Part shown: positions 1 through 64,000 of the stretch, one piece after another
Position numbering within the stretch: the first letter of the stretch is position 1
Layout of the letters: each line of letters opens with the position of its first letter
Assembly (NCBI GenBank): GCA_965279565.1
Contig: OZ257249.1
Span: 1,040,496 to 1,104,495 of the forward strand
Reading direction: 5' to 3'
Origin: Tagaea sp.
GTDB taxonomy: Bacteria; Pseudomonadota; Alphaproteobacteria; CACIAM-22H2
Length of the DNA: 64,000 nt
The notes under the pieces: model-generated
The model's database searches: none
What the model saw: the letters and a program-made list of their open reading frames with translations, nothing else
Told to the model about the DNA's origin: nothing
Program-made: the position numbers and the translations under genes

Positions 1-1140
1 GACCAGCAGGCCCGCGATGACGTCGTCGACGTCGAGCGCGTCGACGAACACCTGCGAGCGTTCCTTGAATTCCTGCTGGCGCCGCTCGGATTCCTCGGCT
101 TCCGTCAGGATGTCGATGGCCCATCCCGTCAGCATCGAGGCGAGGCGCACGTTCTGGCCGCGACGGCCGATGGCCAGCGAAAGCTGCTCGTCGGGAACGA
201 CCACCTCGATGCGGCGGGCTTCCTCGTCGAGCACGACCTTCGTGACTTCGGCGGGTGCGAGCGCGTTGACGACGAACGTCGCCGGGTCGTTCGACCACGG
301 GATGATGTCGATCTTCTCGCCCTGCTGTTCGGCGACGACGGCCTGCACGCGGCTGCCGCGCATGCCCACGCAGGCGCCGACCGGATCGATCGAGCTGTCG
401 TGGCTGACGACCGCGATCTTGCCGCGGCTGCCCGGATCGCGGGCGACGGCCTTGATCTCGATGATGCCGTCGTAGATTTCCGGCACTTCCTGCGCGAACA
501 GCTTGGCCGTGAACTGCGGATGCGTGCGCGACAGGAAGATCTGGGGGCCGCGCGCTTCCTGGCGGACGTCGTAGATGTAGGCGCGCACGCGCTCCTGCGC
601 CTTGAAGTTCTCGCGCGGGATCGTCTCGTCGCGGCGCAGGATCGCTTCGGCGCGGCCGAGATCGACGGTGACGTTGCCGAACTCGACGCGCTTGACCAGG
701 CCGTTGACGATCTCGCCAACGCGATCCTTGTACTCGTCGAACTGGCGCTGGCGCTCGGCCTCGCGCACGCGCTGGACGATGACCTGCTTGGCCGTCTGCG
801 CGGCGATGCGGCCGAAATCGATCGGCGGCAGCGGATCGGTCAGGTAGTCGCCGACCTTCGCGTCGGGATTCTTGCGCAGGGCGTCCTCGACCGACATCTC
901 GGTCGCCTCGTTGGTCACCGGATCGGCGACCAGGCGGTAGCGCAGCAGCTGCATCTCGCCGTTGTCGCGGTCGATGTGCGCGCGGATGTCGTGCTCGATG
1001 CCGTACTTGGCGCGGCCGGCCTTCTGGATGGCCTGCTCCATCGCTTCAAGCACCTGCTCGCGCTCGATGCCCTTCTCGCGGGCCACCGTGTCGGCGACCT
1101 GGAGCATCTCGATGCGGTTATAGGCGGTCGTGCGTTCCAT
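1..1140 (-). CDS. nusA: Transcription termination/antitermination factor NusA, truncated by the window start; ATG at 1138-1140.
   Basis: Translating the reverse strand from 1140 gives [47 protein letters not shown], with S1 and KH-like regions, typical NusA. It follows rimP as in the conserved rimP-nusA-infB operon. The plus ORF 400..1623 is its antisense artefact. Confidence 0.9.
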
Positions 1141-1172
1141 GTGCGATCTCTCTCGGTCTCAAGTCTTTTAGG

Positions 1173-1679
1173 TCAGTTGGCGGTCGCCGCGGCCTTCTCT
1201 TCGGCTTTCGTCGCGGCAATGAGTTCGTCGGTCAGCAGAAGCTTCGCGCGCGCGATCTCGGCGAGCGGAACCTCGGCGGGGCCTTCCTTGGTCTCGATGC
1301 GCACGCGGCTCTCGGCCACGCCCAGCAGGCGGCCGGAGAAGCGCTTGCGCCCGTCGAGGGGCGCGCGCGTCTCGACCTTCGCGACGTGGCCGGCGAAGCG
1401 CTCGAAATCGGCGGGCCGCACCAGCGGCCGGTCGATGCCGGGCGAGCTCACCTCGAGCACGTACTGCGAGGCGATCGGATCCTCGACGTCGAGCTTGGCG
1501 GACAATGCGCGCGACAGGTTCTCGCAATCCTCGACGCGCATGGCCTTGCGGTCCTTGCGTTCGGCCATGATCTGCAGCGTCGGGCGGTCGCGGCCGGTGA
1601 CGACGACGCGCACGAGTTCGTAGCCCAGACCTTCGATGGTCGGGCCGACGATGTCTTCCAAGGCGCGCGCGCGTTCCAT
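1173..1679 (-). CDS. rimP: Ribosome maturation factor RimP.
   Basis: Internal Met of ORF 1173..1790 begins MERARALEDIVGPTIEGLGYELVRV, the RimP/YhbC family N-terminus. It lies immediately upstream of nusA on the same strand. Confidence 0.85.
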   Translation of the reverse strand: MERARALEDIVGPTIEGLGYELVRVVVTGRDRPTLQIMAERKDRKAMRVEDCENLSRALSAKLDVEDPIASQYVLEVSSPGIDRPLVRPADFERFAGHVAKVETRAPLDGRKRFSGRLLGVAESRVRIETKEGPAEVPLAEIARAKLLLTDELIAATKAEEKAAATAN

Positions 1680-1740
1680 GGTTCCGGTGCGGACTCTTCT
1701 GTCGATGTCGCGAAACGCCCGCGGCACAGCCGGGCGGGCA

Positions 1741-1770
1741 ATAAAAAAGTGCGCCGGTTTGGGCGCACTT
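1741..1770 (-). terminator. Hairpin plus U-run in the rimP-nusA leader, a candidate attenuator.
   Basis: On the minus strand AGUGCGCC-loop-GGCGCACU is followed by UUUUUU, located about 70 nt upstream of the rimP start. No gene lies upstream on that strand. Confidence 0.4.
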
Positions 1771-2031
1771 CCTATTGATGCCCGAGCCAAACCTCGGGAG
1801 TTATGACGGGCGGGAATATACGCTTTTCCGCGCCCGAATCAAGTATTGAAGACACCCGATTAACCTTTTGGATTTCCGGGGCTAAATCGGCCTGCGCGCG
1901 GTCCCCGCAAACGGCCGGCAACGCGCTGCGACAGCCATTGGAAGCCCGTCGGCGCTGGGCTAAGTTCAGACGGAACGGTCGAGTCGCCCGCACGCGTATC
2001 GCGTGCGGTGCCAGATGGATACGCAACGGAC

Positions 2032-3762
2032 ATGTCAAAGCGGTCGGCGAACGGCACCCTTCGGGCAGCGGCACTTGCGGCGGCCCTGCTGGGCGGCTGC
2101 GCGACCCCGCCGACGGCACAGGCCCCGCAGATCGAGCCGGCCGGCAGTTCGGTCCCGACCGCATCCGGCAACTTCCTTGCCGCCCTGCATGCCCAGCGCC
2201 AGCGCGACGTCGCCGCGGCCGCCGAGTTCAGCGCGCGTGCACTCGAAGCCGATCCGGGCAGTCTCGATTTCATGCTGCGCGCGCATTCGAGCCTCGTGGA
2301 GGCCGGCCGCATCGACGAAGCGGCAGCTCTCGCCCAGCGCATCGTGCGCGTCAATGGCGGTTTTGCGCCTGCACATCTCACGCTCGCGGTTTCCGAGCTC
2401 AAGTCCGGTCTCAACGATGTCGCGCGCGCGCGCCTCGGCTCGCTGCCGATCCAGGGCATCAACCGCATCGTCCATCCGCTGATGCTCGGCTGGATCGAGA
2501 TGGCGCTCGACCGGCCCGCCGCGGCGATCATCGCACTTCGGCCGGTTCAAGAGGTGCAGGGCTTCCGGTCGCTGCACGACTACCATGTCGGCCTGATCAA
2601 CGAGCTGGCCGGCCGCTTCGCGGATGCCGAGGAAGCCTATCGCCGCGCGCTCGAAGGCGACGGCGGCGCCCCGCCGCGCCTGATCGAGGCGTTCGGCGGA
2701 TTCCTCGAACGGCGCGGCCGGGCGGCCGACGCACGCGCGCTCTACACGCGCTTCCGCGCGCAGAATCCCGAATCACCGGTGATCCGCCAGGGCCTGCGGC
2801 GCACGATGGCCGGCGGCCCGCCGGCGGCGGCACCCGCCTTTCCGGCAAACACGCCGGCCGCGGGTGCGGGTGAGGCGCTGGCGAATCTCGCCGCCGCTTT
2901 CCGGCAGGACAACACGGTGGCGCTCGCACTCGGCTACGGCCGTCTGGCGCTCTACCTCAACCCCGACGAAGCCTCATCGCTCGCGACGGTCGCCGACATC
3001 CTCGACCAGCTCGGCCAGCGCGCGGAGGCCGACAAGCTCTATGCGCGCGTCGATCCCGCGTCGGTGCACGGCTTCGCCGCACGCCTGCGCATCGCCGAGA
3101 ACCTGCACGAGTCAGGCGACACGAACGGTGCGGTGCGTGCGCTCGACCGGCTCGCCGCCGACCGGACGGACCGGATCGAAGCGCTGATGACGATGGGCAA
3201 CATCCTTCGCGAGAAGGAGCGTTTCGCCGAAGCGGCGTCGGCCTATGGTCGCGCGGTCGAACGCCTCGGCACGCCGGAGCCGCGCCACTGGACGCTGTTC
3301 TACATGCGCGGCATCGCCTTCGAGCGCGCGAAGAACTGGCCGGCCGCCGAGCAGCACTTCAAGCGCGCGCTGGAACTGCAGCCTGACCAGCCGGACGTGC
3401 TGAACTATCTGGCCTATACGTGGGTCGACAAGAACCAGAACATCGCCGAGGCTGAGCGCATGCTGCGCCGCGCGGTCGAGCAGCGCCCGAATTCGGGCCA
3501 GATCGTCGACTCGCTCGGCTGGGCCTATTTCCGGCTCGGCCGGTTCGAGGAGTCGGTCCCGCTTCTCGAACGCGCGGTCGAGCTGCTGCCCGAGGACGCC
3601 GTCATCCTCGACCATCTGGGCGACGCGCTGTGGCGCGTGGGAAGATTCCTCGAAGCCTCGTTCCAGTGGCAGCGTGCGCTGCGCAACAAGCCGGAACCCG
3701 ATCTCAAGGTCGAGATCGAGAAGAAGCTGCGCGACGGGATGCCCGCCACCGCTACGCGTTGA
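2032..3762 (+). CDS. TPR-repeat lipoprotein.
   Basis: The N-terminus MSKRSANGTLRAAALAAALLGGCATP has a lipobox LLGGC. Multiple TPR-like repeats follow, for example AEQHFKRALELQPDQPDVLNYLAYTW. Confidence 0.7.
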   Translation: MSKRSANGTLRAAALAAALLGGCATPPTAQAPQIEPAGSSVPTASGNFLAALHAQRQRDVAAAAEFSARALEADPGSLDFMLRAHSSLVEAGRIDEAAALAQRIVRVNGGFAPAHLTLAVSELKSGLNDVARARLGSLPIQGINRIVHPLMLGWIEMALDRPAAAIIALRPVQEVQGFRSLHDYHVGLINELAGRFADAEEAYRRALEGDGGAPPRLIEAFGGFLERRGRAADARALYTRFRAQNPESPVIRQGLRRTMAGGPPAAAPAFPANTPAAGAGEALANLAAAFRQDNTVALALGYGRLALYLNPDEASSLATVADILDQLGQRAEADKLYARVDPASVHGFAARLRIAENLHESGDTNGAVRALDRLAADRTDRIEALMTMGNILREKERFAEAASAYGRAVERLGTPEPRHWTLFYMRGIAFERAKNWPAAEQHFKRALELQPDQPDVLNYLAYTWVDKNQNIAEAERMLRRAVEQRPNSGQIVDSLGWAYFRLGRFEESVPLLERAVELLPEDAVILDHLGDALWRVGRFLEASFQWQRALRNKPEPDLKVEIEKKLRDGMPATATR

Positions 3763-4651
3763 AGATCAGGATCGCCACGCCGGCCAGCACGAGAACGAGG
3801 CCCGCAAGCTCGTTCGGCTTGACCGTCTGCTTGAACAGCCGCCGACCCACAGCGAACGAGAACAGCACTTCGATCAGGCCGAGCGTGCGCACGGCCGCCG
3901 CCGTCGCGAGCGAGAATGCGGTGAACCATCCCGCCGACGCGAGTGCCCCCATCGCACCCGCGAACAGCGAAGGCCGCCACGCGGCCAGCACGCGCCGGAG
4001 TGCGGGGCGGTCGGTGACGGCGAGATAGGCGGTCAGGGCCGCCGCCTGCAGGCCAAGGGCGAGGACGAGTGCGGTCAGGGCCGCCAGCCAGAACACCGGC
4101 TCGCCGGATTTCAGGATCCCGCCGCGATAGAAGACCGCCGACAGCGCGAAGAGCCCGCCCGCCAGGATGCCGAGTGCCGTCGCGCGCCAGTCGTGGCCGC
4201 CCGCGCGCCACGGATTGCCCGACATCGCGATGACGCCGGCACAGGCGATCACGATCGCGGCAGCGCTTGTCAGCGTCACCGGCTCGGCCAGCACGAACAT
4301 CGCGAACACGGCAACCTGCACGGGCTCGGTCTTCGTGTAGGCGACCGCAAGGGCAAAAGACTGCGTCCGCATTGCGGCGAGCATCGCCGCGGTCGCCAGC
4401 ACCTGCGTGAGCGCACCGGTGGCGATCCACGCGACGGTATCCGTGTCCGGCAATGGCGGAAGATGGCCGGCAAACGCGCATCCGGCCGCGAACAGGGCGA
4501 CGGCGAACGGGAATCCGTAAAGGAACCGGACATGCGTGGCGCCGACCGTGCCGAGCGCCTCGGTCAGGTGGCGCTGCATGGCGTTGCGCGCCGTCTGCGC
4601 GCCTGCCGCCATCAGCGTCGCGGGAATCCAGAGCCAGTACCAGTCCTGCAT
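3752..4651 (-). CDS. EamA/DMT-family (drug/metabolite) transporter.
   Basis: 299 aa, highly hydrophobic with about 10 predicted TM segments and duplicated EamA-like halves. It converges on and overlaps the TPR gene by about 11 nt. Confidence 0.75.
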   Translation of the reverse strand: MQDWYWLWIPATLMAAGAQTARNAMQRHLTEALGTVGATHVRFLYGFPFAVALFAAGCAFAGHLPPLPDTDTVAWIATGALTQVLATAAMLAAMRTQSFALAVAYTKTEPVQVAVFAMFVLAEPVTLTSAAAIVIACAGVIAMSGNPWRAGGHDWRATALGILAGGLFALSAVFYRGGILKSGEPVFWLAALTALVLALGLQAAALTAYLAVTDRPALRRVLAAWRPSLFAGAMGALASAGWFTAFSLATAAAVRTLGLIEVLFSFAVGRRLFKQTVKPNELAGLVLVLAGVAILIFNA

Positions 4652-4793
4652 CGGCTTACCTTAGGCCATTGTCCGGCCGGCGCAATCTGCCGGTATCCGT
4701 GTACGTATACCGATGGATACCGCCTCATTAACCAAAAATTATGCGCAGAAGCGCATTTTAATGGCCATTCCGCAACTCATCGGGGACGGCACC

Positions 4794-6482
4794 ATGAACG
4801 CGTTCATCAACCTGCGCATCTCGGCGAAGATCGCGGTCGTCGCCAGCTTCATGGCACTGGTCAGCCTCGGGATCACGCTTTTCGCCATCGACACGATGCG
4901 CGCCTACAACGCCTTCAACGACGCGACGGTCTCCGCCTCGCGCCGCTCGACGAGCGCCGAGAAGGTCAACGGCCTGATCAACGCCGTCGTGATGGACTCG
5001 CGCGGCGTCTACATGTCGATGTCCATTCCGGAAGCGACGCGCTACGGCAACGGCATCCTCGCCTCGCTCAAGCTGCTCGAAGCCGAGATGTCGAAATGGG
5101 CCGCCGCCGTGAAGGCCGAGCAGCGCGAGACCTTCGCCAAGGCGCAGGCCGAGACGAAGCGCTTCGTCGAGTTCCGCACCGAGCTTGCCCGCCTCGGTCG
5201 CGAAGAGAGTCCCGCCAAGGGCCGCGAGTTCGGCGACAACGACGCCAACCGCTCGAACCGCCAGCAGCTCAACGTCTTCATCCAGCAGGTCGCCGCCGCC
5301 GATCTGGCCGAAATCGCCCAGCTCGACGAAGCACTCGGGAAGTTCTACGCCACCCGCCTGCCGCTGCTTGTCGGCGGATCGCTCGCCGCGATCGTCCTCG
5401 GTCTCGCCATCGCGCTGCTCGTCGCCAACCGGCTTATCGCGGGGCCGCTCGTGCGGCTCGGCGCCACGATCGAGAAACTTGCCGCCGGCGACACCGACAT
5501 CGTCGCCGAAGGTGCCGACCGCAAGGACGAGGTCGGCCGCATCGCCAAGACGCTCGAGGTCTTCAAGGCCGGCCTGATCGCCCAGCGCAACGCGCAGGAG
5601 AAGGAACGCGCCGACGTCGCCGCCCGCGAGAAGCGCGCGCGCGACATGATGGAGCTCATCCAGAAATTCAACACGGACGTCACCCAGCGCCTCGCCGCGG
5701 TCGGCACCTCCGTCGACGGCCTCAACGAATCCGCGACGACGATGAGCACGACGGCCGAAGAGACGGCACGCCAGGCCAACGCGGTCGCCGCGGCTTCGGA
5801 AGAAGCCTCGACGAACGTCCAGACGGTGGCTTCGGCGACCGAGGAGCTGACCTCGTCGATCCGCGAGATTTCCTCGCAGGTGAGCTCGTCGTCCGAGATC
5901 GCGCGTCGCGCAGTCGACCAGTCGACGCTCGCCAACTCGAAGGTCCAGGGACTCGCCGAGGCCGCCCAGCGCATCGGCGCGGTCGTCAAACTGATCAGCG
6001 ACATCGCGAGCCAGACGAACCTGCTTGCACTCAACGCGACGATCGAGGCCGCACGCGCCGGCGACGCCGGCAAGGGCTTCGCGGTCGTGGCGTCGGAAGT
6101 GAAGAGCCTCGCCAACCAGACGGCCAAGGCGACCGAGGACATCAGCCAGCAGATCGCCGAGATCCAGTCCGAGACCGGCGCTTCGGTCGAGGCGATCCAG
6201 TCGATCGGCGGGACGATCCGCGAAATCGACCAGATCACGGCGGCGATCGCCGCGGCGATCGAGGAGCAGGCGGCCGCCACGCAGGAGATCTCGCGCAACG
6301 TCCAGCAGGCTTCGGCCGGCACGCAGGAAGTCTCGTCGAACATCGTCGGCGTCAACGACGCGGCCGACCAGAGCGGCCGGGTCGCCGGGAACGTGCGCAG
6401 TGCGGCCGAAACGCTCGCGAACGAATCGCGCGCATTGCGCACGCGCATCGACGGGTTCCTCGGGGACGTCGCGGCGGCCTGA
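4794..6482 (+). CDS. Methyl-accepting chemotaxis protein.
   Basis: N-terminal TM segment, HAMP-like region, and a C-terminal highly conserved MCP signalling domain ([40 protein letters not shown]). GGGGA lies 7 nt before the ATG at 4794. Confidence 0.85.
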
Positions 6483-6491
6483 GGCCGCCCT

Positions 6492-7148
6492 TCAGCCTTC
6501 GCGCTTCAGCACGAACAGGCCCTGCTCGCCGAGCAGGTTGGCGAGCCGGCCGGGCGCGCGCAGCCCCTTGGGCCGGCCTTCCGCGTCGAGCACCATTGCG
6601 GTCTCGATCGTGACACCCAGCGCCTCGCACAGCTCGACGAAATCGTTGATCGTGCACAGGTGGATGTTCGGCGTCTCGTACCAGGCCGCACTCAGCGAAT
6701 CGGTCACCGGCATGCGCCCGCCAACGAGCAGGCGCAGGCGCACGTGCCACACGCCGAAATTCGGGAACGAGACGACCGCCCGGCGCGCGATGCGCACGAG
6801 CTGGCCGAGTACGGCCTTGGGATCCCACGTGGCCTGCAGCGTCTGCGACAGGATCGCGTAGTCGAATCCGCCGGTCGGGTAGTCCTTGAGGTCGGTGTCG
6901 GCATCGCCCTGGATGACCGACAGGCCCTGCGCCACGCAGGCGTTGACGCCCGCCTGGCTGATCTCGATGCCGCGCGCATCGACGCCTTTCTCGTGCGCGA
7001 GATAGTCGAGGAGTGCTCCGTCGCCGCAGCCGATGTCGAGCACGCGGGTACCCGGCTCGATCATCTCGGCGATCGCCTTGAGGTCGACGCGGATGGCCGA
7101 GCGCGGCCGGCCCTGGGCCGCCGCCGGCGGTGCAGCCGGCTCGCTCAT
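6492..7148 (-). CDS. metW: Methionine biosynthesis protein MetW.
   Basis: [50 protein letters not shown], a MetW-type SAM-methyltransferase-fold protein. Its ATG overlaps the metX stop as ATGA. Confidence 0.85.
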
Positions 7149-8359
7149 CCGAATTTCAGGCCGCGATGCTCGGCCGCCCCGTTGAGGAACCCGCCGAGAA
7201 CCGAATGGAACTCCGGCTCGTCGAGCAGGAAGGCGTCGTGGCCCTTGTCCGACACGATCTCGACGAACGAGACGTTGGCGGCCGCGGCGTTGAGCGCGTG
7301 GACGAGTGCGCGGCTCTCGGATGTCGGGAACAGCCAGTCGGACGTGAAGCTGACCACGCAGATGCGCGTCTTGGTGCCGGTGAAGGCCTCGGCGAGCACG
7401 CCGCCGTGCTCGGCCTGCAGGTCGAAATAGTCCATCGCGCGCGTGATGTAGAGATACGAGTTCGCGTCGAACCGGTCGACGAAGGTCGAGCCTTGGTGGC
7501 GCAGGTAGCTTTCGACCTGGAAATCGGCGTCGAAGCCGTAGGAAAGCTGCGCGCGGTTCTGCAGGCGCCGGCCGAACTTGCGGTGCAGCGCCGTCTCGGA
7601 AAGATACGTGATGTGCGCGGCCATGCGCGCGACCGCAAGGCCACGGTTCGGCATGACGCCGGCGGGCTGGTAGGCGCCGTCGCGCCAGTCCGGATCGGCC
7701 ATGATCGCCTGCCGGCCGACTTCGTTGAACGCGATGTTCTGCGCCGAATGGCGGTACGACGTGGCGACGGGTACGGCCGCGAAGACGCGCTCGGGATAGG
7801 CCGAGACCCATTCGAGCACCTGCATGCCGCCCATCGAACCGCCGATCACGCAGAACAGCTTTTCGATGCCCAGATGGTCGATCAGGCGCGCCTGCGCCTT
7901 GACCATGTCGCCGATCGTGATGACCGGGAAATCGAGGCCCCAGGGCTTGCCGGTCGCCGGGTTGACATCCTTGGGGCCGGTCGAGCCCATGCAGCCGCCC
8001 AGCACGTTGGCGCACACGATGAAATAGCGTTCGGTATCGAGCAGCTTGCCCGGACCCACCAGCGTCTCCCACCAGCCGGGCTTGCCGGTGACCGGGTGCG
8101 TGTCGGCGACGAACTGGTCGCCGGTCAGCGCGTGGCACACCAGCACCGCGTTCGACCGGTCGGCATTGAGCGTCCCGTAGCTCTGGTAGGCGACCGTCAC
8201 CGGCCCGAGCTCGACGCCGGAATCCAGCCGCAGCGGCATGCCGGCGGGGATCTCGAAGCGTCTGCCGGGAAAGTCCGGCGCGGTCGTGTCGACCGCGGCA
8301 ATGCGGGGATTTGCGCTCACGGGTTCGTTCTGGAAAGGGCCCAAGTTGCGGCGAAACAT
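7145..8359 (-). CDS. metX: Homoserine O-acetyltransferase MetX. The start is ambiguous between the ATG at 8359 and a downstream ATG (MPLRLDSG).
   Basis: Contains [23 protein letters not shown] and the catalytic GGSMGGMQ nucleophile elbow, the MetX alpha/beta hydrolase fold. It is followed by metW. Confidence 0.85.
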
Positions 8360-8461
8360 GGGCCAAGCAAGCCGCGGATTCAAGCGCCGCCTTTCCGGGG
8401 CGTCGGGGGCCGCGACGGCCATTGCGCGGGCGGCGCGCGCTGCGCTATGCCTGCGAACCCG

Positions 8462-9352
8462 ATGTCCCAGACGTCCCAATCCAACCAGACGCTTGCCGAC
8501 CTGCGCCGGCGTCTCGATTCGATCGACGACCGCATGCTCGACCTGCTGGCCGAGCGCGCGCGCGCCATGGAAGACGTGCGCGCCGCAAAGGCTGCGGAGG
8601 GCGGGGCCGATCCGCGACTGGCCCGGCCGGGCCGGGAGATGACGATCCTGCGCCGCCTGATCGACCGGATCAAAGGCCCGCTGCCGCCCGATCTGGTCGT
8701 CCGGCTGTGGCGCGACATCATGACGAGCTTCACGCGCCTGCAGGGGCCGTTTTCGATCGCGGTGCTCCGCAACGAGTCGTACACCGCGCTGATGGCGCTG
8801 GCCCGCCAGCACTACGGCCAGTCGACGCCGCTGCTGACGGCGACGTCCCCCGCCCAGGTTTTCGCGCGGCTCGACGACGGGCGCGCCCAGCTCGCCCTGC
8901 TGCCGTCGCCCGAGGACACGCCAGATCTCGACTGGTGGCGCAATCTCGATCCGGCCGGCCTGCAGGTCGTTGCCCGCCTGCCGATCGACGGCGTCGAGAC
9001 GCAGCCCGGCGCCCTCGCGATCGGCCGGGCGTCGTTCGAGGAGTCCGGCGCCGACCGCGGCCTGCTGATCGTCGTGGCCGAGACCGAGACGAGCCGCGCC
9101 AAGCTCGGCCGCGCCTTCGGGCAGGCCGGCATCGGCCTTGCCGGAACCATCGCCGAATCCGAGCGCGGCGGCCGCCAGAGCTTCCTTGCCGTCACCGAAA
9201 CCTACATCGCACCCGGCGACGCGCGGCTCGCCACGCTTTCCGGGCTCGGCCTGTCGGTGAAGGTCGCGGGCGGCTATGCCGTGCCGCTGGGCCTCGCGTC
9301 CGAGAAGGCAAGCCGGCGCGGCCAGGCCAGTTCCAAGGGAGCCTCCAGATGA
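8462..9352 (+). CDS. Chorismate mutase (AroQ class) fused to a degenerate prephenate-dehydratase-like C-terminal domain.
   Basis: The N-terminus [46 protein letters not shown] is a CM_2 domain. The C-terminal roughly 200 aa ([20 protein letters not shown]...[22 protein letters not shown]) follows a PDT-domain pattern without ACT. The stop overlaps the hisC start as ATGA. Confidence 0.7.
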
Positions 9353-10437
9353 CGACGCCCGTGCCAAAGCCCGGCATCCTCGAGATTTCCCCCTATGTCG
9401 GCGGCAAGTCGTCCGTCGCGGGCGGCGCCAAGCCGATCAAGCTGTCGTCGAACGAGGGGGCCCTCGGCCCGTCGCCCAAGGCGATCGAGGCGGCCACGCG
9501 CGCGGCAACCCAGATGCACCGCTATCCCGACGGCGGTGCAAGCGCGCTGCGTGCGGCGATCGGCAAGCGCTTCTCGCTCGATCCCGAGCGCATCGTGTGC
9601 GGTGCCGGCTCGGACGAGCTGATCGCACTTCTGGTCAAGTCCTATGCCGGACCAGGCGACGAGGTGCTCTACAGCCAGTACGGCTTCGTCATGTACCCGA
9701 TCGCCGCGCACAGCACGGGGGCGGTTCCCGTGCAGGCGTCCGAGAAGGGCTACCGCACCGACATCGACGCGATGATCGCCAAGGCCGGCCCGAAGACGAA
9801 GATCTGCTTCGTCGCGAACCCGAACAATCCGACCGGCTCCTACGTGACGGGGGCGGAGCTCAAGCGGCTGCGCGACGGCCTGCCGCCGCACGTGCTGCTG
9901 ATCGTCGATGCGGCCTATGCCGAGTATGTCAGCCGCAACGACTACACGAACGGGTCCGAGCTGGTCGATGCGAGCGAGAACACCGTGATGCTGCGCACCT
10001 TCTCGAAGATGTTTGCACTTGGCGGGATGCGCCTGGGCTGGGCCTATGCGCCCGCGAAGATCGTCGACGTGCTGAACCGCGTGCGCGGGCCGTTCAACGT
10101 TTCGGCCGCCGCACAGGCCGCCGGCGTGGCAGCACTCGAGGATCTCGCCTTCCAGGAGAAATGCCGTGCGCACAACGACCGCGTGCTGTCGTGGTTCACC
10201 GGAGAAGTCGCGAAGCTCGGTCTCAAGACGTTGCCTTCGGTCGGCAATTTCGTGATGGTCGAGTTCCCGTCGTCGGGCGCGCACACGGCCGCGGCGGCAA
10301 ACGAGTTCCTGATGTCGCGCGCGATCATCCCGCGCGCGGTCGCCAACTACGGCCTGCCGGACCATCTGCGCGTGACGATCGGCACGGAGGACGAGATGAA
10401 GGCCGTCGTCGTCGCCCTTTCGGATTTCCTCAAGTGA
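9348..10437 (+). CDS. hisC: Histidinol-phosphate / aromatic aminotransferase.
   Basis: 363 aa class I/II aminotransferase with [36 protein letters not shown] and the PLP-lysine context [14 protein letters not shown]. Confidence 0.85.
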
Positions 10438-11315
10438 AGCCCGTCGTCGGCACGCTCGCCATCATCGGCTTCGGGCTGATCGGCTCGTCGGTCGCGCGCG
10501 CCGCGCGCAAGAGCGGGGCCGTCCGCCGCATCGTCGCGTGCGACGCGAGTGCGGCGGCACGCCGCGCCATCAAGCGCCTGCGCCTTGCCGACGCCGTCGT
10601 CGCGAGCCCGGCCGAAGCGGCCGCCGGCGCCGACGTCGTGATGATCTGCACGCCGATGTCGGCCTATGCGCGCGTGGCGCGCGCGATCGGCCCGAAGATG
10701 AAGCCGGGCGCCGTCCTGACCGACGCCGGTTCGGTCAAGCGCGCGGCGATCGACGATCTCGCACCCTACCTGCCCAGGGGCGTGCATCTCGTTCCCGCCC
10801 ATCCGATCGCGGGCACCGAGAATTCGGGGCCCGAATCGGGCTTCGCGGAACTCTTCGACGGCCGCTGGTGCATCGTCACGCCGCTGGCGCGCACGCCCAA
10901 GGCGGCCTCGGCGAAGGTCGAGAAGCTGTGGAAGCGCATGGGCAGCCGCGTGACGCGTATGACGCCGCAGCACCACGACCGCGTGCTGGCGATCACGAGC
11001 CACGTGCCGCACCTGATCGCCTACACGATCGTCAACACCGCGAGCGACCTCGAATCGACGCTGCGCACCGAAGTGATCCGCTACTCGGCGTCGGGCTTCC
11101 GCGATTTCACGCGCGTGGCGGCTTCCCATCCGGTGATGTGGCGCGACATCTTCCTCGCCAACAAGGACGCGGTGCTCGAGATGCTCGGCCGTCTCTACGA
11201 GGACATCGCGCTGATGCAGAAGGCGATCCGCCACGACGAGGGCGACACGCTCGAACGCCTGTTTACGAGGGCCCGCCGCATCCGGCGCGGCGTCGTGGCC
11301 GCCAAACAGGACTGA
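10434..11315 (+). CDS. tyrC: Prephenate/arogenate dehydrogenase (TyrA/TyrC), GTG start overlapping the hisC stop.
   Basis: Rossmann motif IIGFGLIGSS and the prephenate dehydrogenase signature AHPIAGTE..SGPESGFAELFDGRWCIVTP. Confidence 0.8.
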   Translation: MKPVVGTLAIIGFGLIGSSVARAARKSGAVRRIVACDASAAARRAIKRLRLADAVVASPAEAAAGADVVMICTPMSAYARVARAIGPKMKPGAVLTDAGSVKRAAIDDLAPYLPRGVHLVPAHPIAGTENSGPESGFAELFDGRWCIVTPLARTPKAASAKVEKLWKRMGSRVTRMTPQHHDRVLAITSHVPHLIAYTIVNTASDLESTLRTEVIRYSASGFRDFTRVAASHPVMWRDIFLANKDAVLEMLGRLYEDIALMQKAIRHDEGDTLERLFTRARRIRRGVVAAKQD

Positions 11316-11438
11316 TTCCATTTAGCGAATCTCGATTGCGGCGCGCATGTGGCACGCGCGCCGGACAACTCCCCATTCTGGTCACATTCCTCCGGCACCA
11401 AGGGTCCCGCCCGTGGACCCCCGACCCCGGAGGCAATC

Positions 11439-12158
11439 ATGGATGCCACGCGTCACGACGCGTTCTTCCTCGACCTCGACGGAACGCTGATCGAAACTGC
11501 CTCGACGCCGGACGACGCCCGTGCCGACGCGCGCGTGCGCGGCGTGCTTCGCCAGCTCTGGGCCGCAACCGGCGGCGCAATGATGATCGTCAGCGGCCGC
11601 CCGATCGCGAAGGTGGACGAACTGCTGGGGATGCAGCTGCCGGTCGCCGGCCAGCACGGCGCCGAGATCCGCTTCCTCAATCCGAACTTCGACGACGTGC
11701 GCCTCGGCCTGCCCGACTACCGGCTGGTCGTCGCCGACTGCGTGGAACTGGCGATGCGCTGCGGCAACGCGATGGTCGAGGCCAAGAATCCGACCGTCGC
11801 GCTGCATCTACCGCGCCTCCATCCGGATTTCCCCGCACTCGTCGAGGGCATGCGCGCCATCGCGGAGGAATCGGATGGACGGCTCGCCTGTATCGTCGCG
11901 CACAACGTCGCCGAACTGCGGCCAGCCGATATCGACAAGGGAAAGGTGCTTGCTGGTGCCGCACTGTTCGAACCGTTCCTGGGTCGCCGACCGATCTTCG
12001 TCGGCAACGACACGCCCGATATCGACGGCTTCCGCGCCGCCGAAATGCTTGGCGGATTCGGCGTTTCGGTCGGCATCACGCGCGCCGGCGCGCGCTACCG
12101 GCTGGATTCGCCCGCTACGCTGCTCGACGCGCTCGAAGCCGTCGCGGAGGCCGCGTGA
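11439..12158 (+). CDS. otsB: Trehalose-6-phosphate phosphatase.
   Basis: HAD motif I FFLDLDGTLIE, then MIVSGRP and GNDTPDIDGF, typical of OtsB. GGAGG lies 7 nt upstream of the ATG. Confidence 0.8.
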   Translation: MDATRHDAFFLDLDGTLIETASTPDDARADARVRGVLRQLWAATGGAMMIVSGRPIAKVDELLGMQLPVAGQHGAEIRFLNPNFDDVRLGLPDYRLVVADCVELAMRCGNAMVEAKNPTVALHLPRLHPDFPALVEGMRAIAEESDGRLACIVAHNVAELRPADIDKGKVLAGAALFEPFLGRRPIFVGNDTPDIDGFRAAEMLGGFGVSVGITRAGARYRLDSPATLLDALEAVAEAA

Positions 12159-13966
12159 TCGCGGGGCGCGGGGGCGGATCGCTCGATCTCGGCGTGGTCG
12201 GCAACTCGCAGATCGCCGCCCTCGTCGATCGCGCGGGGCGCGTGGTGTGGATGTGCCATCCGCGTCTCGATTCCGACCCGGCGTTCGGCGCGCTCGTCGA
12301 CGCTGATTCCGACGATGGTGCCTGGGCGTTCGAGATCGTCGACAGCACGGCGAGCGAGCAGCGCTACGTGCGCAACACGGCGGTTCTCGAGACCGTCGTG
12401 CACGATCTGCGCGGGGCCGCGGTCCGGATCGTCGATTTCTGCCCGCGGTTCAAGCGCCACGGCAGGACCTTCCGCCCGCCGATCCTCGTCCGCAGGCTGG
12501 AGCCGCTGTGCGGCGCGCCGCGCGTGCGCGTGCGCATCCGGCCGCGGGGCCTGCGCGGCGACGGAGCGCCGGCCGTGGCGCAGGGCAGCCACCACATCCG
12601 CTACGGCTTCCCGACTGGCGCGATCCGCGTGACGACCGATGCGCCGCTCGCCTACGTGCACGACGAGACGGCGTTTGCACTCGACCGCCCGTTCAACTTC
12701 GTGCTCAGCGGCGACGAGCCGCTCGCGGAAGCGCCCGACCAGCTCGTCACCTGGTGGCTCGCGGAAACCCACGCCTACTGGCTCGAATGGGTCCGCTATC
12801 TCTCGCTGCCGTTCGAATGGCAGCAGCCCGTCCTGCGGGCGGCGATCACGCTGAAGCTGTGCCAGTTCGAAGATACCGGTGCCTTGGTCGCCGCACTGAC
12901 CACGTCGATTCCCGAGGCGCCGGGGAGCTTGCGCAACTGGGACTACCGCTTCTGCTGGCTGCGCGACGCGTTCCACGTCATCTACGCGCTCAACCAGCTC
13001 GGCGCCACGCGCACCATGGAGGAGTTCATCGTCTTCGCCGCCGACGTCGCGACCGCGGCGCAGGCCGGCGAACTGCGTCCGCTCTATCCGATCGCGCGCA
13101 CGCCGCCGTCGGCGGAGGTCGAGATCGCCGACGCGCGCGGCTACCGGTCTAACCGGCCGGTGCGCTTCGGCAATTCGGCGATCGACCAGGTGCAGAACGA
13201 CGTCTACGGCTCCGTCGTCGTCGGTGCGGCACAGATGTTCTTCGACGAGCGGCTTCCCGCGATGGGCGGCAGCGCGCTCTACGAACGGCTCGTGCCGCTC
13301 GGCGTGCACGCGCGCGCCGTGGCGCTCTCGCCCGATGCGGGCATCTGGGAATATCGCGGCAGGACCGGCATCCACACGCATTCGGCCGTCATGTCGTGGG
13401 GTGCGCTCGACCGGCTTTCGCGCATCGCGGCACGGCTCGGCCGGCCGGTCGAATCCGCCGCGTGGCGGCGCGACGCCGACGCACTGCATGCCGAAATCAC
13501 GGCGCGCGCATGGGACGATGGCCGCAAGGCCTTCGTCGGCACGCTCGACGGCGGCGAGATGGACGGCAGCGTGCTGATCATGCCGATGGTCGGCTTCCTT
13601 TCCGGAAGCGACCCGCGCTTCCTTTCCACGCTCGATGCGGTCGGGCGCGAACTCGATTCCGGCGGATTCATCGCGCGCTACGCGCATGCCGACGATTTCG
13701 GGCGCCCCGAAACGGCCTTCGTCGTCTGTTCGCTCTGGTACGCCGAGGCGCTTGCGGCCGCCGGCCGCGTCGCCCAGGGGCGCGCCGTATTCGAGCGGGT
13801 GCTCGCCCGCACCAACCATCTCGGCCTGCTGTCCGAGGATATCGACCCCGCCAGCGGCGAGCTGTGGGGAAACTTCCCGCAAACCTACTGCATGGCCGGG
13901 CTGGTCAGCGCCGCGATGCGCCTCAGCCGCGGTTGGAAGGAGGGCATATGGGACGCCTTGTCGTAG
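12155..13966 (+). CDS. Glycoside hydrolase family 15 protein (glucoamylase/trehalase-like), GTG start overlapping the otsB stop.
   Basis: About 600 aa with a GH15 (alpha/alpha)6 catalytic-domain pattern (NWDYRFCWLRDAFHVIYAL; WEYRGRTGIHTHSAVMSWGALD; ARYAHADDFGRPETAFVVCSLWYAEAL). It lies between otsB and otsA. Confidence 0.75.
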   Translation: MIAGRGGGSLDLGVVGNSQIAALVDRAGRVVWMCHPRLDSDPAFGALVDADSDDGAWAFEIVDSTASEQRYVRNTAVLETVVHDLRGAAVRIVDFCPRFKRHGRTFRPPILVRRLEPLCGAPRVRVRIRPRGLRGDGAPAVAQGSHHIRYGFPTGAIRVTTDAPLAYVHDETAFALDRPFNFVLSGDEPLAEAPDQLVTWWLAETHAYWLEWVRYLSLPFEWQQPVLRAAITLKLCQFEDTGALVAALTTSIPEAPGSLRNWDYRFCWLRDAFHVIYALNQLGATRTMEEFIVFAADVATAAQAGELRPLYPIARTPPSAEVEIADARGYRSNRPVRFGNSAIDQVQNDVYGSVVVGAAQMFFDERLPAMGGSALYERLVPLGVHARAVALSPDAGIWEYRGRTGIHTHSAVMSWGALDRLSRIAARLGRPVESAAWRRDADALHAEITARAWDDGRKAFVGTLDGGEMDGSVLIMPMVGFLSGSDPRFLSTLDAVGRELDSGGFIARYAHADDFGRPETAFVVCSLWYAEALAAAGRVAQGRAVFERVLARTNHLGLLSEDIDPASGELWGNFPQTYCMAGLVSAAMRLSRGWKEGIWDALS

Positions 13967-15324
13967 TTTCGAACCGCATTCCGGTCGCCAATGCCCGCGT
14001 GGGCAGCACGGGCGGCCTCGCCGTGGCGCTGTCGGACGTGCTCGCGCGTCGCGAATCGCTGTGGATCGGCTGGAACGGCGCGGTCGCCGAGGCGCCGGGC
14101 GACGTCACGCACCGGCGCGTGCGGCGCACCGAGATCGTCGGCTTCGGCCTCACGCCGCAGCTCCATGCCGGGTTCTACACGGGCTTCGCCAACGGCGCGC
14201 TGTGGCCGCTGTTCCACTACCGGCTCGGCTTCGTCGACTACAGGCGCGACGACTATCAGGCGTATCTGGCGACGAACGCGCAGATAGCCGAACTCGTCCG
14301 GCGGAACCTGCGACCCGACGACACGCTGTGGGTCCACGACTTCCACCTGATCCCGCTGGCGCGCGAGTTGCGCCGGCTCGGCGTGACGCAGCCGATCGGC
14401 TTCTTCCTGCACATCCCGTTTCCGGCGGCCGAGTTCTTCCGCACCCTGCCCGTCCACCGCGATCTTGCCAACGCGCTCTCGCATTACGACCTGGTCGGAT
14501 TCCAGACGCAGACCTGCCGCCGGCAGTTCGCGGACTATGCCGGCTCGGCCGATCCCGCTTTCGCCGAGATCGGCGGGCGACGCTTCGAGACCGGCGTCTT
14601 CCCGATCGGAATCGACACGCAGCGCTTCGCCGCCATTGCGGCCAGCGGCGACGGCAGCCCGGAATCGCAGCGGCTCGCCGACAGCGTCGGCGGCCGGGCG
14701 CTCGTGATCGGGGTGGACAGGCTCGACTACTCCAAGGGCCTGCCCAACCGCATCGCGGGATACGGCGAGTTCCTCGCGCGCAGCCCCGAATGGCACGGCA
14801 AGGTGCAGTATCTCCAGATCGCGCCGATCTCCCGCGGCGACGTCTCGAACTACCGGGCGATGCGCCGCGAGCTCGACGGGCTGGCGGGCCGGCTCAACGG
14901 CAAATACGCCGAGTTCGACTGGACGCCGCTGCGCTATCTCAACCGCGGCTATCCGCGCAAATCGCTCGCCGGCTTCTACCGGCAGGCGCGCGCCGGGCTC
15001 GTCACGCCGCTGCGCGACGGCATGAACCTGGTCGCCAAGGAATTCGTCGCCGCCCAGCGCGCGGAGGATCCGGGCGTGCTCGTCCTGTCGGAATTCGCGG
15101 GGGCGGCGGCCGAGCTGGGCGGCGCCCTCAAGGTCAATCCCTATGACGTCGACGCGCTGGCCGACGCGATCGGCAAGGCGCTGTCGATGCCTCTCGACGA
15201 ACGCATATCCCGCTGGAAGGCGGATTTCGGGAGCATTTCGGCGAACACGGCATCGGCCTGGGCCGAGTCGTTCCTGTCCACGCTCGGCGCGACGCACGCG
15301 GCGCGCGTGCCTATCGCCGCCTGA
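13948..15324 (+). CDS. otsA: Trehalose-6-phosphate synthase (GT20).
   Basis: [45 protein letters not shown] is the canonical OtsA signature. Its start lies inside the GH15 3-prime end, a 19-nt overlap. Confidence 0.9.
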
Positions 15325-16042
15325 AACGCAGCATCGTGGGCTTGCGGCCTTCGCGCCGCGCCTTGGCGGCATAGCGCGTTTCGATCGCGTCGGGCGGATA
15401 GAGGCGCCAGTCGTCGGCGGTGCGCGCCGTCCATTCGAACGCCGGATGCACCGGCACGCGTTCGAGCATCCACAGCAGATATGGCTCGTCGTCCGTCGCC
15501 ATGCGCAGCTCTCCACCGGGGACGAGCAGGCGCGCGGCCTCGTCGAGGAATGCCGCCTGGATGATCCGGCGCTTGTGGTGGCGCTGCTTGGGCCACGGAT
15601 CGGGGTGCAGCACGAACAGCTTCTCGAGCGACGCGTCGGCAAAGGCGGGCAGCAGGTCGCGCGCGTCGCCTTGGTAGAGGCGCACGTTCTTGAGGCCGAG
15701 CTTGCCGATATGCTGGAGGGCGGAGACCATGCCGTTCAGGAACGGCTCGGCGCCGATCAGCGCCACGTCGGGATTGTTCGCCGCCTGATGGGCGAGATGT
15801 TCGCCGCCGCCGAAGCCGATCTCGAGCCAGAGTGCGCGCGGCGCGAAGCCGAACAGGGCGGGAATGTCGAACCGCTCGCCCGGCGCGGGCTTCGCAACCG
15901 ACAGGGCCGGCAGCGCGCCCTCGACCAGCGTCTTCTGGTTCGGCTTGAGCTTGCGCCCGCGGCGCCTTCCGTAGGAATGGAGAAGGCGCCGGGGTTCGCC
16001 CGGCGCCTCGCCATTTCCGGTCTCGTGCGAAGGCGCGTTCAA
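15311..16042 (-). CDS. trmB: tRNA (guanine46-N7)-methyltransferase. The only in-frame start candidate is a TTG overlapping the metK stop.
   Basis: The C-terminal 240 aa of ORF 15311..17059 read [16 protein letters not shown]...[44 protein letters not shown], the TrmB family. The upstream part of the ORF is antisense to metK. Confidence 0.8.
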
Positions 16043-17253
16043 CGCGCGCCGAAGGCCGAGCGCAGTTCCTTGACCAGATCCGTGCGCTCCCACGAGAAGC
16101 CGCCATCCTTCTCCGGCTTGCGGCCGAAATGGCCGTAGCTGGAGGTGCGGCGGTAGATCGGCTTGTTGAGGCCCAGATGCTCGCGGATACCGCGCGGCGT
16201 CAGGTTGACGAGCTCCTGCAGCACCTTCGAGAGCTTGTTCTCGTCGGCCTGGCCGGTGTTGTCGGTGTTGACGTAGACCGACAGCGGCTTCGCCACGCCG
16301 ATGGCGTAGGAGAGCTGGATCGTGCAGCGGTCGGCGAGGCCGGCCGCGACAACGTTCTTGGCGAGATAGCGGGCCACGTAGGCCGCCGAACGGTCGACCT
16401 TCGTCGGGTCCTTGCCCGAGAACGCGCCGCCGCCGTGCGGCGAAGCGCCGCCGTAGGTGTCGACGATGATCTTGCGGCCCGTCAGGCCGCAATCGCCGTC
16501 CGGACCGCCGATGACGAAGTTGCCGGTCGGGTTCACGTAGAACTCGGTCTCCGGGATGCGCCAGCCCTTCGGGAGGACCTTCTGCACGTAGGGGCGGACG
16601 ATCTCGCGCACGTCGTCCTGGTCGACCTTGGGCGAATGCTGCGTCGACACGACGATCGCGGTCGCCTCGACCGGCTTGCCGTTCACGTAGCGCAGCGAGA
16701 CCTGGCTCTTCGCGTCGGGCTCGAGATACTTCTCCTTGCCCGAATGGCGCGCCTCGGCCATCAGCCTCAGGATGTTGTGCGAGTACTGGAGCGGGGCCGG
16801 CATCAGCTCTTCGGTCTCGTTCGTCGCGTAGCCGAACATGATGCCCTGGTCGCCCGCACCCTCGTCCTTGTTGCCCTTGGCGTCGACACCCATCGCGATG
16901 TCGGCGGACTGGCCGTGCAGCAGCACTTCGACCTTCGCCTTCTTCCAGTGGAAGCCCTTCTGCTCGTAGCCGATCTCGCGCACGGCGCCGCGCGCGAGCG
17001 CCTCGACGACCTTGGCGTTGACCTTGCCGCCCTTGAGCATCGGCGCCTTGGGCCCGCACTTGCGCGAATCGAGGCGGACTTCGCCGGCGATGACGATCCG
17101 GTTGGTCGTCACCAGCGTCTCGCAGGCGACGCGGGCATAGGGGTCGAGGCCCAGGAAGGCGTCGACGACCGCGTCGGAAATGCGGTCCGAGACCTTGTCG
17201 GGATGGCCTTCGGACACGGATTCGCTGGTGAAGACGTACTCGCCCTTGCGCAT
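16039..17253 (-). CDS. metK: S-adenosylmethionine synthetase.
   Basis: Internal Met begins [34 protein letters not shown], then [34 protein letters not shown], near-universal MetK motifs. GGAGG lies about 8 nt upstream of the ATG at 17253. Confidence 0.95.
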
Positions 17254-17435
17254 GGGCTTACCTCCGGGAATTGGACGTGGGATGGGGCGGGATGGGTGGG
17301 GCCGCCACAAGTGGACCTTCTCGAACGCGCCCGCCCGGCCCGCCATTCCCTTCGGCGGCCGGGTCAGGCCCGAATGCGGGGGTCTTGTGGCAAGGTTCGC
17401 CCCTGCCGTCAATATCGAAGGGGTAAAAGGGCCTT
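17254..17435 (-). promoter_or_regulatory. metK 5-prime leader, 182 nt, GC-rich and structured; a candidate SAM-responsive element.
   Basis: Long untranslated leader before metK with complementary segments CCACAAGACCCCC / CCACUUGUGGCGGCCCC. Alphaproteobacterial metK genes commonly carry SAM riboswitches. No class assigned by eye. Confidence 0.3.
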
Positions 17436-17960
17436 TTAGGACTTCTGCTTGGGTGGTCTGCCCCGCCGGGGCCGGGCGGTTGCCTCCGCCTGCCCGTGGA
17501 CGCGGGCGACGGCCCGTATCGTATTTACCATCTGCAGGCGGATCTTGCGCTCGGGGATCTCGTAATAGGCGCGCACCAGCTCGATCGTCTCGCGGCGCGC
17601 CATCGGGTCGGCGCGGTAGACGGGGATCGGCCCTTCAGCCACGCCCTGGATATGCTTTCGGCCGTAGGAGACGACGTCGGACGGCATCTCCTCGAAGAAG
17701 TACTGGACGCTCGTGTCGAGGACGCGGGCGGCCTCGAACAAACGCGAGGCCGACATGCGGTTCGTGCCGCGCTCGTTCTTCTGGATCTGCTGGAACGTCA
17801 CGCCGAGCAGCTGGCCGATCTCGTGCTGCGACAGACCGAGCATCGTGCGCCGCTCGCGCAGGCGCTTTCCGACATGGATGTCGATCGGGTTGGGGCCGGG
17901 CGATGCACGGCCTCGTTGTCCTCGGCGGCGCTGCGGCTTCGCCTTGTGCTTGTCAGCCAT
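17436..17960 (-). CDS. XRE-family helix-turn-helix transcriptional regulator.
   Basis: [15 protein letters not shown]...[54 protein letters not shown] has a classic Cro/C1 HTH. Conserved position between lnt and metK. Confidence 0.7.
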
Positions 17961-18061
17961 GGAGGGGGGATATCCGATCGAGCGAATTCGTTCAGTCTGA
18001 TTCGTTGTAGTCGAATCGCATGTGGTTGGGGAAGCTGCGATTGGCAAGACTGCATACTATA

Positions 18062-19633
18062 TTATGTAATGCCCCGCAGAATTCTCGCAAAAAAAGCGGC
18101 CGCAATCGCCAATAGCAGAATCACAAATGCTACGTTTCCAAGCTGTGCAAACGGGGTCGGCGCAATAGACCTCGGCAGGTCGCTGTCGAGCACGCCGGTT
18201 GCACCCAATGCCAGCGACGCAAACGGCCGTCCGTAAGGATCGACGACGGCGGAAATCCCGCCGCCGGCCGAGCGCACCAGGGCAAGCCCCTCCTCCACGG
18301 CGCGCAGACGCGCGGCCGCGAAATGCTGGTAGGGACCGGCGGACTCGCCGAACCATGAATCATTCGTGACGTTTAGGAGCATCTCGGCACGCCCGGCATC
18401 CGGAACGACGCGGCCGGGAAAAATGATCTCGTAGCAGATGAGCGGACTGGCGAGCGGCAGGCCGCGGATCGCCAGCAGCTGCGGGCCCGGCCCGGCGCTG
18501 AAATCGATCCCGCCGGGCACGATCCGGTCGATCGGCAGGATCTCGCGGAACGGCACGTACTCGCCGAACGGCACGAGATGGAACTTGTCGAAGGTCGCCT
18601 CGATCGTGCCGGCCCCGTCCATCGCGTGCAGCGAATTCCAGGCGCGCAGCGAACCGTCGGCCGCCCGCTCGAATCGCGGCGCGCCGGTGACGAGCATCCC
18701 GCCCGGCGGCACGGCCGCGGCGATCTGGGCGCGCCGGCGGGCCAGCACGTCGTTCTCGCCCCAGATCGGGAAGGCCGTGGCCGTCTCCGACCAGATCGTG
18801 TGGGTGCGTGTCTCGAAGCCCGGCTGGCGCGTGAGCTCGATCATGCGACGCAGGTTTTCCTCGCGCGCTTCCGGATCCCATTTCAGCGCCTGCGGCACGT
18901 TCGGCTGCACGAGGCGCAGCCGGACATCCGGAACCGTCCCGCTGTCCGCACCGGCAAGCCGATAGGCACCCGCCGCCCATCCGACGGCGACAAGCAGACT
19001 GGCGGCAGCCGTCGGCAGCCATCGCGCGCGCGTACCCGGTGCGGCCAGCGTCGCCGGCATCGCGCAGACCAGGACGGTCAGCGCCGAAAGCCCGTAGGCG
19101 CCGAACAGGGCCGCACCCTGGATCATCGGCGCGCTTTCGACCCAGAGCGTCGCCATCAGGTTCCACGGGAATCCGGTCAGCACATGGCCGCGCAGCCATT
19201 CGCCGAGCGACCATGCGATCGCCAGTGCCGCGACCGCACCGGTTGCGCGCATGCGGCTCGCATACACGGCGAGCGTGGCAAGGCCGGCGAAGACGCCGAG
19301 CAGCGCGCCGAGGCCGAAGACCGCGAACGGGATCATCCAGCCGACCCGCTGCCATTCGATCAGCAGCGCGTTGGCGACCCAGTAGAGCCCGAGCGAGAAA
19401 TGCCCGAAGCCGAACCACCAGCCGACGAGGAACGCGGCAAGTGCGGGCCGGTGCTTGTCGTCGCACGCGCCTTCGAGCAGCCAGACCAGCCCCGCGAAGC
19501 CGACGACCGCCAGCGGCAGAAGGTGTAGCGGCGGCAGGGCCAGTGCGGCACCCGCCCCGAGCAAAGCCGCAGCGATCGCCCGGCGGCGCCCGGCCAGCGC
19601 GCGCGTGCGCGCCGCGATTTCGGACAGGTCCAT
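18062..19633 (-). CDS. lnt: Apolipoprotein N-acyltransferase.
   Basis: 523 aa, N-terminal multi-TM region plus a C-terminal CN-hydrolase domain (LVQPNVPQALKWDP...LICYEIIFPG...NVTNDSWFG). Confidence 0.85.
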   Translation of the reverse strand: MDLSEIAARTRALAGRRRAIAAALLGAGAALALPPLHLLPLAVVGFAGLVWLLEGACDDKHRPALAAFLVGWWFGFGHFSLGLYWVANALLIEWQRVGWMIPFAVFGLGALLGVFAGLATLAVYASRMRATGAVAALAIAWSLGEWLRGHVLTGFPWNLMATLWVESAPMIQGAALFGAYGLSALTVLVCAMPATLAAPGTRARWLPTAAASLLVAVGWAAGAYRLAGADSGTVPDVRLRLVQPNVPQALKWDPEAREENLRRMIELTRQPGFETRTHTIWSETATAFPIWGENDVLARRRAQIAAAVPPGGMLVTGAPRFERAADGSLRAWNSLHAMDGAGTIEATFDKFHLVPFGEYVPFREILPIDRIVPGGIDFSAGPGPQLLAIRGLPLASPLICYEIIFPGRVVPDAGRAEMLLNVTNDSWFGESAGPYQHFAAARLRAVEEGLALVRSAGGGISAVVDPYGRPFASLALGATGVLDSDLPRSIAPTPFAQLGNVAFVILLLAIAAAFFARILRGIT

Positions 19634-19646
19634 CGCGCGCGTTCGC

Positions 19647-20537
19647 CTAGCCCGACGCGTCTTCGGCCGGGCGGCGCGGCTCGACCCGGCGCGCCTTGAG
19701 CTTCTTGAGCCGGCGCGGATCGGCGTCGATCACCTCGAACTCGCAGCCGGCCGGATGGGTGACGATCTCGCCGCGGCCGGGCACGCGGCCCGACAGCGCC
19801 ACGACCGCACCGCCGACCGTGTCGATGTCGGCGTCGCGCGCGTCGTCCTCCAGCGAGATGCCGGTCTGGGCGACGAATTCCTCGATCGGGACGCGCGCGT
19901 CGATCTGGAAGCTGCCGTCGGGAAGCTTCAGCAGGCGCGGACGGTCGTCGACGTCGTGCTCGTCCTCGATGTCGCCGACGATCGCCTCGACGACGTCCTC
20001 GATGGTCACGAGCCCGTCGATGCCGCCGTACTCGTCGACGACGAGGGCAAGGTGCGTGCGGCTCTTGCGCATCTCCAGCAGCAGGTCGAGCACGCGCATG
20101 GAGGGTGCGACGAACAGCACGCGGCGCAGGATGTCGGCGATCTGGAAGGGCGCGCCCGACTGCTGGATGCGCAGCACGTCCTTGACGTGGACGAAGCCCT
20201 GCACCTCGTCGAGCGTGCCGCGATAGACCGGCACGCGGCTGTGCGCCTCGCGCACGAGGAACGCGACGAGCGCTTCCAGCCCGATCTCCTGGTCGATGGC
20301 GACGATGTCGGCGCGCGGCACCATCACGTCGGCGGCGGACACTTCGCGAAGGCGAAGGACGTTCGCGAGGATCGCGCGCTCGGCCGCACCCATCGGCTCG
20401 GCGGGCGCTTCGCCTTCCTCGATGATCTCCTCGATCGTGTCGCGCAGCTGTTCTTCCGCCGCACGGCCCTTGGGCCGCAGCATGTCGCGCAGGCGGCCGC
20501 GCAGCTTGTCGGTGAAGGTCGATTCCGAATCGTTCAT
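19647..20537 (-). CDS. corC: CBS-domain CorC/TlyC-family protein (hemolysin-like, Mg/Co efflux associated).
   Basis: MNDSESTFTDK..., tandem CBS domains, a CorC_HlyC C-terminal domain (GSFQIDARVPIEEFVAQTGISLED..DTVGGAVVALSGRVPGRGE). ATGA overlap with ybeY. Confidence 0.8.
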   Translation of the reverse strand: MNDSESTFTDKLRGRLRDMLRPKGRAAEEQLRDTIEEIIEEGEAPAEPMGAAERAILANVLRLREVSAADVMVPRADIVAIDQEIGLEALVAFLVREAHSRVPVYRGTLDEVQGFVHVKDVLRIQQSGAPFQIADILRRVLFVAPSMRVLDLLLEMRKSRTHLALVVDEYGGIDGLVTIEDVVEAIVGDIEDEHDVDDRPRLLKLPDGSFQIDARVPIEEFVAQTGISLEDDARDADIDTVGGAVVALSGRVPGRGEIVTHPAGCEFEVIDADPRRLKKLKARRVEPRRPAEDASG

Positions 20538-20988
20538 GCGGCACCCCGCACGCGATAGGGATCGGACACGCCGAGCCGGCGCAGCACGCGCCGTTCGCGC
20601 GCTTCCATGGCGAAGGCGTCCGAGTCGGTCTCGTGGTCGAACCCCAGCAGATGCAGCGTGCCGTGCACGACGAGATGGCGCACATGCGCGTCCAGCTCCT
20701 TGCGCTGCGCATGCGCCTCGCGCGCGCACGTCTCGAAGGCCAGCGCCACGTCGCCGAGCTCGCCGTCGCCCGAACCGGGGAACGACAGCACGTTGGTCGG
20801 CTTGTCCTTGCCCCGGAAGTCGTGGTTGAGCCGGCGCAGCAGCGCGTCGTCGCCCAGCGCGAAGGTGACGGTGCCCGCGGTGCGGGACCCGTCGAGTGCG
20901 GCGCGCGCGCCGCGGCGCACGAGCGCTTCGGCCTGGCGCAGGTTGCGCCGCCAGCGCGGATCGAGGATGTCGATTCGGATGTTCGCGT

Positions 20989-20992
<4 letters not shown>
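20534..20992 (-). CDS. ybeY: rRNA maturation endoribonuclease YbeY.
   Basis: MNANIRIDILDPRW...[28 protein letters not shown], the H3xH5xH metal site of the YbeY family. Confidence 0.9.
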
Positions 20993-21965
<973 letters not shown>

Positions 21966-21969
<4 letters not shown>

Positions 21970-23303
21970 GCCGACCGCCTTTCACCGCCGTCGAGTTGCG
22001 AATCGACGATTGTGCCCGACAGCGAATTGGGCGCGACCGACGTGATCTTCGTTGCAAGGACCCGGCCGGCGAACGCCGCGGGTGCCAGCGCATGCACGGC
22101 CTGCAGCCACGGCGACTTGCCGACGAGCTGGCCCGGATTGCGGCCCGCGCGCTCGTAGAGGACCGGAACGGTCCGTCCGAGAGTCGCGGCATTGAACGCG
22201 TCCTGCTGGACCTTCAGCAGCGCCTGCAGTTCGGCAAGCCGCGCATCCTTGACCGCTTCAGGCACCTGCCTGTCGATCAGGGCAGCCGGCGTGCCGGGGC
22301 GCGGGGAATACTTGAACGAGAAGGCCTGCGCGAAGGTGACCTCGCGCACGAGATCGAGCGTGCGTGCGAAATCCGCGTCGCTCTCGCCCGGGAACCCGAC
22401 GATGAAATCGCTGGAGAGCGCGATGTCGCGCCGGGCCGCGCGCAGTCGCGCCACGATCTCGTGGAATTTCGCCGCCGTGTGCCCGCGATTCATCGCGTCG
22501 AGGATGGCGTCGGATCCCGACTGCACCGGCAGGTGCAGGAACGGCATCAGCTTGGGTTCCTCGGCGTGCGCGGCGATCAGCGCCTCGTCCATGTCGCGCG
22601 GGTGGGACGTCGTGTAGCGCAGCCGTTCGAGACCGTCGATCCGCGCGAGCCGGCGCACGAGGCTTCCCAGTCCCTCGCCGTCGCTGCCGTGCCAGGCATT
22701 GACGTTCTGACCCAGCAGCGTGATCTCGCGCGCACCGCCTTCGACCAGCACCCGCGCATCGCGCTCGATCGCGTCCGCGCCGCGCGAATACTCCGCGCCG
22801 CGCGTATAGGGCACCACGCAGAACGTGCAGAACTTATCGCAGCCTTCCTGGATCGTCAGGAAGGCGGACGGGCCCTGGTTGGCCGACGGGGCCGGCAGAT
22901 GGTCGAATTTCACGTCGACCGGAAAGTCGGTGTCGAGGGCCGCCCCGGCGCCACGTGCCGCGCGAGCGACCAGCTCGGGCAGGCGGTGATAGGCCTGCGG
23001 GCCCAGCACCACGTCGACATAGGGGGCGCGGGCGAGAATCTCGGCCCCTTCGGCCTGCGCCACGCAGCCCGCTACCGCAAGCATCGTGCCGTCCCGCTCC
23101 TTGAGCGGGCGCAGCCGGCCAAGCTCGGAAAACACCTTTTCCGAAGCCTTTTCACGGATATGGCAGGTGTTCAGGATGACGAGATCCGCACCTTCCGGAA
23201 CGTCCACCGGCGCATAGCCCAGCGGCGCCAGGACATCCGCCATGCGGGCGGAGTCGTAGACGTTCATCTGGCAGCCGTATGTCTTGATATGGAGCTTCTT
23301 CAC
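21966..23303 (-). CDS. miaB: tRNA-2-methylthio-N6-dimethylallyladenosine synthase.
   Basis: [18 protein letters not shown], the radical-SAM CxxxCxxC ([13 protein letters not shown]), and a TRAM domain. Confidence 0.9.
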
Positions 23304-23351
23304 GCGGTTCGGCGACCCATGGTCGAATCTATCACCCCGGCCCGGCGGCCT

Positions 23352-24182
23352 TCAAGCTGCCCCGGCCGCGGCCGCCAAGGCGGGTGCCGGCGGCGTCTCG
23401 CGCCCGGCATTGGCCGCCGCCAGCGTCGCGGCGATCGCGCGCTCGCAATGCTGTGCCAGATGCTTGCGCGATCCGGCTTCGGCCAGCGAGGTGGGCGCGT
23501 GGAAGATCACCTCGACGCTGATCCGTCCCAGCCCGATGAACGCCCACAGGTGGGGAAGCAGTTCCATGTCGCCGTACCAGGCCACGGCCGGGCGCAGGGC
23601 GCGGCACAGCGGCATCCCGTCGAGCCGCGTATAGGCGATCGTGACGGGCTGGACCGCGACCGGCGGGCCGCCCTCGGCCGGCTCGGCGGCGGCGAACAGC
23701 GCGCTCTTGAAGCGGCCGGCACGGTTGCCGTCGCCGGTCGTCCCTTCGGCGAACAGCACGATGTTGCCGCCCTCGGCGAGGCGGCGCTGGAGCGCGTCGG
23801 CCTCCTTGCCCACCGCGCGCGCGCGGCGCGCCACGAAGACCGTACGCTGCAGCTTCGCGAGCCAGCCGAAGAACGGCCAGCCGGCGATCTCGGTCTTGGC
23901 GACGAAGCTGACCTCGGCGAGTGCGGAGAAAACGACGATGTCGAGATAGCTGACATGGTTGGAGACGAACAGCGTGGGCGACGCGGATGCGGGCGCCCCG
24001 GTCACGCGGATGTCGAGGCCGAACAGGGAAGCGCAGCGCGCATGGTACCAGCGCGGCAGTGCTCGCGCCGCCGGCAGGCCGAGCGCCACGAACGCCGCCT
24101 GCACCGGCATCAGCGGCACGGTCAGCGCCACGTAGATGCAGGCGCGCAGGAACGCCAGCGCGCTCGACCCGATGCCGCCCAA
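23352..24182 (-). CDS. olsA: PlsC-family lyso-ornithine-lipid O-acyltransferase, OlsA-like.
   Basis: Acyltransferase HX4D motif FVSNHVSYLDIVV and the FAEGTTGDG motif. It sits next to miaB as in rhizobia, directly downstream of an olsB-like gene. Confidence 0.65.
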   Translation of the reverse strand: MGGIGSSALAFLRACIYVALTVPLMPVQAAFVALGLPAARALPRWYHARCASLFGLDIRVTGAPASASPTLFVSNHVSYLDIVVFSALAEVSFVAKTEIAGWPFFGWLAKLQRTVFVARRARAVGKEADALQRRLAEGGNIVLFAEGTTGDGNRAGRFKSALFAAAEPAEGGPPVAVQPVTIAYTRLDGMPLCRALRPAVAWYGDMELLPHLWAFIGLGRISVEVIFHAPTSLAEAGSRKHLAQHCERAIAATLAAANAGRETPPAPALAAAAGAA

Positions 24183-24187
24183 CGCGC

Positions 24188-25057
24188 CTAGTCCGCGGTC
24201 GGGCCGCCGACCTGGCGGCTATAGTGCTTGAAATACTTGTCCGTCACCGCATCGGTGACGACGAGGATGCACACGTCGATCGTATTGAACTCGTGGTCGA
24301 CGACGGCACCCTCGCCGATGAAGCCGCCCAGACGCAGATAGCCCTTGATCAGCGGCGGCAGCGCCGCCACCACGGTGCGCGCGTCGAACGCCTTGATCGC
24401 GTCCTCGTGGCCGCCCTGGCCCGCCGGCAGCAGATCCATCGCGACATGCCGCTCGGGCAATGCGCGCGCGCGGATCCCTTCCGGCGCCAGATGGTTGTGG
24501 TGGAGATAGGAAAGCGCCGCCGCGTGCTCGGCGGGATCGGTTCCAGGCAGGCTCGCGCAGCCGAACATCAGCTTGATGTCGTGCGCGAAGACGTAGGCCG
24601 CGATCCCCTTCCAGAGCAGCTGCATCGTGGGGCGGTTGCGGTGCTGCTGGTCCACGCAGGAACGGCCGAGCTCGAGAAGCTCGCCCTGCTGCGCCAGCAG
24701 GCGCGAGATGTCGAATTCGGTCGCCGTGTAGAAGCCGTCGTGGCGTTCGGCGACGGAACGGCGCAGCAGGCGGTAGGTGCCGACGATCGATTCTGGCCCC
24801 TCGCCCTTCGCGTGGTCGATCACCAGCAGATGGTCGCAATACGCGTCGAACTTGTCCGCGTCGCGACGCGATTCGCGGGCCGCCTGCGAGGGCTGCGCGC
24901 CCAGCTCGTCGTAGAAGACGCGGTAGCGCAGCGCCTGCGCGGCGTCGATGTCGGCCGCGTCGCGCGCCAGGCGCACTTCGAGATTCCCCGAACGCAGCGC
25001 GTCGCCGAAGCCGAGGAGGTCCTGGGCCTGTGTCTTTGGGAGTGCCTGTGCGGTCAT
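24188..25057 (-). CDS. olsB: GNAT-like (hemolysin-like) N-acyltransferase, OlsB-like; ornithine lipid biosynthesis, first step.
   Basis: 289 aa with the OlsB/lyso-ornithine-lipid family pattern (YRVFYDELGA..FDAYCDHLLVIDH..GTYRLL...MQLLWKGIAAY). Its ATG overlaps the stop of the Fur-family gene as ATGA. Confidence 0.65.
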   Translation of the reverse strand: MTAQALPKTQAQDLLGFGDALRSGNLEVRLARDAADIDAAQALRYRVFYDELGAQPSQAARESRRDADKFDAYCDHLLVIDHAKGEGPESIVGTYRLLRRSVAERHDGFYTATEFDISRLLAQQGELLELGRSCVDQQHRNRPTMQLLWKGIAAYVFAHDIKLMFGCASLPGTDPAEHAAALSYLHHNHLAPEGIRARALPERHVAMDLLPAGQGGHEDAIKAFDARTVVAALPPLIKGYLRLGGFIGEGAVVDHEFNTIDVCILVVTDAVTDKYFKHYSRQVGGPTAD

Positions 25058-25512
25058 TGCGATCGTTCCTTCTTTTCGGGAGGATCGGACTCGCGGGCGC
25101 CAAGCGGAATGCCGAACAGTTCGAGGCGGTGCCCGACGAGCTCGTAACCGAGCCGGCGTGCGACCTCGCGCTGGAGGCGTTCGATTTCTTCGTTGTGGAA
25201 CTCGATCACCGTGCCGCTCTTCACGTCGATAAGGTGATCGTGGTGCTCTTCGGGCGCTTCCTCGTAGCGTGCGCGCCCGTCGCCGAAATCGAGTCGGGCC
25301 AGGATGTTGGCTTCCTCGAACAGCTTGACGGTCCGGTAGACCGTCGCGATCGAAATGCGCGGATCGATCGCCGCGGCGCGGCGATAGACCTGTTCGACGT
25401 CCGGATGGTCCGTCGCTTCCGAAAGGACCCGTGCGATGACGCGGCGCTGGCCGGTCATCTTCAGACCCTTTTCGACGCAAAGCTGTTCGATTCGCTGCGG
25501 CATCGACATCAT
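25054..25512 (-). CDS. Fur-family metalloregulator (Fur/Mur/Irr-like; no C-terminal CxxC).
   Basis: QRIEQLCVEKGLKMTGQRRVIARVL...DHPDVEQVYRRA...SIATVYRTVKLFEEANIL...HHDHLIDVKSGTVIEF is a Fur winged-helix plus HHDH metal site. GGAG lies 5-6 nt before ATGATG at 25512. Confidence 0.8.
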   Translation of the reverse strand: MMSMPQRIEQLCVEKGLKMTGQRRVIARVLSEATDHPDVEQVYRRAAAIDPRISIATVYRTVKLFEEANILARLDFGDGRARYEEAPEEHHDHLIDVKSGTVIEFHNEEIERLQREVARRLGYELVGHRLELFGIPLGARESDPPEKKERSQ

Positions 25513-25675
25513 GCTCCTTGAACCTTCCGGCATGCCGATCCCCCTGTACCCGGACCCGGATTTCGCCATGTGCGAATCGGACCCGCGAACCGATGGGAAC
25601 GGTCTACGCGCATTATATTGCGGCGCGATGACGGGAACACTGCCGTTTTCCCGTCGTCCCGGTACCGCAGTCCGG

Positions 25676-26092
25676 TCAATCGCTGCCGCGGCGGCGCTTG
25701 GACTTCGTGCCGAGACCCAGATCGCGCGCGAGCTGGCTGCGCTTCTTGGCATAGTTAGGCGCAACCATCGGATAGTCCGGCGCCAGACCCCAGCGCTCGC
25801 GATACTGCTCGGGCGACATGTTGTAGGCCGCCTTGAGGTGCCGCTTCAGCATCTTCAGCTTCTTGCCGTCCTCGAGGCAGACGATGAAGTCGTTCGTGAC
25901 CGAACGCTTGATCGGCACGGCGGGCTGCGGCCGCTCGACCGGGGCGGCCGTGGTGCCGACGGTCGACAGCGTCTGGTAGACCTGCCGGATCAGGCCGGGA
26001 AGCTCCTCCGTCGCCAGCGCGTTCTTCGAGACATGGGCCGCGACAATATTCGCGGTCAGTGCCAGAACATCATTGGATTTAAATTCGGACAT
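25676..26092 (-). CDS. mucR: MucR/Ros-family zinc-finger transcriptional regulator.
   Basis: MSEFKSNDVLALTANIVAAHVSKN...IVCLEDGKKLKMLKRHLKAAYNMSPEQYRERWGLAPDYPMVAPNYAKKRS is near-identical in pattern to Ros/MucR. GAGGA sits 8 nt upstream. Confidence 0.85.
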   Translation of the reverse strand: MSEFKSNDVLALTANIVAAHVSKNALATEELPGLIRQVYQTLSTVGTTAAPVERPQPAVPIKRSVTNDFIVCLEDGKKLKMLKRHLKAAYNMSPEQYRERWGLAPDYPMVAPNYAKKRSQLARDLGLGTKSKRRRGSD

Positions 26093-26199
26093 TTTCATGT
26101 TCCTCAACAAATCGGGGCCGGTCCCCTCGGGGAGCACGGTGTATAGGAAGATCACAATTACTCGGCAAGGGCGAATACAGCCGCCCGCCGAAAGAAAAT

Positions 26200-26655
26200 T
26201 TACTTGGTTATATTAGCAGGTATTGCCGACATTGTCAGGGCCGCGACCCGCGCACCGGGTCCGCGCTGGTAATAGTCGGCCCGTCGCCCGACAAGGGCGA
26301 ATCCGAGCCCGGCGTAGAGTGCACGTGCCGCGGGATTGTCCTCGCCGACCTCCAGGAACAGCGCCCGGGCGCGCGGCACGCACGCCGCGATCCCCACGAC
26401 AAGCGCATGGCCGATGCCGAGTCGTCGTGCGCTCGCAAGCACGCCGATGCTGAGCAGCTCCGCCTCGTCCGCGGCGAGCCGGCCGATCGCGAATCCGGCC
26501 GGCTCGCCGTCGGCCAGTGCAAGCAGCGCGAACACGCCGGGCGAACGCAGGACTTCGCCCATCGCGTCGACCGACCAGCCGTCGGCGAAGGTCTCGCGAT
26601 GCAGTACCGACAGCAGCTCGGCATAGGCCCGGTCGACGGGATGGATCTCGATCAT
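26200..26655 (-). CDS. rimI: Ribosomal-protein-alanine N-acetyltransferase (GNAT).
   Basis: 151 aa GNAT with the acetyl-CoA motif RRLGIGHALV. Overlaps tsaB by 4 nt as in the conserved tsaB-rimI pair. Confidence 0.8.
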   Translation of the reverse strand: MIEIHPVDRAYAELLSVLHRETFADGWSVDAMGEVLRSPGVFALLALADGEPAGFAIGRLAADEAELLSIGVLASARRLGIGHALVVGIAACVPRARALFLEVGEDNPAARALYAGLGFALVGRRADYYQRGPGARVAALTMSAIPANITK

Positions 26656-27287
26656 GGCCGCTTGGGTGCGCTCGTCGCCGGCGGATGGATATAGAGCGGC
26701 ACCAGCCGGCCGACGGGTTCGGCCGCCGCGGCAAGGCGCGCGATCGTACGCGCGTCGGGCAGTGCGGGCCCGGCCGCGACGCGTGCCCGCTTGCCCGCCT
26801 TCGCGAGCGCTTCGACGAACGAAGCCGCGCGATCGCCCGCAACGAGGAACGAATCGCCGGCAGGGGCGAAGCCTTCGGGCGGGGCGGCGAACGGCGTCTC
26901 GTCGTCGAGCATCACGAACGCCTCGGCGCGCTTGGAATCGAGCGCGATCAAACTGCGTTCGCCCGCGTGCACCGGCTCGATGTCGCCGGCGACGGCCGCG
27001 AAACTGGTGATCCCGACGAGGGCGGCACCCGTCGCGAGGCCCAGCCCCTGTGCGGCGGCAAGCCCGGCGCGCAGGCCCGTGAAATGGCCCGGCCCCAGCG
27101 TCGTGGCGATCCGTGTCATGTCCTGCGCCGTCAACCCGGCCTCGGCGAGCACGTCGCCGATCATCGGCAGCAGCGCTTCGGCATGGCCGCGCGCCATCTC
27201 GACACGCCGCCAGGCGAGTACTTCGCCGTCGCGGGTCACGCAGGCCGAAACGGCGGCAAAGGCGGTGTCGAAGGCGAGAATTTTCAT
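26652..27287 (-). CDS. tsaB: tRNA threonylcarbamoyladenosine biosynthesis protein TsaB (YeaZ).
   Basis: MKILAFDTAFAAVSACV...LGPGHFTGLRAGLAAAQGL is the TsaB/YeaZ N-terminal signature. Confidence 0.85.
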   Translation of the reverse strand: MKILAFDTAFAAVSACVTRDGEVLAWRRVEMARGHAEALLPMIGDVLAEAGLTAQDMTRIATTLGPGHFTGLRAGLAAAQGLGLATGAALVGITSFAAVAGDIEPVHAGERSLIALDSKRAEAFVMLDDETPFAAPPEGFAPAGDSFLVAGDRAASFVEALAKAGKRARVAAGPALPDARTIARLAAAAEPVGRLVPLYIHPPATSAPKRP

Positions 27288-27301
27288 GCTAAACAGGCCC
27301 C

Positions 27302-27865
27302 ATGACGCTCGCCGCCATTGCCCCGCCGCAGTACGACGTGACGATCGATCTGCGCTACGCCACGCCGGCCAACTTCACCGGCAAACCCGTCTATGCGCGC
27401 GCCGCCGCGTTCCTGCATCCGGACGGCGCACGCCATCTCGCGCGAGCGATCGAGCTTGCCGCGGCGCTTGGCCTGCGCCTCAAGATCTTCGATGCCTTCC
27501 GCCCGTCCGAGGCGCAGTGGGCGTTGTGGAATTTCCGCCCCGATCCCGATTTCATCGCCGATCCGCGGCGCGGCTCGCCCCATTCGCGCGGCGTGGCGGT
27601 CGATCTCACGCTGGTCGACGCGGCCAGCGGCGAGGAGCTGGAGATGGGCACCGAGTTCGACGCCTTCACCGAGCTTTCGTATCACGGCAGCACCGAGGTC
27701 AGCGTCGAAGCGCAGCGCAACCGGCACATGCTGCTCGGGCTGATGTCGGCGGCCGGCTGGGATTTCTACAGGCGCGAATGGTGGCACTATCAGCTCTTCG
27801 AATCGAGGCGCTATCCGGTGCTGTCCGACAGCGTGCTGTCGCCGGGCATGATGGGTGCCGCCTGA
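27302..27865 (+). CDS. ddpX: D-alanyl-D-alanine dipeptidase (VanX/DdpX, peptidase M15D).
   Basis: DLRYATPANFTG..LKIFDAFRP...SPHSRGVAVDLTLVD...EMGTEFDAFTE..WWHYQL is the VanX zinc-peptidase signature. Confidence 0.8.
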   Translation: MTLAAIAPPQYDVTIDLRYATPANFTGKPVYARAAAFLHPDGARHLARAIELAAALGLRLKIFDAFRPSEAQWALWNFRPDPDFIADPRRGSPHSRGVAVDLTLVDAASGEELEMGTEFDAFTELSYHGSTEVSVEAQRNRHMLLGLMSAAGWDFYRREWWHYQLFESRRYPVLSDSVLSPGMMGAA

Positions 27866-27903
27866 CGAAGGCGCGGCCGGAGCGCGAATCGGGAGACGCA
27901 AGC

Positions 27904-29127
27904 TTGACCCGCCTTGCCGTAATCGTCAAAGGCTGGCCCCGCCTGTCCGAGACCTTCATCGCCCAGGAGCTGGTCGGGCTCGAGGCGCGGGGTCTCGAAC
28001 TCGAGCTGTGGTCGCTGCGCCACCCGACCGACACGCGCCGGCATGCGCTCGCCGGCTCGCTGAAGGCCAGGGTCAACTACCTGCCCGAATATCTGTGGCG
28101 CGAGCCGGCCCGTGCGCTCGCGGGCTGGGTGCAGGCACGCCGCCTGCCCGGCTACGCCGCCGCACTTGCCACGTTCCTTTCCGACTGGCGGCGCGATCCC
28201 ACGCCCAACCGCGGCCGGCGTTTCGGACAGGCCTGCGTGCTCGCGGCCGAGATGGGGCCGGAAACCGCGCATCTCTACGCGCACTTCATCCATACGCCGG
28301 GCTCGGTCGCGCGCTACGCCGCGATCATGCGCGGGCTGGGCTGGTCGGCCTCGGCGCATGCCAAGGACATCTGGACCACGCCCGACTGGGAGAAGCGCGA
28401 AAAGCTCGCCGCGATGCATTGGTGCACGACCTGCACAAAGGCGGGCTTCGAACATCTCGAAACGCTCGGGCCCGGCAAGACGCGGCTCGTCTATCACGGG
28501 CTCGATTTCGCGCGCTGGCCCGACCCGCCGGCCCGCGCCGGAAAGGACCCGAATGCGCCCGTCGTCATCGTGTCGGTCGGCCGGCTCGTCGCGAAGAAGG
28601 GCTATGACGACACGATCGCGGCCCTTGCACGCATCGGCACCGCGCGCGCCTGGCGCTTCGTGCATGTCGGCGGCGGCCCCTTGAAAGCGCAGCTTCAGGC
28701 GCAGGCGGCGGCCGCCGGCATTGCCGACCGGATCGAATGGCGCGGGGCGCGCGACCAGGCCGACGTGCTGTCGGCCCTGCGCGAAGCCGACCTGTTCGTG
28801 CTGGCAAGCCGGATCGCCGCCGACGGCGACCGCGACGGGCTGCCCAACGTGCTGATGGAAGCGGCGAGCCAGGGCCTCGCCCTCGTCGCCACCGACGTCG
28901 CCGCGATCCCCGAACTGGTCGGGCCGGAAAGCGGCGTGCTGGTCCCGCCCGGCGACGTGGCGGCGCTTGCCGCGGCGATCGAAGGACTGCTTGGCGATCC
29001 GGATCGCCGCGCGACGCTGGGTGCGGCGGCCAACGCGCGCGTCCGGCGCGACTTTCCCTTCGCGCGCGGATTGGAGACGCTGTACGACTTGCTGCACGCA
29101 TGCGTATCGCCGCCTATGCACCGCTGA
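27904..29127 (+). CDS. Glycosyltransferase family 4 (retaining GT-B), TTG start.
   Basis: The C-terminal GT4 motif region reads VGRLVAKKGYDD...ASRIAADGDRDGLPNVLMEAASQGLALVATDVAAIPELV. GGGAG lies 8 nt before the in-frame TTG. Confidence 0.75.
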   Translation: MTRLAVIVKGWPRLSETFIAQELVGLEARGLELELWSLRHPTDTRRHALAGSLKARVNYLPEYLWREPARALAGWVQARRLPGYAAALATFLSDWRRDPTPNRGRRFGQACVLAAEMGPETAHLYAHFIHTPGSVARYAAIMRGLGWSASAHAKDIWTTPDWEKREKLAAMHWCTTCTKAGFEHLETLGPGKTRLVYHGLDFARWPDPPARAGKDPNAPVVIVSVGRLVAKKGYDDTIAALARIGTARAWRFVHVGGGPLKAQLQAQAAAAGIADRIEWRGARDQADVLSALREADLFVLASRIAADGDRDGLPNVLMEAASQGLALVATDVAAIPELVGPESGVLVPPGDVAALAAAIEGLLGDPDRRATLGAAANARVRRDFPFARGLETLYDLLHACVSPPMHR

Positions 29128-30230
29128 AGCCGCCCGACCATCCGGTGCCGTCCGGCGACCGGCGTGTGGCGCGGCTGCTCGACCAGGCCCTGAAACTCGC
29201 CGGGCACGAGGTCGAATGGGCCGGCCGGCTGCGCAGCCGCGACGCGACGGGCGATCCGGCGCGTCAGGCGCGGCTCGCGAGGATCGGCGGCTATCTTGCC
29301 GCGCGCCTGATCCGGCGCTGGAAAGCCGGGCCGTCGCATCTGCGCCCCGATCTCTGGTTCACCTATCACCTCTATTACAAGGCGCCCGACCATCTCGGGC
29401 CGCCGGTCGCCAGGGCGCTCGGCATTCCCTATGTGGCGGTCGAGGCGTCGGTCGCGATGAAGCGCGCCGGCGGACCGTGGGATGCCGGCCATCGCGCCGT
29501 GCTCTCAGCACTGGCGCAGGCCGCTGCAATCGTCTCGCTCAATCCCGGCGACGTGCCGGCACTCGCACCGCATCTCGCGCATGGCACGAAACAACTCGTG
29601 CTGCCGCCGTTCCTCGATTCCAGGCCCTACGCTTCGGCCGCCGCGAACCGCGACATGCATCGCGACGCCTGGGCGCGGCGCCTGAAATTCGATCCGTCGC
29701 GACCGCTGCTGCTCGCCGTCGGCATGCACCGGCCGGGCGACAAGCTGCGTTCCTATGCCGTGCTGGCCGAAGCTTTGGGCCGCATCGCGGCACGCGACTG
29801 GCAGCTCATGATCGTCGGCGACGGACCGGCGCGGTCCGACGTGGAGGCAGCCTTCGCGTCCCTGCGCGCACGCGTCGCGTTCGCGGGCCAGCTCGACGAG
29901 GAATCGCTTGCCGGCCTGATGGCCGCGTCCGACATTTTCGCGTGGCCGGCGATCAACGAGGCCTACGGCATGGCGATCCTCGAAGCGCAGGCGAGCGGCC
30001 TGCCCGTCGTCGCCGGGCGCGGACCCGGCGTGGCCGCGATCGTCGCCGACGGCATCACGGGTACGCTTGTTCCGCCCGGCGATGCGGCGGCGTTCGCCCA
30101 AGCGCTCTCGTCGCTGCTCGACGATCCCGACCGTCGCGCCGCGTTCGGCCGGCAGGCGGCCGTGAAGGTCGCCGCGTCGCACGGCCTGGCCGGGGCCGCC
30201 GCGCAGCTCGACAAGGCGATCGCGCGATGA
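29100..30230 (+). CDS. Glycosyltransferase family 4, second copy.
   Basis: MRIAAYAPLKPPDHPVPSGD...LAVGMHRPGDKLRSY...INEAYGMAILEAQASGLPVVAGRGPGVAAIV is the GT4 EX7E-type pattern. It overlaps the upstream GT4 by 28 nt. Confidence 0.75.
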   Translation: MRIAAYAPLKPPDHPVPSGDRRVARLLDQALKLAGHEVEWAGRLRSRDATGDPARQARLARIGGYLAARLIRRWKAGPSHLRPDLWFTYHLYYKAPDHLGPPVARALGIPYVAVEASVAMKRAGGPWDAGHRAVLSALAQAAAIVSLNPGDVPALAPHLAHGTKQLVLPPFLDSRPYASAAANRDMHRDAWARRLKFDPSRPLLLAVGMHRPGDKLRSYAVLAEALGRIAARDWQLMIVGDGPARSDVEAAFASLRARVAFAGQLDEESLAGLMAASDIFAWPAINEAYGMAILEAQASGLPVVAGRGPGVAAIVADGITGTLVPPGDAAAFAQALSSLLDDPDRRAAFGRQAAVKVAASHGLAGAAAQLDKAIAR

Positions 30231-30829
30231 CGACCCATATCGCCTTCATGCGCCACGGGCCGACCGCATGGAACGGTGCAAAGCGCCTGCAGGGCCGCGC
30301 CGACATCGAGCTCACGCCGCGCACGCTCACGTTCCTCAAAGAACGCCGGCTGCCGCGCGAGTTCGCCGACTGGCGCGTGCTGTGCTCGCCCTTGCAGCGC
30401 TGCCGGCAGACGGCCGAGGCGCTCGGCCTTGCCGGCGAGATCGATCCGCGCCTTGTCGAGATGGACTGGGGTGCATTCGAGGGGCGCACGGTCGAGCAGC
30501 TGCGCATCGAACAGGGCGACGCGTTCGCGATGAACGAATCGCGCGGGCTCGACTTCACGCCGCCGCGCGGGGAATCGCCGCGAATGGTGCAGGCGCGCGT
30601 TGCCCCGCTGCTGGCCGAGATCGCCGCCGCCGGCCGCGACACGCTGTGCGTGACGCATCGCGGCGTGTTCCGCGCCGTCTACGCCGCCGCGCGCGGCTGG
30701 GACATGACGGGCGATTCGCCCGACAAGCTCGATCTCTACGCGCTGCACGTCTTCACGCTGGCACCCGACGGCACGCCGTCGGTCGACAAGCTCAATCTCG
30801 CGCTGAAGCGGCGATGGCGAAAATCCTGA
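30227..30829 (+). CDS. Histidine-phosphatase (phosphoglycerate-mutase) family protein.
   Basis: MTTHIAFMRHGPTAWN..RLQGRADIELT...LCVTHRGVFRAV carries the RHG catalytic-His motif of His_Phos_1. ATGA overlap with the upstream GT4 stop. Confidence 0.75.
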   Translation: MTTHIAFMRHGPTAWNGAKRLQGRADIELTPRTLTFLKERRLPREFADWRVLCSPLQRCRQTAEALGLAGEIDPRLVEMDWGAFEGRTVEQLRIEQGDAFAMNESRGLDFTPPRGESPRMVQARVAPLLAEIAAAGRDTLCVTHRGVFRAVYAAARGWDMTGDSPDKLDLYALHVFTLAPDGTPSVDKLNLALKRRWRKS

Positions 30830-31893
30830 TCCACGTCCAGCACCTGCTCGGCACCGGCCATGCGCGACGCATGGCCGCGATCGCGGCGGCGTGCGCGAAG
30901 CACGGTCACGATGTCGTGCTCGCAAGCGGCGGCATGAAGCTTGGTCTCGCGACCGGTGCCGCGAAGCTCGTGCAGCTTCCGGCGATGCGCGCGATCGACG
31001 CGACCTTCGCCACGCTCGTGGATGCGCAAGGACGCGCGGTCGACGATGCGTGGCGCACGGCGCGGCACGACGCCACGCTGGCGCTGTTCGACTCGTTCCG
31101 CCCCGACCTGCTGGTCGTCGAGCTCTATCCGTTCGGCCGTTCGATGCTGCGCTTCGAGCTTGAACCGCTGCTGGAACGCGCGCGGCGCATTCCGCGCCTG
31201 TGTTCGGTGCGCGACGTGCTGCAGCGGCCCGACGGATCGAAGGCCGCCGCGCGCGTGGAATCCGCGAAGCGCTTCAACGGCGTGCTCGTGCATGGCGATG
31301 CGAAGCTGCTCGCTTTGCCCGACAGCTGGCCCGAATGTGCCGATCTCGGCGAACGGCTGCATTACACCGGCTACGTGCCGGGCGATCCGGGCGTGACGGC
31401 GAACTCACGCGATGAGATTGTCGTGTCGGTCGGCGGCGGGGCGGCAGGCGCGAAGCTCGTTGCGGCAGCACGCGCCCTTGCCGCGCGCCGCGCGCATGCG
31501 GGCGAACGCTGGCGCATCCGGACCGGCGAAGATGCGCCTGCGCTCGCAGCACCCAATCCCCATGTCGTCGTCGAGCCCAACAGGCGCGATTTCCCCGACC
31601 TGCTGGCACATGCCCGCCTGTCGGTGAGCCAGGCCGGCTACAATACGTGTGTGGACCTGCTGCGCGCGGGCTGCCGGGCCGTCCTCGTTCCGTTCGCCGA
31701 AGCACGCGAGCGCGAGCAGACGATCCGCGCCGCCGCATTCGCGCGGCACGGCTGGGCGTCGGTCTGCGCCGAGGCCGACCTGTCGGCCGACACGCTCGGT
31801 GCCGCGATCGACGCCGCACCGGTGCCGCCGGCCCATCGGATCGCTTGCGATGGAGCCGTGCAAACGGCCAAACTCCTGACAAGATGGCTATGA
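30814..31893 (+). CDS. Glycosyltransferase, GT28/MurG-like C-terminal domain (COG4671-type predicted GT).
   Basis: MAKILIHVQHLLGTGHARRMAAIAAACAKHGHDVVL, plus a C-terminal half with GT-B nucleotide-binding features (LSVSQAGYNTCVDLLRAGCRAVLVPF). Confidence 0.6.
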   Translation: MAKILIHVQHLLGTGHARRMAAIAAACAKHGHDVVLASGGMKLGLATGAAKLVQLPAMRAIDATFATLVDAQGRAVDDAWRTARHDATLALFDSFRPDLLVVELYPFGRSMLRFELEPLLERARRIPRLCSVRDVLQRPDGSKAAARVESAKRFNGVLVHGDAKLLALPDSWPECADLGERLHYTGYVPGDPGVTANSRDEIVVSVGGGAAGAKLVAAARALAARRAHAGERWRIRTGEDAPALAAPNPHVVVEPNRRDFPDLLAHARLSVSQAGYNTCVDLLRAGCRAVLVPFAEAREREQTIRAAAFARHGWASVCAEADLSADTLGAAIDAAPVPPAHRIACDGAVQTAKLLTRWL

Positions 31894-32651
31894 TCCCGCC
31901 CCCGGCCGACTGGGCCGACCTCGACCGCACCCTCGACGCGTATGCCGCCGCCGGCAAGACGGCGACCTGGTGGTGGCGCGACGACGACGCCACGCATCCT
32001 ACGCCCGCACTCGACAGGCTGCTCGCGCTTGCCCCCGACGTGCCGCTCGTGCTGGCCGTGATCCCGGCGCGCGCGCAGCCCGAGCTCGCCGAACGGCTGA
32101 AGACGGCACCGGCCGCGCGCGTCTGCCTGCATGGCTGGAACCACTGGAACCATGCACCGCTCGGCGAGCCGAAGGCCGAGCTGGGCGCCCACCGGCCGAC
32201 TTCCTACGTGCTGGGCGAGCTCGCGCGCGGCTGGATGCGGCTCACGCAGATCTTCCCCAACGCGATGACGCTGCTCGTCCCGCCGCACAATCGCGTGGCG
32301 CCTTCGGTCGCCGCCGGCCTGCGTGGTGCGGGCATTCGCGCATTGTCGACTTACGGTGCGCGCAAGAACGTGCCGGCCGGTATTGCGCAGACGAACACGC
32401 ATACCGACATCATGGACTGGGGGACGCGCGCCTTCATCGGCGAGGGGCCCGCACTCGGCGCGCTCGTAGCACATTTCAAGGCGCGCCTTGCGGGCACGGC
32501 CGATCCCGGGGAAGCGACGGGCGTTCTCAGCCATCATCTTGCACACGACGAGGGTGCGTGGCGCTTCCTCGCCACGCTGATCGCGCAGCTGAAGGCGCAT
32601 CGCGCGACACGGGTGCTCGACCCGCGCGACATTTTCGCCGCTTCGGCATGA
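31884..32651 (+). CDS. Polysaccharide deacetylase-like (CE4/NodB-homology) protein.
   Basis: WWWRDDDATHP fits the Asp-Asp metal motif and CLHGWNHWNH the His-x-x-x-x-His motif. ATGA overlap with the upstream GT stop. Assignment from short motifs only. Confidence 0.45.
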   Translation: MAMIPPPADWADLDRTLDAYAAAGKTATWWWRDDDATHPTPALDRLLALAPDVPLVLAVIPARAQPELAERLKTAPAARVCLHGWNHWNHAPLGEPKAELGAHRPTSYVLGELARGWMRLTQIFPNAMTLLVPPHNRVAPSVAAGLRGAGIRALSTYGARKNVPAGIAQTNTHTDIMDWGTRAFIGEGPALGALVAHFKARLAGTADPGEATGVLSHHLAHDEGAWRFLATLIAQLKAHRATRVLDPRDIFAASA

Positions 32652-33139
32652 ACCGGCTTTCCTATCCCGTGCGCGCGACATACGGCGACTACGCGCGCGC
32701 GGCCGTCGGCCTCCTGTTCACGCTGGGTCCGGCACTGGCGATCGGGCAGTGGAGCTACGCCCACTGGCTGCTGCTGCCTCTTGCCGGCCTGTTCGGCGTA
32801 TTCGCGTTCCGCACTTGGCGGCGCGGCCGAACCGTCATCGAATGGGACGATACGGGTCTATCGATTTCGGGCGGCGGGCGGGCTAGTCTGCCGTGGTCGG
32901 AGCTGGTTTCGCTCAAGCTCGCGTTCTACGCGACGGGGCGCGACCGCACGGGGGGCTGGATGCAACTGACGCTACGCGGCAACGGCGCGAAAGTGCTCGC
33001 GGATTCGGGTGCGGAGAATTTCCCCGCCTTCGCCGCGCGCTGTGCGGCGGCGGCCCAGGCGAAGAACCTGACGCTCGACACCGCGACGCGCGCCAATTTC
33101 GCCTCGCTCGGCATCCGGCTTGCCGGGGACGCGGCATGA
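32648..33139 (+). CDS. Small hypothetical membrane protein (163 aa).
   Basis: Two hydrophobic segments (AAVGLLFTLGPALAIGQW; LLLPLAGLFGVFAF). It is ATGA-coupled to genes on both sides. Confidence 0.45.
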   Translation: MNRLSYPVRATYGDYARAAVGLLFTLGPALAIGQWSYAHWLLLPLAGLFGVFAFRTWRRGRTVIEWDDTGLSISGGGRASLPWSELVSLKLAFYATGRDRTGGWMQLTLRGNGAKVLADSGAENFPAFAARCAAAAQAKNLTLDTATRANFASLGIRLAGDAA

Positions 33140-35058
33140 ACCTTCTCGAAGTCCGCGACCTGGCGATCGATTTCCGCGTGCACAACACGCACGTGAAAGC
33201 GGTCGACGGCGTGGACTTCCGCGTGCGGCCCGGCACGACGGTCGCCATCGTCGGCGAATCGGGTTCGGGCAAGACTGTCATCAGCCAGTCCGCACTCGGC
33301 ATCCTGCCCAAGGTCGGGCGCATCAGCCGCGGCTCGATGCTTTTCCGCGACCGGGGCAACGAGATCGATCTCGCGAAGCTCGATCCGGACGGGGCGGAAT
33401 TCCGCAAGCTGCGTGGCGGGCGCATCTCGATCATCTTCCAGGAACCGATGACGTCGCTGTCGCCGCTGCACACGGTCGGCGACCAGATTTCGGAAGCCGT
33501 GCGCCTGCACCAGTCGGACGACCCGAAGCTCGCACTCGAGCTGGCCGAGGACATGCTGCGTCGCGTGGGTTTCCCCAATCCGGCGAAGGCGCTGGTCACG
33601 TATCCGTTCGAGCTTTCGGGCGGCCTGCGCCAGCGCGCGATGATCGCAATGGCGCTGGTGTGCCGGCCGGCCCTGCTGATCGCCGACGAGCCGACCACCG
33701 CCCTCGACGTGACGATCCAGGCGCAGATCCTTAAGCTGCTGAAGGACCTGCAGCAGGATCTCGGCATGGCCATCCTGCTGATCACGCACGATCTGGGCGT
33801 CGTCGCCAACATGGCCGACGAGGTCGTCGTCATGTATCGCGGCCGCGTGATGGAATCGGGCATGCGCGAGGACATCTTCCGCCGGCCCGAGCATCCCTAT
33901 CTGAAGGCGCTGCTGCACGCGGTCCCGCGCTTCGACATGGCGCCGGGCGAGAAGCTCGTCCCGCTGCGCGAGATCAAGTCCGACATCGGCTCGATGATGC
34001 GCAAGGGGACCGGCGAGGCCAACGCGCGCGTCGCGAACAAGGGCCCCGCCCCCGGTGCTATCGACCGGCGGGCACCCGTGCTGTCGGTGCGCAACCTGCG
34101 CAAGTCCTACACGATCCGCAAGTCGGGCTTCCTGGGTGCGGGCAAGCCGCAGTCGGTGCTGGCGGTCGACGACATCAGCTTCGACGTGTTCCGCGGCGAA
34201 TGCCTCGGCCTTGTCGGCGAATCGGGCTGCGGCAAGACGACCGTGTCGAAGATGGTCATGCGCGCGCTGACGCCGGATTCCGGCAAGGTCGTGTTCGAGG
34301 GGCGCGACGTCCACACGCTGGAAGGCGACGACCTGTTCGAGTACCGCCGCCAGGTCCAGTTCGTGTTCCAGGACCCGTTCGGCTCGCTCAATCCGCGCAT
34401 GACGGTGTTCGACATCGTCTCCGAGCCGCTGGTCATCCACGCGATCGGCGACGCCGCCTCGCGCCGCGCCACGGTCAGCGAGCTGATGCGCGTCGTCGGG
34501 CTCGACGACCGCGCGCTCAACCGCTATCCGCACTCGTTCTCCGGCGGGCAGCGCCAGCGCATCGGCATCGCGCGGGCGCTGGCCCTCGGGCCCGAGATGC
34601 TGCTGCTCGACGAACCGGTCTCCGCCCTCGACGTGTCGATCCAGGCGCAGGTGCTGAACCTGCTCAAGGACCTCAAGAAGGCGCTCGGCCTCACCTACGT
34701 GTTCGTCAGCCACAATCTCGCGGTCGTCGACTACATGGCCGACCGCATCGCGGTGATGTGCGCGGGCCGGCTGGTCGAGGTCGCGCCGCGCGCCGCCCTC
34801 TTCAAGGCGCCGATCCATCCCTATACGCAGGCCCTGCTCGCGGCCGTGCCCGAGCCGGACATCGACCGGCCGCTCGACCTGACGGCACTGATGGAGGGCC
34901 GCGCCTCGATCCCGTCCGCCTGGCCCGCCCCCTTCACGATCGACGAGGCGGCCGATGTCGGCTTCATCGATCTGGGCCAGGGACATTTCGTGCGCGCCGC
35001 CATCGGCACGTCGCCTTCCACATTGCGTGCCTGCGCACGCCCGCGGGAGCTCGCATGA
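33136..35058 (+). CDS. yejF: ABC transporter ATP-binding protein with duplicated ATPase cassettes (YejF/DppDF-like).
   Basis: Two Walker A sites (GESGSGKT; GESGCGKT) and two LSGGxxQR signatures (LSGGLRQR; FSGGQRQR). Confidence 0.85.
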   Translation: MNLLEVRDLAIDFRVHNTHVKAVDGVDFRVRPGTTVAIVGESGSGKTVISQSALGILPKVGRISRGSMLFRDRGNEIDLAKLDPDGAEFRKLRGGRISIIFQEPMTSLSPLHTVGDQISEAVRLHQSDDPKLALELAEDMLRRVGFPNPAKALVTYPFELSGGLRQRAMIAMALVCRPALLIADEPTTALDVTIQAQILKLLKDLQQDLGMAILLITHDLGVVANMADEVVVMYRGRVMESGMREDIFRRPEHPYLKALLHAVPRFDMAPGEKLVPLREIKSDIGSMMRKGTGEANARVANKGPAPGAIDRRAPVLSVRNLRKSYTIRKSGFLGAGKPQSVLAVDDISFDVFRGECLGLVGESGCGKTTVSKMVMRALTPDSGKVVFEGRDVHTLEGDDLFEYRRQVQFVFQDPFGSLNPRMTVFDIVSEPLVIHAIGDAASRRATVSELMRVVGLDDRALNRYPHSFSGGQRQRIGIARALALGPEMLLLDEPVSALDVSIQAQVLNLLKDLKKALGLTYVFVSHNLAVVDYMADRIAVMCAGRLVEVAPRAALFKAPIHPYTQALLAAVPEPDIDRPLDLTALMEGRASIPSAWPAPFTIDEAADVGFIDLGQGHFVRAAIGTSPSTLRACARPRELA

Positions 35059-36989
35059 TCCGTCCGGTCCGCCTCTTCGCCGCCGCCCTCATCGCCTGCG
35101 TTTCGGCATCGGCGTTCGCGGCACCCTACCGGGAAACGCCGTGGATGGCCGACGACGTCGCCGCCGGCCGCTTCCCGCCGGTGGAAAAACGCCTGCCGGC
35201 GGTTCCGCTGGTGATCGCGCCCACGCGCGCGGACTGGGTGCCGGGCCGGCACGGCGGCGAGCTGCGCATGCTGTCGGGCCGCGCGCAGGACGTGCGGCTG
35301 ATGTCGGTCTACGGCTATGCGCGTCTCGTCGGCTTCGACGCCGACCTCAAGCTGCGCGCCGACATCCTCGAAGCGGTCGAGAACGAAGGCGACCGCGTCT
35401 TCACGATGCGCCTGCGCGAGGGCCATCGCTGGTCCGACGGAAAGCCGTTTACGTCCGAGGATTTCCGCTACTACTGGGAGGACGTCGCGAACAGCAAGGA
35501 ACTGTCGCCCGGCGGACCGCCCAAGGCGCTGCTGGTCGACGGCAAGCCGCCGCGCGTGAGCTTTCCCGACGCGCGCACGGTGCGCTATGCGTGGGACGGG
35601 CCGAACCCCGGCTTCCTGCCGGCGATCGCGGGGCCCGCCCCGCTCGTGATCTACCGTCCGTCGCACTACATGAAGGGCTTCCACGCGCGCTATGCCGAGC
35701 GCGAGGTGCTGGTGCAGGCCGCCCGGCGCGCCAACGCGCGCAACTGGGCCCAGCTCCACAACCGGCTCGACAATCTCAACCGCAACGACAATCCGGACCT
35801 GCCCACGCTCGACCCGTGGGTCGTGCGCACGCGCGCCCCGTCCGAGCGCTTCGTGTTCGAGCGCAACCCCTATTACCACCGCGTCGACATCGAGGGCCGC
35901 CAGCTTCCCTATATCGACCGCGTCATCATGAACGTGGCCGACGGCAAGATCCTGTCGGCCAAGACCGGCTCGGGCGAGGCCGACCTGCAGGCGCGCGGCC
36001 TGACCTTCGCGAACTACACGTTCCTGCGCCAGGCCGGCAAGCGCAACGAGTTCGAGACCGTGCTGTGGGACACGGCCAAGGGCGCGCAGATCGCCCTCTA
36101 TCCCAATCTCAACGTCAACGATCCGGAATGGCGGGCACTGATGCGCGACCTGCGCTTCCGGCGTGCGCTGTCGCTCGCGATCGACCGCAAGGAAGTGAAC
36201 CAGGTCGTCTATTTCGGGCTCGCGATCGAGGGTGCGAACACCGTGCTGCCCGGCAGCCCGATCTACGACGCGAAGTACCGCAGTGCTTGGCACCGGCTCG
36301 ACCTGCGCGAGGCAAACCGGCTGCTCGACGAGATCGGCCTGACGAAGCGCGATTCGCGCGGCGTGCGCCTGATGCAAGACGGCCGCCCGCTCGAGATCGT
36401 CGTCGAGACCGCGGGCGAGGACGTCGAGCAGGTCGACGTGCTGGAGCTGGTGCACGATTCGTGGATGCGGGCGGGCGTGAAGCTCTATTCGCGCCCGCAG
36501 CAGCGCGAGATCTTCCGCAACCGCATCTTCGCGGGCGAGACGAAGATGAGCGTGTGGTTCGGTCTGGAAAACGCCGTCGCCACGCCCGACTTCTCGCCCG
36601 AGGAACTCGCCCCGGTTTCCCAGCAGGGCCTGCAATGGCCCAAATGGGGTCAGCACTACGAGACGGGCGGCAAGTCCGGCGAGCCGATCGACATGGCGGC
36701 AGCCAAGGAACTGATGGCGCTCAACGACGCCTGGCGCACCACGGCGGGTGCGGCCGCCCGCGCCGAGATCTGGCGCAAGATGCTGGCGATCCACGCCGAC
36801 AACGTGTTCTCGATCGGCATCGTCGCGAACGTGCGCCAGCCGGTCGTCATCTCCAGGCGCCTGCGCAACGTCCCGCGCCAGGGCGTGTGGAACTGGGACC
36901 CGGGCGCCTTCTTCGGCATCCACAACATGGATGCGTTCTGGTTCGACGAGCAGCCGCAGCCGCGCACGGCTGCCGCACCTCAGCGCTGA
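35055..36989 (+). CDS. yejA: ABC transporter periplasmic substrate-binding protein, SBP family 5 (YejA-like oligopeptide/muropeptide binder).
   Basis: Signal peptide MIRPVRLFAAALIACVSASAFA. A roughly 620 aa mature SBP_bac_5 protein (LRMLSGRAQDVRLMSVYGYARLVGFD..). Confidence 0.85.
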   Translation: MIRPVRLFAAALIACVSASAFAAPYRETPWMADDVAAGRFPPVEKRLPAVPLVIAPTRADWVPGRHGGELRMLSGRAQDVRLMSVYGYARLVGFDADLKLRADILEAVENEGDRVFTMRLREGHRWSDGKPFTSEDFRYYWEDVANSKELSPGGPPKALLVDGKPPRVSFPDARTVRYAWDGPNPGFLPAIAGPAPLVIYRPSHYMKGFHARYAEREVLVQAARRANARNWAQLHNRLDNLNRNDNPDLPTLDPWVVRTRAPSERFVFERNPYYHRVDIEGRQLPYIDRVIMNVADGKILSAKTGSGEADLQARGLTFANYTFLRQAGKRNEFETVLWDTAKGAQIALYPNLNVNDPEWRALMRDLRFRRALSLAIDRKEVNQVVYFGLAIEGANTVLPGSPIYDAKYRSAWHRLDLREANRLLDEIGLTKRDSRGVRLMQDGRPLEIVVETAGEDVEQVDVLELVHDSWMRAGVKLYSRPQQREIFRNRIFAGETKMSVWFGLENAVATPDFSPEELAPVSQQGLQWPKWGQHYETGGKSGEPIDMAAAKELMALNDAWRTTAGAAARAEIWRKMLAIHADNVFSIGIVANVRQPVVISRRLRNVPRQGVWNWDPGAFFGIHNMDAFWFDEQPQPRTAAAPQR

Positions 36990-37012
36990 CGGCGACGGAG
37001 ACCGGCAAGAGC

Positions 37013-38011
37013 ATGTTCGCCTATCTCGTCCGCCGACTTCTCGTGATGGTGCCCACGCTGCTGGCGATCAGCGCGATCGTCTTCACGATCATCCAGCTTC
37101 CGCCGGGCGACTACCTGTCGACCCTGATCGCCGAGCTGCAGTCGCAGGGCGAAGCTGCGAATCTGGAGCGCATCGAGTTCCTGCGCCAGCAATACGGGCT
37201 CGACCGCTCGCCGGTCGAACAGTATTTCCACTGGCTGTTCGGGATGCTGCACGGCGATCTCGGCTGGTCGTTCGAGTACAACCTGCCCGTCGCGCACGTG
37301 ATCGGCGACCGGCTGGTGCTGTCGTTCCTCGTCGCGTTCGTGACCGTGATCTTCACCTATGCGGTCGCGTTCCCCATCGGCATCTATTCGGCCACGCACC
37401 AGTATTCGTGGGGCGACTACGGGCTGACGCTGCTCGGCTTCCTCGGCCTCGCCACGCCGTCGTTCCTGCTCGCGCTCGTGATGCTCTATCTCGCGAACAT
37501 CTGGTTCGGCACGTCGATCGGCGGGCTGATGGACCCCGAGTTCGTCGACCAGCCGATGAGCTGGGGCAAGTTCGCGTCGGTGCTCGAGCATCTGTGGATC
37601 CCGGTCATCGTGATCGGCACGTCGGGCACGGCCGCGATGATCCGCCGCCTGCGCGCCAACCTGCTCGACGAGCTGCAGAAGCAGTACGTGACGACCGCGC
37701 GCGCCAAGGGCCTGCCGCCGCGCCGCGCACTGCTCAAGTACCCGCTGCGCATGTCGCTCAACCCCTTCATCTCCGACATCGGCGACCTGCTGCCGCACAT
37801 GATCTCGGGGGCCGCCATCGTGTCGGTCGTCATGTCGCTGCCGACGAACGGGCCGATGCTGCTGTCGGCCCTGCGCAGCCAGGACATGTACCTCGCCGGC
37901 TCGTTCCTGATGATCGAGGCGGTGCTGATCGTCGTCGGCGTGTTCCTGTCGGATCTGGCGCTGGCAGCCCTCGATCCGCGCATCCGGCTGCATGGCGGGG
38001 CGACGAAATGA
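37013..38011 (+). CDS. yejB: ABC transporter permease (YejB/DppB-like).
   Basis: BPD_transp_1 EAA-like motif VTTARAKGLPPRRALLKYPLR, six TM segments. Confidence 0.85.
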   Translation: MFAYLVRRLLVMVPTLLAISAIVFTIIQLPPGDYLSTLIAELQSQGEAANLERIEFLRQQYGLDRSPVEQYFHWLFGMLHGDLGWSFEYNLPVAHVIGDRLVLSFLVAFVTVIFTYAVAFPIGIYSATHQYSWGDYGLTLLGFLGLATPSFLLALVMLYLANIWFGTSIGGLMDPEFVDQPMSWGKFASVLEHLWIPVIVIGTSGTAAMIRRLRANLLDELQKQYVTTARAKGLPPRRALLKYPLRMSLNPFISDIGDLLPHMISGAAIVSVVMSLPTNGPMLLSALRSQDMYLAGSFLMIEAVLIVVGVFLSDLALAALDPRIRLHGGATK

Positions 38012-39180
38012 CCGACGCGCCCGCTTCCGGCGACAGGCTCGCGCACTATGTGCGCCGCGAACCGTTCGACGCCTACGACGGCGAGAAGACGGACCCGTCG
38101 CTCGAAAACTACTACATGGCCACGCAGTGGAAGCTGATGTGGTGGAAGCTCAAGCGCCACAAGCTTGCCCTGTGGTCGGGCGCGTTCCTGCTCGTCATGT
38201 ACCTGTCGATCCTCGTCAGCGAGCTGATCGCCCCCTATTCGCTGGCCACGCGCAACACCGACTTCATCTACGCGCCGCCGCAGGCCGTGCATCTGTGGCA
38301 CGAGGGCCGGTTCGTCGGCCCGTTCGTGTACGGGCTCGACTATTCGCTCGACATGGACACGCTCAAGCGCAACTACGTGCCCAATCCCGACAAGGTGCAG
38401 CCGATCCGCTTCTTCTGCCGCGGCGAGAGCTACGAGTGGATGGGCCTGGTCGAGGGCAGCCTCCATTTCATATGCCCGGCCGAGGACGGCACGCTGTTCC
38501 TGATGGGAACCGACCGGCTCGGGCGCGACATGTTCAGCCGACTCGCCTACGGTACCCGCATTTCGCTGACGATCGGGCTGATCGGCGTGACGATCAAGTT
38601 CGTGCTGGGAATCGTGCTGGGCGGGCTTGCCGGCTATTACGGCGGCTGGGTCGACATGGTGATCCAGCGCGTGATCGAGATCATCCGCTCCTTCCCCGAG
38701 CTGCCTTTGTGGATGGCGCTGTCGGCGTCGCTGCCCGTCTCGTGGAGCCCGCTCTACATCTATTTCGGCATCACGCTGATCCTCGGCCTGATCGGCTGGA
38801 CGGGGCTGGGGCGCGCCGTGCGCTCGAAGCTGCTGAGCCTGCGCGAGGAGGATTTCTGCACGGCGGCGAACCTGATGGGGGCCAAGCCGCGGCGCATCAT
38901 CTTCCGCCATCTCGTGCCCAGCTTCATGAGCCACCTGATCGCATCGGCCACGCTGGCGATCCCGACGATGATCCTTGGCGAAACAGCGCTTTCGTTCCTG
39001 GGTCTCGGCCTGCGCCCGCCGATCACGTCGTGGGGCGTGCTGCTGACCGAGGCGCAGAACATCAACGTCGTGGCGCTCTATCCGTGGCTGCTGCTGCCGG
39101 TCCTCGCGGTGATCGCGACCGTGCTCGCCTTCAATTTCCTCGGCGACGGGCTGCGCGACGCGGCCGATCCCTACAAGTAG
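38008..39180 (+). CDS. yejE: ABC transporter permease (YejE/DppC-like).
   Basis: 390 aa, N-terminal extension plus a permease core (NLMGAKPRRIIFRHLVPSFMSHLI). ATGA overlap with yejB. Confidence 0.85.
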   Translation: MTDAPASGDRLAHYVRREPFDAYDGEKTDPSLENYYMATQWKLMWWKLKRHKLALWSGAFLLVMYLSILVSELIAPYSLATRNTDFIYAPPQAVHLWHEGRFVGPFVYGLDYSLDMDTLKRNYVPNPDKVQPIRFFCRGESYEWMGLVEGSLHFICPAEDGTLFLMGTDRLGRDMFSRLAYGTRISLTIGLIGVTIKFVLGIVLGGLAGYYGGWVDMVIQRVIEIIRSFPELPLWMALSASLPVSWSPLYIYFGITLILGLIGWTGLGRAVRSKLLSLREEDFCTAANLMGAKPRRIIFRHLVPSFMSHLIASATLAIPTMILGETALSFLGLGLRPPITSWGVLLTEAQNINVVALYPWLLLPVLAVIATVLAFNFLGDGLRDAADPYK

Positions 39181-40005
39181 TCAGCGCTTGGCCAGCCACA
39201 GGCTGGCCGCATGCGCAGCCTTCGGCATCGGGATCGCGTCGAGGCCGCGCGAAGCGATCTCGCCCTGCATGTTGCGCGCGATCCATGCCGAACCCCAGAC
39301 GAGATCGAAGCCGCTGCCGGCCAGCAGGGCCGCGACCGCGTTCTGCTCGTTGTAGCCGCGCCACGCCCAGTCGGCCGGATAGGGCTCGGGCAGGAAGATG
39401 TCGTGGAAATGCACGAGGGCGCCGGCCGGAAGTACTGGCAGGATGCGCCCCAGCACGTGGTCCACGTCGGTGCCCGGCATCAGGATGTGCGAGGAATCGA
39501 CGAACAGCACGTCGCCCGCGACCAGCGTGTCGAGCGCGCATTCGGTCTCCTCGAGCCGGTGGCGGTGCCACGTGACGGCGAGCCCCTCGAGCGTGGCGCG
39601 CGGATCGGGATCGATGCAGGTGATCTGCGTGGCGAGCTTTGCGTCGGCGACGGCGCGCGCGAGGAACCGGGTCGAATGGCCCGAGCCGATCTCGACGATG
39701 CGCTTGGGTCGGCGCGCGCGCACCAGCGCATAGGCGAAGGCCGCATCGAGGCCGGGGAACCAGTCCTGTTCCCAGCGCGGGGCCGGCGGCGCCGCGTTCC
39801 CGAAGGCGAGCAGCGTGTCGCGATGTGCCGCGATCGTGTCGAGACCGCCGAGGAACGTCGATCGGGCGGCCTCGAAACGGCGCGCGAGTGCGGGGTAGGT
39901 TTCCGGCGGGCGCACGCCGGCGGCGTGGCGATAGGGAATGAAGAAGCCGCGCGCCGTGCCCAGCAGCGTGGCGGCCTCGAACAGCAGGCGGCGGATCACG
40001 CTCAC
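39181..40005 (-). CDS. Class I SAM-dependent methyltransferase-like protein (TylF/CmcI/Methyltransf_24-like), GTG start overlapping the MBL gene stop.
   Basis: Glycine-rich motif I IVEIGSGHSTRFLA and acidic motif II ITCIDPDP. It ends one nt after the yejE stop on the opposite strand. Confidence 0.5.
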   Translation of the reverse strand: MSVIRRLLFEAATLLGTARGFFIPYRHAAGVRPPETYPALARRFEAARSTFLGGLDTIAAHRDTLLAFGNAAPPAPRWEQDWFPGLDAAFAYALVRARRPKRIVEIGSGHSTRFLARAVADAKLATQITCIDPDPRATLEGLAVTWHRHRLEETECALDTLVAGDVLFVDSSHILMPGTDVDHVLGRILPVLPAGALVHFHDIFLPEPYPADWAWRGYNEQNAVAALLAGSGFDLVWGSAWIARNMQGEIASRGLDAIPMPKAAHAASLWLAKR

Positions 40006-40835
40006 AGCGCGATCGTCTCGCCTTCTTTCGCGACGATCGTGCCGGGCCGCATCGCGGCGGCTTCTGCCGCGATCCTGTCCATGAACGAATCGTCGTGCGA
40101 CGGGTCGTGGTGGAAAATCGCGAGGCGCTTGGCGCCGGCCTTCTCGACGAGGCGGATCCCCTCCTGCCACGTCGAATGCCCCCAGCCGACATGGCCCGGG
40201 AATTCGGCGTCGGTATAGGTGCTGTCGTAGATGACGAGATCGGCGCCCGCGATCAGGCCGAGGATGCTGGCGTCGGGCTTGCCCGGCAGGTGCTCGGTGT
40301 CCGTCACGTAGCAGAGCGACTTGCCCGCGACCTCGACGCGATAGCCGGTCGCGCGGTTGGGATGGTTGAGCCCCGCCGTCTTCACGATCACGCCGGGTGC
40401 CGGGTTCAGCGTCTTGCCGAGCGGGAAGTCGGTGTAGGTGACGTCGGCGCCGAAGATCTCGATCGGGATCGGGAAGAGCGGTGCCTGCATCATTTTCGAC
40501 AGCACGTCCTTCAGCGACATCTCGGGGGCAAGATGGGCGGCCCACAGGCGGAAGCGGTTGCGCTTGTCGTAGAGCGGGCTGAAGAACGGGATGCCCTGGA
40601 TATGGTCGAAATGCGTGTGCGTGAAATACCAGTCGGCATCGACGGGCTGATCGGGGGCCGCGAGTGCTCGGCCCAGCGGCAGCAGGCCGGTGCCCGCGTC
40701 GAAGATCATCAGGCGGTCGGAAGCGCGCACTTCAAGGCAGGGCGTGTTGCCGCCATAGCGCACGGTCGTCGGGCCCGGGCACGGGATCGAGCCGCGCACG
40801 CCCCAGAAAGTCACCGACAGGCGATCGGTCGTCAC
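40002..40835 (-). CDS. MBL-fold metallo-hydrolase.
   Basis: MTTDRLSVTFWGVRGSIPCPG..NTPCLEV..FDAGTGL...HTHFDHIQG...HHDPSHDD is the HxHxDH metal site of the beta-lactamase superfamily. Confidence 0.75.
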   Translation of the reverse strand: MTTDRLSVTFWGVRGSIPCPGPTTVRYGGNTPCLEVRASDRLMIFDAGTGLLPLGRALAAPDQPVDADWYFTHTHFDHIQGIPFFSPLYDKRNRFRLWAAHLAPEMSLKDVLSKMMQAPLFPIPIEIFGADVTYTDFPLGKTLNPAPGVIVKTAGLNHPNRATGYRVEVAGKSLCYVTDTEHLPGKPDASILGLIAGADLVIYDSTYTDAEFPGHVGWGHSTWQEGIRLVEKAGAKRLAIFHHDPSHDDSFMDRIAAEAAAMRPGTIVAKEGETIAL

Positions 40836-41497
40836 CGGGACTTGTCCTTTCCGCGCGGCACCAAGCGATATCCCCCCGGCACCGTCAGCAGCAGACGTGC
40901 GCGGGCCGGATCGCGCTCGATTTTCTGGCGCAGGCGGTAGACATGCGTCTCCAGCGTGCGGGTCGATACCTTCGAATTATAGCCCCAGACGGCGCGGAGC
41001 AAGTCTTCCCGCGCGAGCGGCCGGCCGGCGGCCTTGTGGAGGCTGTCGAGCAGCGTCGTCTCGATCTCGGTCAGGCGGACTTCCGTGCGCTTCGCCGGCT
41101 CGTAGAGGGAGCGGGCCGCGGCGCGGAACTCGAACGCGCCGATCCGGGGATTGCGCCGGCCGCCGGCAAGTTCGCGCAAGGTCGCGGCCAGGGCGGGCAC
41201 GCGGACAGGCTTGGCAAGCACGGCATCGGCCGCGGGACCCGCCCCCGGCCGGCCGGCCACCAGCAGGCAGAGCGGGGCCGCCAGCACGCCGCGCAGCCGC
41301 TTGATCAGCGCGGAAGCCCGCTGGCCCAGCATCGCCCGGTCGACGACCGCCACGTCGAAACCGATCCCGCCGGCCAGCACGAGGGCCGCGTCAGGTGCCG
41401 CCGTCGTCTCGACGCGCAATCCGTGCGCGCGCAGTGCCTCGCCGAGGGCCGGACCCAAGGCCGCATCGGCCAGCAGAAGGACGCGGATACCGCTCAT
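40832..41497 (-). CDS. OmpR/PhoB-family response regulator (orphan; no histidine kinase adjacent).
   Basis: Receiver-like N-terminus (MSGIRVLLLAD...FDVAVVDRAML...LAKPV) and a winged-helix C-terminus (LTEIETTLLDSL..REDLLRAVWGYNSKVSTRTLETHVYRLRQKIE). Confidence 0.75.
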   Translation of the reverse strand: MSGIRVLLLADAALGPALGEALRAHGLRVETTAAPDAALVLAGGIGFDVAVVDRAMLGQRASALIKRLRGVLAAPLCLLVAGRPGAGPAADAVLAKPVRVPALAATLRELAGGRRNPRIGAFEFRAAARSLYEPAKRTEVRLTEIETTLLDSLHKAAGRPLAREDLLRAVWGYNSKVSTRTLETHVYRLRQKIERDPARARLLLTVPGGYRLVPRGKDKSR

Positions 41498-41526
41498 TCG
41501 CAGTCGAGTCTAGCAACTCGCCCGCC

Positions 41527-41566
41527 AAAAACAAAATGGGCCGCCGGGCGGAACCCGGCGGCCCAT
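41527..41566 (-). terminator. Rho-independent terminator of the OMP gene.
   Basis: A 12-bp perfect stem UGGGCCGCCGGG-CGGAA-CCCGGCGGCCCA is followed on the minus strand by UUUUGUUUUU, 20 nt after the stop at 41586. Confidence 0.75.
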
Positions 41567-41585
41567 CGCTGGAAAAACCCAGAAT

Positions 41586-42464
41586 TTAGAACTTCTTGGT
41601 CAGCGACAGCGAGAACTGGCGCTTGGACTGCTCGTAGGTGTCCGACTGCAGGACCGGGTTGGCGTTGTTCGCCACGTTGTCGAAGCCGAGGCTGGAACCC
41701 GCCTTCATGTTCGTGTCCGAGTAGACCAGCGACGCCGTGAAGGCGATGGGCCATTCCATGTCGCGCGCCAAGCCGACGTTCCACGTCGTGTAGTCCGGCG
41801 TGCCCCACGTCGCGTTGCGGTCGATCGTCTGGCGGCCGAGGCGGGCCGAGCCGAGCAGCGAGAACGGCAGCGGCACGTCGAAGCCACCTTCGTAGTACAT
41901 GCCCTTGCCGGCGCCGTAGGAGAAGTCCTTGGCGTAGTAGAGCGAGCCGACGGCCGTCGCGAGGCCGAAATCATAGGCGAACTTGCCGTAGACTTCGTTC
42001 CACTGCGGGTTGCCGTAGGTGTTCGGGCCGCCACCGATATTCTGGTCGGCCGTGTTGCCCGGATAGGTGTAGCTGATGACGCCGACATCGAGCAGCAGCC
42101 CGTCGAGCGGCGTCTTCCAGCGCACGCCGCCGAAGAAGTCGAGCTCGCGGGTCTGGCGGATGCTGACCGATTCGCTGCCGGCCGGCGTGTTGTTCGACGG
42201 GAACCGCGTCGTCGAGGCGAACATGCCGAGATACGGCGTGAAGGCGCCGATCTCGTACGTGTATTCGAGATTTGCCTGGATCGCCGGATCCCTGCGCGAC
42301 TGCGAGAGGCCGCGGAAGATGTAGTTCGACGTGATCGTCACCGACGGGGCGAACGTGCCAACCGACGTTTCGATCTGTGCGTGCGCGGGTGCGCTGACGG
42401 CGGCGATGCCGAAAACAGCGGCAATTGCACCGAAAACCGTCGAAATTCTAGACACTTGAAGCAT
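41586..42464 (-). CDS. Outer-membrane beta-barrel protein (porin-like, TIGR02001/Gcw_chp-type).
   Basis: Signal peptide MLQVSRISTVFGAIAAVFGIAAVSAPAHA, alternating beta-strand pattern rich in Y/G/T/N, C-terminal ...SLSLTKKF with a terminal Phe. Confidence 0.7.
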   Translation of the reverse strand: MLQVSRISTVFGAIAAVFGIAAVSAPAHAQIETSVGTFAPSVTITSNYIFRGLSQSRRDPAIQANLEYTYEIGAFTPYLGMFASTTRFPSNNTPAGSESVSIRQTRELDFFGGVRWKTPLDGLLLDVGVISYTYPGNTADQNIGGGPNTYGNPQWNEVYGKFAYDFGLATAVGSLYYAKDFSYGAGKGMYYEGGFDVPLPFSLLGSARLGRQTIDRNATWGTPDYTTWNVGLARDMEWPIAFTASLVYSDTNMKAGSSLGFDNVANNANPVLQSDTYEQSKRQFSLSLTKKF

Positions 42465-42604
42465 TTTGACCCTCGTTTTGCCAAGTTTGGATTTACCGCA
42501 GCAAGCCGTGTTCCAAGTAACCGGCGAATCGGCACCGAGGGTGATATTTACAACCGCTGTAACATGGATTTTTGATGGTGTTGCCGTACGGTAACATATT
42601 TGCG

Positions 42605-43474
42605 TCAGCGGCTTCCGGCGCGACCCTGAATCATCGCCAGAGCCGCCTTTCCGACCGGATGGCTGAAGTCCGCGACGGTCTCGACGATGGAAAAGTGACT
42701 GTGACCGGCCGCCGGCACGACCGTGACCGCCGCCCCTGCCCTGCGCCACGCATGGACCAGATCGGCCTGCTGGCCGATGAAGGCCCCCAGCTCGTCGCCG
42801 CCGACCGTGACCCACAGTCGCGTGCCGGGTTGCGGACGCAGCGTCAGCGGCGAATAGCGCGCGACTTCGCGCGGCGTCAGGCGCAGCACCGGCTGCTGGT
42901 AGCTGCGCGCGAGCGGCGCCAGATCGTAGACGCCCGAGACCGAGAAGCAGCCGGCCGGGCGGACGGGCAGGTCGGCCATCGTGCACAGCATCGCGGCGAG
43001 ATGGCCGCCGGCCGAATGGCCGCCGACGAAGATGCGTGCCGGATCGCAGCCCAGGCGCGGCGCCTCGCGCCACAGGAACGCGAACGCGTCGCGGATCTGG
43101 CGCACGGTCGCCTCGACGCTCACGTCGGGGCACAGCGCGTAGTTCAGCGTGGCGAAGGCAATGCCGCGCGCAGCGAAGGCCGGGGCGAGCCCGCGCACGT
43201 CGCTCTTGTCGAGCGACTGCCAGTAGCCGCCATGGATGAAGACGAACAGCGGTGCGCGCGCGGCCCCCTTGCGCGGCGGCACCAGAAGATCGAGCGTCTG
43301 CTTGGGTCCGGGACCGTAGGCGAGATCGACATGCCAGCCCGGGCGCGCGAGTGCGGCTTCGCCCGCGCGCTGCCAGCCGGTCACGGTCGCCGCGAAATCC
43401 GGCCAGCGCGCGCGGTTGTTGAACAGCGCATCGAGGGCGGCCTGGTCGTCGGGATAGGCATAGGGTCTGTGCAT
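42605..43474 (-). CDS. Alpha/beta-hydrolase fold-3 esterase/lipase.
   Basis: Oxyanion-hole HGG motif VFIHGGYW and a nucleophile elbow GGHSAGGHLA (GxSxG). Confidence 0.8.
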   Translation of the reverse strand: MHRPYAYPDDQAALDALFNNRARWPDFAATVTGWQRAGEAALARPGWHVDLAYGPGPKQTLDLLVPPRKGAARAPLFVFIHGGYWQSLDKSDVRGLAPAFAARGIAFATLNYALCPDVSVEATVRQIRDAFAFLWREAPRLGCDPARIFVGGHSAGGHLAAMLCTMADLPVRPAGCFSVSGVYDLAPLARSYQQPVLRLTPREVARYSPLTLRPQPGTRLWVTVGGDELGAFIGQQADLVHAWRRAGAAVTVVPAAGHSHFSIVETVADFSHPVGKAALAMIQGRAGSR

Positions 43475-43511
43475 GTTCGCTTCCGCCTTGTTCGGGCCCC
43501 AATTCTGCGGC

Positions 43512-44174
43512 ATGACACCGCCGATGGGCCCACTTCGAAATCCTTCGCGCCGCGCCTTTCTCGGTGCCGCCGCCGCGCTCGTTGTAGCGCAGGCACCGGC
43601 ACGCGCGCAAAGCGCCGGCACGCCCTCCGCGGCCGATGGGGCCGACATCGCGCGCGCCGAGACGTATCTCGATTCGATCCGCACGCTCGAAGCGCGCTTC
43701 CTGCAGATCGCCCCCGACGGCTCGGTCGCCGAGGGCGGCTTCTTCCTGTCGCGGCCGGGCCGGCTGCGGCTCGACTATGACGCGCCCAATCCCAACCTGC
43801 TGGTCGCCGACGGCCGCGCATTCGTCCATATCGACCGGCACCTGAAGACGATCGCGTACCTGCCGATCGACTCCACGCCCGCGGGCCTGCTGGTGCGCGA
43901 GCGGATCCGTCTTTCGGGCGACGTGCGCGTCGTCGGCGTCGAGCGCGGCCCCGGCACGCTGCGCATCGCGATCGTCCAGGCATCCGATCCGCGCGCCGGC
44001 CGGCTCGTGCTGGCGTTCAGCGAGCGGCCCTTCGCGCTGTCGAGCTGGTCGTTCGTCGACGCGCAGGGCCAGATGACTCGGCTGTCGCTGCTCGACACCA
44101 AGGTCGGCCAGCCGATCGACCCGGCGCGCTTCGCCTATGCCGATCCGAGGCCGCCGGAGAGTCGCGGCAACTAG
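43512..44174 (+). CDS. LolA-like periplasmic protein (outer-membrane lipoprotein carrier family), possible Tat signal.
   Basis: N-terminus MTPPMGPLRNPSRRAFLGAAAALVVAQAPARA, then a LolA-like pattern (ARFLQIAPDGS...GRLRLDYDAPNPNLLVADG). The assignment is weak. Confidence 0.45.
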   Translation: MTPPMGPLRNPSRRAFLGAAAALVVAQAPARAQSAGTPSAADGADIARAETYLDSIRTLEARFLQIAPDGSVAEGGFFLSRPGRLRLDYDAPNPNLLVADGRAFVHIDRHLKTIAYLPIDSTPAGLLVRERIRLSGDVRVVGVERGPGTLRIAIVQASDPRAGRLVLAFSERPFALSSWSFVDAQGQMTRLSLLDTKVGQPIDPARFAYADPRPPESRGN

Positions 44175-44289
44175 CGCCGGCGCGGCAGGCTTGGCCCGGC
44201 AGAATCTGCCGGGCGGGCCGATTTTCCGAATTCAACCTGTTGAAATTGCAATGGTTTGCCGTGGTTTGGCCCTTGCAAGGTCTCCGGCG

Positions 44290-45303
44290 ATGAGCGATCC
44301 AGCCAACATGCCGCCTGCCGCGGCCCCGCGTTTCGAGGTCCGTCCAAGTCCGCTCAAGACCTGGAATCCGGACGCGCCGGACGAGTACGTCAATCTCGAC
44401 GCCAAGCCGCTCGGCTTCGGCGACATGCTCGAGGCGCTCAATCCGCTCCAGCATCTTCCCGTGATCGGCTCGATCTATCGCTCGGTGACCGGGGCCACGA
44501 TCGAGCCGGCCGCGCGCGTCGTCGGCGGCCTTCTGTTCGGCGGGCTCGGCGGCGGCATCTCGTCGATCGCGAACGCGCTGCTCGAAGGAATCAACGGCAA
44601 GGATCTCGGCGAGAACCTGATCGCGATGGTTTCGCCCGGCAAGGATGCCCCGCCTCCGCCGCCGGCGGTCGATGGCCTGGCCGTTCCGGCCGGCAATCCC
44701 GACCTCCATTTCGCGTCGTTCGCGGCGAGCGCCCCGGTCGGCGGAACGACCGAACGCAGCGGCCTGCTGACGACGTGGATCGCCGGCGGCGCACCGTCTG
44801 CCCCGTCGGAACCCGTCAAGCCCGAATACGACATGCGGATGGCCGGCGCCCCGGCGCAATCGCCCGGCGCGATCGTCGCGAAGGCGCCGCCACCGCCGAT
44901 GCCGACGCCTGCCGCATCGCCCGCACCTGTCGAACCGCAGCTGGCGGCCGCACCGCCGGCCGTCGCGCCAGGCCCGGTCATCCGGACGGCCGAACCCGAA
45001 GTTCCGCGTGCCCTGTCGCTCGACAGCTATCGCGCGCGCGCGCAGTCGGTGCTTCCGCAGGGGCCGATGGCGCGGGCACCCGCGATCAACGATACGCAGG
45101 GGCTGGCCCAGCGCGGCGAAGCGTTGCGCGCCCTCGCGACGAACCGCAGCCAGGCCCCGTTGCCGGCGGCGCTCCAGGCGCAGCAGGCGATCGATGCGGC
45201 CGGCGAGCCGCAGACTTTCTTCAGCGCGTCGGTGGCACTCGGGCTCGAACGCTATCGGCAGATGCAGATGCAGCGCGACGGTGCTGCACGGCGCGGGATC
45301 TGA
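44290..45303 (+). CDS. Hypothetical Pro/Ala-rich protein. The start is uncertain; 44308 is an alternative.
   Basis: The ORF codon usage looks like coding DNA and the protein has a low-complexity PA-rich centre (PPPPPAVDGLAVPAG; APPPPMPTPAASPAPVEP). I recognised no family. Confidence 0.4.
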   Translation: MSDPANMPPAAAPRFEVRPSPLKTWNPDAPDEYVNLDAKPLGFGDMLEALNPLQHLPVIGSIYRSVTGATIEPAARVVGGLLFGGLGGGISSIANALLEGINGKDLGENLIAMVSPGKDAPPPPPAVDGLAVPAGNPDLHFASFAASAPVGGTTERSGLLTTWIAGGAPSAPSEPVKPEYDMRMAGAPAQSPGAIVAKAPPPPMPTPAASPAPVEPQLAAAPPAVAPGPVIRTAEPEVPRALSLDSYRARAQSVLPQGPMARAPAINDTQGLAQRGEALRALATNRSQAPLPAALQAQQAIDAAGEPQTFFSASVALGLERYRQMQMQRDGAARRGI

Positions 45304-45304
45304 G

Positions 45305-45964
45305 CTAGCCGCGCGTGCCGAAGATGGCGCTGCCCACGCGCACATGCGTGGCGCCGAGCGCGACGGCGGTCTCGAAATCACCGCTCATGCCCATCGACAG
45401 GCCCGCCAGGCCGTTGCGTCGCGCGATCTCGCGCAGCAGCGCGAAATGCGGGGCGGCCGGCTCGTCGGCCGGCGGGATGCACATCAGGCCTTCGATCGGA
45501 AGCCCGTGAATCTCGCGGCATTCGCCGAGGAACGCGTCGACCGATTCGGGCGCGATGCCCGCCTTCTGCGGTTCCGCACCCGTATTGACCTGGACGAAAA
45601 GACGAGGCCGGCGCGTACCGCGCGCGAACTCGGCGGCGAGGGCGGCGGCAAGCTTGGGCCGGTCGAGCGTCTGGATCGCGTCGAAGGTCGCGACCGCCTC
45701 GCGGACCTTGTTGGACTGGAGCGGCCCGATCAGGTGCAGCTCGAACGCGACGCCGGCGGCGCGCAGCGGCGCGTATTTCGCCATCGCTTCCTGCACGCGG
45801 TTCTCGCCGAACACGCGCTGGCCGGCGGCGATCGCCTGCTCGACGTCTTCGGTCGGATGGGTCTTCGCGACGGCGACGAGCGTGACACTGCCCTGCGGAC
45901 GGCCGGCATTGCGGGTCGCATCGTCGATGCGCGTACGGACGGCTTCAAGTGCGGCGGAGATCAT
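45305..45964 (-). CDS. yggS: YggS-family pyridoxal-phosphate homeostasis protein.
   Basis: VAVAKTHPTEDVEQAIAAGQRVFGENRVQEA...LHLIGPLQSNKV is the YggS/PROSC signature with the PLP lysine. Confidence 0.85.
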   Translation of the reverse strand: MISAALEAVRTRIDDATRNAGRPQGSVTLVAVAKTHPTEDVEQAIAAGQRVFGENRVQEAMAKYAPLRAAGVAFELHLIGPLQSNKVREAVATFDAIQTLDRPKLAAALAAEFARGTRRPRLFVQVNTGAEPQKAGIAPESVDAFLGECREIHGLPIEGLMCIPPADEPAAPHFALLREIARRNGLAGLSMGMSGDFETAVALGATHVRVGSAIFGTRG

Positions 45965-45990
45965 GCCCGCCTTGGATTACGTCATATGCC

Positions 45991-46030
45991 CCAAAAGAAA
46001 AAGGGGCAGCTTTCGCTGCCCCTTTCCCCA
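45991..46030 (-). terminator. Rho-independent terminator of the porin gene.
   Basis: GGGGCAGC-GAAA-GCUGCCCC is followed by UUUUUCUUUU on the minus strand, 20 nt after the porin stop at 46050. It also has hairpin potential on the plus strand. Confidence 0.8.
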
Positions 46031-46049
46031 CCGATCGTTTTTGAGACGA

Positions 46050-47306
46050 TCAGAACGCGAGCGTCAGACCCGAGATGACGCCGTTGGCGCGCGACGACTG
46101 CGTGCCCGCCGTGAAGAAGTTGGCGTTCTGCGCGGCCGCCGTGTTGAGCGTGCCTTCCGTGAACTTGGCGGTGAAGACGCCGAGGTTCACGTTCACGCCC
46201 GGAGCGAGCGTGTAGCGGCCCGAAGCGCTGAGAGCTTCGATCTTGTCCTTGCCGCCGTTCTGCTGGGCAACGACACCGTTCGTGACCGTCGAGTGGTCGT
46301 TCTGCGACTGCGTGTAGTTGATCGACACCGCAGCGGCGCCGAACACGTAGCCGGCACCGACTTCCCAGCCGTAGCCGTTGTGGTTGCGGAGGCCGTCGGC
46401 GAGAGCGGCCGCAGCCGTCGTCGTCGTGCCGCCACCGATCTGGCGCCAGTCGCTGGTCTTCTGGTACGAACCGCCGACGTCGAAGCCCATGTACTGGAAG
46501 CCGAGACCGGCGTTCCAAGCCGAGGGGTCCTTCAGCGAGGCCTTGATCGCATCCGAGTTGCCGTAACCCGACGGCTTGTCGAACGTGATGTAGCCAGCGG
46601 CGGCGCGGATGCCGACGCCACCGATCGTGCGGACGAAGTTCAGGTTGGCGCCCACGCCGTTGATGTACTGCGTGTTCTCCGTGGCGAGGCCCTGGCGGTA
46701 CGACATTTCCGGCGTGTAGTTGACGCCGAGCTGGAAGCCCTCGATGCGCGGCGTGTAGTACACGATCTTGTTCGAAATGCTGTCGATATCCATGCCCGTC
46801 GACGGGTGCGAAGCCTGACCCGACTGCGCGCTGACGCCAACGCGGCTGGTCGCGAACGCGCCAGCGTTGTTATCGCCGTTGATCATGCCGCCCGTGAAGG
46901 CTTCGAAGCCGCCCACGGCCGACTGCGAGGCGACGTTTTCGATGCCGCCCAGCTGGACCTGACCGAAGCTGCCTTCGATGAAGTTCCACATACGGCGGGT
47001 GATCGCGTTGCCCGACGAGGTGCCAGCGTTCGGGTTCAGCTGCCATACCGTACCGGCCGACATGCCCGACGGCAGGGCCGCACGGAAGGTCAGGATCAGA
47101 CGGTTGTCCGAGGTCTGGTCGATGCCGCTGCTGCGGATCTGGCCGGCAACGTTGGTCTGGTCCGTGTACTGGACGAACTGGCGGGCGTAGCCGCCGACGG
47201 TCACGGCGAAGTTCGCCGAACCGAACGGCTGGGCCGGCGTCTGGGCAAGGGCCGGAGCCACTGCCGCAGCGACCAGCGCCGTCGTCGCAAGAAGAAGCTT
47301 CTTCAT
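46050..47306 (-). CDS. Alphaproteobacterial general porin.
   Basis: Signal peptide MKKLLLATTALVAAAVAPALA, then 397 aa rich in G/T/N/Y with beta-strand alternation, and a C-terminal ...GLTLAF terminal Phe. Confidence 0.8.
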   Translation of the reverse strand: MKKLLLATTALVAAAVAPALAQTPAQPFGSANFAVTVGGYARQFVQYTDQTNVAGQIRSSGIDQTSDNRLILTFRAALPSGMSAGTVWQLNPNAGTSSGNAITRRMWNFIEGSFGQVQLGGIENVASQSAVGGFEAFTGGMINGDNNAGAFATSRVGVSAQSGQASHPSTGMDIDSISNKIVYYTPRIEGFQLGVNYTPEMSYRQGLATENTQYINGVGANLNFVRTIGGVGIRAAAGYITFDKPSGYGNSDAIKASLKDPSAWNAGLGFQYMGFDVGGSYQKTSDWRQIGGGTTTTAAAALADGLRNHNGYGWEVGAGYVFGAAAVSINYTQSQNDHSTVTNGVVAQQNGGKDKIEALSASGRYTLAPGVNVNLGVFTAKFTEGTLNTAAAQNANFFTAGTQSSRANGVISGLTLAF

Positions 47307-47626
47307 ACTTTTTTCTCCATGTTGAGGCCAGATTACGGCCGCGCGGTCGTGATCCGCCCGCTCCCGAGGTTTTTCGCCCATGGGCCCGTAAACGGTCAAC
47401 CCGAATAAGCCCTTCAGCGGGAATTCGAATTGACCATGTGGCACGAATGCAACATGCCCTCTACGGGGCAGTCGGCAATTCTGCCGGTGCATTTTGCAAA
47501 AATCCTAGGTTTCCAAGGAACTTAGGGGGGCGGGTTGCGGCAACGGCCCGAATGGACTAAATAGGTGGAATTATTGGCATCCGGGCGCGTTCCGGATGCG
47601 AACCCGCCTTTCACAAGGTCCTCGCC

Positions 47627-48163
47627 ATGCGGAATCCGGTTTTCGGCCTTTTCATCGGCACGGCCCTGCTCGGCTTCACGGCCTGCAGCGGGCTGAAGGT
47701 CGAGGATAATTACCCCACGGTCGTGCCCGGCACCGACAGCAAGTGGGCGCCGCGCGACCAGGTGAACAAGGAAGGCGTGTTCGGCGAGGAAGGCCTCGGC
47801 GGCCTGTTCGGCGGCGGCAAGAAGGACGAGGGCGGCGGCGGTATCGGCGTGAATGCGCTGCTGTGGCGCGCCTCGCTCGACACGATCAATTTCATGCCCG
47901 TCACGTCGGCCGATCCGTTCGGCGGCGTCATCATCACCGACTGGTTCGCGCCCGCCGAGACGCCGAACGAGCGGTTCAAGATGAACATCTACATCCTCGG
48001 CCGCGACCTGCGCGCCGACGGCATCAAGGTGGCGGTGTTCCGCCAGCGCCGCGACGCGACCGGCAACTGGGCCGACGCGGCGGTCGAGTCGCGCACGCCG
48101 ATCGACGTCGAGAACGCGATCCTGACGCGCGCGCGCCAGATCCGCCAGACCGCCGGCCGCTAG
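47627..48163 (+). CDS. DUF3576-type lipoprotein, conserved upstream of leuS in alphaproteobacteria.
   Basis: MRNPVFGLFIGTALLGFTAC has a lipobox, followed by a Gly-rich region. Confidence 0.65.
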   Translation: MRNPVFGLFIGTALLGFTACSGLKVEDNYPTVVPGTDSKWAPRDQVNKEGVFGEEGLGGLFGGGKKDEGGGGIGVNALLWRASLDTINFMPVTSADPFGGVIITDWFAPAETPNERFKMNIYILGRDLRADGIKVAVFRQRRDATGNWADAAVESRTPIDVENAILTRARQIRQTAGR

Positions 48164-48231
48164 AGCACCCTTCACAGAATCTTTCGCTTCGCCTATTCAT
48201 GGCGGCCCTTTCCTGAAGGTCCGTCGACGAC

Positions 48232-50786
<2,555 letters not shown>

Positions 50787-50790
<4 letters not shown>

Positions 50791-52964
50791 GTCGCGGCAC
50801 CCGCCGCGCACCACTTCTTCCAGGCGGCGCGGTAGAAGCGCTCGAACTGGCGTGCCTTGGCGGGTGCCGCGCACAAAGTCGAATTCGCCACTCGCGCGCG
50901 CAGCGTTTCGCGCAGCACCGCCCGCCGCGGCGCGTCGTCGGCCAGACGCCGCGCAATCGCGAGATATTCCTCGGGCGAACTGGCGACGAGATCCTCGAGC
51001 TTCAGGCCCCTGAGCATCGCCGCCGTCCAGCGGCTCATCATGTTCCAGCCCGGCAGTGCCACGACCGGCACCCCCATGACCAGTGCGTCGAACGTCGTCG
51101 TCGAGCCTGAAAACGGGGACGTATCGAGGGCCACGTCGATCCCGTTGTACTGCTCCATGTGTTCGACGAACGAGCCGGCACTTGCGGGATAGTCGACGCG
51201 CGCCGGGTCCATGCCGTTGCGTTCGAAGGCGGCCGCTACCCGGGCCAGCAGCGACGGGACCTCGTACCAGTTCAGGTAACGCAGCAGGAGCCGGCTTTCC
51301 GGTACCTGCGCAAGCAGCAGCGCCCAAAGGTCGAGAGTCCGGTCCGAGACCTTGGACGGATTGTTGAGGCTACCGAACACGACCGGGCCCGCCGTGCGCG
51401 GCCGCACGGCCGGCAATCCTTCCGGAATCTCGGCGATGTAGAAGTGCGGCACACAAAGCACGCGCTCGGCGAATTTCTCCGCCGTGCCGCGCGGCGTCAT
51501 CGTCCGGTCGGAGATCAGGTAGTCCATCACTTCCATGCCGCTCGTCGCGGCGTCGTAGAGGCTGATCTGGATAGGTGCCGGCCGATGTGCGGCGACCAAT
51601 GGCCGGTTGAGGTCGAAGCGCCCGGCAAGGCAGACGAGGATGTCGATCCCGTCGGCCCGGATTCGGTCGGCCACGGCCCGGTCGTCGTGGCCGATGGTCG
51701 ATTGCCAGCCGTCGGCCGCCGCCTGGAACGCCGCCGTCGTCGCATCGGGTATTGCGACCTCGCCGTAGAAGTGGATCTCGAACCGGGAACGGTCGTGCGC
51801 ACGCACCAGCGGCAGCAGGTTGCGCGCCACCGAATGGCCGCGCAGATCGGCAGACAGGTAGCCGATCTTCAGCCGCCGTCCCAGATCGCGCGTGTTCGCG
51901 TGACGTACGGCCTGCCTGTAGAGCGGGCGCGCGTGCTTCGCCTCGAACCGTCGGTGCTCGGCGAAGAATTTCTCCGGATCGACCGACGGGTGATAGGTCA
52001 GCGACAGCAGGATGTTGCGGTGCGCATCGACATGACCCGGATCGGCCAGCAGCGCCTTCTCGAAGCATTCCAGCGCCTCGTCGATGCGGCCAAGATCGCG
52101 CAGCACGCTGCCGAGATTGCCCAACGCCACCGCGTGGCCGGGATCGAGTTCGAGCACGCGCCGGCAGGCGGCTTGCGCCTCGTCCAGCCGGCCGAGATCG
52201 CGCAGTGTCACGCCGATGCTCGACCACGTCTCGGCAAGGCCGGGATCGAGCTCGACCGCCTTGCGGTAGCTTGCCAGCGCGTCCTCGCGCCGCTGGAGCT
52301 GGCTGAGCGCGTTGCCGCGGTTGGACCAGGCGCGCGCGGAATCCGGATGCGCCGCGAGAACCCGGTCGAACTGCGCGAGTGCTTCTTCCTGCCGCTTCAG
52401 CTTCAGGTACGCGGCGCCGAGATTCGTCGCGATTTCCGCCATGCCGGGTGAGAGCGACAGCGCGCGCTCGAACGTCGCCGCGGCGCGCTCGAATGCGCCC
52501 TGCTCGAACAACGCGTTCCCGAGATTGAATACGTATTCGGCGTTGCCCGGATCGGCTTCGAGTACGGCCAGATAGTCCTGCTCGGCGTTCCGGAACTCGC
52601 CGAGGCCGAGATAGGCGTTGGCCCTGTTCACGAGAGTCGCGACCGAGCCCGGCTGCATCTGCAGCGCCTTGTTGCAGGCGTGGACGGCCTTGCGGTGATG
52701 GCCGAGCCTGACGAGCGCGAAGGCGAGATTGGACAGCGCCATCGGCTGGCGCGGGGCGCGTTCCAGCGACTTGTTGATCCAGTCGATCGCCGCCTTGAAG
52801 TTCCCGGTCTGCAGAAAAACGATGCCCAGATGGTGGAGGGCATCGGGGTTCTTCGGATCGAGCTTCAGGATTTCGTGGTACCCGGCCTTCGCGGCGTCGA
52901 GCCGGCCCGCCTGGTGGTTCGCCAGGGCGGCCCGGAACAGCGAGGTCTCGTCGGCCTTCGCCAT
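50787..52964 (-). CDS. TPR-repeat protein with a C-terminal GT41 (O-GlcNAc-transferase-like) domain.
   Basis: About nine N-terminal TPR units ([26 protein letters not shown]...). The C-terminal roughly 350 aa show the OGT-like pattern ([21 protein letters not shown]...[24 protein letters not shown]). Confidence 0.7.
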
Positions 52965-54566
52965 TCAGACGCGCAGCAGCCAGAACTGGTAGCCGCCGAA
53001 CAGCGACGGGTCGGCCTTCTCGACGGCTTCCCAGTTCGCGAGATCGGCGAACGTCTTTTCCTTCGGGAAGCGTTTCGCGTAGGCGCGTGTCGCGGGCACG
53101 TCGTCGGTGCGCCGCGCGGCCTGGCCGAGGCCGAAATCGAAGCCGAGGAAGCGCAGCGGCAACCCGTCGATCAGGCGGCGGATGCCCGCGATGTCGTAGC
53201 GATGCTCCATCACGTGGAAGCACAGATCGCGCAGCAGGCTGGCACTGTGGAAATCCGACCAGTGCGGCAGCTCGGTCTGCAGACGCTTGCCGAGCGCACC
53301 CGACTGCACGTCGGCACGGAAGGCGCGCAGGCCGGTAAGATCCGACGCGTAGCCGCGCGCGGCGATGGCCGCCCTCGCTTCGACCACGGCGGCGCGGCCG
53401 TGCTCGCCATAGAGCCCGAGGCGCATGAAGCTGCCGGGCACGCTCACCGCGACCAGCGCTTCGAGACCGGCGCGCGGATTCTCCATGTGATGCAGCACGC
53501 CGATCGATTCGACATGGCCCCAGCTTGCGCCGAGCTTCGGCAGGTCGAGGATGTCGGCCTGCGCGAAATGGATGTTCGGCACGCCGATCGTCTCGGCCTT
53601 GACGAGCCCGTAGGCGAGCGAGGCGCGCGACAGGTCGACCGCCTCGACCTGCACGTCGGCATAGTTGGCCGCGACCGTCAGCGGGTGCTGGCCCGTACCC
53701 GCACCCGGCATCAGCACGCGCAGCGGGCTGGTGAAGGCGGGGAAGGGGCCGGCGAATTCGAAGCGGCGGGAAAGCTCCGCGCGGATGTCGAAGGGCACGA
53801 TGCGCCGCAGGTTGAGCCAGCGCGGATAGGGGTTCGTCTCGTACATCGCCCCCACCGCGAGGCTCGTGCGGTCGATGATCGAGATGAGCGTGGGGATGCG
53901 CGATTGCGCCGCGCGCACGTTCTCGGGCGCCGTGATCGTCGCCGCGACAAGGCCGGCAAGCTCGGGGAACATGCCGGCATCCGCGTCGAGCGGGGCGAAC
54001 ATCGCGCGGCGCGCAAGCCCGAATGCATCGCGGGGCAGGTCGGCGGCCGAATCGTCGGCCGTCTGCGGCCAGATGAATTCGTTGTTGTCGGCCTGCAGGG
54101 CGAGAGCGAGGACAAGCGGCATGGCGCCGACCGGCATGTCGGGCGCGCAGAGTGCCCGGCGCGCCTTGCACATGAACGCCTCGAAGACCGGGTCGCGCAC
54201 GATGCAGCATACGAGCGTGGCCAGCATCAGCCCGTCGCGCGCCATCGCGAGCAGCAGGTCGCGCGCCGGCGTCTGCTGGGGATCGTCCATCCGGTACTTG
54301 CGCACGAGCTGGGCGGTCGCGCTCTGCGACAGCGCCTCGGTGTTCGCGCCGGGGGCCGCGAGGGCCGCCTCGATCAGCCCGGCCAGGCGCGGATGGAAGG
54401 ACGGCGTGCGCGCCATCTCGAGGATCGAGACGAGCCCGTCGAGTGCATCAAGCTGCTGCGGGTCGGCGGAAAGGATGGCCGCGTAGGCGCCCAGCGCCCC
54501 GTCGAGGTCGCGTGCCGCGTGCAGGCGCCTTGCCTTGGCAAGCGCTTCGTCGATTTTCTGATCCAT
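52965..54566 (-). CDS. Class I SAM-dependent methyltransferase with a roughly 230 aa TPR-like/helical N-terminal extension.
   Basis: Motif I LRVLMPGAGTGQH and motif post-I VQVEAVDLS. Its TGA stop is immediately followed, with no spacer, by the ATG of the OGT-like gene. Confidence 0.65.
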   Translation of the reverse strand: MDQKIDEALAKARRLHAARDLDGALGAYAAILSADPQQLDALDGLVSILEMARTPSFHPRLAGLIEAALAAPGANTEALSQSATAQLVRKYRMDDPQQTPARDLLLAMARDGLMLATLVCCIVRDPVFEAFMCKARRALCAPDMPVGAMPLVLALALQADNNEFIWPQTADDSAADLPRDAFGLARRAMFAPLDADAGMFPELAGLVAATITAPENVRAAQSRIPTLISIIDRTSLAVGAMYETNPYPRWLNLRRIVPFDIRAELSRRFEFAGPFPAFTSPLRVLMPGAGTGQHPLTVAANYADVQVEAVDLSRASLAYGLVKAETIGVPNIHFAQADILDLPKLGASWGHVESIGVLHHMENPRAGLEALVAVSVPGSFMRLGLYGEHGRAAVVEARAAIAARGYASDLTGLRAFRADVQSGALGKRLQTELPHWSDFHSASLLRDLCFHVMEHRYDIAGIRRLIDGLPLRFLGFDFGLGQAARRTDDVPATRAYAKRFPKEKTFADLANWEAVEKADPSLFGGYQFWLLRV

Positions 54567-54602
54567 CGCGCGCACGCTTAGCAAACTGCTATCATCGGCG
54601 CC

Positions 54603-55634
54603 ATGAAGATCGACGGGCGTGGAATCGCCGGATTCATCAAGCGGCCGGACCCGGCCGCCCGCGTGGTGCTGGTCTTCGGCCCCGACGCCGGCCTCGTGCG
54701 CGAGCGCGCCGAGGCGATCGCGCGTACGGCCGTGCCCGATCTCGCCGACCCGTTCGCGGTGGCCGAACTCTCGCCCGACACGCTGAAGGACGATCCGGCC
54801 CGCCTGTCCGACGAGGCGGCCGCCATCCCGATGCTGGGCGGCCGACGGCTGGTCCGCGTGCGCGGGGCGGGTACGGAATCGCTCGCCGCGGTCAAGAACC
54901 TGCTCGACGATCCCAAGGGCGACGGGCTGGTCGTGATCGAGGCTGGCGAACTTGAAAGCAAGTCCGCCCTGCGCAAGCTGTGCGAGGCGGCCGACAACGC
55001 CGCGGCGATCGCCTGCTATCGCGACGAGGGGGCCGATCTTTCGCGCACGATCGCCGACAGCCTCGCCGCATCCGGCATTTCCGCCGATTCCGACGCGCTC
55101 GAATGGCTGGCGATGCGCCTTGGCGGCGACCGCGCGATCACGCGCAGCGAGATCGAGAAGCTGTCGCTCTATGTCGGGGCCGGCAAGCGCGCCAGTGTGG
55201 AGGACTGCATCGCGATCATCGGCGATTCCGCCGACATCGATCTCGACGACGTCATCCGCGCCACGGCCGGCGGCGACATGACGTCGCTCGACCGCGCCTA
55301 TTCGCGCGTGTCGGCCGAGGGCGACAGCTCGATCGGCGTGCTGCGCATGGTGTCGCGCCATTTCCAGCGCCTGCAGATGGCGCAGGGCGAGATGGCGCGC
55401 GGCCTCGATGCCGACGCCGCGATGGGCAAGCTGCGCCCGCCGGTCTTCTGGAAGGAAAAGGCGCCGTTCAAGACCCAGCTTGCCCGCTGGCCGCTGCCGC
55501 GCCTGACCGCCGCGCTGGAACGGCTGCTGGAGGCCGAGATCCAGTGCAAGTCGTCGGGCATGCCGGCCGAGCTGGTCGCCCAGCGCTGCCTGATGGCGCT
55601 GGCCCAGATGGCCGCCCAGGCCGCCCGCCGTTAG
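54603..55634 (+). CDS. holA: DNA polymerase III subunit delta.
   Basis: ARVVLVFGPDAGLVRERAEAIAR...ELESKSALRKL is the HolA family pattern, in the usual leuS-downstream neighbourhood. Confidence 0.8.
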   Translation: MKIDGRGIAGFIKRPDPAARVVLVFGPDAGLVRERAEAIARTAVPDLADPFAVAELSPDTLKDDPARLSDEAAAIPMLGGRRLVRVRGAGTESLAAVKNLLDDPKGDGLVVIEAGELESKSALRKLCEAADNAAAIACYRDEGADLSRTIADSLAASGISADSDALEWLAMRLGGDRAITRSEIEKLSLYVGAGKRASVEDCIAIIGDSADIDLDDVIRATAGGDMTSLDRAYSRVSAEGDSSIGVLRMVSRHFQRLQMAQGEMARGLDADAAMGKLRPPVFWKEKAPFKTQLARWPLPRLTAALERLLEAEIQCKSSGMPAELVAQRCLMALAQMAAQAARR

Positions 55635-55691
55635 GAATTAACGGCAAATTTAGCGAAATCTTTACGTTTTGGCCTTTATGCTCGTCGAATC

Positions 55692-56618
55692 ATGAGCATC
55701 GGGCCGTTTCGAGCCGTCGGACAGATCGACAATGTACCGCGCGGCGCCTCGCGCGAGGTGGTCGACGCGATCCGCGACGCCAGCCAGCGCAGCGGCGTCG
55801 ACTTCAAGTACATGCTCGCCAAGGCCCAGACCGAATCGAGCTTCGATCCGCGCGCCAAGGCGCGCACCTCGTCGGCCTCGGGCCTCTACCAGTTCATCGA
55901 GAGCACGTGGCTCAACACCGTGCGCCAGCATGGTGCGAAACACGGGCTTGGCGACGCCGCCGCCCAGATCGAGGACGATTTCGCCGGCAATCCGCGCGTG
56001 CGCGATCCGGCCACGCGCCGCTCGATCCTCGACATGCGCTTCGATCCGAAGACCGCCAGTGCCATGGCCGCGGAGTTCGCCAAGTCGAACCACGCGCAGC
56101 TCGAGAACGCGCTGGGCTCCGGCGTCAACTCGACCGATCTCTATCTCGCGCACTTCCTGGGGGCGGGTGGGGCCACGCGTTTCCTCGCGAGCCACCGCAA
56201 CGATCCGCAGCGCGTCGCGGCCGCACAGTTCCCCGAAGCCGCCGCCGCCAATCGCGGCGTGTTCTACGATCCGCAGTCGGGCCGTGCCCGCACGCTCGGG
56301 CAGGTCTACGATTTCTTCGCGAAGAAGATGACCGGCGAGATCGCCACGGTCGACGCGACGACGGCCGAAGAGCTGCCGGCAGCACCCGCGATGGGCCCGC
56401 GCAAGACGAAGCCCGAGCTGCCGGCGCAGCTCCAGGCGCTCGCCGCACAGTTCGGTCTCAAGGGCGCTTCGCTGAAGCCCGAAACCATCATGGCCATGGC
56501 GCTTCTGGCCGAGCCGCTCGTCGCCTCGGTGCGCGGCGGCAACTCGCTGTTCGATCAAGGCGGCAAAGCAAGCCGCGTGGGTGCGGGCAAGGTGTTCAAC
56601 CCGGATATCGGAATCTAG
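55692..56618 (+). CDS. Lytic transglycosylase (SLT-domain) family protein.
   Basis: LAKAQTESSFDPRAKARTSSASGLYQFIESTW is the SLT catalytic-Glu / GLMQ-like motif. The C-terminal half is low complexity. Confidence 0.7.
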   Translation: MSIGPFRAVGQIDNVPRGASREVVDAIRDASQRSGVDFKYMLAKAQTESSFDPRAKARTSSASGLYQFIESTWLNTVRQHGAKHGLGDAAAQIEDDFAGNPRVRDPATRRSILDMRFDPKTASAMAAEFAKSNHAQLENALGSGVNSTDLYLAHFLGAGGATRFLASHRNDPQRVAAAQFPEAAAANRGVFYDPQSGRARTLGQVYDFFAKKMTGEIATVDATTAEELPAAPAMGPRKTKPELPAQLQALAAQFGLKGASLKPETIMAMALLAEPLVASVRGGNSLFDQGGKASRVGAGKVFNPDIGI

Positions 56619-56668
56619 GCCGCTATCCGAGCCGACGTCTGTCCGCCCGAAAAGTGGGGGAGACGATC

Positions 56669-56908
56669 ATGAGCGTATCCTGTGCCGTAGGCGCCTGGGC
56701 GATGATGGCCCTTGCGATGGACAAGGCGGACGAAATGAAGTTCGCCTGCTACCCGGACCGCAAGACCTGCGTGGAAATGATGGAAGGCCTCGCGCGGCGC
56801 ACCAAGCGCGGCTTCGACAACGGCGTCGTCGGCTGCCGCTTCGAGCGCGACGCGGTCGTGGGATCGGCGAAACTGCCGGAGACGGCGGGGATCACGCAAC
56901 AGCGTTGA
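56669..56908 (+). CDS. Small hypothetical Cys-containing protein (79 aa).
   Basis: GGGGGAG lies 8 nt upstream of the ATG, and the ORF ends the long same-frame read-through ORF. Four Cys residues (CAVGAW...CYPDRKTCVEMMEG...GCRF). Confidence 0.35.
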   Translation: MSVSCAVGAWAMMALAMDKADEMKFACYPDRKTCVEMMEGLARRTKRGFDNGVVGCRFERDAVVGSAKLPETAGITQQR

Positions 56909-56949
56909 TCGCCGGTTGACTTGCGCTACTTCAACTAACTAGCGGCGCG

Positions 56950-57648
56950 CTATTCAATCTTTGCGCTTTTTTGAAGATTGTGGCGCACACACAAGAGCTG
57001 AACATTCTCTGCCGTTAGAGACGTGCCGCCGCGCGAGTAGGGCACAACGTGATCAAAGTGGAGTTCATCGCTTGCGCCGCACTTCGTGCAGCGTCCTTGG
57101 TCTCGCTTCCAAACTTCTAGCTTTACCGAAGCCGGGATTATGCGTTGTCGCGATATCGCAAGTTTCCTGGTTTCAACTGCACCCAAGCGCTGATCTTCGG
57201 CTTCAACGGCAACTAACTTAAACTTAAATACAGAGCGCTTATCGACTTGTTCTTGCCAAACATCGACTAGCCGGAAATAGCCGTTATCGCTCCAGATTCC
57301 GCCGCGGATTTTTTCATAGACGCGAACTAAATCCGCGTCCTTCTCACTTGCTTTGTATTTCCGCGCGGCAGCGGCGAATTTGCCATTCTCTGTCGGCTTG
57401 CCTGACGGAAGGAACTCGGGCTGATCGACGAGCTTTGGATGGGGCGCACCCTTTCGCCGCGCCATGTCATGGCCTTCGTAAACAAGGACTAGCCCATCAT
57501 CTTCGATTCGATCGGCATAGGGGGCGTCAGGTCTCAGTGACATTAGAATCACGGAGTGGCGACCATTGAGCCGAAAATTCATTCCGCGCTGAAGGCTAAC
57601 GCCTTCAATTTGGCACATCTCAATGTAGCTAATTACTTGGCCGCGCAA
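56950..57648 (-). CDS. HNH endonuclease-domain protein with an uncharacterised N-terminal domain, encoded in a low-GC islet. The probable TTG start at 57648 is preceded by GAGGA; an alternative ATG lies at 57618.
   Basis: C-terminal HNH motif CTKCGASDELHFDHVVPYSRGGTSLTAENVQLLCVRHNLQK (CxxC...HxDH...N...HN). Local GC is about 50% against about 70% in the flanks, with rare codons (TTA, CTA, ATA). Confidence 0.7.
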   Translation of the reverse strand: MRGQVISYIEMCQIEGVSLQRGMNFRLNGRHSVILMSLRPDAPYADRIEDDGLVLVYEGHDMARRKGAPHPKLVDQPEFLPSGKPTENGKFAAAARKYKASEKDADLVRVYEKIRGGIWSDNGYFRLVDVWQEQVDKRSVFKFKLVAVEAEDQRLGAVETRKLAISRQRIIPASVKLEVWKRDQGRCTKCGASDELHFDHVVPYSRGGTSLTAENVQLLCVRHNLQKSAKIE

Positions 57649-57741
57649 ATTCGATCCTCAAGAATGCAGAAGCATCATGAGGAACTGAATACATCTGTAG
57701 GTAAAACTTCAATTGGAATTTAGTGAGTCGACCTAGTTAAC

Positions 57742-58635
57742 TCACTTTATTGCTGCCAGCTCCGCCTCCAGCGCGATCACGTGCGCGATCAGCTCGTCGG
57801 CGACGCGCAGCTGGTAGTCGTCGAAGGCGCCGGCGGGGGCGCGCAGGTCGGGCGTGGGATAGATGCCCTGGCGCCAGAGCAGGCGCTTGAAGAACAGGAT
57901 CGATGTCTCGAGGCTCTGGTTCGAGAAGGCGAGGACCGGCAGCAGCCGGCGGAACAGCGCGATGGCGCCGTCGCGGTCGCCGGCCGCGTAAAGCTTCAGG
58001 ATCGCGACATAGACGATGTTGAACGCCGTCGGCATGAACGCGTCGACGTCGCGGTCGAGTGCTTCGATCAGCTGCATGACCGCCCAGCCGCCCGACACGT
58101 GCGCCCGGCCGCCGGTCGCCTGCTTCAGCGCCGTGTATTTGTGGCCGGCATTCGCCGTCTCGATCTTCAGATAGCGGAACGCGTCGACCGCCTCGAACGC
58201 GGCGAGGATCGCCGGCAGCGGTGCGCCCGATCCGCTCGCGTCCCAGTCCTGGACCATGACCGGCTTTCCGGCCGCGCGCGCCACGCCGGCGATATCGGCG
58301 ACGTATTGCGCCTGCGATTCGTACGGCATGTTCACCAGCACGATATCGCAGCCCAGTTCGGCGAGCCGGCCGGCATGGCGGCAGCGTTCGTCCTGCGTGG
58401 GTGCAGATGCGCCGCCGACCACCGACGCGCGGCCGCCGGCCGTGGCCACGACCGTGCGCACGATCGCGTCGCGTTCGTCGGGCTGCAGCTTCTGCACCTC
58501 GGCCGCGAGGGCCGGCACGAGGAAACCGACCACGCCCGCGTCGAGGGCGACCTGAACGTGGCGTTCGAGGCCCGCGAGCGCCACGCTGCCGTCGGCAGCG
58601 AAAGGCGTGTTGAGCGACGTGACGATTCCCTTCAC
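57742..58635 (-). CDS. Dihydrodipicolinate synthase/N-acetylneuraminate-lyase family (DapA-like) class I aldolase.
   Basis: MKGIVTSLNTPFAADGSVALAGLERHV is the TPF motif of the DapA/NAL family. A candidate Schiff-base lysine sits in FRYLKIE. Confidence 0.7.
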   Translation of the reverse strand: MKGIVTSLNTPFAADGSVALAGLERHVQVALDAGVVGFLVPALAAEVQKLQPDERDAIVRTVVATAGGRASVVGGASAPTQDERCRHAGRLAELGCDIVLVNMPYESQAQYVADIAGVARAAGKPVMVQDWDASGSGAPLPAILAAFEAVDAFRYLKIETANAGHKYTALKQATGGRAHVSGGWAVMQLIEALDRDVDAFMPTAFNIVYVAILKLYAAGDRDGAIALFRRLLPVLAFSNQSLETSILFFKRLLWRQGIYPTPDLRAPAGAFDDYQLRVADELIAHVIALEAELAAIK

Positions 58636-59075
58636 GGCGTTTCTTTCGCGGGCGGCAGGGCTTTCGCCATGCGCGCGACGGCGTCGGCGAGCCGGTCGAC
58701 CGCGATCGGCTTGGCGAAGGTGCCGAGAAGATCGAGGCCGTAGGCCATCGTCAGCTTCGTCGCGGCCTCGCGCACGGTCTCGTCCGCACCCGACAGGATC
58801 AGCACGGAACCGCGGAAACGGCGCTGCGCCACCGCGCGCAGGAACTCGATCCCGTCCATGTCGGGCATGTTAAGATCGCACACGAGCAGTACGGGTGCAT
58901 CGCCCAGATCCGAGACGGTGCGCAGCGCCAGCGGGGCGGACAGGCAGCTATGGACGCGCCCGATGCCGATCCGGCCGAGGGCCTTTTCCATGAAGCGGAG
59001 CGCGAACGAATCGTCGTCGACGACCACGGCGGTGATGGCCGAAAGCCCGGCGGCGTCCGGTCGTGCGTTGTCCAA
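58632..59075 (-). CDS. Single-domain response-regulator receiver protein (CheY-like).
   Basis: VVVDDDSFALRFMEKAL..LLVCDLNMPDMDGIEF...ILSGAD...FAKPI gives a complete acidic pocket, phospho-Asp, T/S and Lys positions. Confidence 0.75.
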   Translation of the reverse strand: MDNARPDAAGLSAITAVVVDDDSFALRFMEKALGRIGIGRVHSCLSAPLALRTVSDLGDAPVLLVCDLNMPDMDGIEFLRAVAQRRFRGSVLILSGADETVREAATKLTMAYGLDLLGTFAKPIAVDRLADAVARMAKALPPAKETP

Positions 59076-59156
59076 GCCTCACCCATCGGCGGAATGCGTA
59101 CGGCGCATTCTACGACGGACCGGGCGTCGGAAAACCCGAATTTAGTGCGCGGCGTG

Positions 59157-59807
59157 CTACTCGCCGACGCCGACCACGTCGACGAGACCTTCGCGGATCG
59201 CGTCGGCCAGCGCGTCCATGCCCTTGGAGAGTTCCTCGTGCGCGCGGCGCAGGGCGGAAAGCTCCTCGACATTCGCGCGGCCGACCGGCGAGCGGTTGGC
59301 GCCGAGATCGACGATGCAGGCGAGATAGCGCGCGCGGGCGCGCGCGGAATGCTGGATGGCCTGCTCGACCTCGCGCGTGCGCACGCGCGTGACGATCTCG
59401 CCGACCGCCTTGGCCTCTTCGGTCTTCGCGAGATGTTCGATGGTCTTCAGGAATCGGCCACGGCTCATCGGCTCCATCGCGTCGGGCATGCGGCGCGCGG
59501 GCACCTGCGGCTTGGGCTGGACCTGTGCCGAACCGCCGGCGGGGGCGGCCCCGCGCGGAACGAGGTTGGTCGACGCGACGGCAAGCTGCGGGCGGGCGGT
59601 GGCCGGGCGGGGTGCCGGGGCCACGGGTGCGGGAGCGGGTGCCGCCGACGTCACGGGCACCAGGCGCGGCTCGATCCGGCTGCCCTCGGTTCCGGAGAAC
59701 AGCGAGCGGCGGGCGGGCTGTGCCTGTGCCGCTTCGGGCTGGTTCTGGGACGCGAGGTTGAACAGGCCCTTGTGGGACGGCAGGTCGGCGGTGGCGGCTT
59801 GCGACAT
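59157..59807 (-). CDS. Hypothetical protein: PA-rich N-terminal half, helical C-terminal domain.
   Basis: An internal Met (MSQAATADLP...) heads a coding-like frame. The C-terminal roughly 90 aa is a charged helical domain (GRFLKTIEHLAKTEEAKAVGEIVTRVRTREVEQAI). No recognised family. Confidence 0.4.
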   Translation of the reverse strand: MSQAATADLPSHKGLFNLASQNQPEAAQAQPARRSLFSGTEGSRIEPRLVPVTSAAPAPAPVAPAPRPATARPQLAVASTNLVPRGAAPAGGSAQVQPKPQVPARRMPDAMEPMSRGRFLKTIEHLAKTEEAKAVGEIVTRVRTREVEQAIQHSARARARYLACIVDLGANRSPVGRANVEELSALRRAHEELSKGMDALADAIREGLVDVVGVGE

Positions 59808-60071
59808 GGTGCTCGGCTCCGGAACGCGTTGAGGTTCTTCTCCGGAATCCTTCGCAAGCCGCGCGCCAACCTTGAAATCGATCAATTTCAATCGGTTAGA
59901 TACGTTCCGGATCGCCCGATGCCCGGCAGAAACGGTCCCGGGCGGCATTAACTGCCGGGCCCCGGTGATGCCGGTCACTGACGCGGCCGGTCGCACGCTG
60001 TTACACGCGCTTCCTTGAGATGCAACTTCCGGCACTCAATAGTCGGCCCCACAAACTTACCCCCCGAATCC

Positions 60072-61124
60072 ATGAAACCCGCACCCGCCGTCCGACCCTT
60101 CGCGTGGCCGCTGCTTGCCGTGCTGCTGGCGATCTATGTCGTCGCGGAGGCGGCGTTCAACATCCGTCTCGTCGATACCGTGGCCGCCGCGGAGATCGAC
60201 CCGGACGAGCTCGACGAGCTGACCACGCTGGGCAAGCTGTCCGGCGCGTTCGGGCTGATCCTGTTCGCACTTCGCCCCGCACTCCAGCGCGTGCGCCGGC
60301 TGCGCGTGTGGCACGCGGGCGTTTTCCTTGCCGCGTGGGCGGCGGCCTATGGCGGCCTGACGCTCGTCTACGAGACGGTCCTCGACCGCGTGCCGGTCGA
60401 AACGCAGTACGAGGCGTTCCATCTGGCGCTGTACCGCGAGGCGGTGTTCGCGGGCCTGGTCGAGAATCCCGACCTGCGCGCGCGCGAAGGCGAGCTGGAG
60501 GATTCGCACCGCCTGGCGCTCGTCAATCTCGCGGCACGCCTGACCGGCGACAAGCCGGAGATCCTCGCGATGCGCGACTGGCTGGCGCGCGGCGAGATGG
60601 CGCGGCTGGAGGGCGTGGCGCTCGAACCGCGCGCCGAGGCGGCCCTTGCGCGCGCGCGCGACGCCGGCGACGGCACGCTGCGCAACGCGACGGCCGCGAT
60701 GTTCCTGCCGCCGATGTCGATGACGCTGTCGCTGCTGGCGATCGTCGCGAATCTGGGCGCGCTTGCAGCCCTCGTGCTGGCGCGCGCGCGGCGCCGGCGC
60801 GTGCGCCGGCTGGCCGCGATGGTGCCGCTGCTCGCCGTCGCCCTCTTCCTCGTCGCCGCCGACCGGCCGCCCTTCGCCGCCGACAGCGCCAACTTCCATC
60901 TCTATACGCAGCTCGAAAACCGGCTCGGAATCGTGGGCTGGATCTGGGGACGCGCGATCAACGGCGAGGCCGCGATCCTGAAGATGTCGGCCGACGCGAT
61001 GGCGTCGCCCGCGAACTGGCGTTCAGCGGGGCTTGCGTTCGAGCCGGGCCAGCAGGTCGTCGAACTGGTCGAGCGAGCTGTAATGCAGCACGAGCTCGCC
61101 CGCACCGCCCTTGCGGGGCCGTAG
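60072..61124 (+). CDS. Hypothetical integral membrane protein.
   Basis: MKPAPAVRPFAWPLLAVLLAIYVVAEAAF is followed by several further hydrophobic segments. The 3-prime end overlaps the parB 3-prime end by about 100 nt, so one of the two calls may be too long. Confidence 0.4.
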   Translation: MKPAPAVRPFAWPLLAVLLAIYVVAEAAFNIRLVDTVAAAEIDPDELDELTTLGKLSGAFGLILFALRPALQRVRRLRVWHAGVFLAAWAAAYGGLTLVYETVLDRVPVETQYEAFHLALYREAVFAGLVENPDLRAREGELEDSHRLALVNLAARLTGDKPEILAMRDWLARGEMARLEGVALEPRAEAALARARDAGDGTLRNATAAMFLPPMSMTLSLLAIVANLGALAALVLARARRRRVRRLAAMVPLLAVALFLVAADRPPFAADSANFHLYTQLENRLGIVGWIWGRAINGEAAILKMSADAMASPANWRSAGLAFEPGQQVVELVERAVMQHELARTALAGP

Positions 61125-61916
61125 CTCGACCTTGAGGCCGAGCGATTCGGTCAGCCGGCGCTCGATCGCGCGCGTATCGGCATCGCGCGCGTCGCCCGTG
61201 GCACCCTTCAGCTTCTTCTTCTTCGCGACAGGATCGGCAGCGGCCTTCAGGCGCGCTTCGGCCGCGCGCACGCTGAGGTCCTCGCGCACGACGATGTCGG
61301 CGAACAAGGCCGGGTCCTTCGCGGTCAGCACAAGACGCGCGTGTGCGGCCGTCAGCTTGCCTTCGCCGACCAGCTTCTGCACCGAGTCCGGCAGGTCGAG
61401 CAGGCGCAGCGTGTTGGCGACGTGCGGCCGGCTCTTGCCGACCGCTTCGGCGACGCGCTCCTGCGTGAACTTCATCTCGTCCATCAGGCGGCGATAGCCG
61501 AGCGCTTCCTCGATCGCGTCCAGATCCTGGCGCTGCAGGTTCTCGACGAGGGCCGCTTCCAGCGCCTCGCGGTCCGACAGGTCCTTCACGACCGCCGGGA
61601 TCTCGTGGAGCTGGGCGGCCTGTGCGGCACGCCAGCGCCGCTCGCCGGCGATCAGTTCGTAAGACGTCGGGTCCTTCGGATCGCGGCGCACGAGGATGGG
61701 GGCGAGCACGCCCTGCGTCTTGATCGACGCGGTGAGCTCGGCGAGTGCCGCCGCATTGAAATTCCGCCGCGGCTGGAAACGCCCGGGATGGATCTTGCCG
61801 ACCGGCAGGTTGCGCGTCCCGCGCGGCGTTTCCGAGCCGGCCTGGCCGGGGTTCGGCGTGCCGAGCAGCGAGGAGAGGCCGCGGCCCAGTCCCTTTTTTC
61901 CGTCGGCGGGCGTCAT
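61023..61916 (-). CDS. parB: Chromosome partitioning protein ParB.
   Basis: GLGRGLSSLL...PILVRR...YELIAGERRWRAAQAAQLHEIPAVV is the ParB N-terminal box, plus an HTH (TQERVAEAVGKSRPHVANTLRLL). Confidence 0.9.
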   Translation of the reverse strand: MTPADGKKGLGRGLSSLLGTPNPGQAGSETPRGTRNLPVGKIHPGRFQPRRNFNAAALAELTASIKTQGVLAPILVRRDPKDPTSYELIAGERRWRAAQAAQLHEIPAVVKDLSDREALEAALVENLQRQDLDAIEEALGYRRLMDEMKFTQERVAEAVGKSRPHVANTLRLLDLPDSVQKLVGEGKLTAAHARLVLTAKDPALFADIVVREDLSVRAAEARLKAAADPVAKKKKLKGATGDARDADTRAIERRLTESLGLKVELRPRKGGAGELVLHYSSLDQFDDLLARLERKPR

Positions 61917-62728
61917 GCGGCCTGATCCGTCGCGAGGGCGCTTTCGCGCTTCAGCAGTTCGCTCGCCAGCATCACGTAGGCTTGCGAGCCCGGGCAGCGC
62001 AGGTCGTAGAGAAGTACGGGCTTGCCGTGCGACGGCGCTTCGGAGATGCGCACGTTGCGCGGGATCGCCGTCTCGTACACGACGTCGCCCAGATGCTGGC
62101 GCACGTCGGCGGCGACGGCTTCGGAGAGGTTGTTGCGCTTGTCGAACATCGTCAGCACCACGCCCTGCAGCGTCAACCTCGGGTTGAACCGGTCGCGCAC
62201 GCGGTCGAGCGTGCGCATCAGGTTGGAAAGCCCTTCGAGCGCGAAGAACTCGCACTGCAGGGGAACCAGGAGCGCATCGGCCGCGACGAGCGCGTTGAGC
62301 GTCAGCAGCCCCAGCGACGGGGGCGCGTCGATCATCACGTAGTCGAGATCCATGTTCGCGACCGCTTCGACGAGCGCGTCGGCAAGCCGGTATTCGCGCC
62401 GCTCGAGATCGACGAGTTCGAGTTCGGCCCCGGCGAGATCGGGCGTTGCCGGCATCACCGTCAGGCCCGGGATGATCGAAGGCTGGATCGCTTCGCCCGG
62501 TGTCGCGTTGCCGATCAGCACGTCGTACGAGCCGACCTCGCGCTGGTCGGCCGGAATGCCGAAGCCGGTCGACGCATTGCCCTGCGGATCGAGATCGACG
62601 ACGAGCACCTTCTTGCCGACGGCCGCGAGGGCCGTGGCGAGGTTGATCGCGGTCGTCGTCTTGCCGACCCCGCCCTTCTGGTTGGCGATCGCGAGAATGC
62701 GCGGCTTTTTTCTATTGTTGTCAGTCAC
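61913..62728 (-). CDS. parA: Chromosome partitioning ATPase ParA, GTG start.
   Basis: Deviant Walker A KGGVGKTTTAINLA, then VLVVDLDPQGNAS..GLLTLNAL. 4-nt overlap with parB. Confidence 0.9.
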   Translation of the reverse strand: MTDNNRKKPRILAIANQKGGVGKTTTAINLATALAAVGKKVLVVDLDPQGNASTGFGIPADQREVGSYDVLIGNATPGEAIQPSIIPGLTVMPATPDLAGAELELVDLERREYRLADALVEAVANMDLDYVMIDAPPSLGLLTLNALVAADALLVPLQCEFFALEGLSNLMRTLDRVRDRFNPRLTLQGVVLTMFDKRNNLSEAVAADVRQHLGDVVYETAIPRNVRISEAPSHGKPVLLYDLRCPGSQAYVMLASELLKRESALATDQAA

Positions 62729-63333
62729 TTGCGCGCGATATCCCGAAGCGTGAGGATTGCGGCGTCGGGTTCGGTCAGTGAAGCGGCGACGTCCACGCGC
62801 ATATGCCACGCGCTTTCCGCCTGGGTCAATTCGGCTTTGTACGTCGCCCCCTTGAGAAACGTGCATAACCCGCCCGGCTCGAGCAACGGGACCGCAAGTT
62901 CGAGCAGGTCGGGCAGCGGCGCCAGCGCACGTGACGTGACCGCCGCGACCTTCAGCTCGCCCGCCAGGCGCTCGGCGCGTGTGTTGTGGATCTTGATCTT
63001 CGCACCGGTCTCGCGCGCGACCTCGATCTGGAACGCGCATTTGCGCGCGTCGGATTCGACCAGATGCACGATCTTCTCGGGCGCGCAGATCGCGATCACG
63101 AGGCCCGGAAAACCGGCCCCCGCCCCCAGATCGGCGATGCTCGCCGCGTCGCCCAGATGCGGCAGGACCTGCCAGGAATCGTAGAAATGGCGGATCCAGG
63201 TATCCGGCAGCGTGGTCGCCGAGACGAGATTGATCTTCGCCTGCCATTTTTCGAGAAGGCGTTGATACGTAACCAGTTTCTCGATTGTTTCTTGAGAAAC
63301 ACCGGTCCGCTTGGCGAAATCGGACGGCTTCAC
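62725..63333 (-). CDS. rsmG: 16S rRNA (guanine527-N7)-methyltransferase.
   Basis: IADLGAGAGFPGLVIAI..VHLVESDARKCAFQ..VTSRALAPL is the GidB/RsmG signature. GTG start overlaps the mnmG stop. Confidence 0.85.
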   Translation of the reverse strand: MKPSDFAKRTGVSQETIEKLVTYQRLLEKWQAKINLVSATTLPDTWIRHFYDSWQVLPHLGDAASIADLGAGAGFPGLVIAICAPEKIVHLVESDARKCAFQIEVARETGAKIKIHNTRAERLAGELKVAAVTSRALAPLPDLLELAVPLLEPGGLCTFLKGATYKAELTQAESAWHMRVDVAASLTEPDAAILTLRDIARK

Positions 63334-64000
63334 GCTGCCCGCCTTGCGTGGCGCAGCAGGATCGTAAGTGCGGCGGGCGTGACGCCGGAAATGCGCGCCG
63401 CCTGCCCCAGCGTGGCCGGGCGGACGGAAGCCAGCTTCTGGCGCATCTCGTTGGAAAGCGCCGTCAGCGCCGCGTAATCGAGATCGGCGGGCAGTTCGAG
63501 CCCTTCGTCGCGGCGGAACTCGCGGATATCGGCATCCTGCCGGGCGAGATAGCCGCGATAGAGCGCGTCGATTTCCACCTGCGTGGCGATGTCGGGCCGC
63601 AGCGCGCCCAGCTCCGGCCACACCGCCACGAGGCCGGCCCAGTCCACGCCGGGCAGCGCCAGAAGGTCGAGCGGCGAGCGCGCGACCCCGTCCTGGTTGA
63701 CCGCGAAGCCGCGCTTCGCCAGCCGCGCAGGCGATTCCTTCAGGCGTTCGACCAGTGCGCGGGCCTCGGAAAGCCGGGCTTTCTTGTCGTTCCACGCATC
63801 CGTCCGAGCACCCGCGACGAAGCCGGCGGCAATGGCGCGGTCGGTCAGGCGCTGGTCGGCATTGTCGGCACGCAGCGTCAGGCGATATTCGGCGCGGCTC
63901 GTGAACATGCGATAGGGCTCGCGTGTACCCAGCGTGACCAGATCGTCGATCATCACGCCGATATACGCGTCCGCCCGGTCCAGCACGAAGGGGGCAGAGC
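63330..64000 (-). CDS. mnmG: tRNA uridine 5-carboxymethylaminomethyl modification enzyme MnmG (GidA), C-terminal part. The gene continues beyond the window.
   Basis: YIGVMIDDLVTLGTREPYRMFTSRAEYRLTLRADNADQRLT...YRGYLARQ are the highly conserved MnmG C-terminal motifs. Confidence 0.9.
   Translation of the reverse strand, partial: SAPFVLDRADAYIGVMIDDLVTLGTREPYRMFTSRAEYRLTLRADNADQRLTDRAIAAGFVAGARTDAWNDKKARLSEARALVERLKESPARLAKRGFAVNQDGVARSPLDLLALPGVDWAGLVAVWPELGALRPDIATQVEIDALYRGYLARQDADIREFRRDEGLELPADLDYAALTALSNEMRQKLASVRPATLGQAARISGVTPAALTILLRHARRAA

Follow-up and report, generated by a model that had tools for sequence, protein, structure and literature searches.

Glycoside-building enzymes linked to a PepT/Opp-family importer in a widespread proteobacterial locus

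The question raised by this locus is why a set of sugar-modifying enzymes is encoded in one run of genes with an ABC importer, and what that importer carries. The window, the whole 64 kb stretch of DNA analysed, holds at positions 27302-39180 a series of 11 + strand ORFs, all open, co-directional and intact, having lengths in agreement with homologues and GC3 values of 0.81-0.93. The junctions were read directly, and the stop-start-coupled array described in the initial annotation was borne out. The first stop (27865) is separated by 38 nt from the TTG start of the second gene (27904), which is preceded by GGGAGA, and the binding-protein gene lies 23 nt before the first permease gene (36989 to 37013). 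The two GT4 genes share 28 nt (29100/29127), the histidine phosphatase and GT1/GT28-like genes overlap by 16 nt (30814/30829), and ATGA stop-start overlaps occur at 30227, 32648, 33136, 35055 and 38008. All the coordinates, overlaps and gaps listed earlier stood except at 31884, where ATGGCTATGA had been misread as ATGATGA; the sixth gene may start there (10-nt overlap) or at 31890 (ATGA), both being possible. Promoter-like and terminator-like sites showed no excess within the array. That the 11 genes form one operon-like unit is part of the best explanation, for which our confidence is about evenly balanced.

Stop-start overlaps are common in operons, are unremarkable alone and are no proof of a common function, which lends something to the reading that two unrelated operons abut by chance in the window's lineage with no functional link. 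The linkage was surveyed in 47 complete loci using the transferase as marker, the importer being counted if within 10 kb. The importer ATPase (53-94% identity) was found at this distance in 32 of the 47 loci, in four arrangements; no importer was present within 10 kb in the other 15 (Mesorhizobium, Roseibium, Pannonibacter and others), and this also speaks for coincidence. Against it, the linkage survives rearrangement across three proteobacterial classes, and the full array was present in all six loci fetched independently of the transferase (4/4 by the binding-protein orthologue and 2/2 by the deacetylase orthologue). Chance abutment is thus extremely improbable. Of 11 distinct relatives having called genes, 10 retain the stop-start overlap where the enzyme block meets the ATPase gene. 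The proposal that the sugar enzymes and the ABC importer act as a functional unit is supported by their co-occurrence in three classes and several gene orders. Ten of the array genes, all but ddpX, recur as a group across Alpha-, Beta- and Gammaproteobacteria: two GT4 enzymes, a histidine phosphatase, a GT1/GT28-like transferase, a CE4-fold deacetylase, a small membrane protein, a fused ABC ATPase, an SBP_bac_5 binding protein and two permeases. Neither a curated family nor a paper describing the locus was found. This ten-gene core is a widespread, uncharacterised proteobacterial locus combining glycoside-building enzymes with their own binding-protein-dependent importer.

The importer is encoded by the last four genes, all on the + strand. 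A fused two-domain ATPase of the PepT/Opp family (33136..35058, 640 aa; two ABC_tran and two oligo_HPY domains) is followed by a periplasmic SBP_bac_5 (cluster C) binding protein (35055..36989, 644 aa; SBP_bac_5 3.5e-52) with a signal peptide ending AFA-AP, and by permeases of 332 aa (37013..38011; BPD_transp_1_N and BPD_transp_1) and 390 aa (38008..39180; OppC_N and BPD_transp_1). The importer had been called Yej-type, and the scores do not sustain that name. The ATPase, 42% identical to E. coli YejF, scored 611 bits with GsiA and 556 bits with YejF, and the 390-aa permease 266 bits with Opp4C and 126 bits with YejE, all under cut-off. The 332-aa permease is 28% identical to E. coli YejB and 57-95% identical to its counterparts in relatives. 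By BLASTP the binding protein was not similar to E. coli YejA (E 0.45); of the solved YejA structures, S. meliloti 7Z8E was matched just at E 0.074 and E. coli 7ATR was absent at E <= 10. The importer is a PepT/Opp-family system and not YejABEF.

The first gene, ddpX (27302..27865, + strand, 187 aa), encodes a D-Ala-D-Ala dipeptidase (Peptidase_M15 3e-36; NCBIfam NF007557 245 bits against a cut-off of 176) with the motifs SPHSRGVAVD and EWWH seen in the sequence. With a genuine DdpX equivalog as first gene and a fused ATPase related to YejF, the array could encode a YejABEF-type peptide/muropeptide importer acting with DdpX in peptidoglycan-peptide recycling, the sugar-modifying block being attached to it. 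In E. coli the DdpX gene heads the ddpXABCDF operon, which encodes a PepT-family importer, and the combination in one operon therefore has a precedent. The YejBEF-YepA system of Agrobacterium is itself a muropeptide importer (10.1101/2022.07.15.499691). The binding protein here, however, shares with YejA/YepA no more than membership of the SBP_bac_5 superfamily, the Yej and Ddp importer-subunit models all score under cut-off, and the ddpX-GT4 junction is one of just two that do not overlap. The gene was present in only 5/47 loci, all from the window's nearest clade, others having a fourth glycosyltransferase instead; 42 loci are without ddpX, yet the importer stays with the transferases. The dipeptidase gene is a lineage-specific add-on outside the conserved core, and muropeptide recycling, which rests on it, is very unlikely.

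Among solved structures, the binding protein came closest to the pectin binder SPH1118 (250 bits), T. maritima 5IPW and MelB, which binds alpha-galactosides. SPH1118, from Sphingomonas sp. A1, binds pectin/oligogalacturonide (PMC9314435); the closest relatives with a defined ligand are saccharide binders, of oligogalacturonide (SPH1118) and of alpha-galactosides (MelB). The stacking residue Trp594 and Arg466 of SPH1118 are kept, and Arg57, Arg438 and Arg496 are replaced by Val/Ser, Asp and Asp, respectively. Of the four arginines that contact uronate carboxylates in the SPH1118 cleft, three are thus lost, which makes an anionic ligand unlikely; the pattern is compatible with a sugar that is not anionic and may carry an amine. 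The equally close relative 5IPW is annotated as an oligopeptide binder without known ligand, which leaves room for a peptide-like ligand.

HMM searches bore out the initial domain calls, with Peptidase_M15, two Glycos_transf_1, His_Phos_1, Glyco_tran_28_C, SBP_bac_5 and ABC domains. The first GT4 enzyme (27904..29127, + strand, 407 aa; Glycos_transf_1 2.6e-29) has no TM segment, is 43-85% identical to its counterparts in relatives and has PimB'/PimA as closest solved relatives. The second (29100..30230, + strand, 376 aa; Glycos_transf_1 3e-28) contains the E-x7-E motif; its closest solved relatives are PimB', MshA and a sucrose-phosphate-synthase-like protein, and all NCBIfam equivalogs are far under cut-off. 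The third transferase (30814..31893, + strand, 359 aa) is a GT1/GT28-like GT-B enzyme from a family of 1630 50%-identity clusters at E <= 1e-30; it matched Glyco_tran_28_C (5e-11) in the C-terminal domain only and the MurG equivalog at 34.6 bits against a cut-off of 250. Foldseek on its AF2 model (pLDDT 91.6) gave CalG1-4, OleD and YjiC as top matches, MurG ranking 47. As a family call GT28 was thus not upheld, the modelled fold being nearer to natural-product, small-molecule GT1 enzymes.

The histidine phosphatase (30227..30829, + strand, 200 aa; His_Phos_1 6e-37) has the RHG motif and second His. The next enzyme (31884 or 31890..32651, + strand, 253-255 aa) is a cytoplasmic CE4-fold (NodB-type) deacetylase. 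The CE4-like label was right as to the fold, the AF2 model (pLDDT 91.2) matching CE4 deacetylases in Foldseek with probability 1.0 and E 1e-7, but the Pfam CE4 score of 16.4 bits is under the 23.1 threshold; residues D31-D33, H81, H85 and H215-H219 are invariant. Natural fusions of the phosphatase to the transferase (P0369, 49% identity; L090) and of the transferase to the deacetylase (P0409, 42% identity) tie these three enzymes to one pathway, and some 9 of the top 150 cluster representatives are as long as the latter fusion should be. The small protein (32648..33139, + strand, 163 aa) has two hydrophobic N-terminal stretches and a soluble part of ~100 aa, belongs to no known family and matched nothing in Pfam or NCBIfam even at E <= 1. 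It is conserved in 17/47 loci, wherever seen between deacetylase and ATPase. The phosphatase and this small protein are missing from many relatives (19/47 and 17/47 given, respectively), and the phosphorylated-acceptor step is therefore not universal.

The core is usually accompanied by three convergent genes on the - strand. A Methyltransf_24 methyltransferase (39181..40005; Pfam 2.4e-13), in the same position in distant relatives, and an MBL-fold hydrolase (40002..40835; Lactamase_B_2, 5e-20), present in 35/47 loci and weakly matching a cyclic-nucleotide-degrading phosphodiesterase (35 bits), probably belong to the locus. The OmpR-type DNA-binding regulator (40832..41497) showed Trans_reg_C only, with no receiver domain detected even at E <= 1, and its relatives at ~50% identity keep Response_reg. 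In the window, 2 kb upstream of the array, are the ornithine-lipid genes olsB and olsA, an adjacency seen only in the nearest clade. Most relatives add an MsbA/HepA-like exporter (37/47 loci), a cNMP-binding protein and a fourth transferase; none of these was found in the 64 kb window, and without the exporter these 64 kb give no ground for proposing export and recapture in this genome. Neither the recurrent gene families nor the called genes of any locus examined included a recognisable initiating phosphoglycosyl transferase, Wzx/Wzy or Wzm/Wzt.

A glycolipid product was weighed against these data: the GT4 and GT1/28-like enzymes would attach sugars to a membrane lipid such as diacylglycerol or a phosphatidyl lipid, a HexNAc head group would become cationic HexN through the CE4 enzyme, the MsbA-like exporter of relatives would flip the lipid, and the importer would recover released head groups or supply a precursor. 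The phosphatidylinositol mannosyltransferases nearest to both GT4s, weak matches to N-acetylglucosaminyl-phosphatidylglycerol synthase, the MsbA/HepA-closest exporter and the olsBA neighbours agree with it, and the exporter suits a lipid-linked product no less than a soluble one. But the GT4 matches are generic, with every equivalog far under cut-off, the third transferase resembles soluble small-molecule enzymes, it is hard to see what a binding-protein-dependent importer would do for a membrane lipid, no flippase is nearby in the window or its clade, and the olsBA adjacency is clade-restricted. This alternative is considered unlikely. Rather less probable is salvage, in which the importer would bring in an exogenous N-acetylated oligosaccharide or glycoside (e.g. 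chito-oligosaccharide-like or plant-derived) to be deacetylated, dephosphorylated and re-glycosylated inside, the transported molecule being acceptor and not product. It would account for the exporter being unneeded in the window's clade, the weaker solved relatives include PepT-family binders of chitobiose, mannosides and alpha-galactosides, and a polysaccharide lyase (PF14099) is directly upstream of the importer in L034, L040 and L076; the lyase is limited to those three loci, however, most relatives carry the exporter, the conserved genes include no glycoside hydrolase, kinase or phosphorylase, and three or four transferases with methyltransferases are a biosynthetic and not a catabolic signature.

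Most likely, then, the locus serves the cytoplasmic assembly of a small amino-sugar glycoside and the uptake or recapture of the product or a related saccharide. From membership in very broad families (GT4, GT1/28, CE4, His_Phos_1 and SBP_bac_5) we infer its chemistry, step order, product and transported ligand as follows. The enzymes, without TM segments or signal peptides, would act in the cytoplasm to build a small glycoside or oligosaccharide, probably starting from a phosphorylated acceptor that the histidine phosphatase would dephosphorylate. An N-acetyl-hexosamine would be added by the GT1/28-like enzyme and then de-N-acetylated by the CE4 enzyme to a free amine; more sugars would come from the GT4 enzymes, with possible O-methylation of the product by the methyltransferase. 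Through the binding protein, which has a signal peptide, the importer would recapture the product or take up a closely related saccharide, not peptides. In the window's lineage ddpX stands at the 5' end in place of the exporter, cNMP-binding protein and fourth transferase. The core, taken with the convergent methyltransferase, MBL hydrolase and regulator, as an uncharacterised glycoside pathway with a linked saccharide importer is the best explanation overall, and we judge its chances of being right or wrong to be roughly equal.

Compared with known systems, the importer resembles YejABEF of E. coli, S. meliloti and A. tumefaciens in its PepT/Opp family, fused two-domain ATPase (42% identity to YejF), large cluster-C binding protein and two permeases (28-32% identity). 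It differs in the order F-A-B-E instead of A-B-E-F, in its position inside an enzyme operon where Yej stands alone, in every Yej subunit model being under cut-off with GsiA/Opp4C higher and, from YejBEF-YepA as well, in a binding protein that is not YejA/YepA-like. As in E. coli ddpXABCDF, a DdpX equivalog comes first and a PepT-family importer is present; here, however, six enzyme genes intervene, the DdpC model reached 146 bits against a cut-off of 434, DdpA had no match, and ddpX is confined to the nearest clade. The early steps of mycothiol and bacillithiol synthesis (MshA-MshA2-MshB; BshA-BshB) likewise run from a GT4 on a (phospho)acceptor through a phosphatase to a de-N-acetylase, and the second GT4 matches MshA and BshA models and structures (77 and 72 bits against cut-offs of 462 and 274); the likeness is an analogy only, the deacetylase here being CE4 and not LmbE-type, with no cysteine ligase and two or three extra transferases. 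Most relatives combine biosynthetic enzymes, ABC exporter and PepT-family importer as in the make-export-reimport system of staphylopine (Cnt), and transferase, CE4 deacetylase, methyltransferase and exporter as in NodC/NodB/NodS/NodIJ-type pathways, but the enzymes share no homology with theirs beyond the CE4 fold, the Cnt subunit models are under cut-off and the exporter is missing from the window. SPH1118, whose own transporter and enzyme context is unresolved according to its paper (PMC9314435), differs in the three replaced cleft arginines; with it and 5IPW the binding protein shares ~250 bits over ~575 residues, the 69-kDa cluster-C architecture and the conserved Trp594 and Arg466.

The eleven plus-strand reading frames at 27302-39180 were analysed together with the junctions between them. 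All of them were open, showed third-position G+C of 0.81-0.93 and matched their homologues in length, thereby supporting the eleven-gene array described in the initial annotation. The G+C of the window is about 68% and the raw ORF lists were therefore noisy. Direct reading also reproduced the junctions listed earlier, namely a 38-nt gap between ddpX and the first GT4 gene (start TTG at 27904, with GGGAGA just before it), a 28-nt overlap at 29100/29127, ATGA overlaps at 30227, 32648, 33136, 35055 and 38008, an overlap of 16 nt at 30814 and a gap of 23 nt at 36989/37013. Only position 31884 differed, which had been listed as ATGATGA but reads ATGGCTATGA, so that the sixth gene starts at 31884 or at 31890. 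The pattern scan of 26000-41800 revealed no excess of promoter- or terminator-like sites over shuffled sequences, and the sole strong terminator it contains, at 41567-41535 on the minus strand, is not within the array. Across the full window neither Rfam families (at gathering thresholds) nor tRNAs were matched, indicating that the array lacks a riboswitch or leader.

The array is bordered upstream by divergent tsaB. As the start codons of tsaB and ddpX are separated by 14 nt, at least one of the two units must have its promoter inside the coding sequence of the other. This spacing (27287-27302 in the window) is kept in the related loci L001 (6448-6463) and L002 (6493-6508). The block upstream at 21966-27287 (minus strand) holds miaB, an olsA-like acyltransferase and an olsB-like N-acyltransferase gene (ornithine-lipid), a probable fur, mucR/ros, rimI and tsaB, and the order from miaB to tsaB is conserved in the nearest relatives. 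Downstream, the stop of a convergent gene abuts the last permease gene. The hairpin at 41535-41567 (15 pairs, 11 of them G-C, and a T-run) follows the Gcw_chp gene at 41586-42341 (minus strand), predicted to encode an outer-membrane protein, and divides it from the unit of regulator, MBL-fold and methyltransferase genes; Gcw_chp and the BD-FAE/abhydrolase gene (42605-43684) are syntenic in relatives too. Farther away, the local G+C falls to 0.606 at 56001-58000, compared to about 0.68 elsewhere.

The distribution of the array was followed using the GT1/28-like transferase as marker. An alignment-based scan of one genome per species found it in at least 586 genomes of three proteobacterial classes, and a profile search (E <= 1e-30) placed the family in 1630 clusters at 50% identity. 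Among its hosts are Mesorhizobium, Rhizobium, Brucella/Ochrobactrum (with Brucella haematophila), Phyllobacterium, Pseudovibrio, Roseibium, Pannonibacter, Inquilinus, Rhodoferax and other Burkholderiales, and Gammaproteobacteria. The initial annotation had called for a synteny survey, which was carried out on 47 loci, without duplicates and each with its 10-kb flanks complete, and the importer was found within 10 kb of the transferase in 32 of them. It lies downstream on the same strand in 20 loci, upstream on the same strand in 5, downstream on the opposite strand in 6 and upstream on the opposite strand in 1, and is absent within 10 kb in 15. These counts follow the importer ATPase by tblastn (at least 50% coverage); conservation-based ORF families, in which shadow ORFs were ignored and the importer is slightly over-counted, gave 36/47. 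The CE4-fold protein was present in 42/47 loci, the His-phosphatase in 19/47, the 163-aa protein in 17/47 and ddpX in 5/47. Searches made without the transferase gave the same picture: all four binding-protein orthologues examined (60-63% identity), which were picked solely by the length of their contigs, sit in an array of GT4, GT4, phosphatase, GT, CE4, small protein and F-A-B-E (importer ATPase, binding protein and two permeases), followed by convergent methyltransferase, MBL-fold and regulator genes, and both deacetylase orthologues show this array as well. Of 11 distinct relatives for which genes were called, 10 have the start codon of the ATPase gene overlapped by the preceding gene. A linkage that has outlasted rearrangement in three classes points to a common function; the array is very probably a functional unit, and an adjacency of sugar enzymes and importer that arose by chance is barely credible. 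A metal link, suggested by a copper-chaperone-like gene (PF04314) close to several of the loci, was dropped as this gene is confined to one clade.

The first gene encodes, as first proposed, a VanX-type dipeptidase: the protein matched Peptidase_M15 and the DdpX equivalog NF007557 (245 bits against a cut-off of 176). The zinc-binding and catalytic motifs of VanX are SxHxxGxAxD and ExxH, and the translation contains SPHSRGVAVD and EWWH. Both GT4 enzymes scored 99-102 bits with Glycos_transf_1 (cut-off 26.4) and came near the cut-off of no NCBIfam equivalog; GT4b carries an E-x7-E motif and GT4a a D-x7-E variant. The fourth gene encodes a His_Phos_1 phosphatase by Pfam. The label GT28 given earlier to the next protein did not hold, as the MurG model TIGR01133 gave 34.6 against 250 and MurG ranked only 47th structurally, behind GT1 natural-product transferases. 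Pfam matches only its C-terminal Glyco_tran_28_C domain (PF04101) and not the N-terminal Glyco_transf_28 domain, and the closest structures by Foldseek to its model (pLDDT 91.6) are the GT1 natural-product glycosyltransferases CalG1-4, OleD and YjiC. Two array proteins, the CE4-fold protein and the 163-aa protein, had no significant Pfam or NCBIfam match. For the former, the CE4-like assignment stands at the level of the fold but not of the Pfam family, PF01522 being below its gathering threshold (16.4 vs 23.1 bits). Its AF2 model, built from 35 homologues (pLDDT 91.2), matched many CE4 structures with Foldseek probability 1.0 and E of 1e-7 to 1e-5 (NodB-type fold), and D31-D33, H81 and H85 (H-x3-H) and C-terminal H215/H216/H219 are invariant among the homologues, as alignment positions only; these residues are candidates for the Asp-His-His metal triad and the catalytic Asp/His of CE4 enzymes. 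The 163-aa protein has two N-terminal hydrophobic stretches and no Pfam or NCBIfam match even at E <= 1. No transmembrane segments or signal peptides were found in the array enzymes.

Gene fusions in the transferase family place the transferase in a single substrate stream with the phosphatase and the deacetylase. Fusions of 572-579 aa carry the phosphatase N-terminal to the transferase, as in the cluster representative P0369 (49% identical to the window phosphatase) and in another at the related locus L090. Fusions of 627-659 aa carry CE4 at the C-terminus; about 9 of the best 150 cluster representatives have this length, and P0409, the one checked, is 42% identical to the window deacetylase. 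The transferase-deacetylase fusion suggests that this transferase adds an N-acetyl-hexosamine which CE4 then deacetylates. In another representative, P0362 (785 aa), two stretches match the transferase profile and may be a tandem fusion of two GT1/28-like paralogues.

The importer comprises an ATPase with a fused double ABC and oligo_HPY extensions, an SBP_bac_5 binding protein with the signal peptide MIRPVRLFAAALIACVSASAFA, and two permeases; all four scored above the Pfam cut-offs for a PepT/Opp-Dpp-Nik importer (TC 3.A.1.5). Its earlier description as Yej-type was contradicted for each protein compared. The binding protein gave E 0.45 by BLASTP with E. coli YejA; against all PDB sequences it reached the S. 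meliloti YejA structure 7Z8E (PMC10128002) only at E 0.074 and 14 bits, and E. coli YejA 7ATR was not found at E <= 10. The ATPase scored 556 with YejF NF011713 (cut-off 834) and the permease 126 with YejE NF011596 (cut-off 439), lower than with GsiA (611) and Opp4C (266) respectively, which are also below their cut-offs. The identities of 42% between the ATPase and E. coli YejF and of 28-32% between the permeases and YejB/YejE are the level that would be expected between any two PepT-family systems. In Agrobacterium the muropeptide-binding partner of YejBEF is YepA, a YejA paralogue 38.7% identical to it (10.1101/2022.07.15.499691), and this places YepA in a clade that excludes the array binding protein. 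Specificity is set by the binding protein and, judged by sequence, the array transporter is not Yej; the Yej/muropeptide reading of the locus is highly improbable.

The best solved relative of the binding protein, at 250 bits, was SPH1118 from Sphingomonas sp. A1. This cluster-C protein of 69 kDa has pectin and oligogalacturonides, not peptides, as its ligands (PMC9314435). Further solved relatives are 5IPW, a T. maritima 'OppA' structure without ligand, and, more distantly, the alpha-galactoside binder MelB. The alignment of 28 orthologues revealed that two SPH1118 contacts are kept, the stacking Trp594 (Trp/Phe here) and Arg466, while Arg57 is replaced by Val/Ser, Arg438 by Asp/Ser/Glu and Arg496 by Asp/Asn/Gly. 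These contacts hint at a ligand of saccharide type that may not be a polyanion. The Kiloniellales loci L009, L012, L014 and L057 encode the ATPase and the two permeases with no binding-protein gene between them; the binding protein must be encoded elsewhere or absent. Immediately ahead of the importer genes, the Rhizobiales/Rhodobacterales loci L034 (355-1320), L040 (182-1141) and L076 (4439-5407) carry a polysaccharide lyase gene (PF14099), and a lyase link to the importer was rejected since only these 3 loci have it.

The window locus was then compared with those of its relatives. The gene ddpX is present only in the nearest clade (Tagaea/Telmatospirillum-like Rhodospirillales), beside tsaB with the same 14-nt divergent spacing. 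More distant relatives have another GT1/28-like gene (about 415 aa) in this place ahead of GT4a, from which the exporter and cNMP-binding genes diverge. As no homologue of these three genes was found anywhere in the 64-kb window, its locus is a reduced form headed by a lineage-specific dipeptidase. The MsbA/HepA-like ABC exporter of about 900 aa is present in 37/47 loci, the MBL-fold hydrolase in 35/47, the 152-aa cNMP-binding protein in 34/47, a class III nucleotide cyclase in 14/47 and DUF3095 in 8/47. The ABC_tran match of the exporter (880-900 aa) is split into about 368-471 and 724-868 in the related loci L005 (2250-4886, minus strand), L025 (12021-14735) and L093 (1041-3683), implying an insertion of about 250 aa in its nucleotide-binding domain. 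The exporter gene usually adjoins that of the stand-alone cNMP-binding protein, and cyclase/DUF3095 genes lie at 16634-18013 (minus strand) in L009 and 18432-19598 (plus strand) in L025. In the window, the MBL-fold gene (40002-40835, minus strand) weakly matches cyclic-nucleotide-degrading phosphodiesterases (Apyc1-like). The cyclase/DUF3095, MBL-fold and cNMP-binding genes look like a complete cyclic-nucleotide module on the locus. The OmpR-type regulator (40832-41497, minus strand) of the window and nearest relatives has no receiver domain detectable even at E <= 1, Response_reg is kept in orthologues at about 50% identity, and the window protein may be an orphan or degenerate response regulator.

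The locus is thus a tightly coupled, conserved unit in which soluble transferases are joined with a phosphatase, a CE4-fold enzyme and an importer of the PepT family whose binding protein is saccharide-binder-like and non-Yej. A small glycoside or oligosaccharide would be assembled in the cytoplasm on an acceptor that is probably phosphorylated, the phosphate being removed by the His-phosphatase. HexNAc addition would be followed by de-N-acetylation, the GT4 enzymes would supply further sugars and the product would perhaps be methylated by the convergent Methyltransf_24 protein. In most lineages it would leave through the MsbA/HepA-like transporter, possibly under cyclic-nucleotide control, and the importer would bring in the same compound or a close relative. 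The chances of this outline as a whole, from assembly to uptake, are about even. If the acceptor were instead the imported molecule, the enzymes would serve salvage, an improbable arrangement. The main rival is a glycolipid head-group pathway, which is unlikely on balance: the GT4 enzymes resemble PimA/PimB' and the exporter of relatives is MsbA-like, but a binding-protein-dependent importer is present and the transferase fold is GT1-like. Neither an initiating phosphoglycosyl transferase nor Wzx/Wzy or Wzm/Wzt could be recognised in the recurrent families of the 47 loci or in the called genes of the 11 annotated loci, making a classical polysaccharide unlikely, and this reading and that of an LPS core were set aside.

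The assembly outline can be carried further, as a tentative reading that is possible though rather doubtful, to a widespread proteobacterial system that makes, exports and re-imports a small diffusible amino-sugar glycoside, of which the window locus would be a reduced form. The compound could be a signal, public good, chelator or osmolyte, for example. Export in most lineages would be cyclic-nucleotide gated through four components: the class III cyclase or DUF3095, the 152-aa cNMP-binding protein, the MBL-fold phosphodiesterase-like enzyme and the MsbA-like exporter with its ATPase-domain insertion of about 250 aa. Recovery would fall to an importer from the 'peptide' ABC family that binds saccharides and is dedicated to this compound.

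All the parts belong to known superfamilies, and it is their conserved combination that is undescribed, especially the glycoside-building block tied to a 'peptide-family' importer. No description of the locus was found in a full-text literature search, and the GT1/28-like, CE4-fold and 163-aa proteins, the methyltransferases and the exporter have no equivalog in NCBIfam. The marker family is large (at least 1630 clusters and at least 586 genomes), yet its specific components are without curated family names. The enzyme set beside an importer annotated 'peptide/nickel' suggests an unknown small glycoconjugate in many soil, plant-associated and aquatic bacteria, and the same pairing suggests that a whole SBP_bac_5 transporter branch is mis-annotated as peptide transporters. 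The fusions and strict gene order provide a directly testable pathway order, and a tempting mis-assignment to Yej/muropeptide recycling is corrected.

Among known systems, YejABEF is a stand-alone operon in the order A-B-E-F, whereas here, as in relatives, the order is F-A-B-E with translational coupling to the upstream enzyme genes. The ddpXABCDF operon of E. coli is a precedent for a dipeptidase gene with an importer, but DdpC NF007376 scored 146 against a cut-off of 434 and NCBIfam gave no DdpA-type match for the binding protein. Mycothiol and bacillithiol synthesis were rejected on MshA (77 vs 462) and BshA (72 vs 274) scores and on a deacetylase that is CE4, not LmbE-type; no Cys ligase of the mycothiol/bacillithiol type was present in any locus examined. 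The pairs NodC/NodB, MshA/MshB and BshA/BshB share with the fused transferase and deacetylase, as an analogy only, the logic of sugar transfer followed by deacetylation.

Follow-up and report, generated by a model that had tools for sequence, protein, structure and literature searches.

What do a histidine phosphatase and a deacetylase-like protein, encoded side by side with glycosyltransferases, make in Tagaea sp.? A preliminary description of the span 30227-32651 of the 64-kb stretch of DNA analyzed here (the window) proposed a phosphorylated, N-acetylated glycoside intermediate, matured to an osmolyte, a thiol cofactor, or a modified muropeptide or glycolipid head group. The span holds three plus-strand genes supported by third-position GC frame analysis, and the phosphatase and deacetylase-like genes among them are real by this measure, by Pfam and by fold evidence. 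The placement of the two enzymes between glycosyltransferases was right in part, with two GT4 genes upstream and one glycosyltransferase gene between them, but none downstream. The genes belong to a translationally coupled operon of 11 genes (27302-39180) in the order ddpX, two GT4 genes, phosphatase, GT28-like, CE4-like, small membrane protein and four importer genes; start and stop codons of neighboring genes overlap by 4 bases at 30227/30230, 32648/32651, 33136/33139, 35055/35058, and 38008/38011. The start of ddpX lies 14 bases from that of the divergent tsaB, and at the other end a methyltransferase gene (39181..40005, minus strand) is convergent with the operon. The small protein (32648..33139, plus strand; 163 aa), whose gene overlaps its neighbors by 4 bases at both start and stop, has two hydrophobic N-terminal segments and matches no Pfam or NCBIfam family.

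The phosphatase (30227..30829, plus strand; 200 aa) is a branch-1 histidine phosphatase that matches His_Phos_1 (PF00300) at E 6e-37, with 127.6 bits against a 21.7 cutoff. On alignment with the solved alpha-ribazole phosphatase, R9-H10-G11, R57/R59, EMDWGAFEG, and H153 occupy the RHG, Arg, Glu-containing and second-His positions, respectively, and the catalytic core is intact. Neither a signal peptide nor a membrane segment is predicted. The protein shares its superfamily with mycobacterial GpgP (PDB 4pz9, E 6e-8), and the CobC equivalog model scores 101.9, below its 162.9 cutoff. That the protein might be a generic PGM/cobC paralogue, a possibility raised at the outset, was rejected on gene position: in 43 of 58 contiguous loci the gene lies between the second GT4 gene (GT4b, the smb21252 type) and the GT28-like gene, and wherever present it directly follows GT4b, including in the split cluster of Azospirillum brasilense and the rearranged clusters of the Azospirillum sp. 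B510 plasmid and Tritonibacter. It is missing from the other 15 contiguous loci and from all Rhizobiales versions examined, so the core chemistry does not depend on it. The proposed glycosyltransferase-phosphatase-deacetylase logic persists as a sub-module.

By sequence, the 255-aa product of 31884..32651 (plus strand; alternative start 31890) is only marginally a deacetylase: PF01522 matches at E 0.0088 and 16.4 bits, under its 23.1 cutoff, no NCBIfam model matches, and a PDB sequence search, family profile included, was empty. The AlphaFold2 model, calculated from an alignment of 46 sequences, has a mean pLDDT of 91.8 and a pTM of 0.89, and a Foldseek search of the PDB gave 45 matches at E <= 1e-3. 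Among the matches listed, almost every one is a deacetylase of the CE4/NodB type or a related one (TM-scores 0.55-0.65; CE4 E about 1e-6); they include 3rxz, 2cc0, PdaC, PgdA, chitin deacetylases, ArnD, and the YdjC-type ChbG. Motif-like residues invariant in the family are RDDDA 32-36, H83/H87, VPPHNR 132-137, D175...W179, and HLAHD 218-222, with the motif-3 arginine outside its canonical position. PF01522 is touched by 31 of the 46 family members and DUF2334, weakly, by 12. The deacetylase call, originally made from short motifs, is upheld because the fold evidence is much stronger than the sequence evidence: the protein has a divergent CE4/NodB fold. It lacks a predicted signal peptide, and its fold and motifs suggest de-N-acetylase activity.

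Both upstream GT4 genes match PF00534 and PF13692 at E about 1e-29 to 1e-31. GT4a (27904..29127, plus strand) shows full-length similarity, under NCBIfam cutoffs, to EpsE/WcaL-type GT4 enzymes and is 51% identical to pSymB 838380-839591 of Sinorhizobium meliloti, which is SMb21265 (redB). GT4b (29100..30230, plus strand; PF13692 E 5e-31) carries an E-x7-E motif (EAYGMAILE) and is 40-42% identical to the deacetylase-adjacent GT4 of Sinorhizobium, Rhizobium, Mesorhizobium, and Pararhizobium; the published coordinates of its counterpart SMb21252 (822580-823677) match exactly. Its nearest solved structures, over the C-terminal half only, are PimB', MshA, 6kih (which we take to be sucrose-phosphate synthase), PimA, and BshA. 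The third enzyme (30814..31893, plus strand; 359 aa) is a GT-B glycosyltransferase of GT28/COG4671 type, with a Glyco_tran_28_C domain (PF04101, E 5e-11), weak similarity to MurG, and 37% identity to pSymB 839621-840736 (SMb21266, COG4671). The glycosyltransferases, the phosphatase and the deacetylase are all predicted to be cytoplasmic.

These relationships bear on a small soluble glycoside as the product, which we regard as improbable. Here, a GT4 would make a phosphorylated HexNAc-glycoside of a small metabolite, the phosphatase and deacetylase would mature it to a cytosolic compound such as an osmolyte or thiol-cofactor precursor, and the importer would recapture leaked product, as uptake systems for glucosylglycerol and ectoine do. 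The phosphatase gene lies directly behind GT4b, as phosphatase follows synthase in the sucrose-P, glucosyl-3-phosphoglycerate and trehalose-P pathways and in MshA/MshA2, the GT4b relatives MshA and sucrose-phosphate synthase use phosphorylated acceptors, and the enzymes are all soluble. The window also lacks an exporter, and a mechanosensitive-channel gene adjoins the cluster in Sinorhizobium and Mesorhizobium. The specific pathways named in the preliminary description nevertheless find no support in family membership tests on the window proteins, which revealed no GT81 and no LmbE-type deacetylase, and in which MshA, BshA, and sucrose-phosphate-synthase family scores are far under cutoff. Unlike the established synthase-phosphatase pairs, the cluster has no GT81/GT20 synthase, dispenses with the phosphatase in many versions and is, as a system, built for export. 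A thiol pathway would also call for a cysteine ligase or acetyltransferase, which is lacking, and three to four glycosyltransferases plus methyltransferases exceed the needs of a compatible solute.

The pairing of GT4b with the deacetylase has parallels elsewhere. Like MshA/MshB, BshA/BshB, PIG-A/PIG-L and the Pseudomonas aeruginosa gpgSDF system, the locus combines a GlcNAc-adding type of GT4 with an adjacently encoded cytoplasmic de-N-acetylase, and the proposal of an N-acetylated intermediate fits the recurrence of the pairing in related clusters, which is consistent with HexNAc transfer followed by de-N-acetylation. DUF2334 is presumably the family of GpgD (COG3233 in PMC12713373). The gpgSDF genes direct synthesis of glucosaminyl-phosphatidylglycerol, a precedent for an amino-sugar lipid made by a GT4 and a cytoplasmic deacetylase (PMC12713373). 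In contrast to gpgSDF, GT4b scores 55.7 bits with the GpgS model (cutoff 480), the locus lacks a UPF0104 flippase and has two or three additional glycosyltransferases, and the deacetylase is neither of LmbE/PIG-L type nor clearly DUF2334.

The gene set recurs in Rhodospirillales, Rhizobiales, and Rhodobacterales. In a synteny survey that covered 80 species-level genomes and reached to about 45% identity, GT4a lies <=10 kb from the deacetylase gene in 66 of 66 loci and GT4b in 65 of 66; the GT28-like gene is directly upstream of the deacetylase gene in 51 of 66, the small-protein gene directly after it in 57 of 64, and the importer ATPase gene directly downstream in 61 of 64. Gene order is rearranged on the Azospirillum sp. 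B510 plasmid, in Mesorhizobium, Pararhizobium, and Tritonibacter, and on S. meliloti pSymB, a pattern better explained by functional coupling than by inheritance of gene order, and the GT4b-deacetylase pairing persists even in reduced Rhizobium versions. Adjoining the cluster are an ABC exporter that scores best against MsbA (41 loci), a cNMP-binding protein (35 loci) and a second COG4671-type glycosyltransferase (about 50 loci); the 64-kb window contains neither the exporter nor the second COG4671-type enzyme. The A. brasilense version encloses a PAS-GGDEF gene; c-di-GMP often controls surface polysaccharide production. In Azospirillum sp. B510 a second, paralogous copy of the cluster is carried on an accessory plasmid.

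Orthology connects the window to the smb21252-smb21271 cluster on pSymB of S. meliloti 1021, termed PPP for phazolicin-protecting polysaccharide (Travin et al. 2023, PMC10128002), and the published gene coordinates agree with the orthology map built from the window genes. The PPP cluster was found by Tn-seq and with two insertion mutants to be needed for tolerance to the peptide antibiotic phazolicin, with smb21252, smb21253, and an MsbA/NdvA-like ABC exporter among the required genes (PMC10128002). In the portion of the Tn-seq data drawn on here, SMb21252, 21253, 21264, 21265, 21266, 21269, and 21271 have log2FC values of -3.5 to -5.4 under phazolicin (-3.5 to -3.8 for SMb21253), and insertions in smb21252 or smb21265 lowered the MIC 8-fold (PMC10128002). 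Mutants are sensitive to phazolicin and pyocyanin, a permeability-barrier rather than an osmotic defect, and the authors infer an envelope polysaccharide, its identity being deduced from these phenotypes (PMC10128002). The cluster is also up-regulated under Myxococcus predation (PMC10315480). Since the S. meliloti orthologs and exporter are tied to phazolicin tolerance, the osmolyte or thiol cofactor originally envisaged is not favored; a dedicated exporter, present in most lineages and required for a non-osmotic phenotype, speaks against any small cytosolic glycoside.

The window and PPP have in common GT4b/SMb21252 (40%), the CE4-like protein/SMb21253 (40%), GT4a/redB/SMb21265 (51%), the GT28-type enzyme/SMb21266 (37%), four importer genes (49-66%), and an MBL-fold gene (43-45%), clustered in both. 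Extra in the window are the histidine phosphatase, the 163-aa membrane protein and DdpX. Found in PPP only are redA (its second COG4671-type glycosyltransferase), SMb21269 (the ABC exporter), SMb21256 (a nucleotide-sugar dehydrogenase), SMb21259 (a secreted polysaccharide lyase), an adenylate cyclase, and a DUF3095 gene. The sugar composition of the two products therefore likely differs.

A change in lipopolysaccharide (LPS) would account for sensitivity to both phazolicin and pyocyanin. If the locus decorated the LPS core or lipid A, the GT4 and GT28-type enzymes would add core sugars on the cytoplasmic face, the CE4-like enzyme would produce GlcN from GlcNAc, as WabH/WabN do in Klebsiella, the phosphatase would trim a core phosphate, and the MsbA-like exporter would flip the product. 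Core-LPS loci are known to pair a GT4 with a cytoplasmic deacetylase, and the neighboring exporter resembles MsbA most. The preliminary description had set LPS loci aside as lacking PGM-family phosphatases, which is incorrect: in E. coli K-12, ais adjoins arnBCADTEF with its CE4-like ArnD, so that a histidine phosphatase, a CE4-like de-acylase and glycosyltransferases share one locus there as here. The ais-arn locus, which modifies lipid A with aminoarabinose, is one of envelope remodeling and is linked to antimicrobial-peptide tolerance; Ais acts on the LPS core, ArnD is a deformylase whose substrate is a lipid-linked amino sugar, and ArnT belongs to the GT-C enzymes. In contrast, the window proteins have no detectable sequence similarity to Ais or ArnD, and neither the window nor related loci contain lpx, kdt, waa or O-antigen ligase genes. 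The paralogous copy in Azospirillum sp. B510 is on an accessory plasmid, and the importer and the cyclic-nucleotide genes would be out of place in core assembly. LPS decoration consequently appears unlikely.

The importer is of the peptide/opine type (PepT family). Its fused double ATPase (33136..35058, plus strand) contains two ABC_tran and oligo_HPY domains, is GsiA/YejF-like under equivalog cutoffs and is 56% identical to the S. meliloti cluster copy. Permease 1 (37013..38011, plus strand; BPD_transp_1 and its N-terminal domain by Pfam) and permease 2 (38008..39180, plus strand; Opp4C/OppC-like by NCBIfam) are each 66% identical to their S. meliloti cluster copies. Among the genes labelled PPP in the portion of the PMC10128002 data set used here, none encodes the S. 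meliloti importer. The substrate-binding protein (35055..36989, plus strand; PF00496 E 3.5e-52) belongs to family 5, large cluster-C type, and is predicted to be secreted, with a signal peptide. Its closest solved structures (E about 4e-73), the pectin-binding SPH1118 and Thermotoga OppA 5ipw, have very large clefts (PMC9314435), a type that again fits poorly with a small glycoside. DdpX (27302..27865, plus strand) scores 245 bits with NF007557 of NCBIfam (cutoff 176) and matches Peptidase_M15 at E 3e-36; this D-Ala-D-Ala dipeptidase gene lies upstream of the cluster in 13 Tagaea-like loci only, and heads the operon in that lineage alone.

An importer translationally coupled to the enzymes and nearly universal in the cluster, with DdpX heading the Tagaea-like operon, could also indicate that the locus takes in an N-acetylated oligosaccharide or cell-wall fragment, external or recycled; the CE4-like enzyme would deacetylate it, the GT4 proteins would be phosphorylases, and the phosphatase and DdpX would complete breakdown. 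ChbG, which deacetylates chitobiose, is among the best structural matches, and relatives of the binding protein bind oligosaccharides. An Agrobacterium ABC transporter recycles muropeptides (PMC9790009). Set against such uptake are the lack of a glycoside hydrolase, sugar kinase or NagA/NagB-type enzyme, the four GT-B transferases and exporter that indicate synthesis, the barrier phenotype of S. meliloti glycosyltransferase and exporter mutants, and the confinement of DdpX to 13 closely related loci, and we consider it very improbable.

Besides the importer, an MBL-fold gene and a methyltransferase gene travel with the cluster; all three went unmentioned in the first account of the region. The class I SAM methyltransferase (Methyltransf_24, PF13578 E 2e-13) has a homolog adjoining the cluster in 32 loci. 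The MBL-fold hydrolase (40002..40835, minus strand; PF12706 E 5e-20) is phosphodiesterase-like, aligns weakly over its full length with a cyclic-nucleotide-degrading phosphodiesterase and RNase Z, and has a homolog in 44 loci, those of Rhizobium and Sinorhizobium included (42-43% identity). An OmpR-type regulator with a degenerate receiver domain (40832..41497, minus strand), for which Pfam reports only Trans_reg_C and NCBIfam alignments cover the whole length, has a homolog in 27 loci.

Collectively, these data lead us to favor, with some reservation, the phosphatase and the CE4-like protein as tailoring enzymes in a Rhodospirillales version of a PPP-type envelope-glycan system; most likely, the cluster assembles in the cytoplasm an envelope glycan or glycolipid that is partly de-N-acetylated and exported. 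GT4b (29100-30230) would use a nucleotide sugar to place an N-acetyl-hexosamine on an acceptor or primer, which would be phosphorylated in lineages with the phosphatase; the phosphatase would then remove the phosphate, and the CE4-like enzyme would cleave the N-acetyl group to give a free amine. The redB-type GT4 (27904-29127) and the COG4671/GT28-type transferase (30814-31893) would extend the glycan, and in most lineages the cluster-adjacent MsbA/NdvA-like exporter, absent from the window, would move it out of the cytoplasm to contribute to the envelope permeability barrier. The least secure step is that of the importer, which probably retrieves product fragments or supplies a precursor, and an importer within a biosynthetic operon counts against an envelope glycan. 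As the cluster contains no initiating phosphoglycosyl transferase, Wzx/Wzy or outer-membrane export protein, the "polysaccharide" may really be an oligosaccharide or glycolipid, and, with no exporter or second COG4671-type glycosyltransferase in the window, the Tagaea product could differ or stay intracellular. The window cluster is a new member of a system that is known from genetics, not from chemistry.

The window has a G+C content of ~69%, at which raw lists of open reading frames are mainly noise, and genes were called by third-position GC frame analysis with inspection of start codons. This revealed an unbroken series of 11 forward-strand genes at 27302-39180. The series opens with a DdpX-type D-Ala-D-Ala dipeptidase (27302-27865), which scored over the NCBIfam equivalog cutoff (245 versus 176 bits), and continues with two GT4 glycosyltransferases, GT4a (27904-29127) and GT4b (29100-30230), a branch-1 histidine phosphatase (30227-30829; Pfam E 6e-37), a GT28-C-type glycosyltransferase (30814-31893), a CE4-like protein (31884-32651), with a sub-threshold match to Polysacc_deac_1 (E 0.0088), and a 163-residue protein (32648-33139) with no Pfam or NCBIfam match. 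The last four genes encode an ABC importer of the peptide/opine type, comprised of a fused double ATPase (33136-35058), a family-5 binding protein (35055-36989), and two permeases (37013-38011 and 38008-39180); product assignments were made with Pfam and NCBIfam. Most junctions show a 4-base start/stop overlap, indicating a single translationally coupled operon. A signal peptide is present in the binding protein and in none of the operon enzymes. When compared with E. coli ddpXABCDF, the D,D-dipeptide permease model scored 146 bits against a cutoff of 434, beside a DdpX that exceeds its own.

The start codon of a divergent tsaB-like gene (26652-27287, reverse strand) lies 14 bases from that of ddpX, so either the two promoters each lie within the opposite gene or transcription of ddpX begins farther upstream. 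Some 2 kb upstream of the operon, adjacent reverse-strand genes for an Acetyltransf_5/FeeM-type N-acyltransferase (24188-25057) and an acyltransferase (23352-24182) are arranged as genes for ornithine-lipid synthesis (OlsB/OlsA) would be, and adjoin fur (25054-25512) and a Ros/MucR regulator gene (25676-26155). No tRNA genes and no Rfam families at the gathering threshold were found across the window (1-64000).

The preliminary description had placed a histidine phosphatase and a deacetylase among the glycosyltransferases and had proposed a structural check of the latter for a NodB fold. The AlphaFold2 model of the CE4-like protein (pLDDT 91.8) adopts a distorted beta/alpha barrel of the NodB type, and a Foldseek search of the PDB with this model gave 45 matches at E <= 1e-3, with TM-scores of 0.55-0.65. 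Nearly all of the matches listed are CE4/NodB-type or related deacetylases, including 3rxz, 2cc0, PdaC, PgdA, chitin deacetylases, ArnD, and the YdjC-type ChbG; the check thus returned a CE4 fold. The sequence scored 16.4 bits with PF01522, against a gathering cutoff of 23.1. Among the 46 homologs collected and aligned, 31 touched PF01522 at E < 1 (best 1e-5) and 12 touched DUF2334 weakly (best E 0.013), and a sequence search of the PDB with the protein and the family profile returned only chance matches to a hormone receptor. The segments RDDDA, HGWNH, VPPHNR, DIMDW, and HLAHD are invariant across the 46-sequence alignment, and D33-D35, H83, H87, and H218-L-A-H221-D222 sit at predicted strand ends or close to them. 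These residues resemble the CE4 motifs, assigned by eye against the CE4 consensus, and are candidates for the Asp-His-His metal triad and the catalytic Asp and His of motifs 1, 2, and 5; on this basis DIMDW (175-179) presumably represents motif 4, and motif 3 would read VPPHNR, not RxPY. Although below the Pfam cutoff, the protein is, on its modelled CE4 fold, a putative deacetylase, and it and its relatives define a divergent CE4 subfamily outside the reach of current Pfam and NCBIfam models.

The second enzyme is likewise as described, with 127.6 bits against the PF00300 cutoff of 21.7, and its R9-H10-G11, R57/R59, EMDWGAFEG segment, and H153 align with the matching positions of a solved alpha-ribazole phosphatase. 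Identity with the CobC alpha-ribazole phosphatase itself (TIGR03162) was rejected at 101.9 bits versus an equivalog cutoff of 162.9, and no cob genes appear among the annotated neighbors, whether in the window or at the related loci that were inspected. Of 58 contiguous loci, 43 have the phosphatase gene between GT4b and the GT28-like gene; the remaining 15 lack it there, and 24-175 bases separate the two transferase genes. Its retention beside GT4b argues against the generic cobC paralog considered earlier as an alternative. The phosphatase is an accessory step, bound by position to GT4b, and its place after this gene suggests that, in the lineages carrying it, it would act on a phosphorylated acceptor or primer. 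The Rhizobiales versions examined have no histidine phosphatase. Conserved proteins of 199-225 residues with no Pfam match lie beside the transferases in Rhizobiales loci (L089, 15082-15756; L090, 16990-17589 and 17628-18305; L087, on S. meliloti pSymB, 30778-31413) and could be functional replacements for it.

A scan limited to one genome per species found relatives of the deacetylase in at least 484 species-level genomes, and homologs in the protein database number in the thousands. The best 80 loci by deacetylase similarity, mostly from Rhodospirillales, were retrieved; as these are the most query-like, the tallies apply to this branch of the family. The closest (85-92% identity) are metagenome-assembled genomes labelled Rhodospirillales and Tagaea. 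GT4a was found within 10 kb of the deacetylase gene in 66 of 66 loci and GT4b in 65, with the GT28-like gene immediately upstream of the deacetylase gene in 51. Directly downstream, the importer ATPase gene was found in 61 of 64 loci and the gene for the 163-residue protein in 57 of 64. The importer, DdpX, and the structural match to ChbG suggest a catabolic or recycling role for the cluster; however, no hydrolases or kinases accompany them, and DdpX is restricted to 13 closely related loci.

Most loci outside the clade of the window add a second COG4671/GT28-type transferase, a small cNMP-binding protein, a Methyltransf_17 gene, and a divergent MsbA/HepA/NdvA-like ABC exporter of ~880 residues. 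At ~880-905 residues this exporter is unusually long (locus L084, 1096-3732, reverse strand; 40 further loci). The match to its nucleotide-binding domain falls into two separate stretches (approximately residues 368-500 and 720-870), and the gene next after it invariably encodes a small cNMP-binding protein like the "bacteriocin-type transport-associated" cyclic-nucleotide proteins. The other flank of the related loci carries a Methyltransf_24 gene, an MBL-fold phosphodiesterase-like gene, and an OmpR-type regulator, a trio located at 39181-41497 on the reverse strand of the window. The regulator (40832-41497, reverse strand) has no Pfam-recognisable receiver domain in this lineage, and its homolog in loci L084-L086 has one. 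Beyond the regulator gene, 41586-43513 (reverse strand) holds genes for a Gcw_chp-family protein and an esterase of the hormone-sensitive-lipase type; the former has homologs next to the cluster in 15 loci and the latter in 11.

On a plasmid of Azospirillum sp. B510 the order is exporter, importer, second transferase, GT4a, GT4b, phosphatase, GT28-like gene, and deacetylase, and the gene set is also rearranged in Mesorhizobium, Pararhizobium, and S. meliloti pSymB and, with the phosphatase, in Tritonibacter. The A. brasilense cluster occurs as separate parts, with the phosphatase still beside GT4b, and Rhizobium leguminosarum retains, within the 10 kb examined on either side, just a cyclase, GT4b, the deacetylase, and the MBL-fold gene. 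That the same parts are reused in varied arrangements argues strongly for a single functional system; its recurring core is GT4b and the CE4-like protein, in most cases accompanied by the MBL-fold gene. On the B510 plasmid (pAB510d; locus L083, 12839-13499), genes for an AbrB/MazE antitoxin and a death-on-curing-family toxin follow the paralogous cluster copy, and in A. brasilense BR 11650 (locus L038, 1738-2718) a PAS-GGDEF diguanylate cyclase gene (326 residues, WP_145682756) lies between GT4a and GT4b.

A link to a phenotype is provided by the S. meliloti 1021 pSymB cluster smb21252-smb21271, associated with a proposed phazolicin-protecting polysaccharide (PPP; Travin et al. 2023, PMC10128002). 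Clustered orthologs of SMb21252 (GT4b), SMb21253 (the deacetylase), redB (GT4a), and SMb21266 (the GT28-like enzyme) are present in the window at 37-51% identity. The S. meliloti ortholog of GT4b, at pSymB 822580-823677, has exactly the coordinates of SMb21252 (PMC10128002 Data Set S1), and a tblastn map of pSymB agrees gene for gene with the published positions. Judged by these orthologs, the window appears to carry the Rhodospirillales version of the PPP-type system. That study (PMC10128002) describes nine genes heavily depleted in Tn-seq under phazolicin (log2FC about -3.5 to -5.4): SMb21252, SMb21253 (annotated as a polysaccharide deacetylase family protein), SMb21256 (nucleotide-sugar dehydrogenase), SMb21259 (polysaccharide lyase), redA/SMb21264 (COG4671), redB/SMb21265 (GT4), SMb21266 (COG4671), SMb21269 (ABC exporter), and SMb21271. 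In the same study, insertion mutants in smb21252 and smb21265 show an 8-fold lower MIC, the authors propose the uncharacterised envelope polysaccharide PPP, Agrobacterium orthologs are stated to be hits of a pyocyanin-sensitivity screen, and several cluster genes are stated to matter in symbiosis, with work linking the cluster to symbiosis cited. Antimicrobial protection is known directly only for S. meliloti and is reported also for A. tumefaciens, and in the accessible text the PPP label is not attached to the importer genes of S. meliloti. Seven of the nine PPP genes are induced under Myxococcus predation (PMC10315480). A Clr/cAMP transcriptome paper, considered as a further source, was set aside as it concerns the adjoining nodP2-smb21248 cluster, and literature on the domain combination, COG4671, and Azospirillum CdgA yielded nothing informative for the cluster.

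SMb21259 was confirmed as a PF14099 polysaccharide lyase; it is a secreted protein needed for phazolicin tolerance and encoded directly upstream of the importer genes (L087, 19813-20793; pSymB 829812-830792), and no homolog was found in the window or in any other related locus compared. Neither the 64-kb window nor any of the 13 closest loci contains the SMb21269-type exporter or the second COG4671-type transferase (redA); among the other loci they occur in 41 and ~50, respectively, and both may be encoded elsewhere in the Tagaea genome. Decoration of the LPS core would explain the S. meliloti phenotype and has a precedent in E. coli ais-arn, but the annotated neighbors in the window include none of the usual LPS genes, a paralogous copy of the cluster is borne on a plasmid, and no similarity was found to E. 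coli ArnD (profile comparison) or Ais (BLASTP of the phosphatase).

The preliminary description had compared the transferases, phosphatase, and deacetylase with small-molecule glycoside pathways. Its module logic holds and the product class it proposed probably does not. The likeness to MshA-MshA2-MshB and BshA-BshB failed at the level of the transferases (MshA, 77 versus 462 bits; BshA, 72 versus 274), the cluster has no ligase gene for a mycothiol or bacillithiol pathway, and the deacetylase fold is CE4, not LmbE. The likeness to GpgS/GpgP was also lost, with no GT81 synthase beside the phosphatase and all transferases being GT4 or GT28-like. A cytosolic small glycoside is a possible product, consistent with a window that has no exporter, but it fits poorly with the number of transferases and with the S. 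meliloti phenotype.

The core of a PPP-type system follows a familiar pattern, in which a GT4 enzyme adds an N-acetyl-hexosamine and a cytoplasmic deacetylase follows, as in MshA/MshB, BshA/BshB, and PIG-A/PIG-L. Accordingly to this pattern, GT4b would add the N-acetyl-hexosamine and the cytoplasmic CE4-like enzyme would then strip the acetyl group; further transferases would lengthen the glycan, and the ABC exporter, where present, would carry it out. The same pairing is found in gpgSDF (PMC12713373). Identity with this GlcN-phosphatidylglycerol system was rejected, as the GpgS model NF053787 scored 55.7 bits against a cutoff of 480, the DUF2334 deacetylase domain of that system is matched only weakly by the CE4-like family, and no UPF0104 flippase gene of the gpgSDF type is present. 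The nearest relatives of the importer binding protein are large-cleft proteins, one of them pectin-binding, from which it is plausible that the importer retrieves glycan fragments or imports a precursor. The cluster contains neither an initiating phosphoglycosyl transferase nor a flippase/polymerase pair nor an outer-membrane exporter, so what is called a "polysaccharide" may be a glycolipid or an oligosaccharide.

The locus belongs to an envelope-glycan system recognised by genetics, not chemistry, as a new member with additions specific to its lineage. The cluster is very widespread in Alphaproteobacteria and in S. meliloti matters for tolerance of a rhizobial peptide antibiotic. The main value of the locus lies in the definition of the CE4 subfamily and in testable predictions: that the product bears a de-N-acetylated amino sugar, that the smb21252-type GT4 of Rhodospirillales and Rhodobacterales makes a phosphorylated intermediate, and that both a dedicated importer and cyclic-nucleotide signalling are linked to the system. 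A bolder and rather unlikely reading is that the cluster forms a self-contained cycle to make, export, and retrieve a cationic, glucosamine-bearing envelope oligosaccharide or glycolipid. Assembly would be cytoplasmic, with the phosphatase and deacetylase setting the charge; the MsbA/NdvA-like pump would export the product, governed by a co-encoded cyclic-nucleotide module (a cyclase or GGDEF enzyme, the small cNMP-binding protein, and the MBL-fold phosphodiesterase), and the dedicated large-cleft peptide-type ABC importer would recapture or sense released fragments. If this is true, Alphaproteobacteria would possess a kind of envelope homeostasis system not previously described.

Follow-up and report, generated by a model that had tools for sequence, protein, structure and literature searches.

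An OmpR-type regulator, an MBL-fold hydrolase and a methyltransferase in a probable alphaproteobacterial operon: a candidate cyclase-less form of a cyclic-nucleotide module

Three genes lie on the minus strand of the window, by which we mean the whole 64-kb stretch of DNA analysed here. In the order of transcription, they encode an OmpR-family regulator, an MBL-fold metallo-hydrolase and a methyltransferase. The features of the locus are as follows:

38008..39180, plus strand: yejE-like ABC permease gene, convergent with the methyltransferase gene (context, outside the operon)
39181..40005, minus strand: Methyltransf_24 methyltransferase, 274 aa, GTG start
40002..40005, minus strand: GTGA overlap of the MBL stop (TGA) and the methyltransferase start (GTG), from the ORF list and the sequence
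40002..40835, minus strand: MBL-fold metallo-hydrolase, 277 aa, GTG start
40832..40835, minus strand: GTGA overlap of the regulator stop (TGA) and the MBL start (GTG), from the ORF list and the sequence
40832..41497, minus strand: OmpR-family regulator, 221 aa, ATG start
41507..41512, minus strand: TAGACT, candidate -10 element, 9 nt before the regulator ATG (inferred)
41525..41567, minus strand: intrinsic terminator of the Gcw_chp gene, with a 15-bp stem (11 G-C pairs), a loop of 3 and a T-tract
41586..42464, minus strand: Gcw_chp-family outer-membrane protein gene, upstream (context)

An earlier note on this DNA had described three minus-strand genes overlapping by 4 nt each, which the ORF list and the sequence bear out, except that the overlap at 40832-40835 had been read as ATGA; the plus strand has tcac both there and at 40002-40005, that is, GTGA on the coding strand. 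Also as described, the methyltransferase gene ends where yejE ends, with the stop codons TAG (39178-39180, plus strand) and TGA (39181-39183, minus strand) abutting. The GTG start codons fit the homologues: relatives of the MBL protein are 277 aa long at 100% coverage, and a database protein of 274 aa (P0121) is 100% identical to the methyltransferase. A Shine-Dalgarno-like AAGGA can be read about 10 nt upstream of the MBL GTG. The overlaps imply co-transcription in the window genome, and translational coupling would tie the amount of the regulator to that of the MBL enzyme. Because 4-nt overlaps are common in operons, the overlap by itself is unremarkable; the part beyond chance is the recurrence of the gene order across orders of Alphaproteobacteria. 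The closest relatives of the locus are those of a Rhodospirillales MAG (L010 in our numbering of related loci; 92-96% identity) and an uncultured 'Azospirillum' MAG (L009), and the gap between the MBL and methyltransferase genes is 0-3 nt in close relatives (tblastn coordinates).

The terminator that had been proposed to isolate the genes from the outer-membrane protein gene is real and strong. Its stem occupies 41567-41535 on the minus strand, is followed by TTGTTTTT and lies 3' of the Gcw_chp gene, and the hairpin is kept in eight related loci with base changes on both arms. The isolation itself has to be qualified: the T-tract ends only about 28 nt before the regulator ATG, so that any regulator promoter must overlap the terminator tail. 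The candidate -10 element is found in the same place in eight relatives, as TAGACT, TAGGAT or TAGGCT between varying flanks. A consensus sigma-70 scan of positions 38900-42700 gave no promoter, for which reason we only infer this element.

The MBL protein contains a Lactamase_B_2 domain (PF12706, E 4.9e-20; Pfam), and its segment T72-H-T-H-F-D-H78 fits [T/S]HxHxDH, the signature of the 'atypical class-II' phosphodiesterases Rv1339, YhfI and CpdA (PMC9293780), so that it carries both the domain and the motif that mark these enzymes. Thirty homologues share D46, H73, H75, D77, H78, H158, D179, H220, H242 and H243 without exception, and the binuclear metal site is complete (Asp of motif 1, HxHxDH, His of motif 3, Asp of motif 4 and His of motif 5). 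With the AlphaFold model (pLDDT 87) as the query, the best Foldseek matches were ELAC1, YhfI, RNase Z, PhnP, PqqB and Apyc1, that is, phosphodiesterase-type MBL proteins including the cNMP-degrading Apyc1; YhfI (6KNS) ranked third (E 9.6e-13, TM 0.68/0.77), which puts the fold of the model close to that of YhfI. Many homologues have a precomputed Anti-Pycsar_Apyc1 Pfam match. Relatives with 40-46% identity are fused to signalling domains, namely an N- or C-terminal receiver, GAF-HisKA-HATPase, PAS, STAS and PilZ.

These observations support assignment of the MBL protein to the phosphodiesterase branch of the fold and not to the lactonase branch, and make it probable that the protein is an 'atypical class-II' cyclic-nucleotide phosphodiesterase. 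As a binuclear-metal enzyme, it would end a signal by converting a cyclic nucleotide, most likely 3',5'-cAMP and possibly another cNMP, to the 5'-nucleotide; the prediction of cAMP hydrolysis draws on the motif, the fold, the fusions and the gene neighbourhood. The protein shares with Rv1339, YhfI and CpdA (from Mycobacterium tuberculosis, Bacillus subtilis and Corynebacterium glutamicum, respectively; PMC9293780) the domain, the motif, a length of about 250-280 aa, the fold and an RNase Z-like ancestry. It differs in being only 17-19% identical to YhfI (14-19% to characterised phosphodiesterases in the Foldseek alignments), and hence a separate subfamily, and in its operon with a regulator and a methyltransferase, an arrangement not reported for those three. 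The subfamily is strongly conserved in Alphaproteobacteria (65-91% identity among the best 120 matches), and thousands of relatives are on record.

The earlier note had suggested profile-HMM and structure searches that might identify the MBL protein as an AiiA-type lactonase, PhnP, RNase Z or a cyclic-nucleotide phosphodiesterase, and had named an obvious housekeeping RNase Z/ElaC paralogue as the outcome that would speak against its reading. The searches returned the phosphodiesterase-type match and rejected the other three identities. For RNase Z/ElaC, the scores were 65.3 bits against a cut-off of 252 (NF000801) and 61.9 against 293 (TIGR02651), the NCBIfam models matching only the C-terminal 100 aa; for PhnP, 22.3 bits against 272 (TIGR03307), with no phn genes near the window locus or in the syntenic loci. 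That the protein is an N-acyl-homoserine lactonase of a quorum-quenching cassette, the signal-degradation option first suggested, is extremely improbable: the HxHxDH motif on which that idea drew is common to the whole superfamily, the top 50 Foldseek matches contain no lactonase, nor do the results from Pfam and NCBIfam, and the neighbourhoods of the syntenic loci contain no luxI or luxR genes. An anti-phage role, as an Apyc1-like host enzyme or part of a defence island, was likewise considered and dropped; of the three proteins, the methyltransferase alone had a PADLOC match, and that a marginal one.

A different substrate is a more serious alternative. The MBL protein might act as a phosphodiesterase or nuclease on a 2',3'-cyclic nucleotide, a cyclic dinucleotide or, as an RNase Z-like paralogue, an RNA 3' end, its association with cyclases being looser and regulatory. 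RNase Z and ELAC1 are its nearest solved relatives by sequence (PDB search, E 2e-5 to 6e-10) and are close in fold (TM up to 0.72), its GHST motif aligns with that of RNase Z, the partial NCBIfam RNase Z matches reach E 4.5e-18, the PilZ domain fused to one relative binds c-di-GMP, and YhfI-type enzymes have broad substrate ranges. Against this stand the failed RNase Z and PhnP cut-offs, the fusions to signalling domains and the signalling neighbourhoods described below, which feature class III cyclases and cNMP-binding domains and, apart from one GGDEF gene (L091), no GGDEF, EAL or RNA-processing genes. On balance, we regard a different substrate as unlikely, and retain cyclic-nucleotide hydrolysis as the preferred reading.

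Phyletic co-occurrence, the other analysis suggested at the outset, was examined in 80 species loci anchored on the methyltransferase, 51 loci anchored on the MBL protein and 50 evaluable metagenome loci. The complete trio is widespread across orders of Alphaproteobacteria (38/80 methyltransferase-anchored and 16/51 MBL-anchored loci), and in 61 of the 80 methyltransferase-anchored loci the MBL gene lies just upstream of the methyltransferase gene on the same strand. A class III cyclase adjoins the methyltransferase in 31 of the 80 species loci; in 30 of the 50 metagenome loci it comes after the MBL gene or after MBL and methyltransferase together. Both counts were made with orthologous queries. 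The Guanylate_cyc domain of these neighbouring cyclases was confirmed with Pfam, and 26 of 27 have the Lys/Thr pair of adenylate cyclases. Genes for cNMP-binding proteins adjoin the MBL gene, either immediately upstream or in divergent orientation, at L005, L020, L021, L074, L091 and L092 and at about nine metagenome loci, and at some loci such a protein takes the regulator's place; L005 has the order cNMP-binding - MBL - cyclase - DUF3095 - methyltransferase. The cyclase and cNMP-binding contexts are interleaved on the MBL tree, so that one MBL family is involved.

The association is not strict. The methyltransferase is present in about half of the MBL-anchored loci and also occurs without the regulator and the MBL protein, being alone in 19 of 80 loci (15 if adjacent cyclases are counted); 14 of the 51 MBL-anchored loci have no regulator or methyltransferase gene beside the MBL gene; L001 and L002 hold the regulator-MBL pair but no methyltransferase; and in Sneathiella the methyltransferase is linked to a cyclase where phosphodiesterase and regulator are absent. 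Since all pairwise and single combinations of regulator, MBL protein, methyltransferase and cyclase exist, none is an obligate partner of another. Such independence is what one would expect if the three genes were adjacent only through inherited gene order and short overlaps and had no common function. Yet the order of MBL gene before methyltransferase gene, mostly with gaps below 100 nt, is kept in those 61 species despite a methyltransferase identity of only about 50%, the pair moves jointly into cNMP-binding and cyclase contexts, and co-transcription is implied in the window genome; mere adjacency thus seems very unlikely.

Conserved flanking genes raise the further possibility that the trio serves cell-envelope or peptide stress, the regulator controlling Gcw_chp and/or yejABEF and the enzymes modifying a molecule that belongs to the envelope or derives from peptides. 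Syntenic loci conserve the order Gcw_chp - regulator - MBL - (methyltransferase), facing yejEBAF, with Gcw_chp (PF09694) in the equivalent position at L001-L004. In 39 of 80 species loci, some of which lack the regulator and MBL genes, a convergent yejE is located no more than 2.6 kb from the methyltransferase gene; as the methyltransferase gene stays beside yejE even there, part of the linkage may be inherited gene order. Microvirga and Enterovirga have the methyltransferase coupled to a membrane protein of the LPG_synthase_TM type, and in rhizobia the MBL gene is surrounded by genes for glycosyltransferases and polysaccharide deacetylases. Several points nevertheless make an envelope role improbable. 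Thirty-one loci (15 with MBL-methyltransferase, 16 with regulator-MBL-methyltransferase) have room downstream but no yejE within 2.6 kb; the convergent genes share no transcript; neither enzyme has a predicted export signal, as read from the sequences; and the link to cyclases and cNMP-binding proteins, which reappears where the genomic surroundings are unrelated, is more specific.

The methyltransferase contains a Methyltransf_24 domain (PF13578, E 2.4e-13; Pfam). Its invariant residues include E105, G107, S108 and G109 (in EIGSGHSTRF), D132-P133, D170-S-S-H173, H199, H201-D202 and W215-R-G-Y-N-E-Q221. SAM-binding motif I (E105, G107, G109) and the acidic residue after strand 2 (D132) are therefore intact, and in the model (pLDDT 86) D170 of DSSH and H201-D202 of HxHD lie at the ends of COMT-equivalent strands and, as judged by eye, may correspond to the metal ligands D141 and D169-N170 of COMT. 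No sequence relative was found in the PDB. Foldseek returned PaMTH1, an Rv0187-type OMT, TomG, CCoAOMT, CmcI and MeT1, proteins with which the model shares the Rossmann-type fold, motif I (ExGxGxG) and the acidic residue ending strand 2, at TM values of only about 0.4-0.46 and 13-19% identity. The earlier label 'TylF/CmcI-like' is loose: CmcI is a remote structural neighbour (rank 15, TM 0.39), but PF05711 and PF04989 are absent at E<=0.01. The model places the protein as cation-dependent O-methyltransferase-like, with features beyond the known enzymes of this kind: an additional, conserved stretch of about 90 aa at the N-terminus, a putative metal site rich in His, and the invariant WRGYNEQ. 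Unlike natural-product O-methyltransferases, the window-type enzyme is very strongly conserved (mean column identity 64%). With intact SAM motifs and a conserved putative metal site of His and Asp residues, it probably methylates a small, invariant substrate tied to the nucleotide pathway. Relatives occur in at least 591 species genomes; those on Bacillus and Acinetobacter plasmids have uninformative neighbours.

The regulator has a winged-helix Trans_reg_C domain (PF00486, E 1.5e-19, residues 138-212; Pfam) and aligns with MtrA and RegX3 from end to end, and gave no Response_reg match at E<=0.01. In PhoB numbering, its receiver keeps D53 and K105, has lost E9, and has Val in place of T83 and of Y102; it thus deviates from the canonical set (acidic pair, Asp, Thr/Ser, Tyr/Phe, Lys). 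Compared with canonical orthologues, the DNA-binding domain is 56% identical and the receiver only 25%. Among the orthologues, the receiver is canonical in 28 of 29 other loci and partly decayed in the remaining one (L048). The regulator/MBL 4-nt overlap is confined to relatives with a degenerate receiver (L001-L003, L009-L011, L013 and L014), and the gap is 5-321 nt in loci with a canonical one. The window clade is a derived form, in which the receiver switch residues are lost, the DNA-binding domain is conserved and there is no cyclase.

As the earlier note had stated, there is no histidine kinase nearby: no H-box or N-box motif was found in any frame of the 64-kb window, where the sole kinase-motif match is a single G2-like one in a 200-aa ORF. 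HisKA and HATPase_c are absent from the precomputed Pfam lists of five syntenic loci, and in a motif scan of limited sensitivity a kinase-like ORF appeared in only 3 of 88 related loci, none adjoining the regulator. 'Orphan' is apt as regards an adjacent kinase but incomplete, as the receiver is degenerate in the window clade and canonical elsewhere. The OmpR-type protein would be the module's DNA-binding regulator, in most taxa a canonical response regulator presumably phosphorylated by an unlinked kinase. Having lost its Thr and Tyr switch residues and an acidic residue that binds Mg, the window-clade protein probably works without phosphorylation, although the retained D53 and K105 may still allow it.

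Phosphorylation-independent 'atypical' OmpR-family regulators include Helicobacter pylori HP1043, Chlamydia ChxR and Streptomyces GlnR and JadR1. These resemble the window regulator in their full OmpR architecture, a receiver lacking conserved phosphorylation or switch residues, and the lack of a partner kinase gene. The window regulator differs from them in keeping the phospho-acceptor Asp and the conserved Lys, and in a decay that is clade-specific and recent, as canonical orthologues persist at the same locus; there is no sign of common descent.

Taken together, these data favour, by a modest measure, the view that the trio is one operon and a cyclase-less, derived form of an alphaproteobacterial cyclic-nucleotide module that ends the signal through the predicted MBL phosphodiesterase. 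The fuller module would have the order regulator - MBL phosphodiesterase - methyltransferase - class III adenylate-cyclase-type gene, from which the window lineage would have lost the cyclase, together with the regulator's phosphorylation switch. Of the initial idea of a signal-degradation or modification cassette, the combination of a regulator with signal turnover survives in its nucleotide version, given the phosphodiesterase-branch MBL protein and the cyclase and cNMP-binding neighbours of its relatives, and the quorum-signal version does not. The trio does recur as a three-gene system, but the module normally has a fourth gene, an adenylate-cyclase-type gene after the methyltransferase, which the window version lacks. 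No cyclase or cNMP-binding gene was found at the locus in the window and its close relatives, so the substrate-producing partner is unseen there.

A bolder proposal, which we consider a long shot, is that the methyltransferase O-methylates the ribose of cAMP, of its precursor or of a breakdown product, and that the cluster makes, modifies and destroys a methylated cyclic nucleotide, which is not known to have been described as a bacterial messenger. The cation-dependent O-methyltransferase type is specialised for metal-chelated vicinal hydroxyls, and the proposal is compatible with this and with the cyclase linkage in Sneathiella.

The L005 cluster also suggested the Rhodospirillum centenum cGMP system (gcyA/B/C, cgrA), with GcyB and GcyC as the DUF3095 protein and the methyltransferase. 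This link is unsupported. The neighbouring cyclases carry the adenylate-type pair. Among the best 120 matches of the Azospirillum halopraeferens methyltransferase, the only named Azospirillaceae were A. halopraeferens, Azospirillum sp. ST 5-10 and one Azospirillum MAG, with no R. centenum or A. brasilense entry. In the accessible text of the literature on this system, the GcyB and GcyC genes are termed only 'hypothetical', and a literature search for DUF3095 and for MBL phosphodiesterase with response regulator and Rhodospirillales found nothing.

To our knowledge, alphaproteobacterial cAMP signalling is rich in cyclases, and little is known of signal removal. The four-gene cluster, widespread in Alphaproteobacteria and not previously studied, offers a candidate phosphodiesterase whose conserved companions are a regulator of its own, an adenylate-cyclase-type gene and a methyltransferase, a partner that no current model of cNMP signalling explains. 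Action of the methyltransferase on the nucleotide would amount to second-messenger chemistry of a new kind; failing that, the results still upgrade the annotation of several families of 'MBL fold metallo-hydrolase' and 'class I SAM-dependent methyltransferase'. The window lineage is a natural experiment, with the cyclase lost, the receiver decayed and the DNA-binding domain kept, and can show how a two-component output becomes a phosphorylation-independent regulator.

Links between regulators and phosphodiesterases are known elsewhere. In M. tuberculosis, the OmpR-family regulator PhoP and the phosphodiesterase Rv0805 differ from the present case in that Rv0805 is of the metallophosphoesterase class, the genes are unlinked and PhoP belongs to a canonical two-component pair. 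In the available text of one report, PhoP controls Rv0805, and an OmpR-family regulator is thus linked, as proposed here, to the cellular cAMP level (PMC11090507). In Dictyostelium, GbpA and GbpB are class IIb MBL-type phosphodiesterases with cNMP-binding domains, and RegA combines a receiver with a phosphodiesterase (PMC11988041). As in these proteins, a predicted MBL-type phosphodiesterase is coupled here to cNMP binding, or a phosphodiesterase to two-component control. The Dictyostelium proteins are multidomain, whereas the coupling here is by gene adjacency and, in relatives, by fusion of receiver and MBL domains; with the regulator a separate DNA-binding protein, control would be transcriptional, not allosteric.

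The trio and the terminator that precedes it lie as follows in the window, which has a G+C content of 68%.

40832-41497, minus strand: OmpR-type regulator, 221 aa, ATG start
40002-40835, minus strand: MBL-fold hydrolase, 277 aa, GTG start
39181-40005, minus strand: methyltransferase, 274 aa, GTG start
41567-41525, minus strand: intrinsic terminator, a 15-bp G+C-rich hairpin with a T-tract, ending the upstream Gcw_chp outer-membrane protein gene

The MBL start is backed by homologues (relatives of 277 aa, 100% coverage) and the methyltransferase start by a 274-aa database protein that is 100% identical. ORF coordinates and sequence agree with the earlier note on three overlapping minus-strand genes, and the coding-strand sequence at both the regulator/MBL and MBL/methyltransferase junctions is GTGA, as had been read at the second (40002-40005); the ATGA given for the first was a one-letter error. 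The methyltransferase was also correctly placed beside the yejE stop, its own stop codon (39181-39183) abutting the TAG (39178-39180) of the convergent yejE-like gene, and the strong upstream terminator is the hairpin listed here. No histidine-kinase motifs were detected by a motif scan of all frames of the 64-kb window and no kinase domains in precomputed annotations of five syntenic loci, in line with the claim that no kinase is nearby. The observation is thus confirmed in its gene layout, terminator and absence of a kinase.

The gap between the terminator T-tract and the regulator ATG is only about 28 nt. The hairpin is retained in eight relatives, with base changes on both arms, and directly after it (the whole spanning 41507-41567, minus strand) the eight relatives share with the window a TAGNNT element (TAGACT, TAGGAT or TAGGCT; 41507-41512 in the window), approximately 9 nt 5' of the regulator start. 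This element is a possible -10 box, with TTGTTT from the T-tract region, at a 16-nt spacer, as a possible weak -35, such that the T-tract of the terminator may have a second role as -35 region of the regulator promoter and the mRNA could be leaderless or nearly so. Because a consensus scan of 38900-42700 found no promoter, we only infer this one.

A profile scan with the methyltransferase, using one genome per species, identified at least 591 species genomes with this gene. The best 80 of these are all from Alphaproteobacteria and include Rhodospirillales sensu lato, Tagaea, Sneathiella, Thalassospira, Geminicoccaceae, Dongiaceae, Azospirillum halopraeferens, Microvirga and Enterovirga. With the MBL protein as anchor, a further scan covered metagenome contigs with MBL proteins 57-86% identical to that of the window and yielded 51 loci with room on both sides.

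Gene arrangements at methyltransferase-anchored and MBL-anchored loci
Methyltransferase-anchored, regulator - MBL - methyltransferase: 38/80
Methyltransferase-anchored, MBL - methyltransferase: 20/80
Methyltransferase-anchored, cNMP-binding - MBL - cyclase - methyltransferase: 3/80
Methyltransferase-anchored, no MBL gene: 19/80
MBL-anchored, regulator and methyltransferase as neighbours: 16/51
MBL-anchored, regulator only: 11/51
MBL-anchored, methyltransferase only: 10/51
MBL-anchored, neither: 14/51

From these counts, the trio is real and recurrent and each of its members is dispensable; its co-occurrence outside this genome (38/80 and 16/51 loci) is established. Two loci closely related to the window, L001 and L002, have the regulator and MBL genes and no methyltransferase. 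A less likely alternative reading is that the trio is mere inherited gene order; another, also less likely, assigns it a role in envelope or peptide stress together with its conserved neighbours, Gcw_chp and yejABEF, and draws on the convergence of the methyltransferase gene on yejE in 39/80 loci, which persists where the regulator and MBL genes are missing. Further along the window, positions 42605-47504 carry genes for an alpha/beta hydrolase, LolA, a 388-aa ORF without assignment, a YggS-like Ala_racemase_N protein and Porin_4. This neighbourhood is syntenic with the related loci L001-L003, so the porin-to-yejABEF block is an old, stable arrangement of the lineage.

The MBL protein belongs to the Lactamase_B_2 family (Pfam) and fails every curated equivalog model of NCBIfam, scoring 65 bits against a cut-off of 252 for RNase Z, 22 against 272 for PhnP and 35 against 400 for the cyclic-nucleotide-degrading phosphodiesterase; by the first of these scores, it is not an obvious housekeeping RNase Z paralogue. 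Its metal-binding residues are all invariant among 30 homologues, and T72-H-T-H-F-D-H78 matches [T/S]HxHxDH, the defining signature of Rv1339, YhfI and CpdA, cyclic-nucleotide phosphodiesterases of the ‘atypical class-II’ type (PMC9293780). Foldseek comparison of an AlphaFold model (pLDDT 87) retrieved ELAC1, YhfI (at rank 3), RNase Z, PhnP, PqqB and the cNMP-degrading enzyme Apyc1, with TM-scores of 0.6-0.72 and 14-19% identity. A less likely alternative is that the enzyme acts on a different phosphodiester or in an RNase Z-like role. An acyl-homoserine lactonase, in keeping with the AiiA-type, quorum-signal option raised earlier, is not borne out, with no lactonase among the top 50 structural matches. 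Relatives sharing 40-46% identity with the MBL protein carry fused receiver (N- or C-terminal), GAF-HisKA-HATPase, PAS, STAS and PilZ domains, a pattern that marks a signalling output enzyme. Parallels exist in Dictyostelium, where GbpA and GbpB are phosphodiesterases of the MBL type that also carry cNMP-binding domains, and RegA unites a phosphodiesterase and a receiver in one protein (PMC11988041). The nearly invariant N-terminal loop at residues 18-28 (P20, G21, Y27, G28; window 40752-40784, minus strand) is the only stretch that the model predicts with low confidence (pLDDT below 50) and is possibly a conserved flexible lid or substrate-binding loop.

Genes for cyclic nucleotide synthesis and binding are associated with the MBL and methyltransferase genes. 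Searches with orthologous cyclase queries showed that, in 28/80 species loci, the gene immediately 3' of the methyltransferase gene encodes a class III cyclase; Sneathiella loci devoid of the regulator and MBL genes are among them. This cyclase is membrane-anchored, about 450 aa long and 53-64% identical across orders, and in a further 3 of the 80 loci its gene separates MBL from the methyltransferase gene. Among the evaluable MBL-anchored loci, 30/50 have a cyclase 3' of MBL or of MBL-methyltransferase.

L055:8926-10290, plus strand: cyclase gene; also at L018, L028-L031, L046, L047, L062, L085 and others

Pfam confirmed the Guanylate_cyc domain, and the best solved relative is Synechocystis Cya2. 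These cyclases have Lys where Cya2 has its substrate-specifying Glu, and Thr occupies their second specificity position, a pair found in 26/27 of them and typical of class III adenylate cyclases. In a Rhizobiales MAG (L005/L006), the genes run cNMP-binding protein - MBL - class III cyclase - DUF3095 - methyltransferase. Independent settings point the same way. Niveispirillum encodes a protein with two cNMP-binding domains divergently from the MBL gene, alongside a GGDEF gene; Mesorhizobium has an ABC exporter - cNMP-binding protein - MBL array with DUF3095 and a cyclase a few genes off, and Sinorhizobium has the MBL gene beside DUF3095, with a cyclase nearby. MBL and DUF3095 relatives occur on nearly the same rhizobial replicons (246 and 249 records). 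On the chromids Mesorhizobium pWSM1497 (L092) and Sinorhizobium medicae pMl3 (L093), the ABC exporter, cNMP-binding protein and MBL genes are clustered with genes for GT4 glycosyltransferases, polysaccharide deacetylase, DUF3095, nucleotide-sugar dehydrogenase, a cyclase and polysaccharide lyase, in what looks like a cNMP-controlled surface-polysaccharide locus. When 152 MBL sequences were placed on a neighbour-joining tree, those from regulator, cNMP-binding and cyclase contexts intermingled, and hence we are dealing with one family that swaps partners. A second, unrelated cyclase-methyltransferase pairing was seen on Rhizobium leguminosarum pR132502 (L089:10390-12828), where an FkbM-family methyltransferase gene begins within the end of an adenylate/guanylate cyclase gene, at 3.5 kb from an MBL homologue.

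The regulator matches only the winged-helix Trans_reg_C domain in Pfam (E 1.5e-19), with no receiver match, despite which MtrA and RegX3 align with it end to end. Alignment with PhoB of 38 regulators encoded upstream of MBL genes revealed the canonical receiver residues (DD...D...T...Y...K) in 29 loci of other taxa, one of which (L048) is partly decayed, and a degenerate receiver in the window and eight close relatives (L001-L003, L009-L011, L013, L014). In this clade, one acidic residue is gone, Thr83 is replaced by Val, Ile or Gly and Tyr102 by Val, Leu or Ala, and the beta3-alpha3 loop is likewise altered; Asp53 and Lys105 are kept. The DNA-binding domain of the window regulator is 56% identical to canonical orthologues and 27% to PhoB, the receiver 25% and 19%, respectively. 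The 4-nt regulator/MBL overlap is confined to the degenerate-receiver clade; the gaps at canonical loci are 5-321 nt. The cyclase is absent from the locus throughout this clade, and no cyclase or cNMP-binding gene was found in the 64-kb window: the clade of the window has lost the cyclase, and its regulator is a derived form. No kinase-like ORF adjoins the regulator in the 88 loci scanned, so the regulator is an orphan family-wide.

On balance, we lean slightly towards the trio being part of a cNMP signalling module. The MBL protein would hydrolyse cAMP or another 3',5'-cNMP, and the regulator would control the operon and perhaps other targets, in the window clade independently of phosphorylation, with translational coupling setting the regulator:enzyme ratio; the methyltransferase would modify a conserved small molecule belonging to this pathway. 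The superfamily of each protein and MBL-type cNMP phosphodiesterases are already known. In the literature searched, we found no description of the regulator-phosphodiesterase-methyltransferase-adenylate-cyclase-type cluster or of the cyclase-less, degenerate-receiver version; a tie to the R. centenum cGMP system was sought and not established. Azospirillum halopraeferens DSM 3675 and Hwanghaeella grinnelliae are examples of species in which all four genes are clustered.

The methyltransferase is a Methyltransf_24 protein (Pfam), for which no sequence relative was found in PDB. Its model (pLDDT 86) resembles cation-dependent O-methyltransferases (PaMTH1, Rv0187-type, TomG, CCoAOMT, CmcI and MeT1) at TM-scores of about 0.4-0.46. 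SAM motif I, the strand-2 Asp, a His/Asp-rich putative metal site (DSSH, HxHD) and a WRGYNEQ motif are invariant, and an extra N-terminal region of about 90 aa contains several invariant residues. Such enzymes fit metal-chelated vicinal hydroxyls and the gene is linked to the cyclase even where the phosphodiesterase is missing, so the methyltransferase could conceivably act on a nucleotide ribose. In Microvirga/Enterovirga loci (L065:6976-7989, plus strand; also L061 and L086), the methyltransferase gene lies 3' of a gene for an LPG_synthase_TM (MprF-like flippase region) membrane protein; the two genes overlap by 4 nt in L065, and no MBL, regulator or yejE gene is near, a hint that the methyltransferase may function beyond nucleotide signalling. 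A metagenomic clade (L164:4819-5460, plus strand; also L107, L133, L145 and L156) has a cNMP-binding gene upstream and encodes a shorter protein, of about 214 aa, that still belongs to Methyltransf_24. In L124, L145 and L156, there is an overlap of 7-9 nt between this short gene and the MBL stop; the short gene runs directly into the cyclase gene. In Geminicoccaceae-type loci (L087:6512-7006, plus strand; also L034, L043 and L057), a gene for a small Methyltransf_17 protein (E 1e-52) is found directly upstream of MBL, in the place of the regulator, so that the phosphodiesterase gene lies between two different methyltransferase genes.

Follow-up and report, generated by a model that had tools for sequence, protein, structure and literature searches.

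The leuS–lptE–holA cluster, which in alphaproteobacteria usually follows a DUF3576 lipoprotein gene, ranks among the best-conserved gene clusters in Proteobacteria, and breaks in it are rare. One such break is found in the 64-kb stretch of DNA analysed here (the window), where two large genes on the minus strand part leuS from holA; this prompts the question whether the uncultured lineage has an lptE gene and, if so, at what site. The coordinates and identities given for the two genes in the initial annotation were confirmed by profile matches, and the locus contains the following features:

47627..48163, + strand: DUF3576 lipoprotein gene (Pfam PF12100, E = 4.5e-42; lipobox present)
48232..50790, + strand: leuS, leucine-tRNA ligase, 852 aa (TIGR00396, E = 0, 1014 bits)
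50787..50790: CTAG, overlapping stop codons of leuS and the GT41 gene (direct sequence reading)
50787..52964, − strand: TPR-GT41 gene, 725 aa (8 TPR_1 stretches; Glyco_transf_41, PF13844)
50790..52004, − strand: GT41 catalytic domain, aa ~321–725 (PF13844, E = 3e-42; SPINDLY alignment)
52005..52964, − strand: TPR superhelix of the GT41 protein, aa ~1–320, roughly 9 repeats; start codon at 52962–52964 (TPR_1, E = 2e-67)
52965..54566, − strand: SAM methyltransferase gene, 533 aa (Methyltransf_25, E = 1e-9)
52965..53741, − strand: methyltransferase core, aa ~276–533; stop codon at 52965–52967 (Rv2067c homology; AlphaFold model)
53757..54566, − strand: N-terminal all-helical domain of the methyltransferase, aa 1–270 (model pLDDT 89; TPR at family level)
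54567..54602: 36-bp spacer between the start codons of the methyltransferase gene and holA (direct sequence reading)
54603..55634, + strand: holA, DNA polymerase III delta subunit, 343 aa (TIGR01128, E = 8e-55)

The surroundings include a porin gene (46050–47492, three genes away), and a chemoreceptor (MCP) gene is also found within the 64-kb window.

Absence of lptE from the leuS–holA junction

The gene order assumed in the initial annotation to be usual for alphaproteobacteria is well founded. Among other alphaproteobacterial leuS loci from outside the lineage for which 1.5 kb or more is available past leuS (n = 71), 67 have an LptE-profile match directly after leuS; lptE is displaced by 1.7 kb in one of the exceptions and absent from the other three. 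Canonical loci carry holA ~0.5–0.65 kb past the end of leuS, after lptE, and four ORFs from their leuS–holA gaps that were compared with Pfam all match PF04390 (LptE). In the majority of 80 loci used for comparison, the DUF3576 gene precedes leuS. The window resembles the canonical cluster in its DUF3576, leuS, and holA flanks, and the wider neighbourhood standard for alphaproteobacteria (parAB, rsmG, and mnmG a few kb away) is present as well, but lptE is missing and holA is not located downstream of a co-directional gene.

The statement that no lptE-like ORF is present also stood up: a profile built from 61 LptE proteins of canonical loci found nothing better than E ~ 1 in the six-frame translation of the 64-kb window. 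No lipoprotein of ~170–200 aa that follows leuS and matches PF04390 or the alphaproteobacterial profile was found in the window, and a lipobox scan of the window retrieved the DUF3576 protein only. The LptE profile had no match better than E ~ 1 in the lineage loci L081–L089 either, and a database search that started from an alignment of 16 LptE sequences placed none on lineage contigs among the best 120 of 756 matches. No LptE was found in the 64 kb of the window genome or in the ~20 kb covered for each of the seven relatives. The entire lineage may be without LptE, with an LptD that dispenses with the canonical lipoprotein plug or uses a non-homologous one, in which case the leuS–holA junction would reflect a true gene loss and not a relocation; we regard such a lineage-wide absence as very unlikely.

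At the leuS end of the junction, the described 4-nt convergent overlap is present, as both TAG stop codons lie within the palindrome CTAG (50787–50790). The same overlap is found in L081 and L082. In L083, a 6-nt gap separates leuS from the GT41 gene, and in L084 an additional gene lies between them. Between the two minus-strand genes, the TGA|ATG abutment reported at 52964/52965 reads ...CGC GTC TGA ATG GCG... on the minus strand, and it is kept in L081–L084, every one of the four relatives in which the pair occurs. Since the GT41 gene abuts the methyltransferase gene stop to start, the two are most likely co-transcribed and form one transcription and translation unit, as judged from gene spacing only.

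The spacer between the methyltransferase gene and holA contains a perfect palindrome, TAGCA-N3-TGCTA (54579–54591), which occurs once in the window, with 0 occurrences expected by chance. The spacer is conserved across the lineage at 22–36 bp, and its core is unchanged in 7 loci despite diverged flanking coding DNA; L093 carries it with a single mismatch. Because no co-directional gene precedes holA, a separate holA promoter must lie within or beside the 36-bp spacer, which is presumed to be a back-to-back promoter or operator. A promoter scan of the 50–56 kb region yielded no sigma-70 consensus, and a terminator scan of the same region gave candidate sites at chance frequency and on the wrong strand.

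Conservation across the lineage

We compared seven other genomes of the lineage, which are MAGs labelled Azospirillum, Telmatospirillum, or Tagaea, over ~20 kb each (leuS 82–95% identical). All seven lack lptE at the leuS–holA junction. The order leuS–GT41–methyltransferase–holA is common to L081–L084, with GT41 proteins 74–81% and methyltransferases 81–87% identical to those of the window. A divergent methyltransferase/holA pair without lptE is also found in L085/86, L087, L088/89, and L093 (methyltransferase 51–72%, leuS 82–90% identical). The methyltransferase gene is thus a constant resident of the junction across the lineage. A GT41 gene between leuS and the methyltransferase gene is confined to an inner clade that includes the window; outer members of the lineage instead carry other GT41 paralogs, located across leuS from this position, except for one member with none nearby. 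This distribution indicates that the GT41 and methyltransferase genes arrived separately: the methyltransferase gene is the older and constant one, and the GT41 gene occurs at this position in the inner clade only.

The two genes had been described as inserted, which is not borne out if it means that they were gained recently. A genomic island of recent origin between leuS and holA would explain why two genes break an otherwise nearly universal cluster, but this candidate was rejected and is almost certainly wrong, as the lptE-less arrangement is conserved in all seven other lineage genomes examined, the two genes differ in age within the lineage, and marks of mobility or integration (repeats, tRNA, integrase) are absent. 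Codon usage and GC3 are native, without a GC anomaly: the suggested codon-usage check returned cosines of 0.956 and 0.967 to the pooled window genes for the two genes, compared to 0.72 for a clearly foreign HNH gene nearby. tRNA and Rfam scans of the window gave no matches. It had also been noted that the arrangement would be ancestral if close relatives all shared it and carried lptE elsewhere; every close relative found has the same arrangement, in line with the first half of this expectation, and more distant members of the lineage likewise have no lptE at the junction. The change in gene order is old, inherited, and fairly ordinary, and the genes involved are members of known families. PADLOC returned generic domain matches for both proteins and no defence-system assignment.

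The two enzymes

The C-terminal domain of the 725-aa protein was correctly predicted to be a GT41 domain, as an HMM search matched it to Glyco_transf_41 (PF13844) at 144.9 bits, far above the cut-off of 25 (E = 3.4e-42); 8 TPR_1 stretches lie within aa 2–320 (E = 2e-67). The whole protein aligns with Arabidopsis SPINDLY (SPY, PDB 7Y4I/8DTF; E = 3e-97, query 148–720 to SPY 267–846), T. terrenum OGT (5DJS; E = 1e-73, query 222–723 to 18–524), and Xanthomonas XcOGT (2JLB; E = 9e-23). As in these three proteins, a TPR superhelix is joined to a two-lobed GT41 domain without the metazoan intervening domain, and both catalytic lobes are present and collinear with the solved members. The catalytic residues are intact: 16 orthologues and paralogues share the equivalents of SPY D491, H495, S496, N661, K665, H728, and T748, among them SPINDLY's catalytic Lys, His, Ser, and Asn. 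K538 (SPY K665, human OGT K842), H377, and S378 (SPY H495–S496) are present, with the Lys and His invariant in the 16 sequences. The window protein differs from SPINDLY in being bacterial, in having ~9 TPRs, and in belonging to a set of several paralogues within each genome.

The label O-GlcNAc-transferase-like is misleading, as the closest relative is SPINDLY and the donor-selecting position holds an aromatic residue. Where human OGT has C917 and SPY has Y744, the window protein has a Phe (F618), which is invariant in 16 relatives and not the small residue expected of an O-GlcNAc transferase in the strict sense. Human and fly OGT have a Cys at this position, and a bulky Tyr or Phe has been linked to non-GlcNAc donors, although this is the proposal of one paper about one residue and no established rule (PMC9715652). 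The glucose-using ApHMW1C shares the Phe, while SPINDLY has a Tyr. Given a Phe where O-GlcNAc transferases carry a Cys, GlcNAc appears an unlikely donor. The TPR arm is 65–83% identical among orthologues and only 34–41% among paralogues, whose catalytic domains are still 50–64% identical; such faster divergence of the arm is as expected for a substrate-selecting module.

The methyltransferase matches Methyltransf_25 (E = 1.4e-9 over aa 284–377), and its glycine-rich SAM motif LMPGAGTGQ is almost invariant across the family. In a phmmer search of the PDB, residues 276–476 match 8hkr, the Mycobacterium tuberculosis protein-lysine methyltransferase Rv2067c (E = 3e-12). The family profile matches 8HKR over positions 279–478 (E = 4e-32), including both the core and the inserted helical subdomains, whereas generic methyltransferases match the family profile at 1e-19 or worse and in the core only. 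The AlphaFold model (pLDDT 94) has a seven-beta-strand SAM fold, and the top 8 of 10 Foldseek matches in the PDB are Rv2067c and the Rickettsia enzymes PKMT1/2, with Rv2067c as the best match (E = 3e-12, TM 0.56 relative to the target). In the model, four helices (392–449) follow beta-5 (strand 375–387), and two helices (491–518) lie between beta-6 and beta-7 (strands 471–476 and 525–532). This agrees with the published description of the Rv2067c dimerisation domain, which is formed by helical insertions after beta-5 and between beta-6 and beta-7; Rv2067c and the PKMTs have also been described as having a common substrate trough (PMC10739865).

Alongside this shared Rossmann core with helical dimerisation subdomains, there are clear differences from Rv2067c. 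The window methyltransferase is ~23% identical to it, carries an extra 270-residue TPR-led helical N-domain, and terminates at beta-7 (residue 533), without the C-terminal alpha+beta domain of Rv2067c; it is also not from a pathogen, and there is no evidence of secretion. Rickettsia PKMT1 and PKMT2 (5DNK, 5DO0, 5DPL), which methylate lysines of OmpB, are alphaproteobacterial, of similar overall size, and form the second-ranked structural group (E = 6e-9 to 5e-8, ~300 aligned columns). Sequence likeness to PKMT2 is confined to the SAM-binding core (profile E = 6e-7, ~80 residues) and the accessory domains differ, so it is by structure that the enzyme is linked to the PKMTs. Sequence and model together suggest that the enzyme is of the Rv2067c/rickettsial PKMT type and not obviously a sugar methylase, although homology to Rv2067c is no proof that it methylates lysines.

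Both proteins had been described as carrying N-terminal TPR or helical repeat arms. This is true of the GT41 protein, and the methyltransferase arm is indeed helical, but its own N-terminus has no Pfam TPR match. TPRs are detectable there at the family level only: 14 of 37 homologues have a match, and family-profile positions 6–50 match consensus TPR proteins, corresponding to one degenerate TPR at the extreme N-terminus. The rest of the domain comprises ~220 all-helical residues, and a Foldseek search with the N-domain alone (model pLDDT 89) returned weak TPR-type matches, none of them significant (best E 0.36). Methyltransferases of this kind, Rv2067c-like with a TPR-led N-domain, represent an uncharacterised and widespread alphaproteobacterial subfamily, of which the junction copy of this lineage has a fixed position beside holA.

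Candidate substrates and joint function

The explanation we favour, with a probability of roughly 0.6, combines an old rearrangement that left the methyltransferase gene next to holA, the later addition of the GT41 gene, and a role of both products in cytoplasmic protein modification. The leuS–lptE–holA cluster would have been rearranged long ago in one family-level, Rhodospirillales-like alphaproteobacterial lineage and inherited vertically since. With lptE gone from the leuS–holA site, the gene for a cytoplasmic SAM methyltransferase would have remained head-to-head with holA, the two having one common conserved control region of 22–36 bp. In the inner clade, a SPINDLY-like TPR-GT41 gene would later have been placed directly downstream of the methyltransferase gene, giving a putative unit that ends convergently against leuS. 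Both enzymes are predicted to be cytoplasmic and probably act on proteins, which their helical or TPR arms may select; the methyltransferase would transfer methyl groups from SAM to protein lysines, and the GT41 enzyme may glycosylate Ser/Thr with a hexose or deoxyhexose, sugars of smaller size than GlcNAc. The pairing of O-glycosylation with methylation proposed earlier is thus plausible for enzymes that act on protein substrates, but not for methylation of glycans, as the specific homology is to protein-lysine methyltransferases and not to sugar O-methyltransferases.

Functional cooperation of the two enzymes is suggested by their proximity, but the genes could also be accidental neighbours after a rearrangement, with unrelated substrates and no joint function. 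L085 has the methyltransferase gene without a GT41 gene nearby, and GT41 genes are multi-copy in the lineage (a second copy, P0049, on the contig of the window; several in L088 and L092), either of which a chance association would explain. Pairing was likewise not seen outside the lineage around a 49% identical methyltransferase paralogue, a 37% identical homologue, or a GT41 relative: the paralogue and the more distant methyltransferase homologues occur in unrelated contexts without GT41, and so does the closest non-orthologous GT41 gene (51% identical). We nevertheless consider mere coincidence rather unlikely, as the stop-start abutment is kept across four genomes and a GT41 gene lies at most 3 kb from the methyltransferase gene in the window and in six of the seven other genomes, in two positions and from two paralogue groups.

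A flagellin or other secreted surface protein, modified by the pair before export, would be one candidate substrate. There is a precedent in Caulobacter FlmG, whose N-terminal TPR domain binds flagellins and whose C-terminal GT-B domain glycosylates them in the cytoplasm (PMC7591256). By analogy, an FlmG-like glycosyltransferase might act together with a PKMT-like methyltransferase, as the structural neighbours PKMT1/2 methylate an outer-membrane protein; the nearby porin gene and the MCP gene, which suggests a motile organism, would also fit. FlmG shares the logic of a soluble TPR domain that recruits the protein substrate, but it is described as GT-B only and not as GT41, and it transfers pseudaminic acid, whereas the window pair is not linked to flagellar or nonulosonic-acid genes. 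As flagellar (including flagellin), pilus (including pilin), and adhesin genes are absent from the 64-kb window and the flanks of all relatives, gene linkage does not back this analogy, and a surface-protein substrate seems distinctly unlikely.

A different proposal, that the pair acts on envelope glycans or LPS and for this functional reason came to occupy the site of the LPS-assembly gene lptE, would make sense of its location in the lptE slot, but is highly improbable. The pair is on the opposite strand and has no similarity to LptE, characterised GT41 enzymes modify proteins, and the methyltransferase homology is specific to protein-lysine methyltransferases; neither protein has a signal peptide, and both possess protein-binding arms made of TPRs or helices. 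The point in favour of glycans is that the 49% identical methyltransferase paralogue (GCA_016124335.1) adjoins an ArnT/GT2/EamA/deacetylase cluster.

Under the favoured reading of cytoplasmic protein modification, the natural operon of a methyltransferase and a SPINDLY-like GT41 enzyme could serve as a simple system in which to study how bacteria glycosylate cytoplasmic proteins and methylate their lysines, processes with few known substrates. Its practical value is limited, and nothing here overturns current understanding. One further methyltransferase of the comparison, P0192, is from Enhydrobacter.

Gene order between leuS and holA

In this Tagaea sp. contig, leuS and holA are separated by two minus-strand genes encoding a SAM methyltransferase (MT) and a TPR protein with a Glyco_transf_41 domain (GT41). 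This represents a rare break of the leuS-lptE-holA synteny.

Genes of the locus (window positions)
46050-47492, minus strand: Porin_4 gene
47627-48163, plus strand: DUF3576 lipoprotein gene
48232-50790, plus strand: leuS (TIGR00396, E=0)
50787-52964, minus strand: 725-aa ORF, GT41 (TPR_1, E=2e-67; Glyco_transf_41, 145 bits)
52965-54566, minus strand: 533-aa ORF, MT (class I SAM methyltransferase models, residues 284-377)
54603-55634, plus strand: holA (TIGR01128, E=8e-55)
55692-56618, plus strand: SLT-domain gene

Profile matches show that the gene identifications of the initial annotation were essentially right, and reading the sequence bears out both junctions it described: MT and GT41 abut as TGA ATG on the minus strand, and the 4-nt overlap of leuS and GT41 is the palindrome CTAG at 50787-50790. 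The rest of the window encodes housekeeping functions (metK, lnt, corC, phoH, miaB, plsC, fur, mucR, rimI, and tsaB), with parB-parA-rsmG-mnmG at 61-64 kb.

The expected order was established from 80 alphaproteobacterial leuS loci, in which leuS is 48-67% identical except for a truncated locus at 92%. In almost every one, holA starts 0.5-0.65 kb past leuS on the same strand. The gap ORF (median 173 aa) has a lipobox, typically ..ACGF.PLY; PF04390 (LptE) was matched by 4 gap ORFs tested against Pfam. The leuS-lptE order, previously put forward as usual, is indeed so, with an LptE-profile match directly after leuS in 67 of the 71 loci whose leuS is complete and followed by 1.5 kb or more of sequence. 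The count is in part circular, since 61 of the same ORFs went into the profile. In a Pelagibacteraceae locus (L068; 12574-14855), a 1.7-kb insert separates leuS from lptE, and three of the 71 loci (L033, L062, and L080) lack an LptE-profile match. In a Roseovarius MAG (L062; 12541-12572), holA abuts leuS without lptE. L033 and L080 are a MAG labelled Bdellovibrionales and a further genome of the Pelagibacteraceae. All four loci represent sporadic synteny breaks.

Translated in all six frames, the 64-kb window gave no LptE-profile match better than E ~1, and a lipobox scan of the window recovered the DUF3576 protein only, so the claim that no lptE-like ORF is present held in full. Likewise, seven relatives show no LptE-profile match in the ~20 kb that surround this locus, and the best 120 of 756 matches in a database search with the LptE alignment include none on contigs of this lineage. 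Relocation of lptE elsewhere in the genome is by far the likeliest explanation, but the lineage may have lost the gene completely, which would be remarkable if true.

The proposal that the two genes were inserted here is contradicted by the close relatives, which carry the same arrangement. The order DUF3576-leuS-GT41-MT-holA-SLT is found in all four assemblies with close GT41 orthologues (74-81% identical; leuS 93-95%), one of which (L084) additionally encodes a phosphonate-binding protein between leuS and GT41. Codon usage, named as a check in the initial annotation, also speaks against insertion and marks both genes as native: the cosine to the pooled window genes is 0.956 for GT41 (GC3 0.85) and 0.967 for MT (GC3 0.89). 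For comparison, the nearby HNH endonuclease gene (cosine 0.72, GC3 0.54) is clearly foreign. Neither GC content nor GC skew shows a discontinuity across the locus. MT and GT41 are native members of known families, and their shared arrangement in the relatives together with the native composition indicates that it is ancestral, ancient, and vertically inherited in this family-level lineage. Viewed at greater phylogenetic depth, lptE has still been replaced here in a lineage-specific way.

MT orthologues reach further across the lineage than GT41 orthologues of the window type. In GCA_016124335.1 (L085/86; leuS 90%, MT 72%), MT lies directly between holA and leuS without GT41. In three further outer members (L087, L088/89, and L093; leuS 82-84%, MT 51-66%), MT is divergent from holA, with zero to five genes before leuS, and a GT41 gene occurs on the opposite side of leuS, separating it from DUF3576.

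GT41 genes of the outer lineage, one or two per locus
L087: 16883-18736
L088: 13726-19008
L093: 9390-11141

These upstream GT41s share 41-44% identity among themselves and 32-35% with the window GT41, and thus form a different paralogue group; by these identities, GT41 genes have settled beside leuS at least twice. MT is the old and constant occupant of the slot, and GT41 at its position in the window is a later addition of the inner clade. In L093, a 68-aa ORF (6555-6761, minus strand) whose sequence looks coiled-coil lies between MT and leuS.

The methyltransferase and its spacer to holA

By sequence, the best match of MT among solved structures is Mycobacterium tuberculosis Rv2067c (8HKR; E=3e-12, residues 276-476), labelled 'protein lysine methyltransferase'. 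A 37-member family profile matches Rv2067c at E=4e-32 (positions 279-478); the next methyltransferase follows at 1e-19 and is matched in the Rossmann core alone. The AlphaFold model based on the family alignment is very confident (pLDDT 94, pTM 0.91). Rv2067c (3e-12) and the Rickettsia proteins PKMT1/PKMT2 (6e-9 to 5e-8, ~300 aligned columns) account for 8 of the 10 best Foldseek matches in the PDB, with generic small-molecule methyltransferases ranking below. Four helices after beta-5 and two between beta-6 and beta-7 are predicted, and these insertions match the 'dimerisation domain' insertions of Rv2067c, which is described as having a PKMT-like substrate trough (PMC10739865). Unlike Rv2067c, MT lacks the C-terminal domain and has a 270-residue helical N-domain instead. 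This domain begins with one degenerate TPR, as family-profile positions 6-50 match consensus TPR proteins. The N-terminal TPR/helical arm previously ascribed to MT is helical, but a Pfam TPR match is missing here and present in 14 of 37 homologues. Modelled alone (pLDDT 89), the N-domain has no significant structural neighbours (best E 0.36), the weak matches being TPR-type chaperones. The most economical reading of sequence and model is that MT would be a cytoplasmic protein methyltransferase with its own substrate-recognition domain, probably targeting lysine. Glycan methylation, as first suggested, fits less well, as MT resembles the lysine methyltransferases Rv2067c and PKMT and is not obviously a sugar O-methyltransferase.

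A second MT paralogue (49% identical) is encoded in the same genome as L085 (L090 8001-9599; GCA_016124335.1). It adjoins a cluster of ArnT-like (PMT_2/Arnt_C), GT2, EamA, and polysaccharide-deacetylase genes, a make-up typical of a lipid A aminoarabinose-modification locus.

The start codons of MT and holA are 36 bp apart, and the spacer (54567-54602) holds the perfect palindrome TAGCA-N3-TGCTA (54579-54591), which occurs once in the window where none is expected by chance. Its core is invariant in seven loci despite considerable divergence of the flanking coding sequence, and L093 has it with one mismatch. With lptE gone, holA no longer lies downstream of a co-directional gene. No sigma-70 consensus was found in the spacer. 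The half-sites, 9-16 nt from each start codon, contain GCTA, which resembles the Caulobacter-type -10 element. The spacer may harbour back-to-back promoters giving near-leaderless mRNAs with very short leaders, or an operator. An uncharacterised Rv2067c-like methyltransferase subfamily fixed beside holA, the conserved palindromic spacer, and the question raised of the present site of lptE make the locus of modest interest.

The glycosyltransferase and possible cooperation with MT

GT41 contains ~9 TPRs (8 stretches in the TPR_1 match), and HMM search upholds its C-terminal family assignment, the 145 bits for Glyco_transf_41 comparing with a cut-off of 25. Its best full-length match among solved structures is Arabidopsis SPINDLY (SPY; 7Y4I/8DTF, E=3e-97; query 148-720 to SPY 267-846), and other top matches are human OGT and Thermobaculum terrenum OGT (5DJS, E=1e-73). 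The functionally important SPY residues D491, H495, S496, N661, K665, H728, Y744, and T747-749 (PMC9715652) align with D373, H377, S378, N534, K538, H602, F618, and S621-T622-T623, respectively. The mapped residues are kept in 16 orthologues and paralogues, with F618 invariant. A bulky aromatic residue at the Y744 position has been argued to exclude GlcNAc, this residue being Tyr in SPY, XcOGT, and TtOGT, Phe in the glucose-using ApHMW1C, and Cys in true OGTs (PMC9715652). Following this argument, the earlier label "O-GlcNAc-transferase-like" needs correcting: F618 at the donor position makes SPINDLY-like the better description, and this single residue suggests that the donor is probably a sugar smaller than GlcNAc. 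Orthologues share 65-83% identity in the TPR arm. Paralogues share 34-41% there but 50-64% in the catalytic domain, which fits a substrate-selecting arm on a common catalytic engine. PADLOC returned nothing suggesting a defence role for GT41.

Judging from genomic context, functional cooperation of MT and GT41 is plausible. The stop-start abutment is kept in all four relatives carrying the pair, and a GT41 gene lies within 3 kb of MT in the window and in all but one of the seven other genomes examined; both observations speak against the two enzymes acting without cooperation. These nearby GT41s occupy two different positions and come from two paralogue groups. Separate action would nevertheless accord with L085, where MT has no GT41 nearby, and with the 49% MT paralogue of that genome beside the ArnT/GT2/EamA/deacetylase cluster. 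Furthermore, a 37% MT homologue and a 51% GT41 relative are found in unrelated contexts, and GT41 genes are multi-copy in genomes of the lineage. Weighing abutment and proximity against these counter-examples, we rate cooperation as plausible; a search of the window found no candidate substrate genes near the pair.

Neighbouring genes

Another TPR protein (584 aa; 2008-3762, plus strand) carries its repeats at aa ~358-545, in the C-terminal half, while its N-terminal half has no Pfam match; the lineage appears rich in TPR proteins. Three conserved proteins also lack Pfam matches. The SLT-domain gene is followed by a 79-aa ORF (56669-56908, plus strand) whose product has several cysteines and begins with a hydrophobic stretch, with counterparts called as 79-83-aa genes in L081 and L083-L086. 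The other two are encoded between a response-regulator gene and parB: one of 220 aa (59157-59819, minus strand), in which a helical C-terminus follows a Pro/Ala-rich middle that is apparently disordered, and a 369-aa multi-pass membrane protein (60015-61124, plus strand). Matched by size and position, similar-sized genes without Pfam match occur by parB in L085, L087, and L088.

The HNH gene (56950-57648, minus strand) encodes a 232-aa endonuclease whose N-terminus weakly resembles SRA (E=4e-4). Its slot, between the 79-aa gene beside SLT and a DHDPS gene, varies in content among relatives: L083 has an HNH gene, L081 a DNA methylase together with a GIY-YIG nuclease, and L084 a solute-binding protein, and in L085 the slot is empty. 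It looks like a small integration hotspot with restriction-modification-type cargo.
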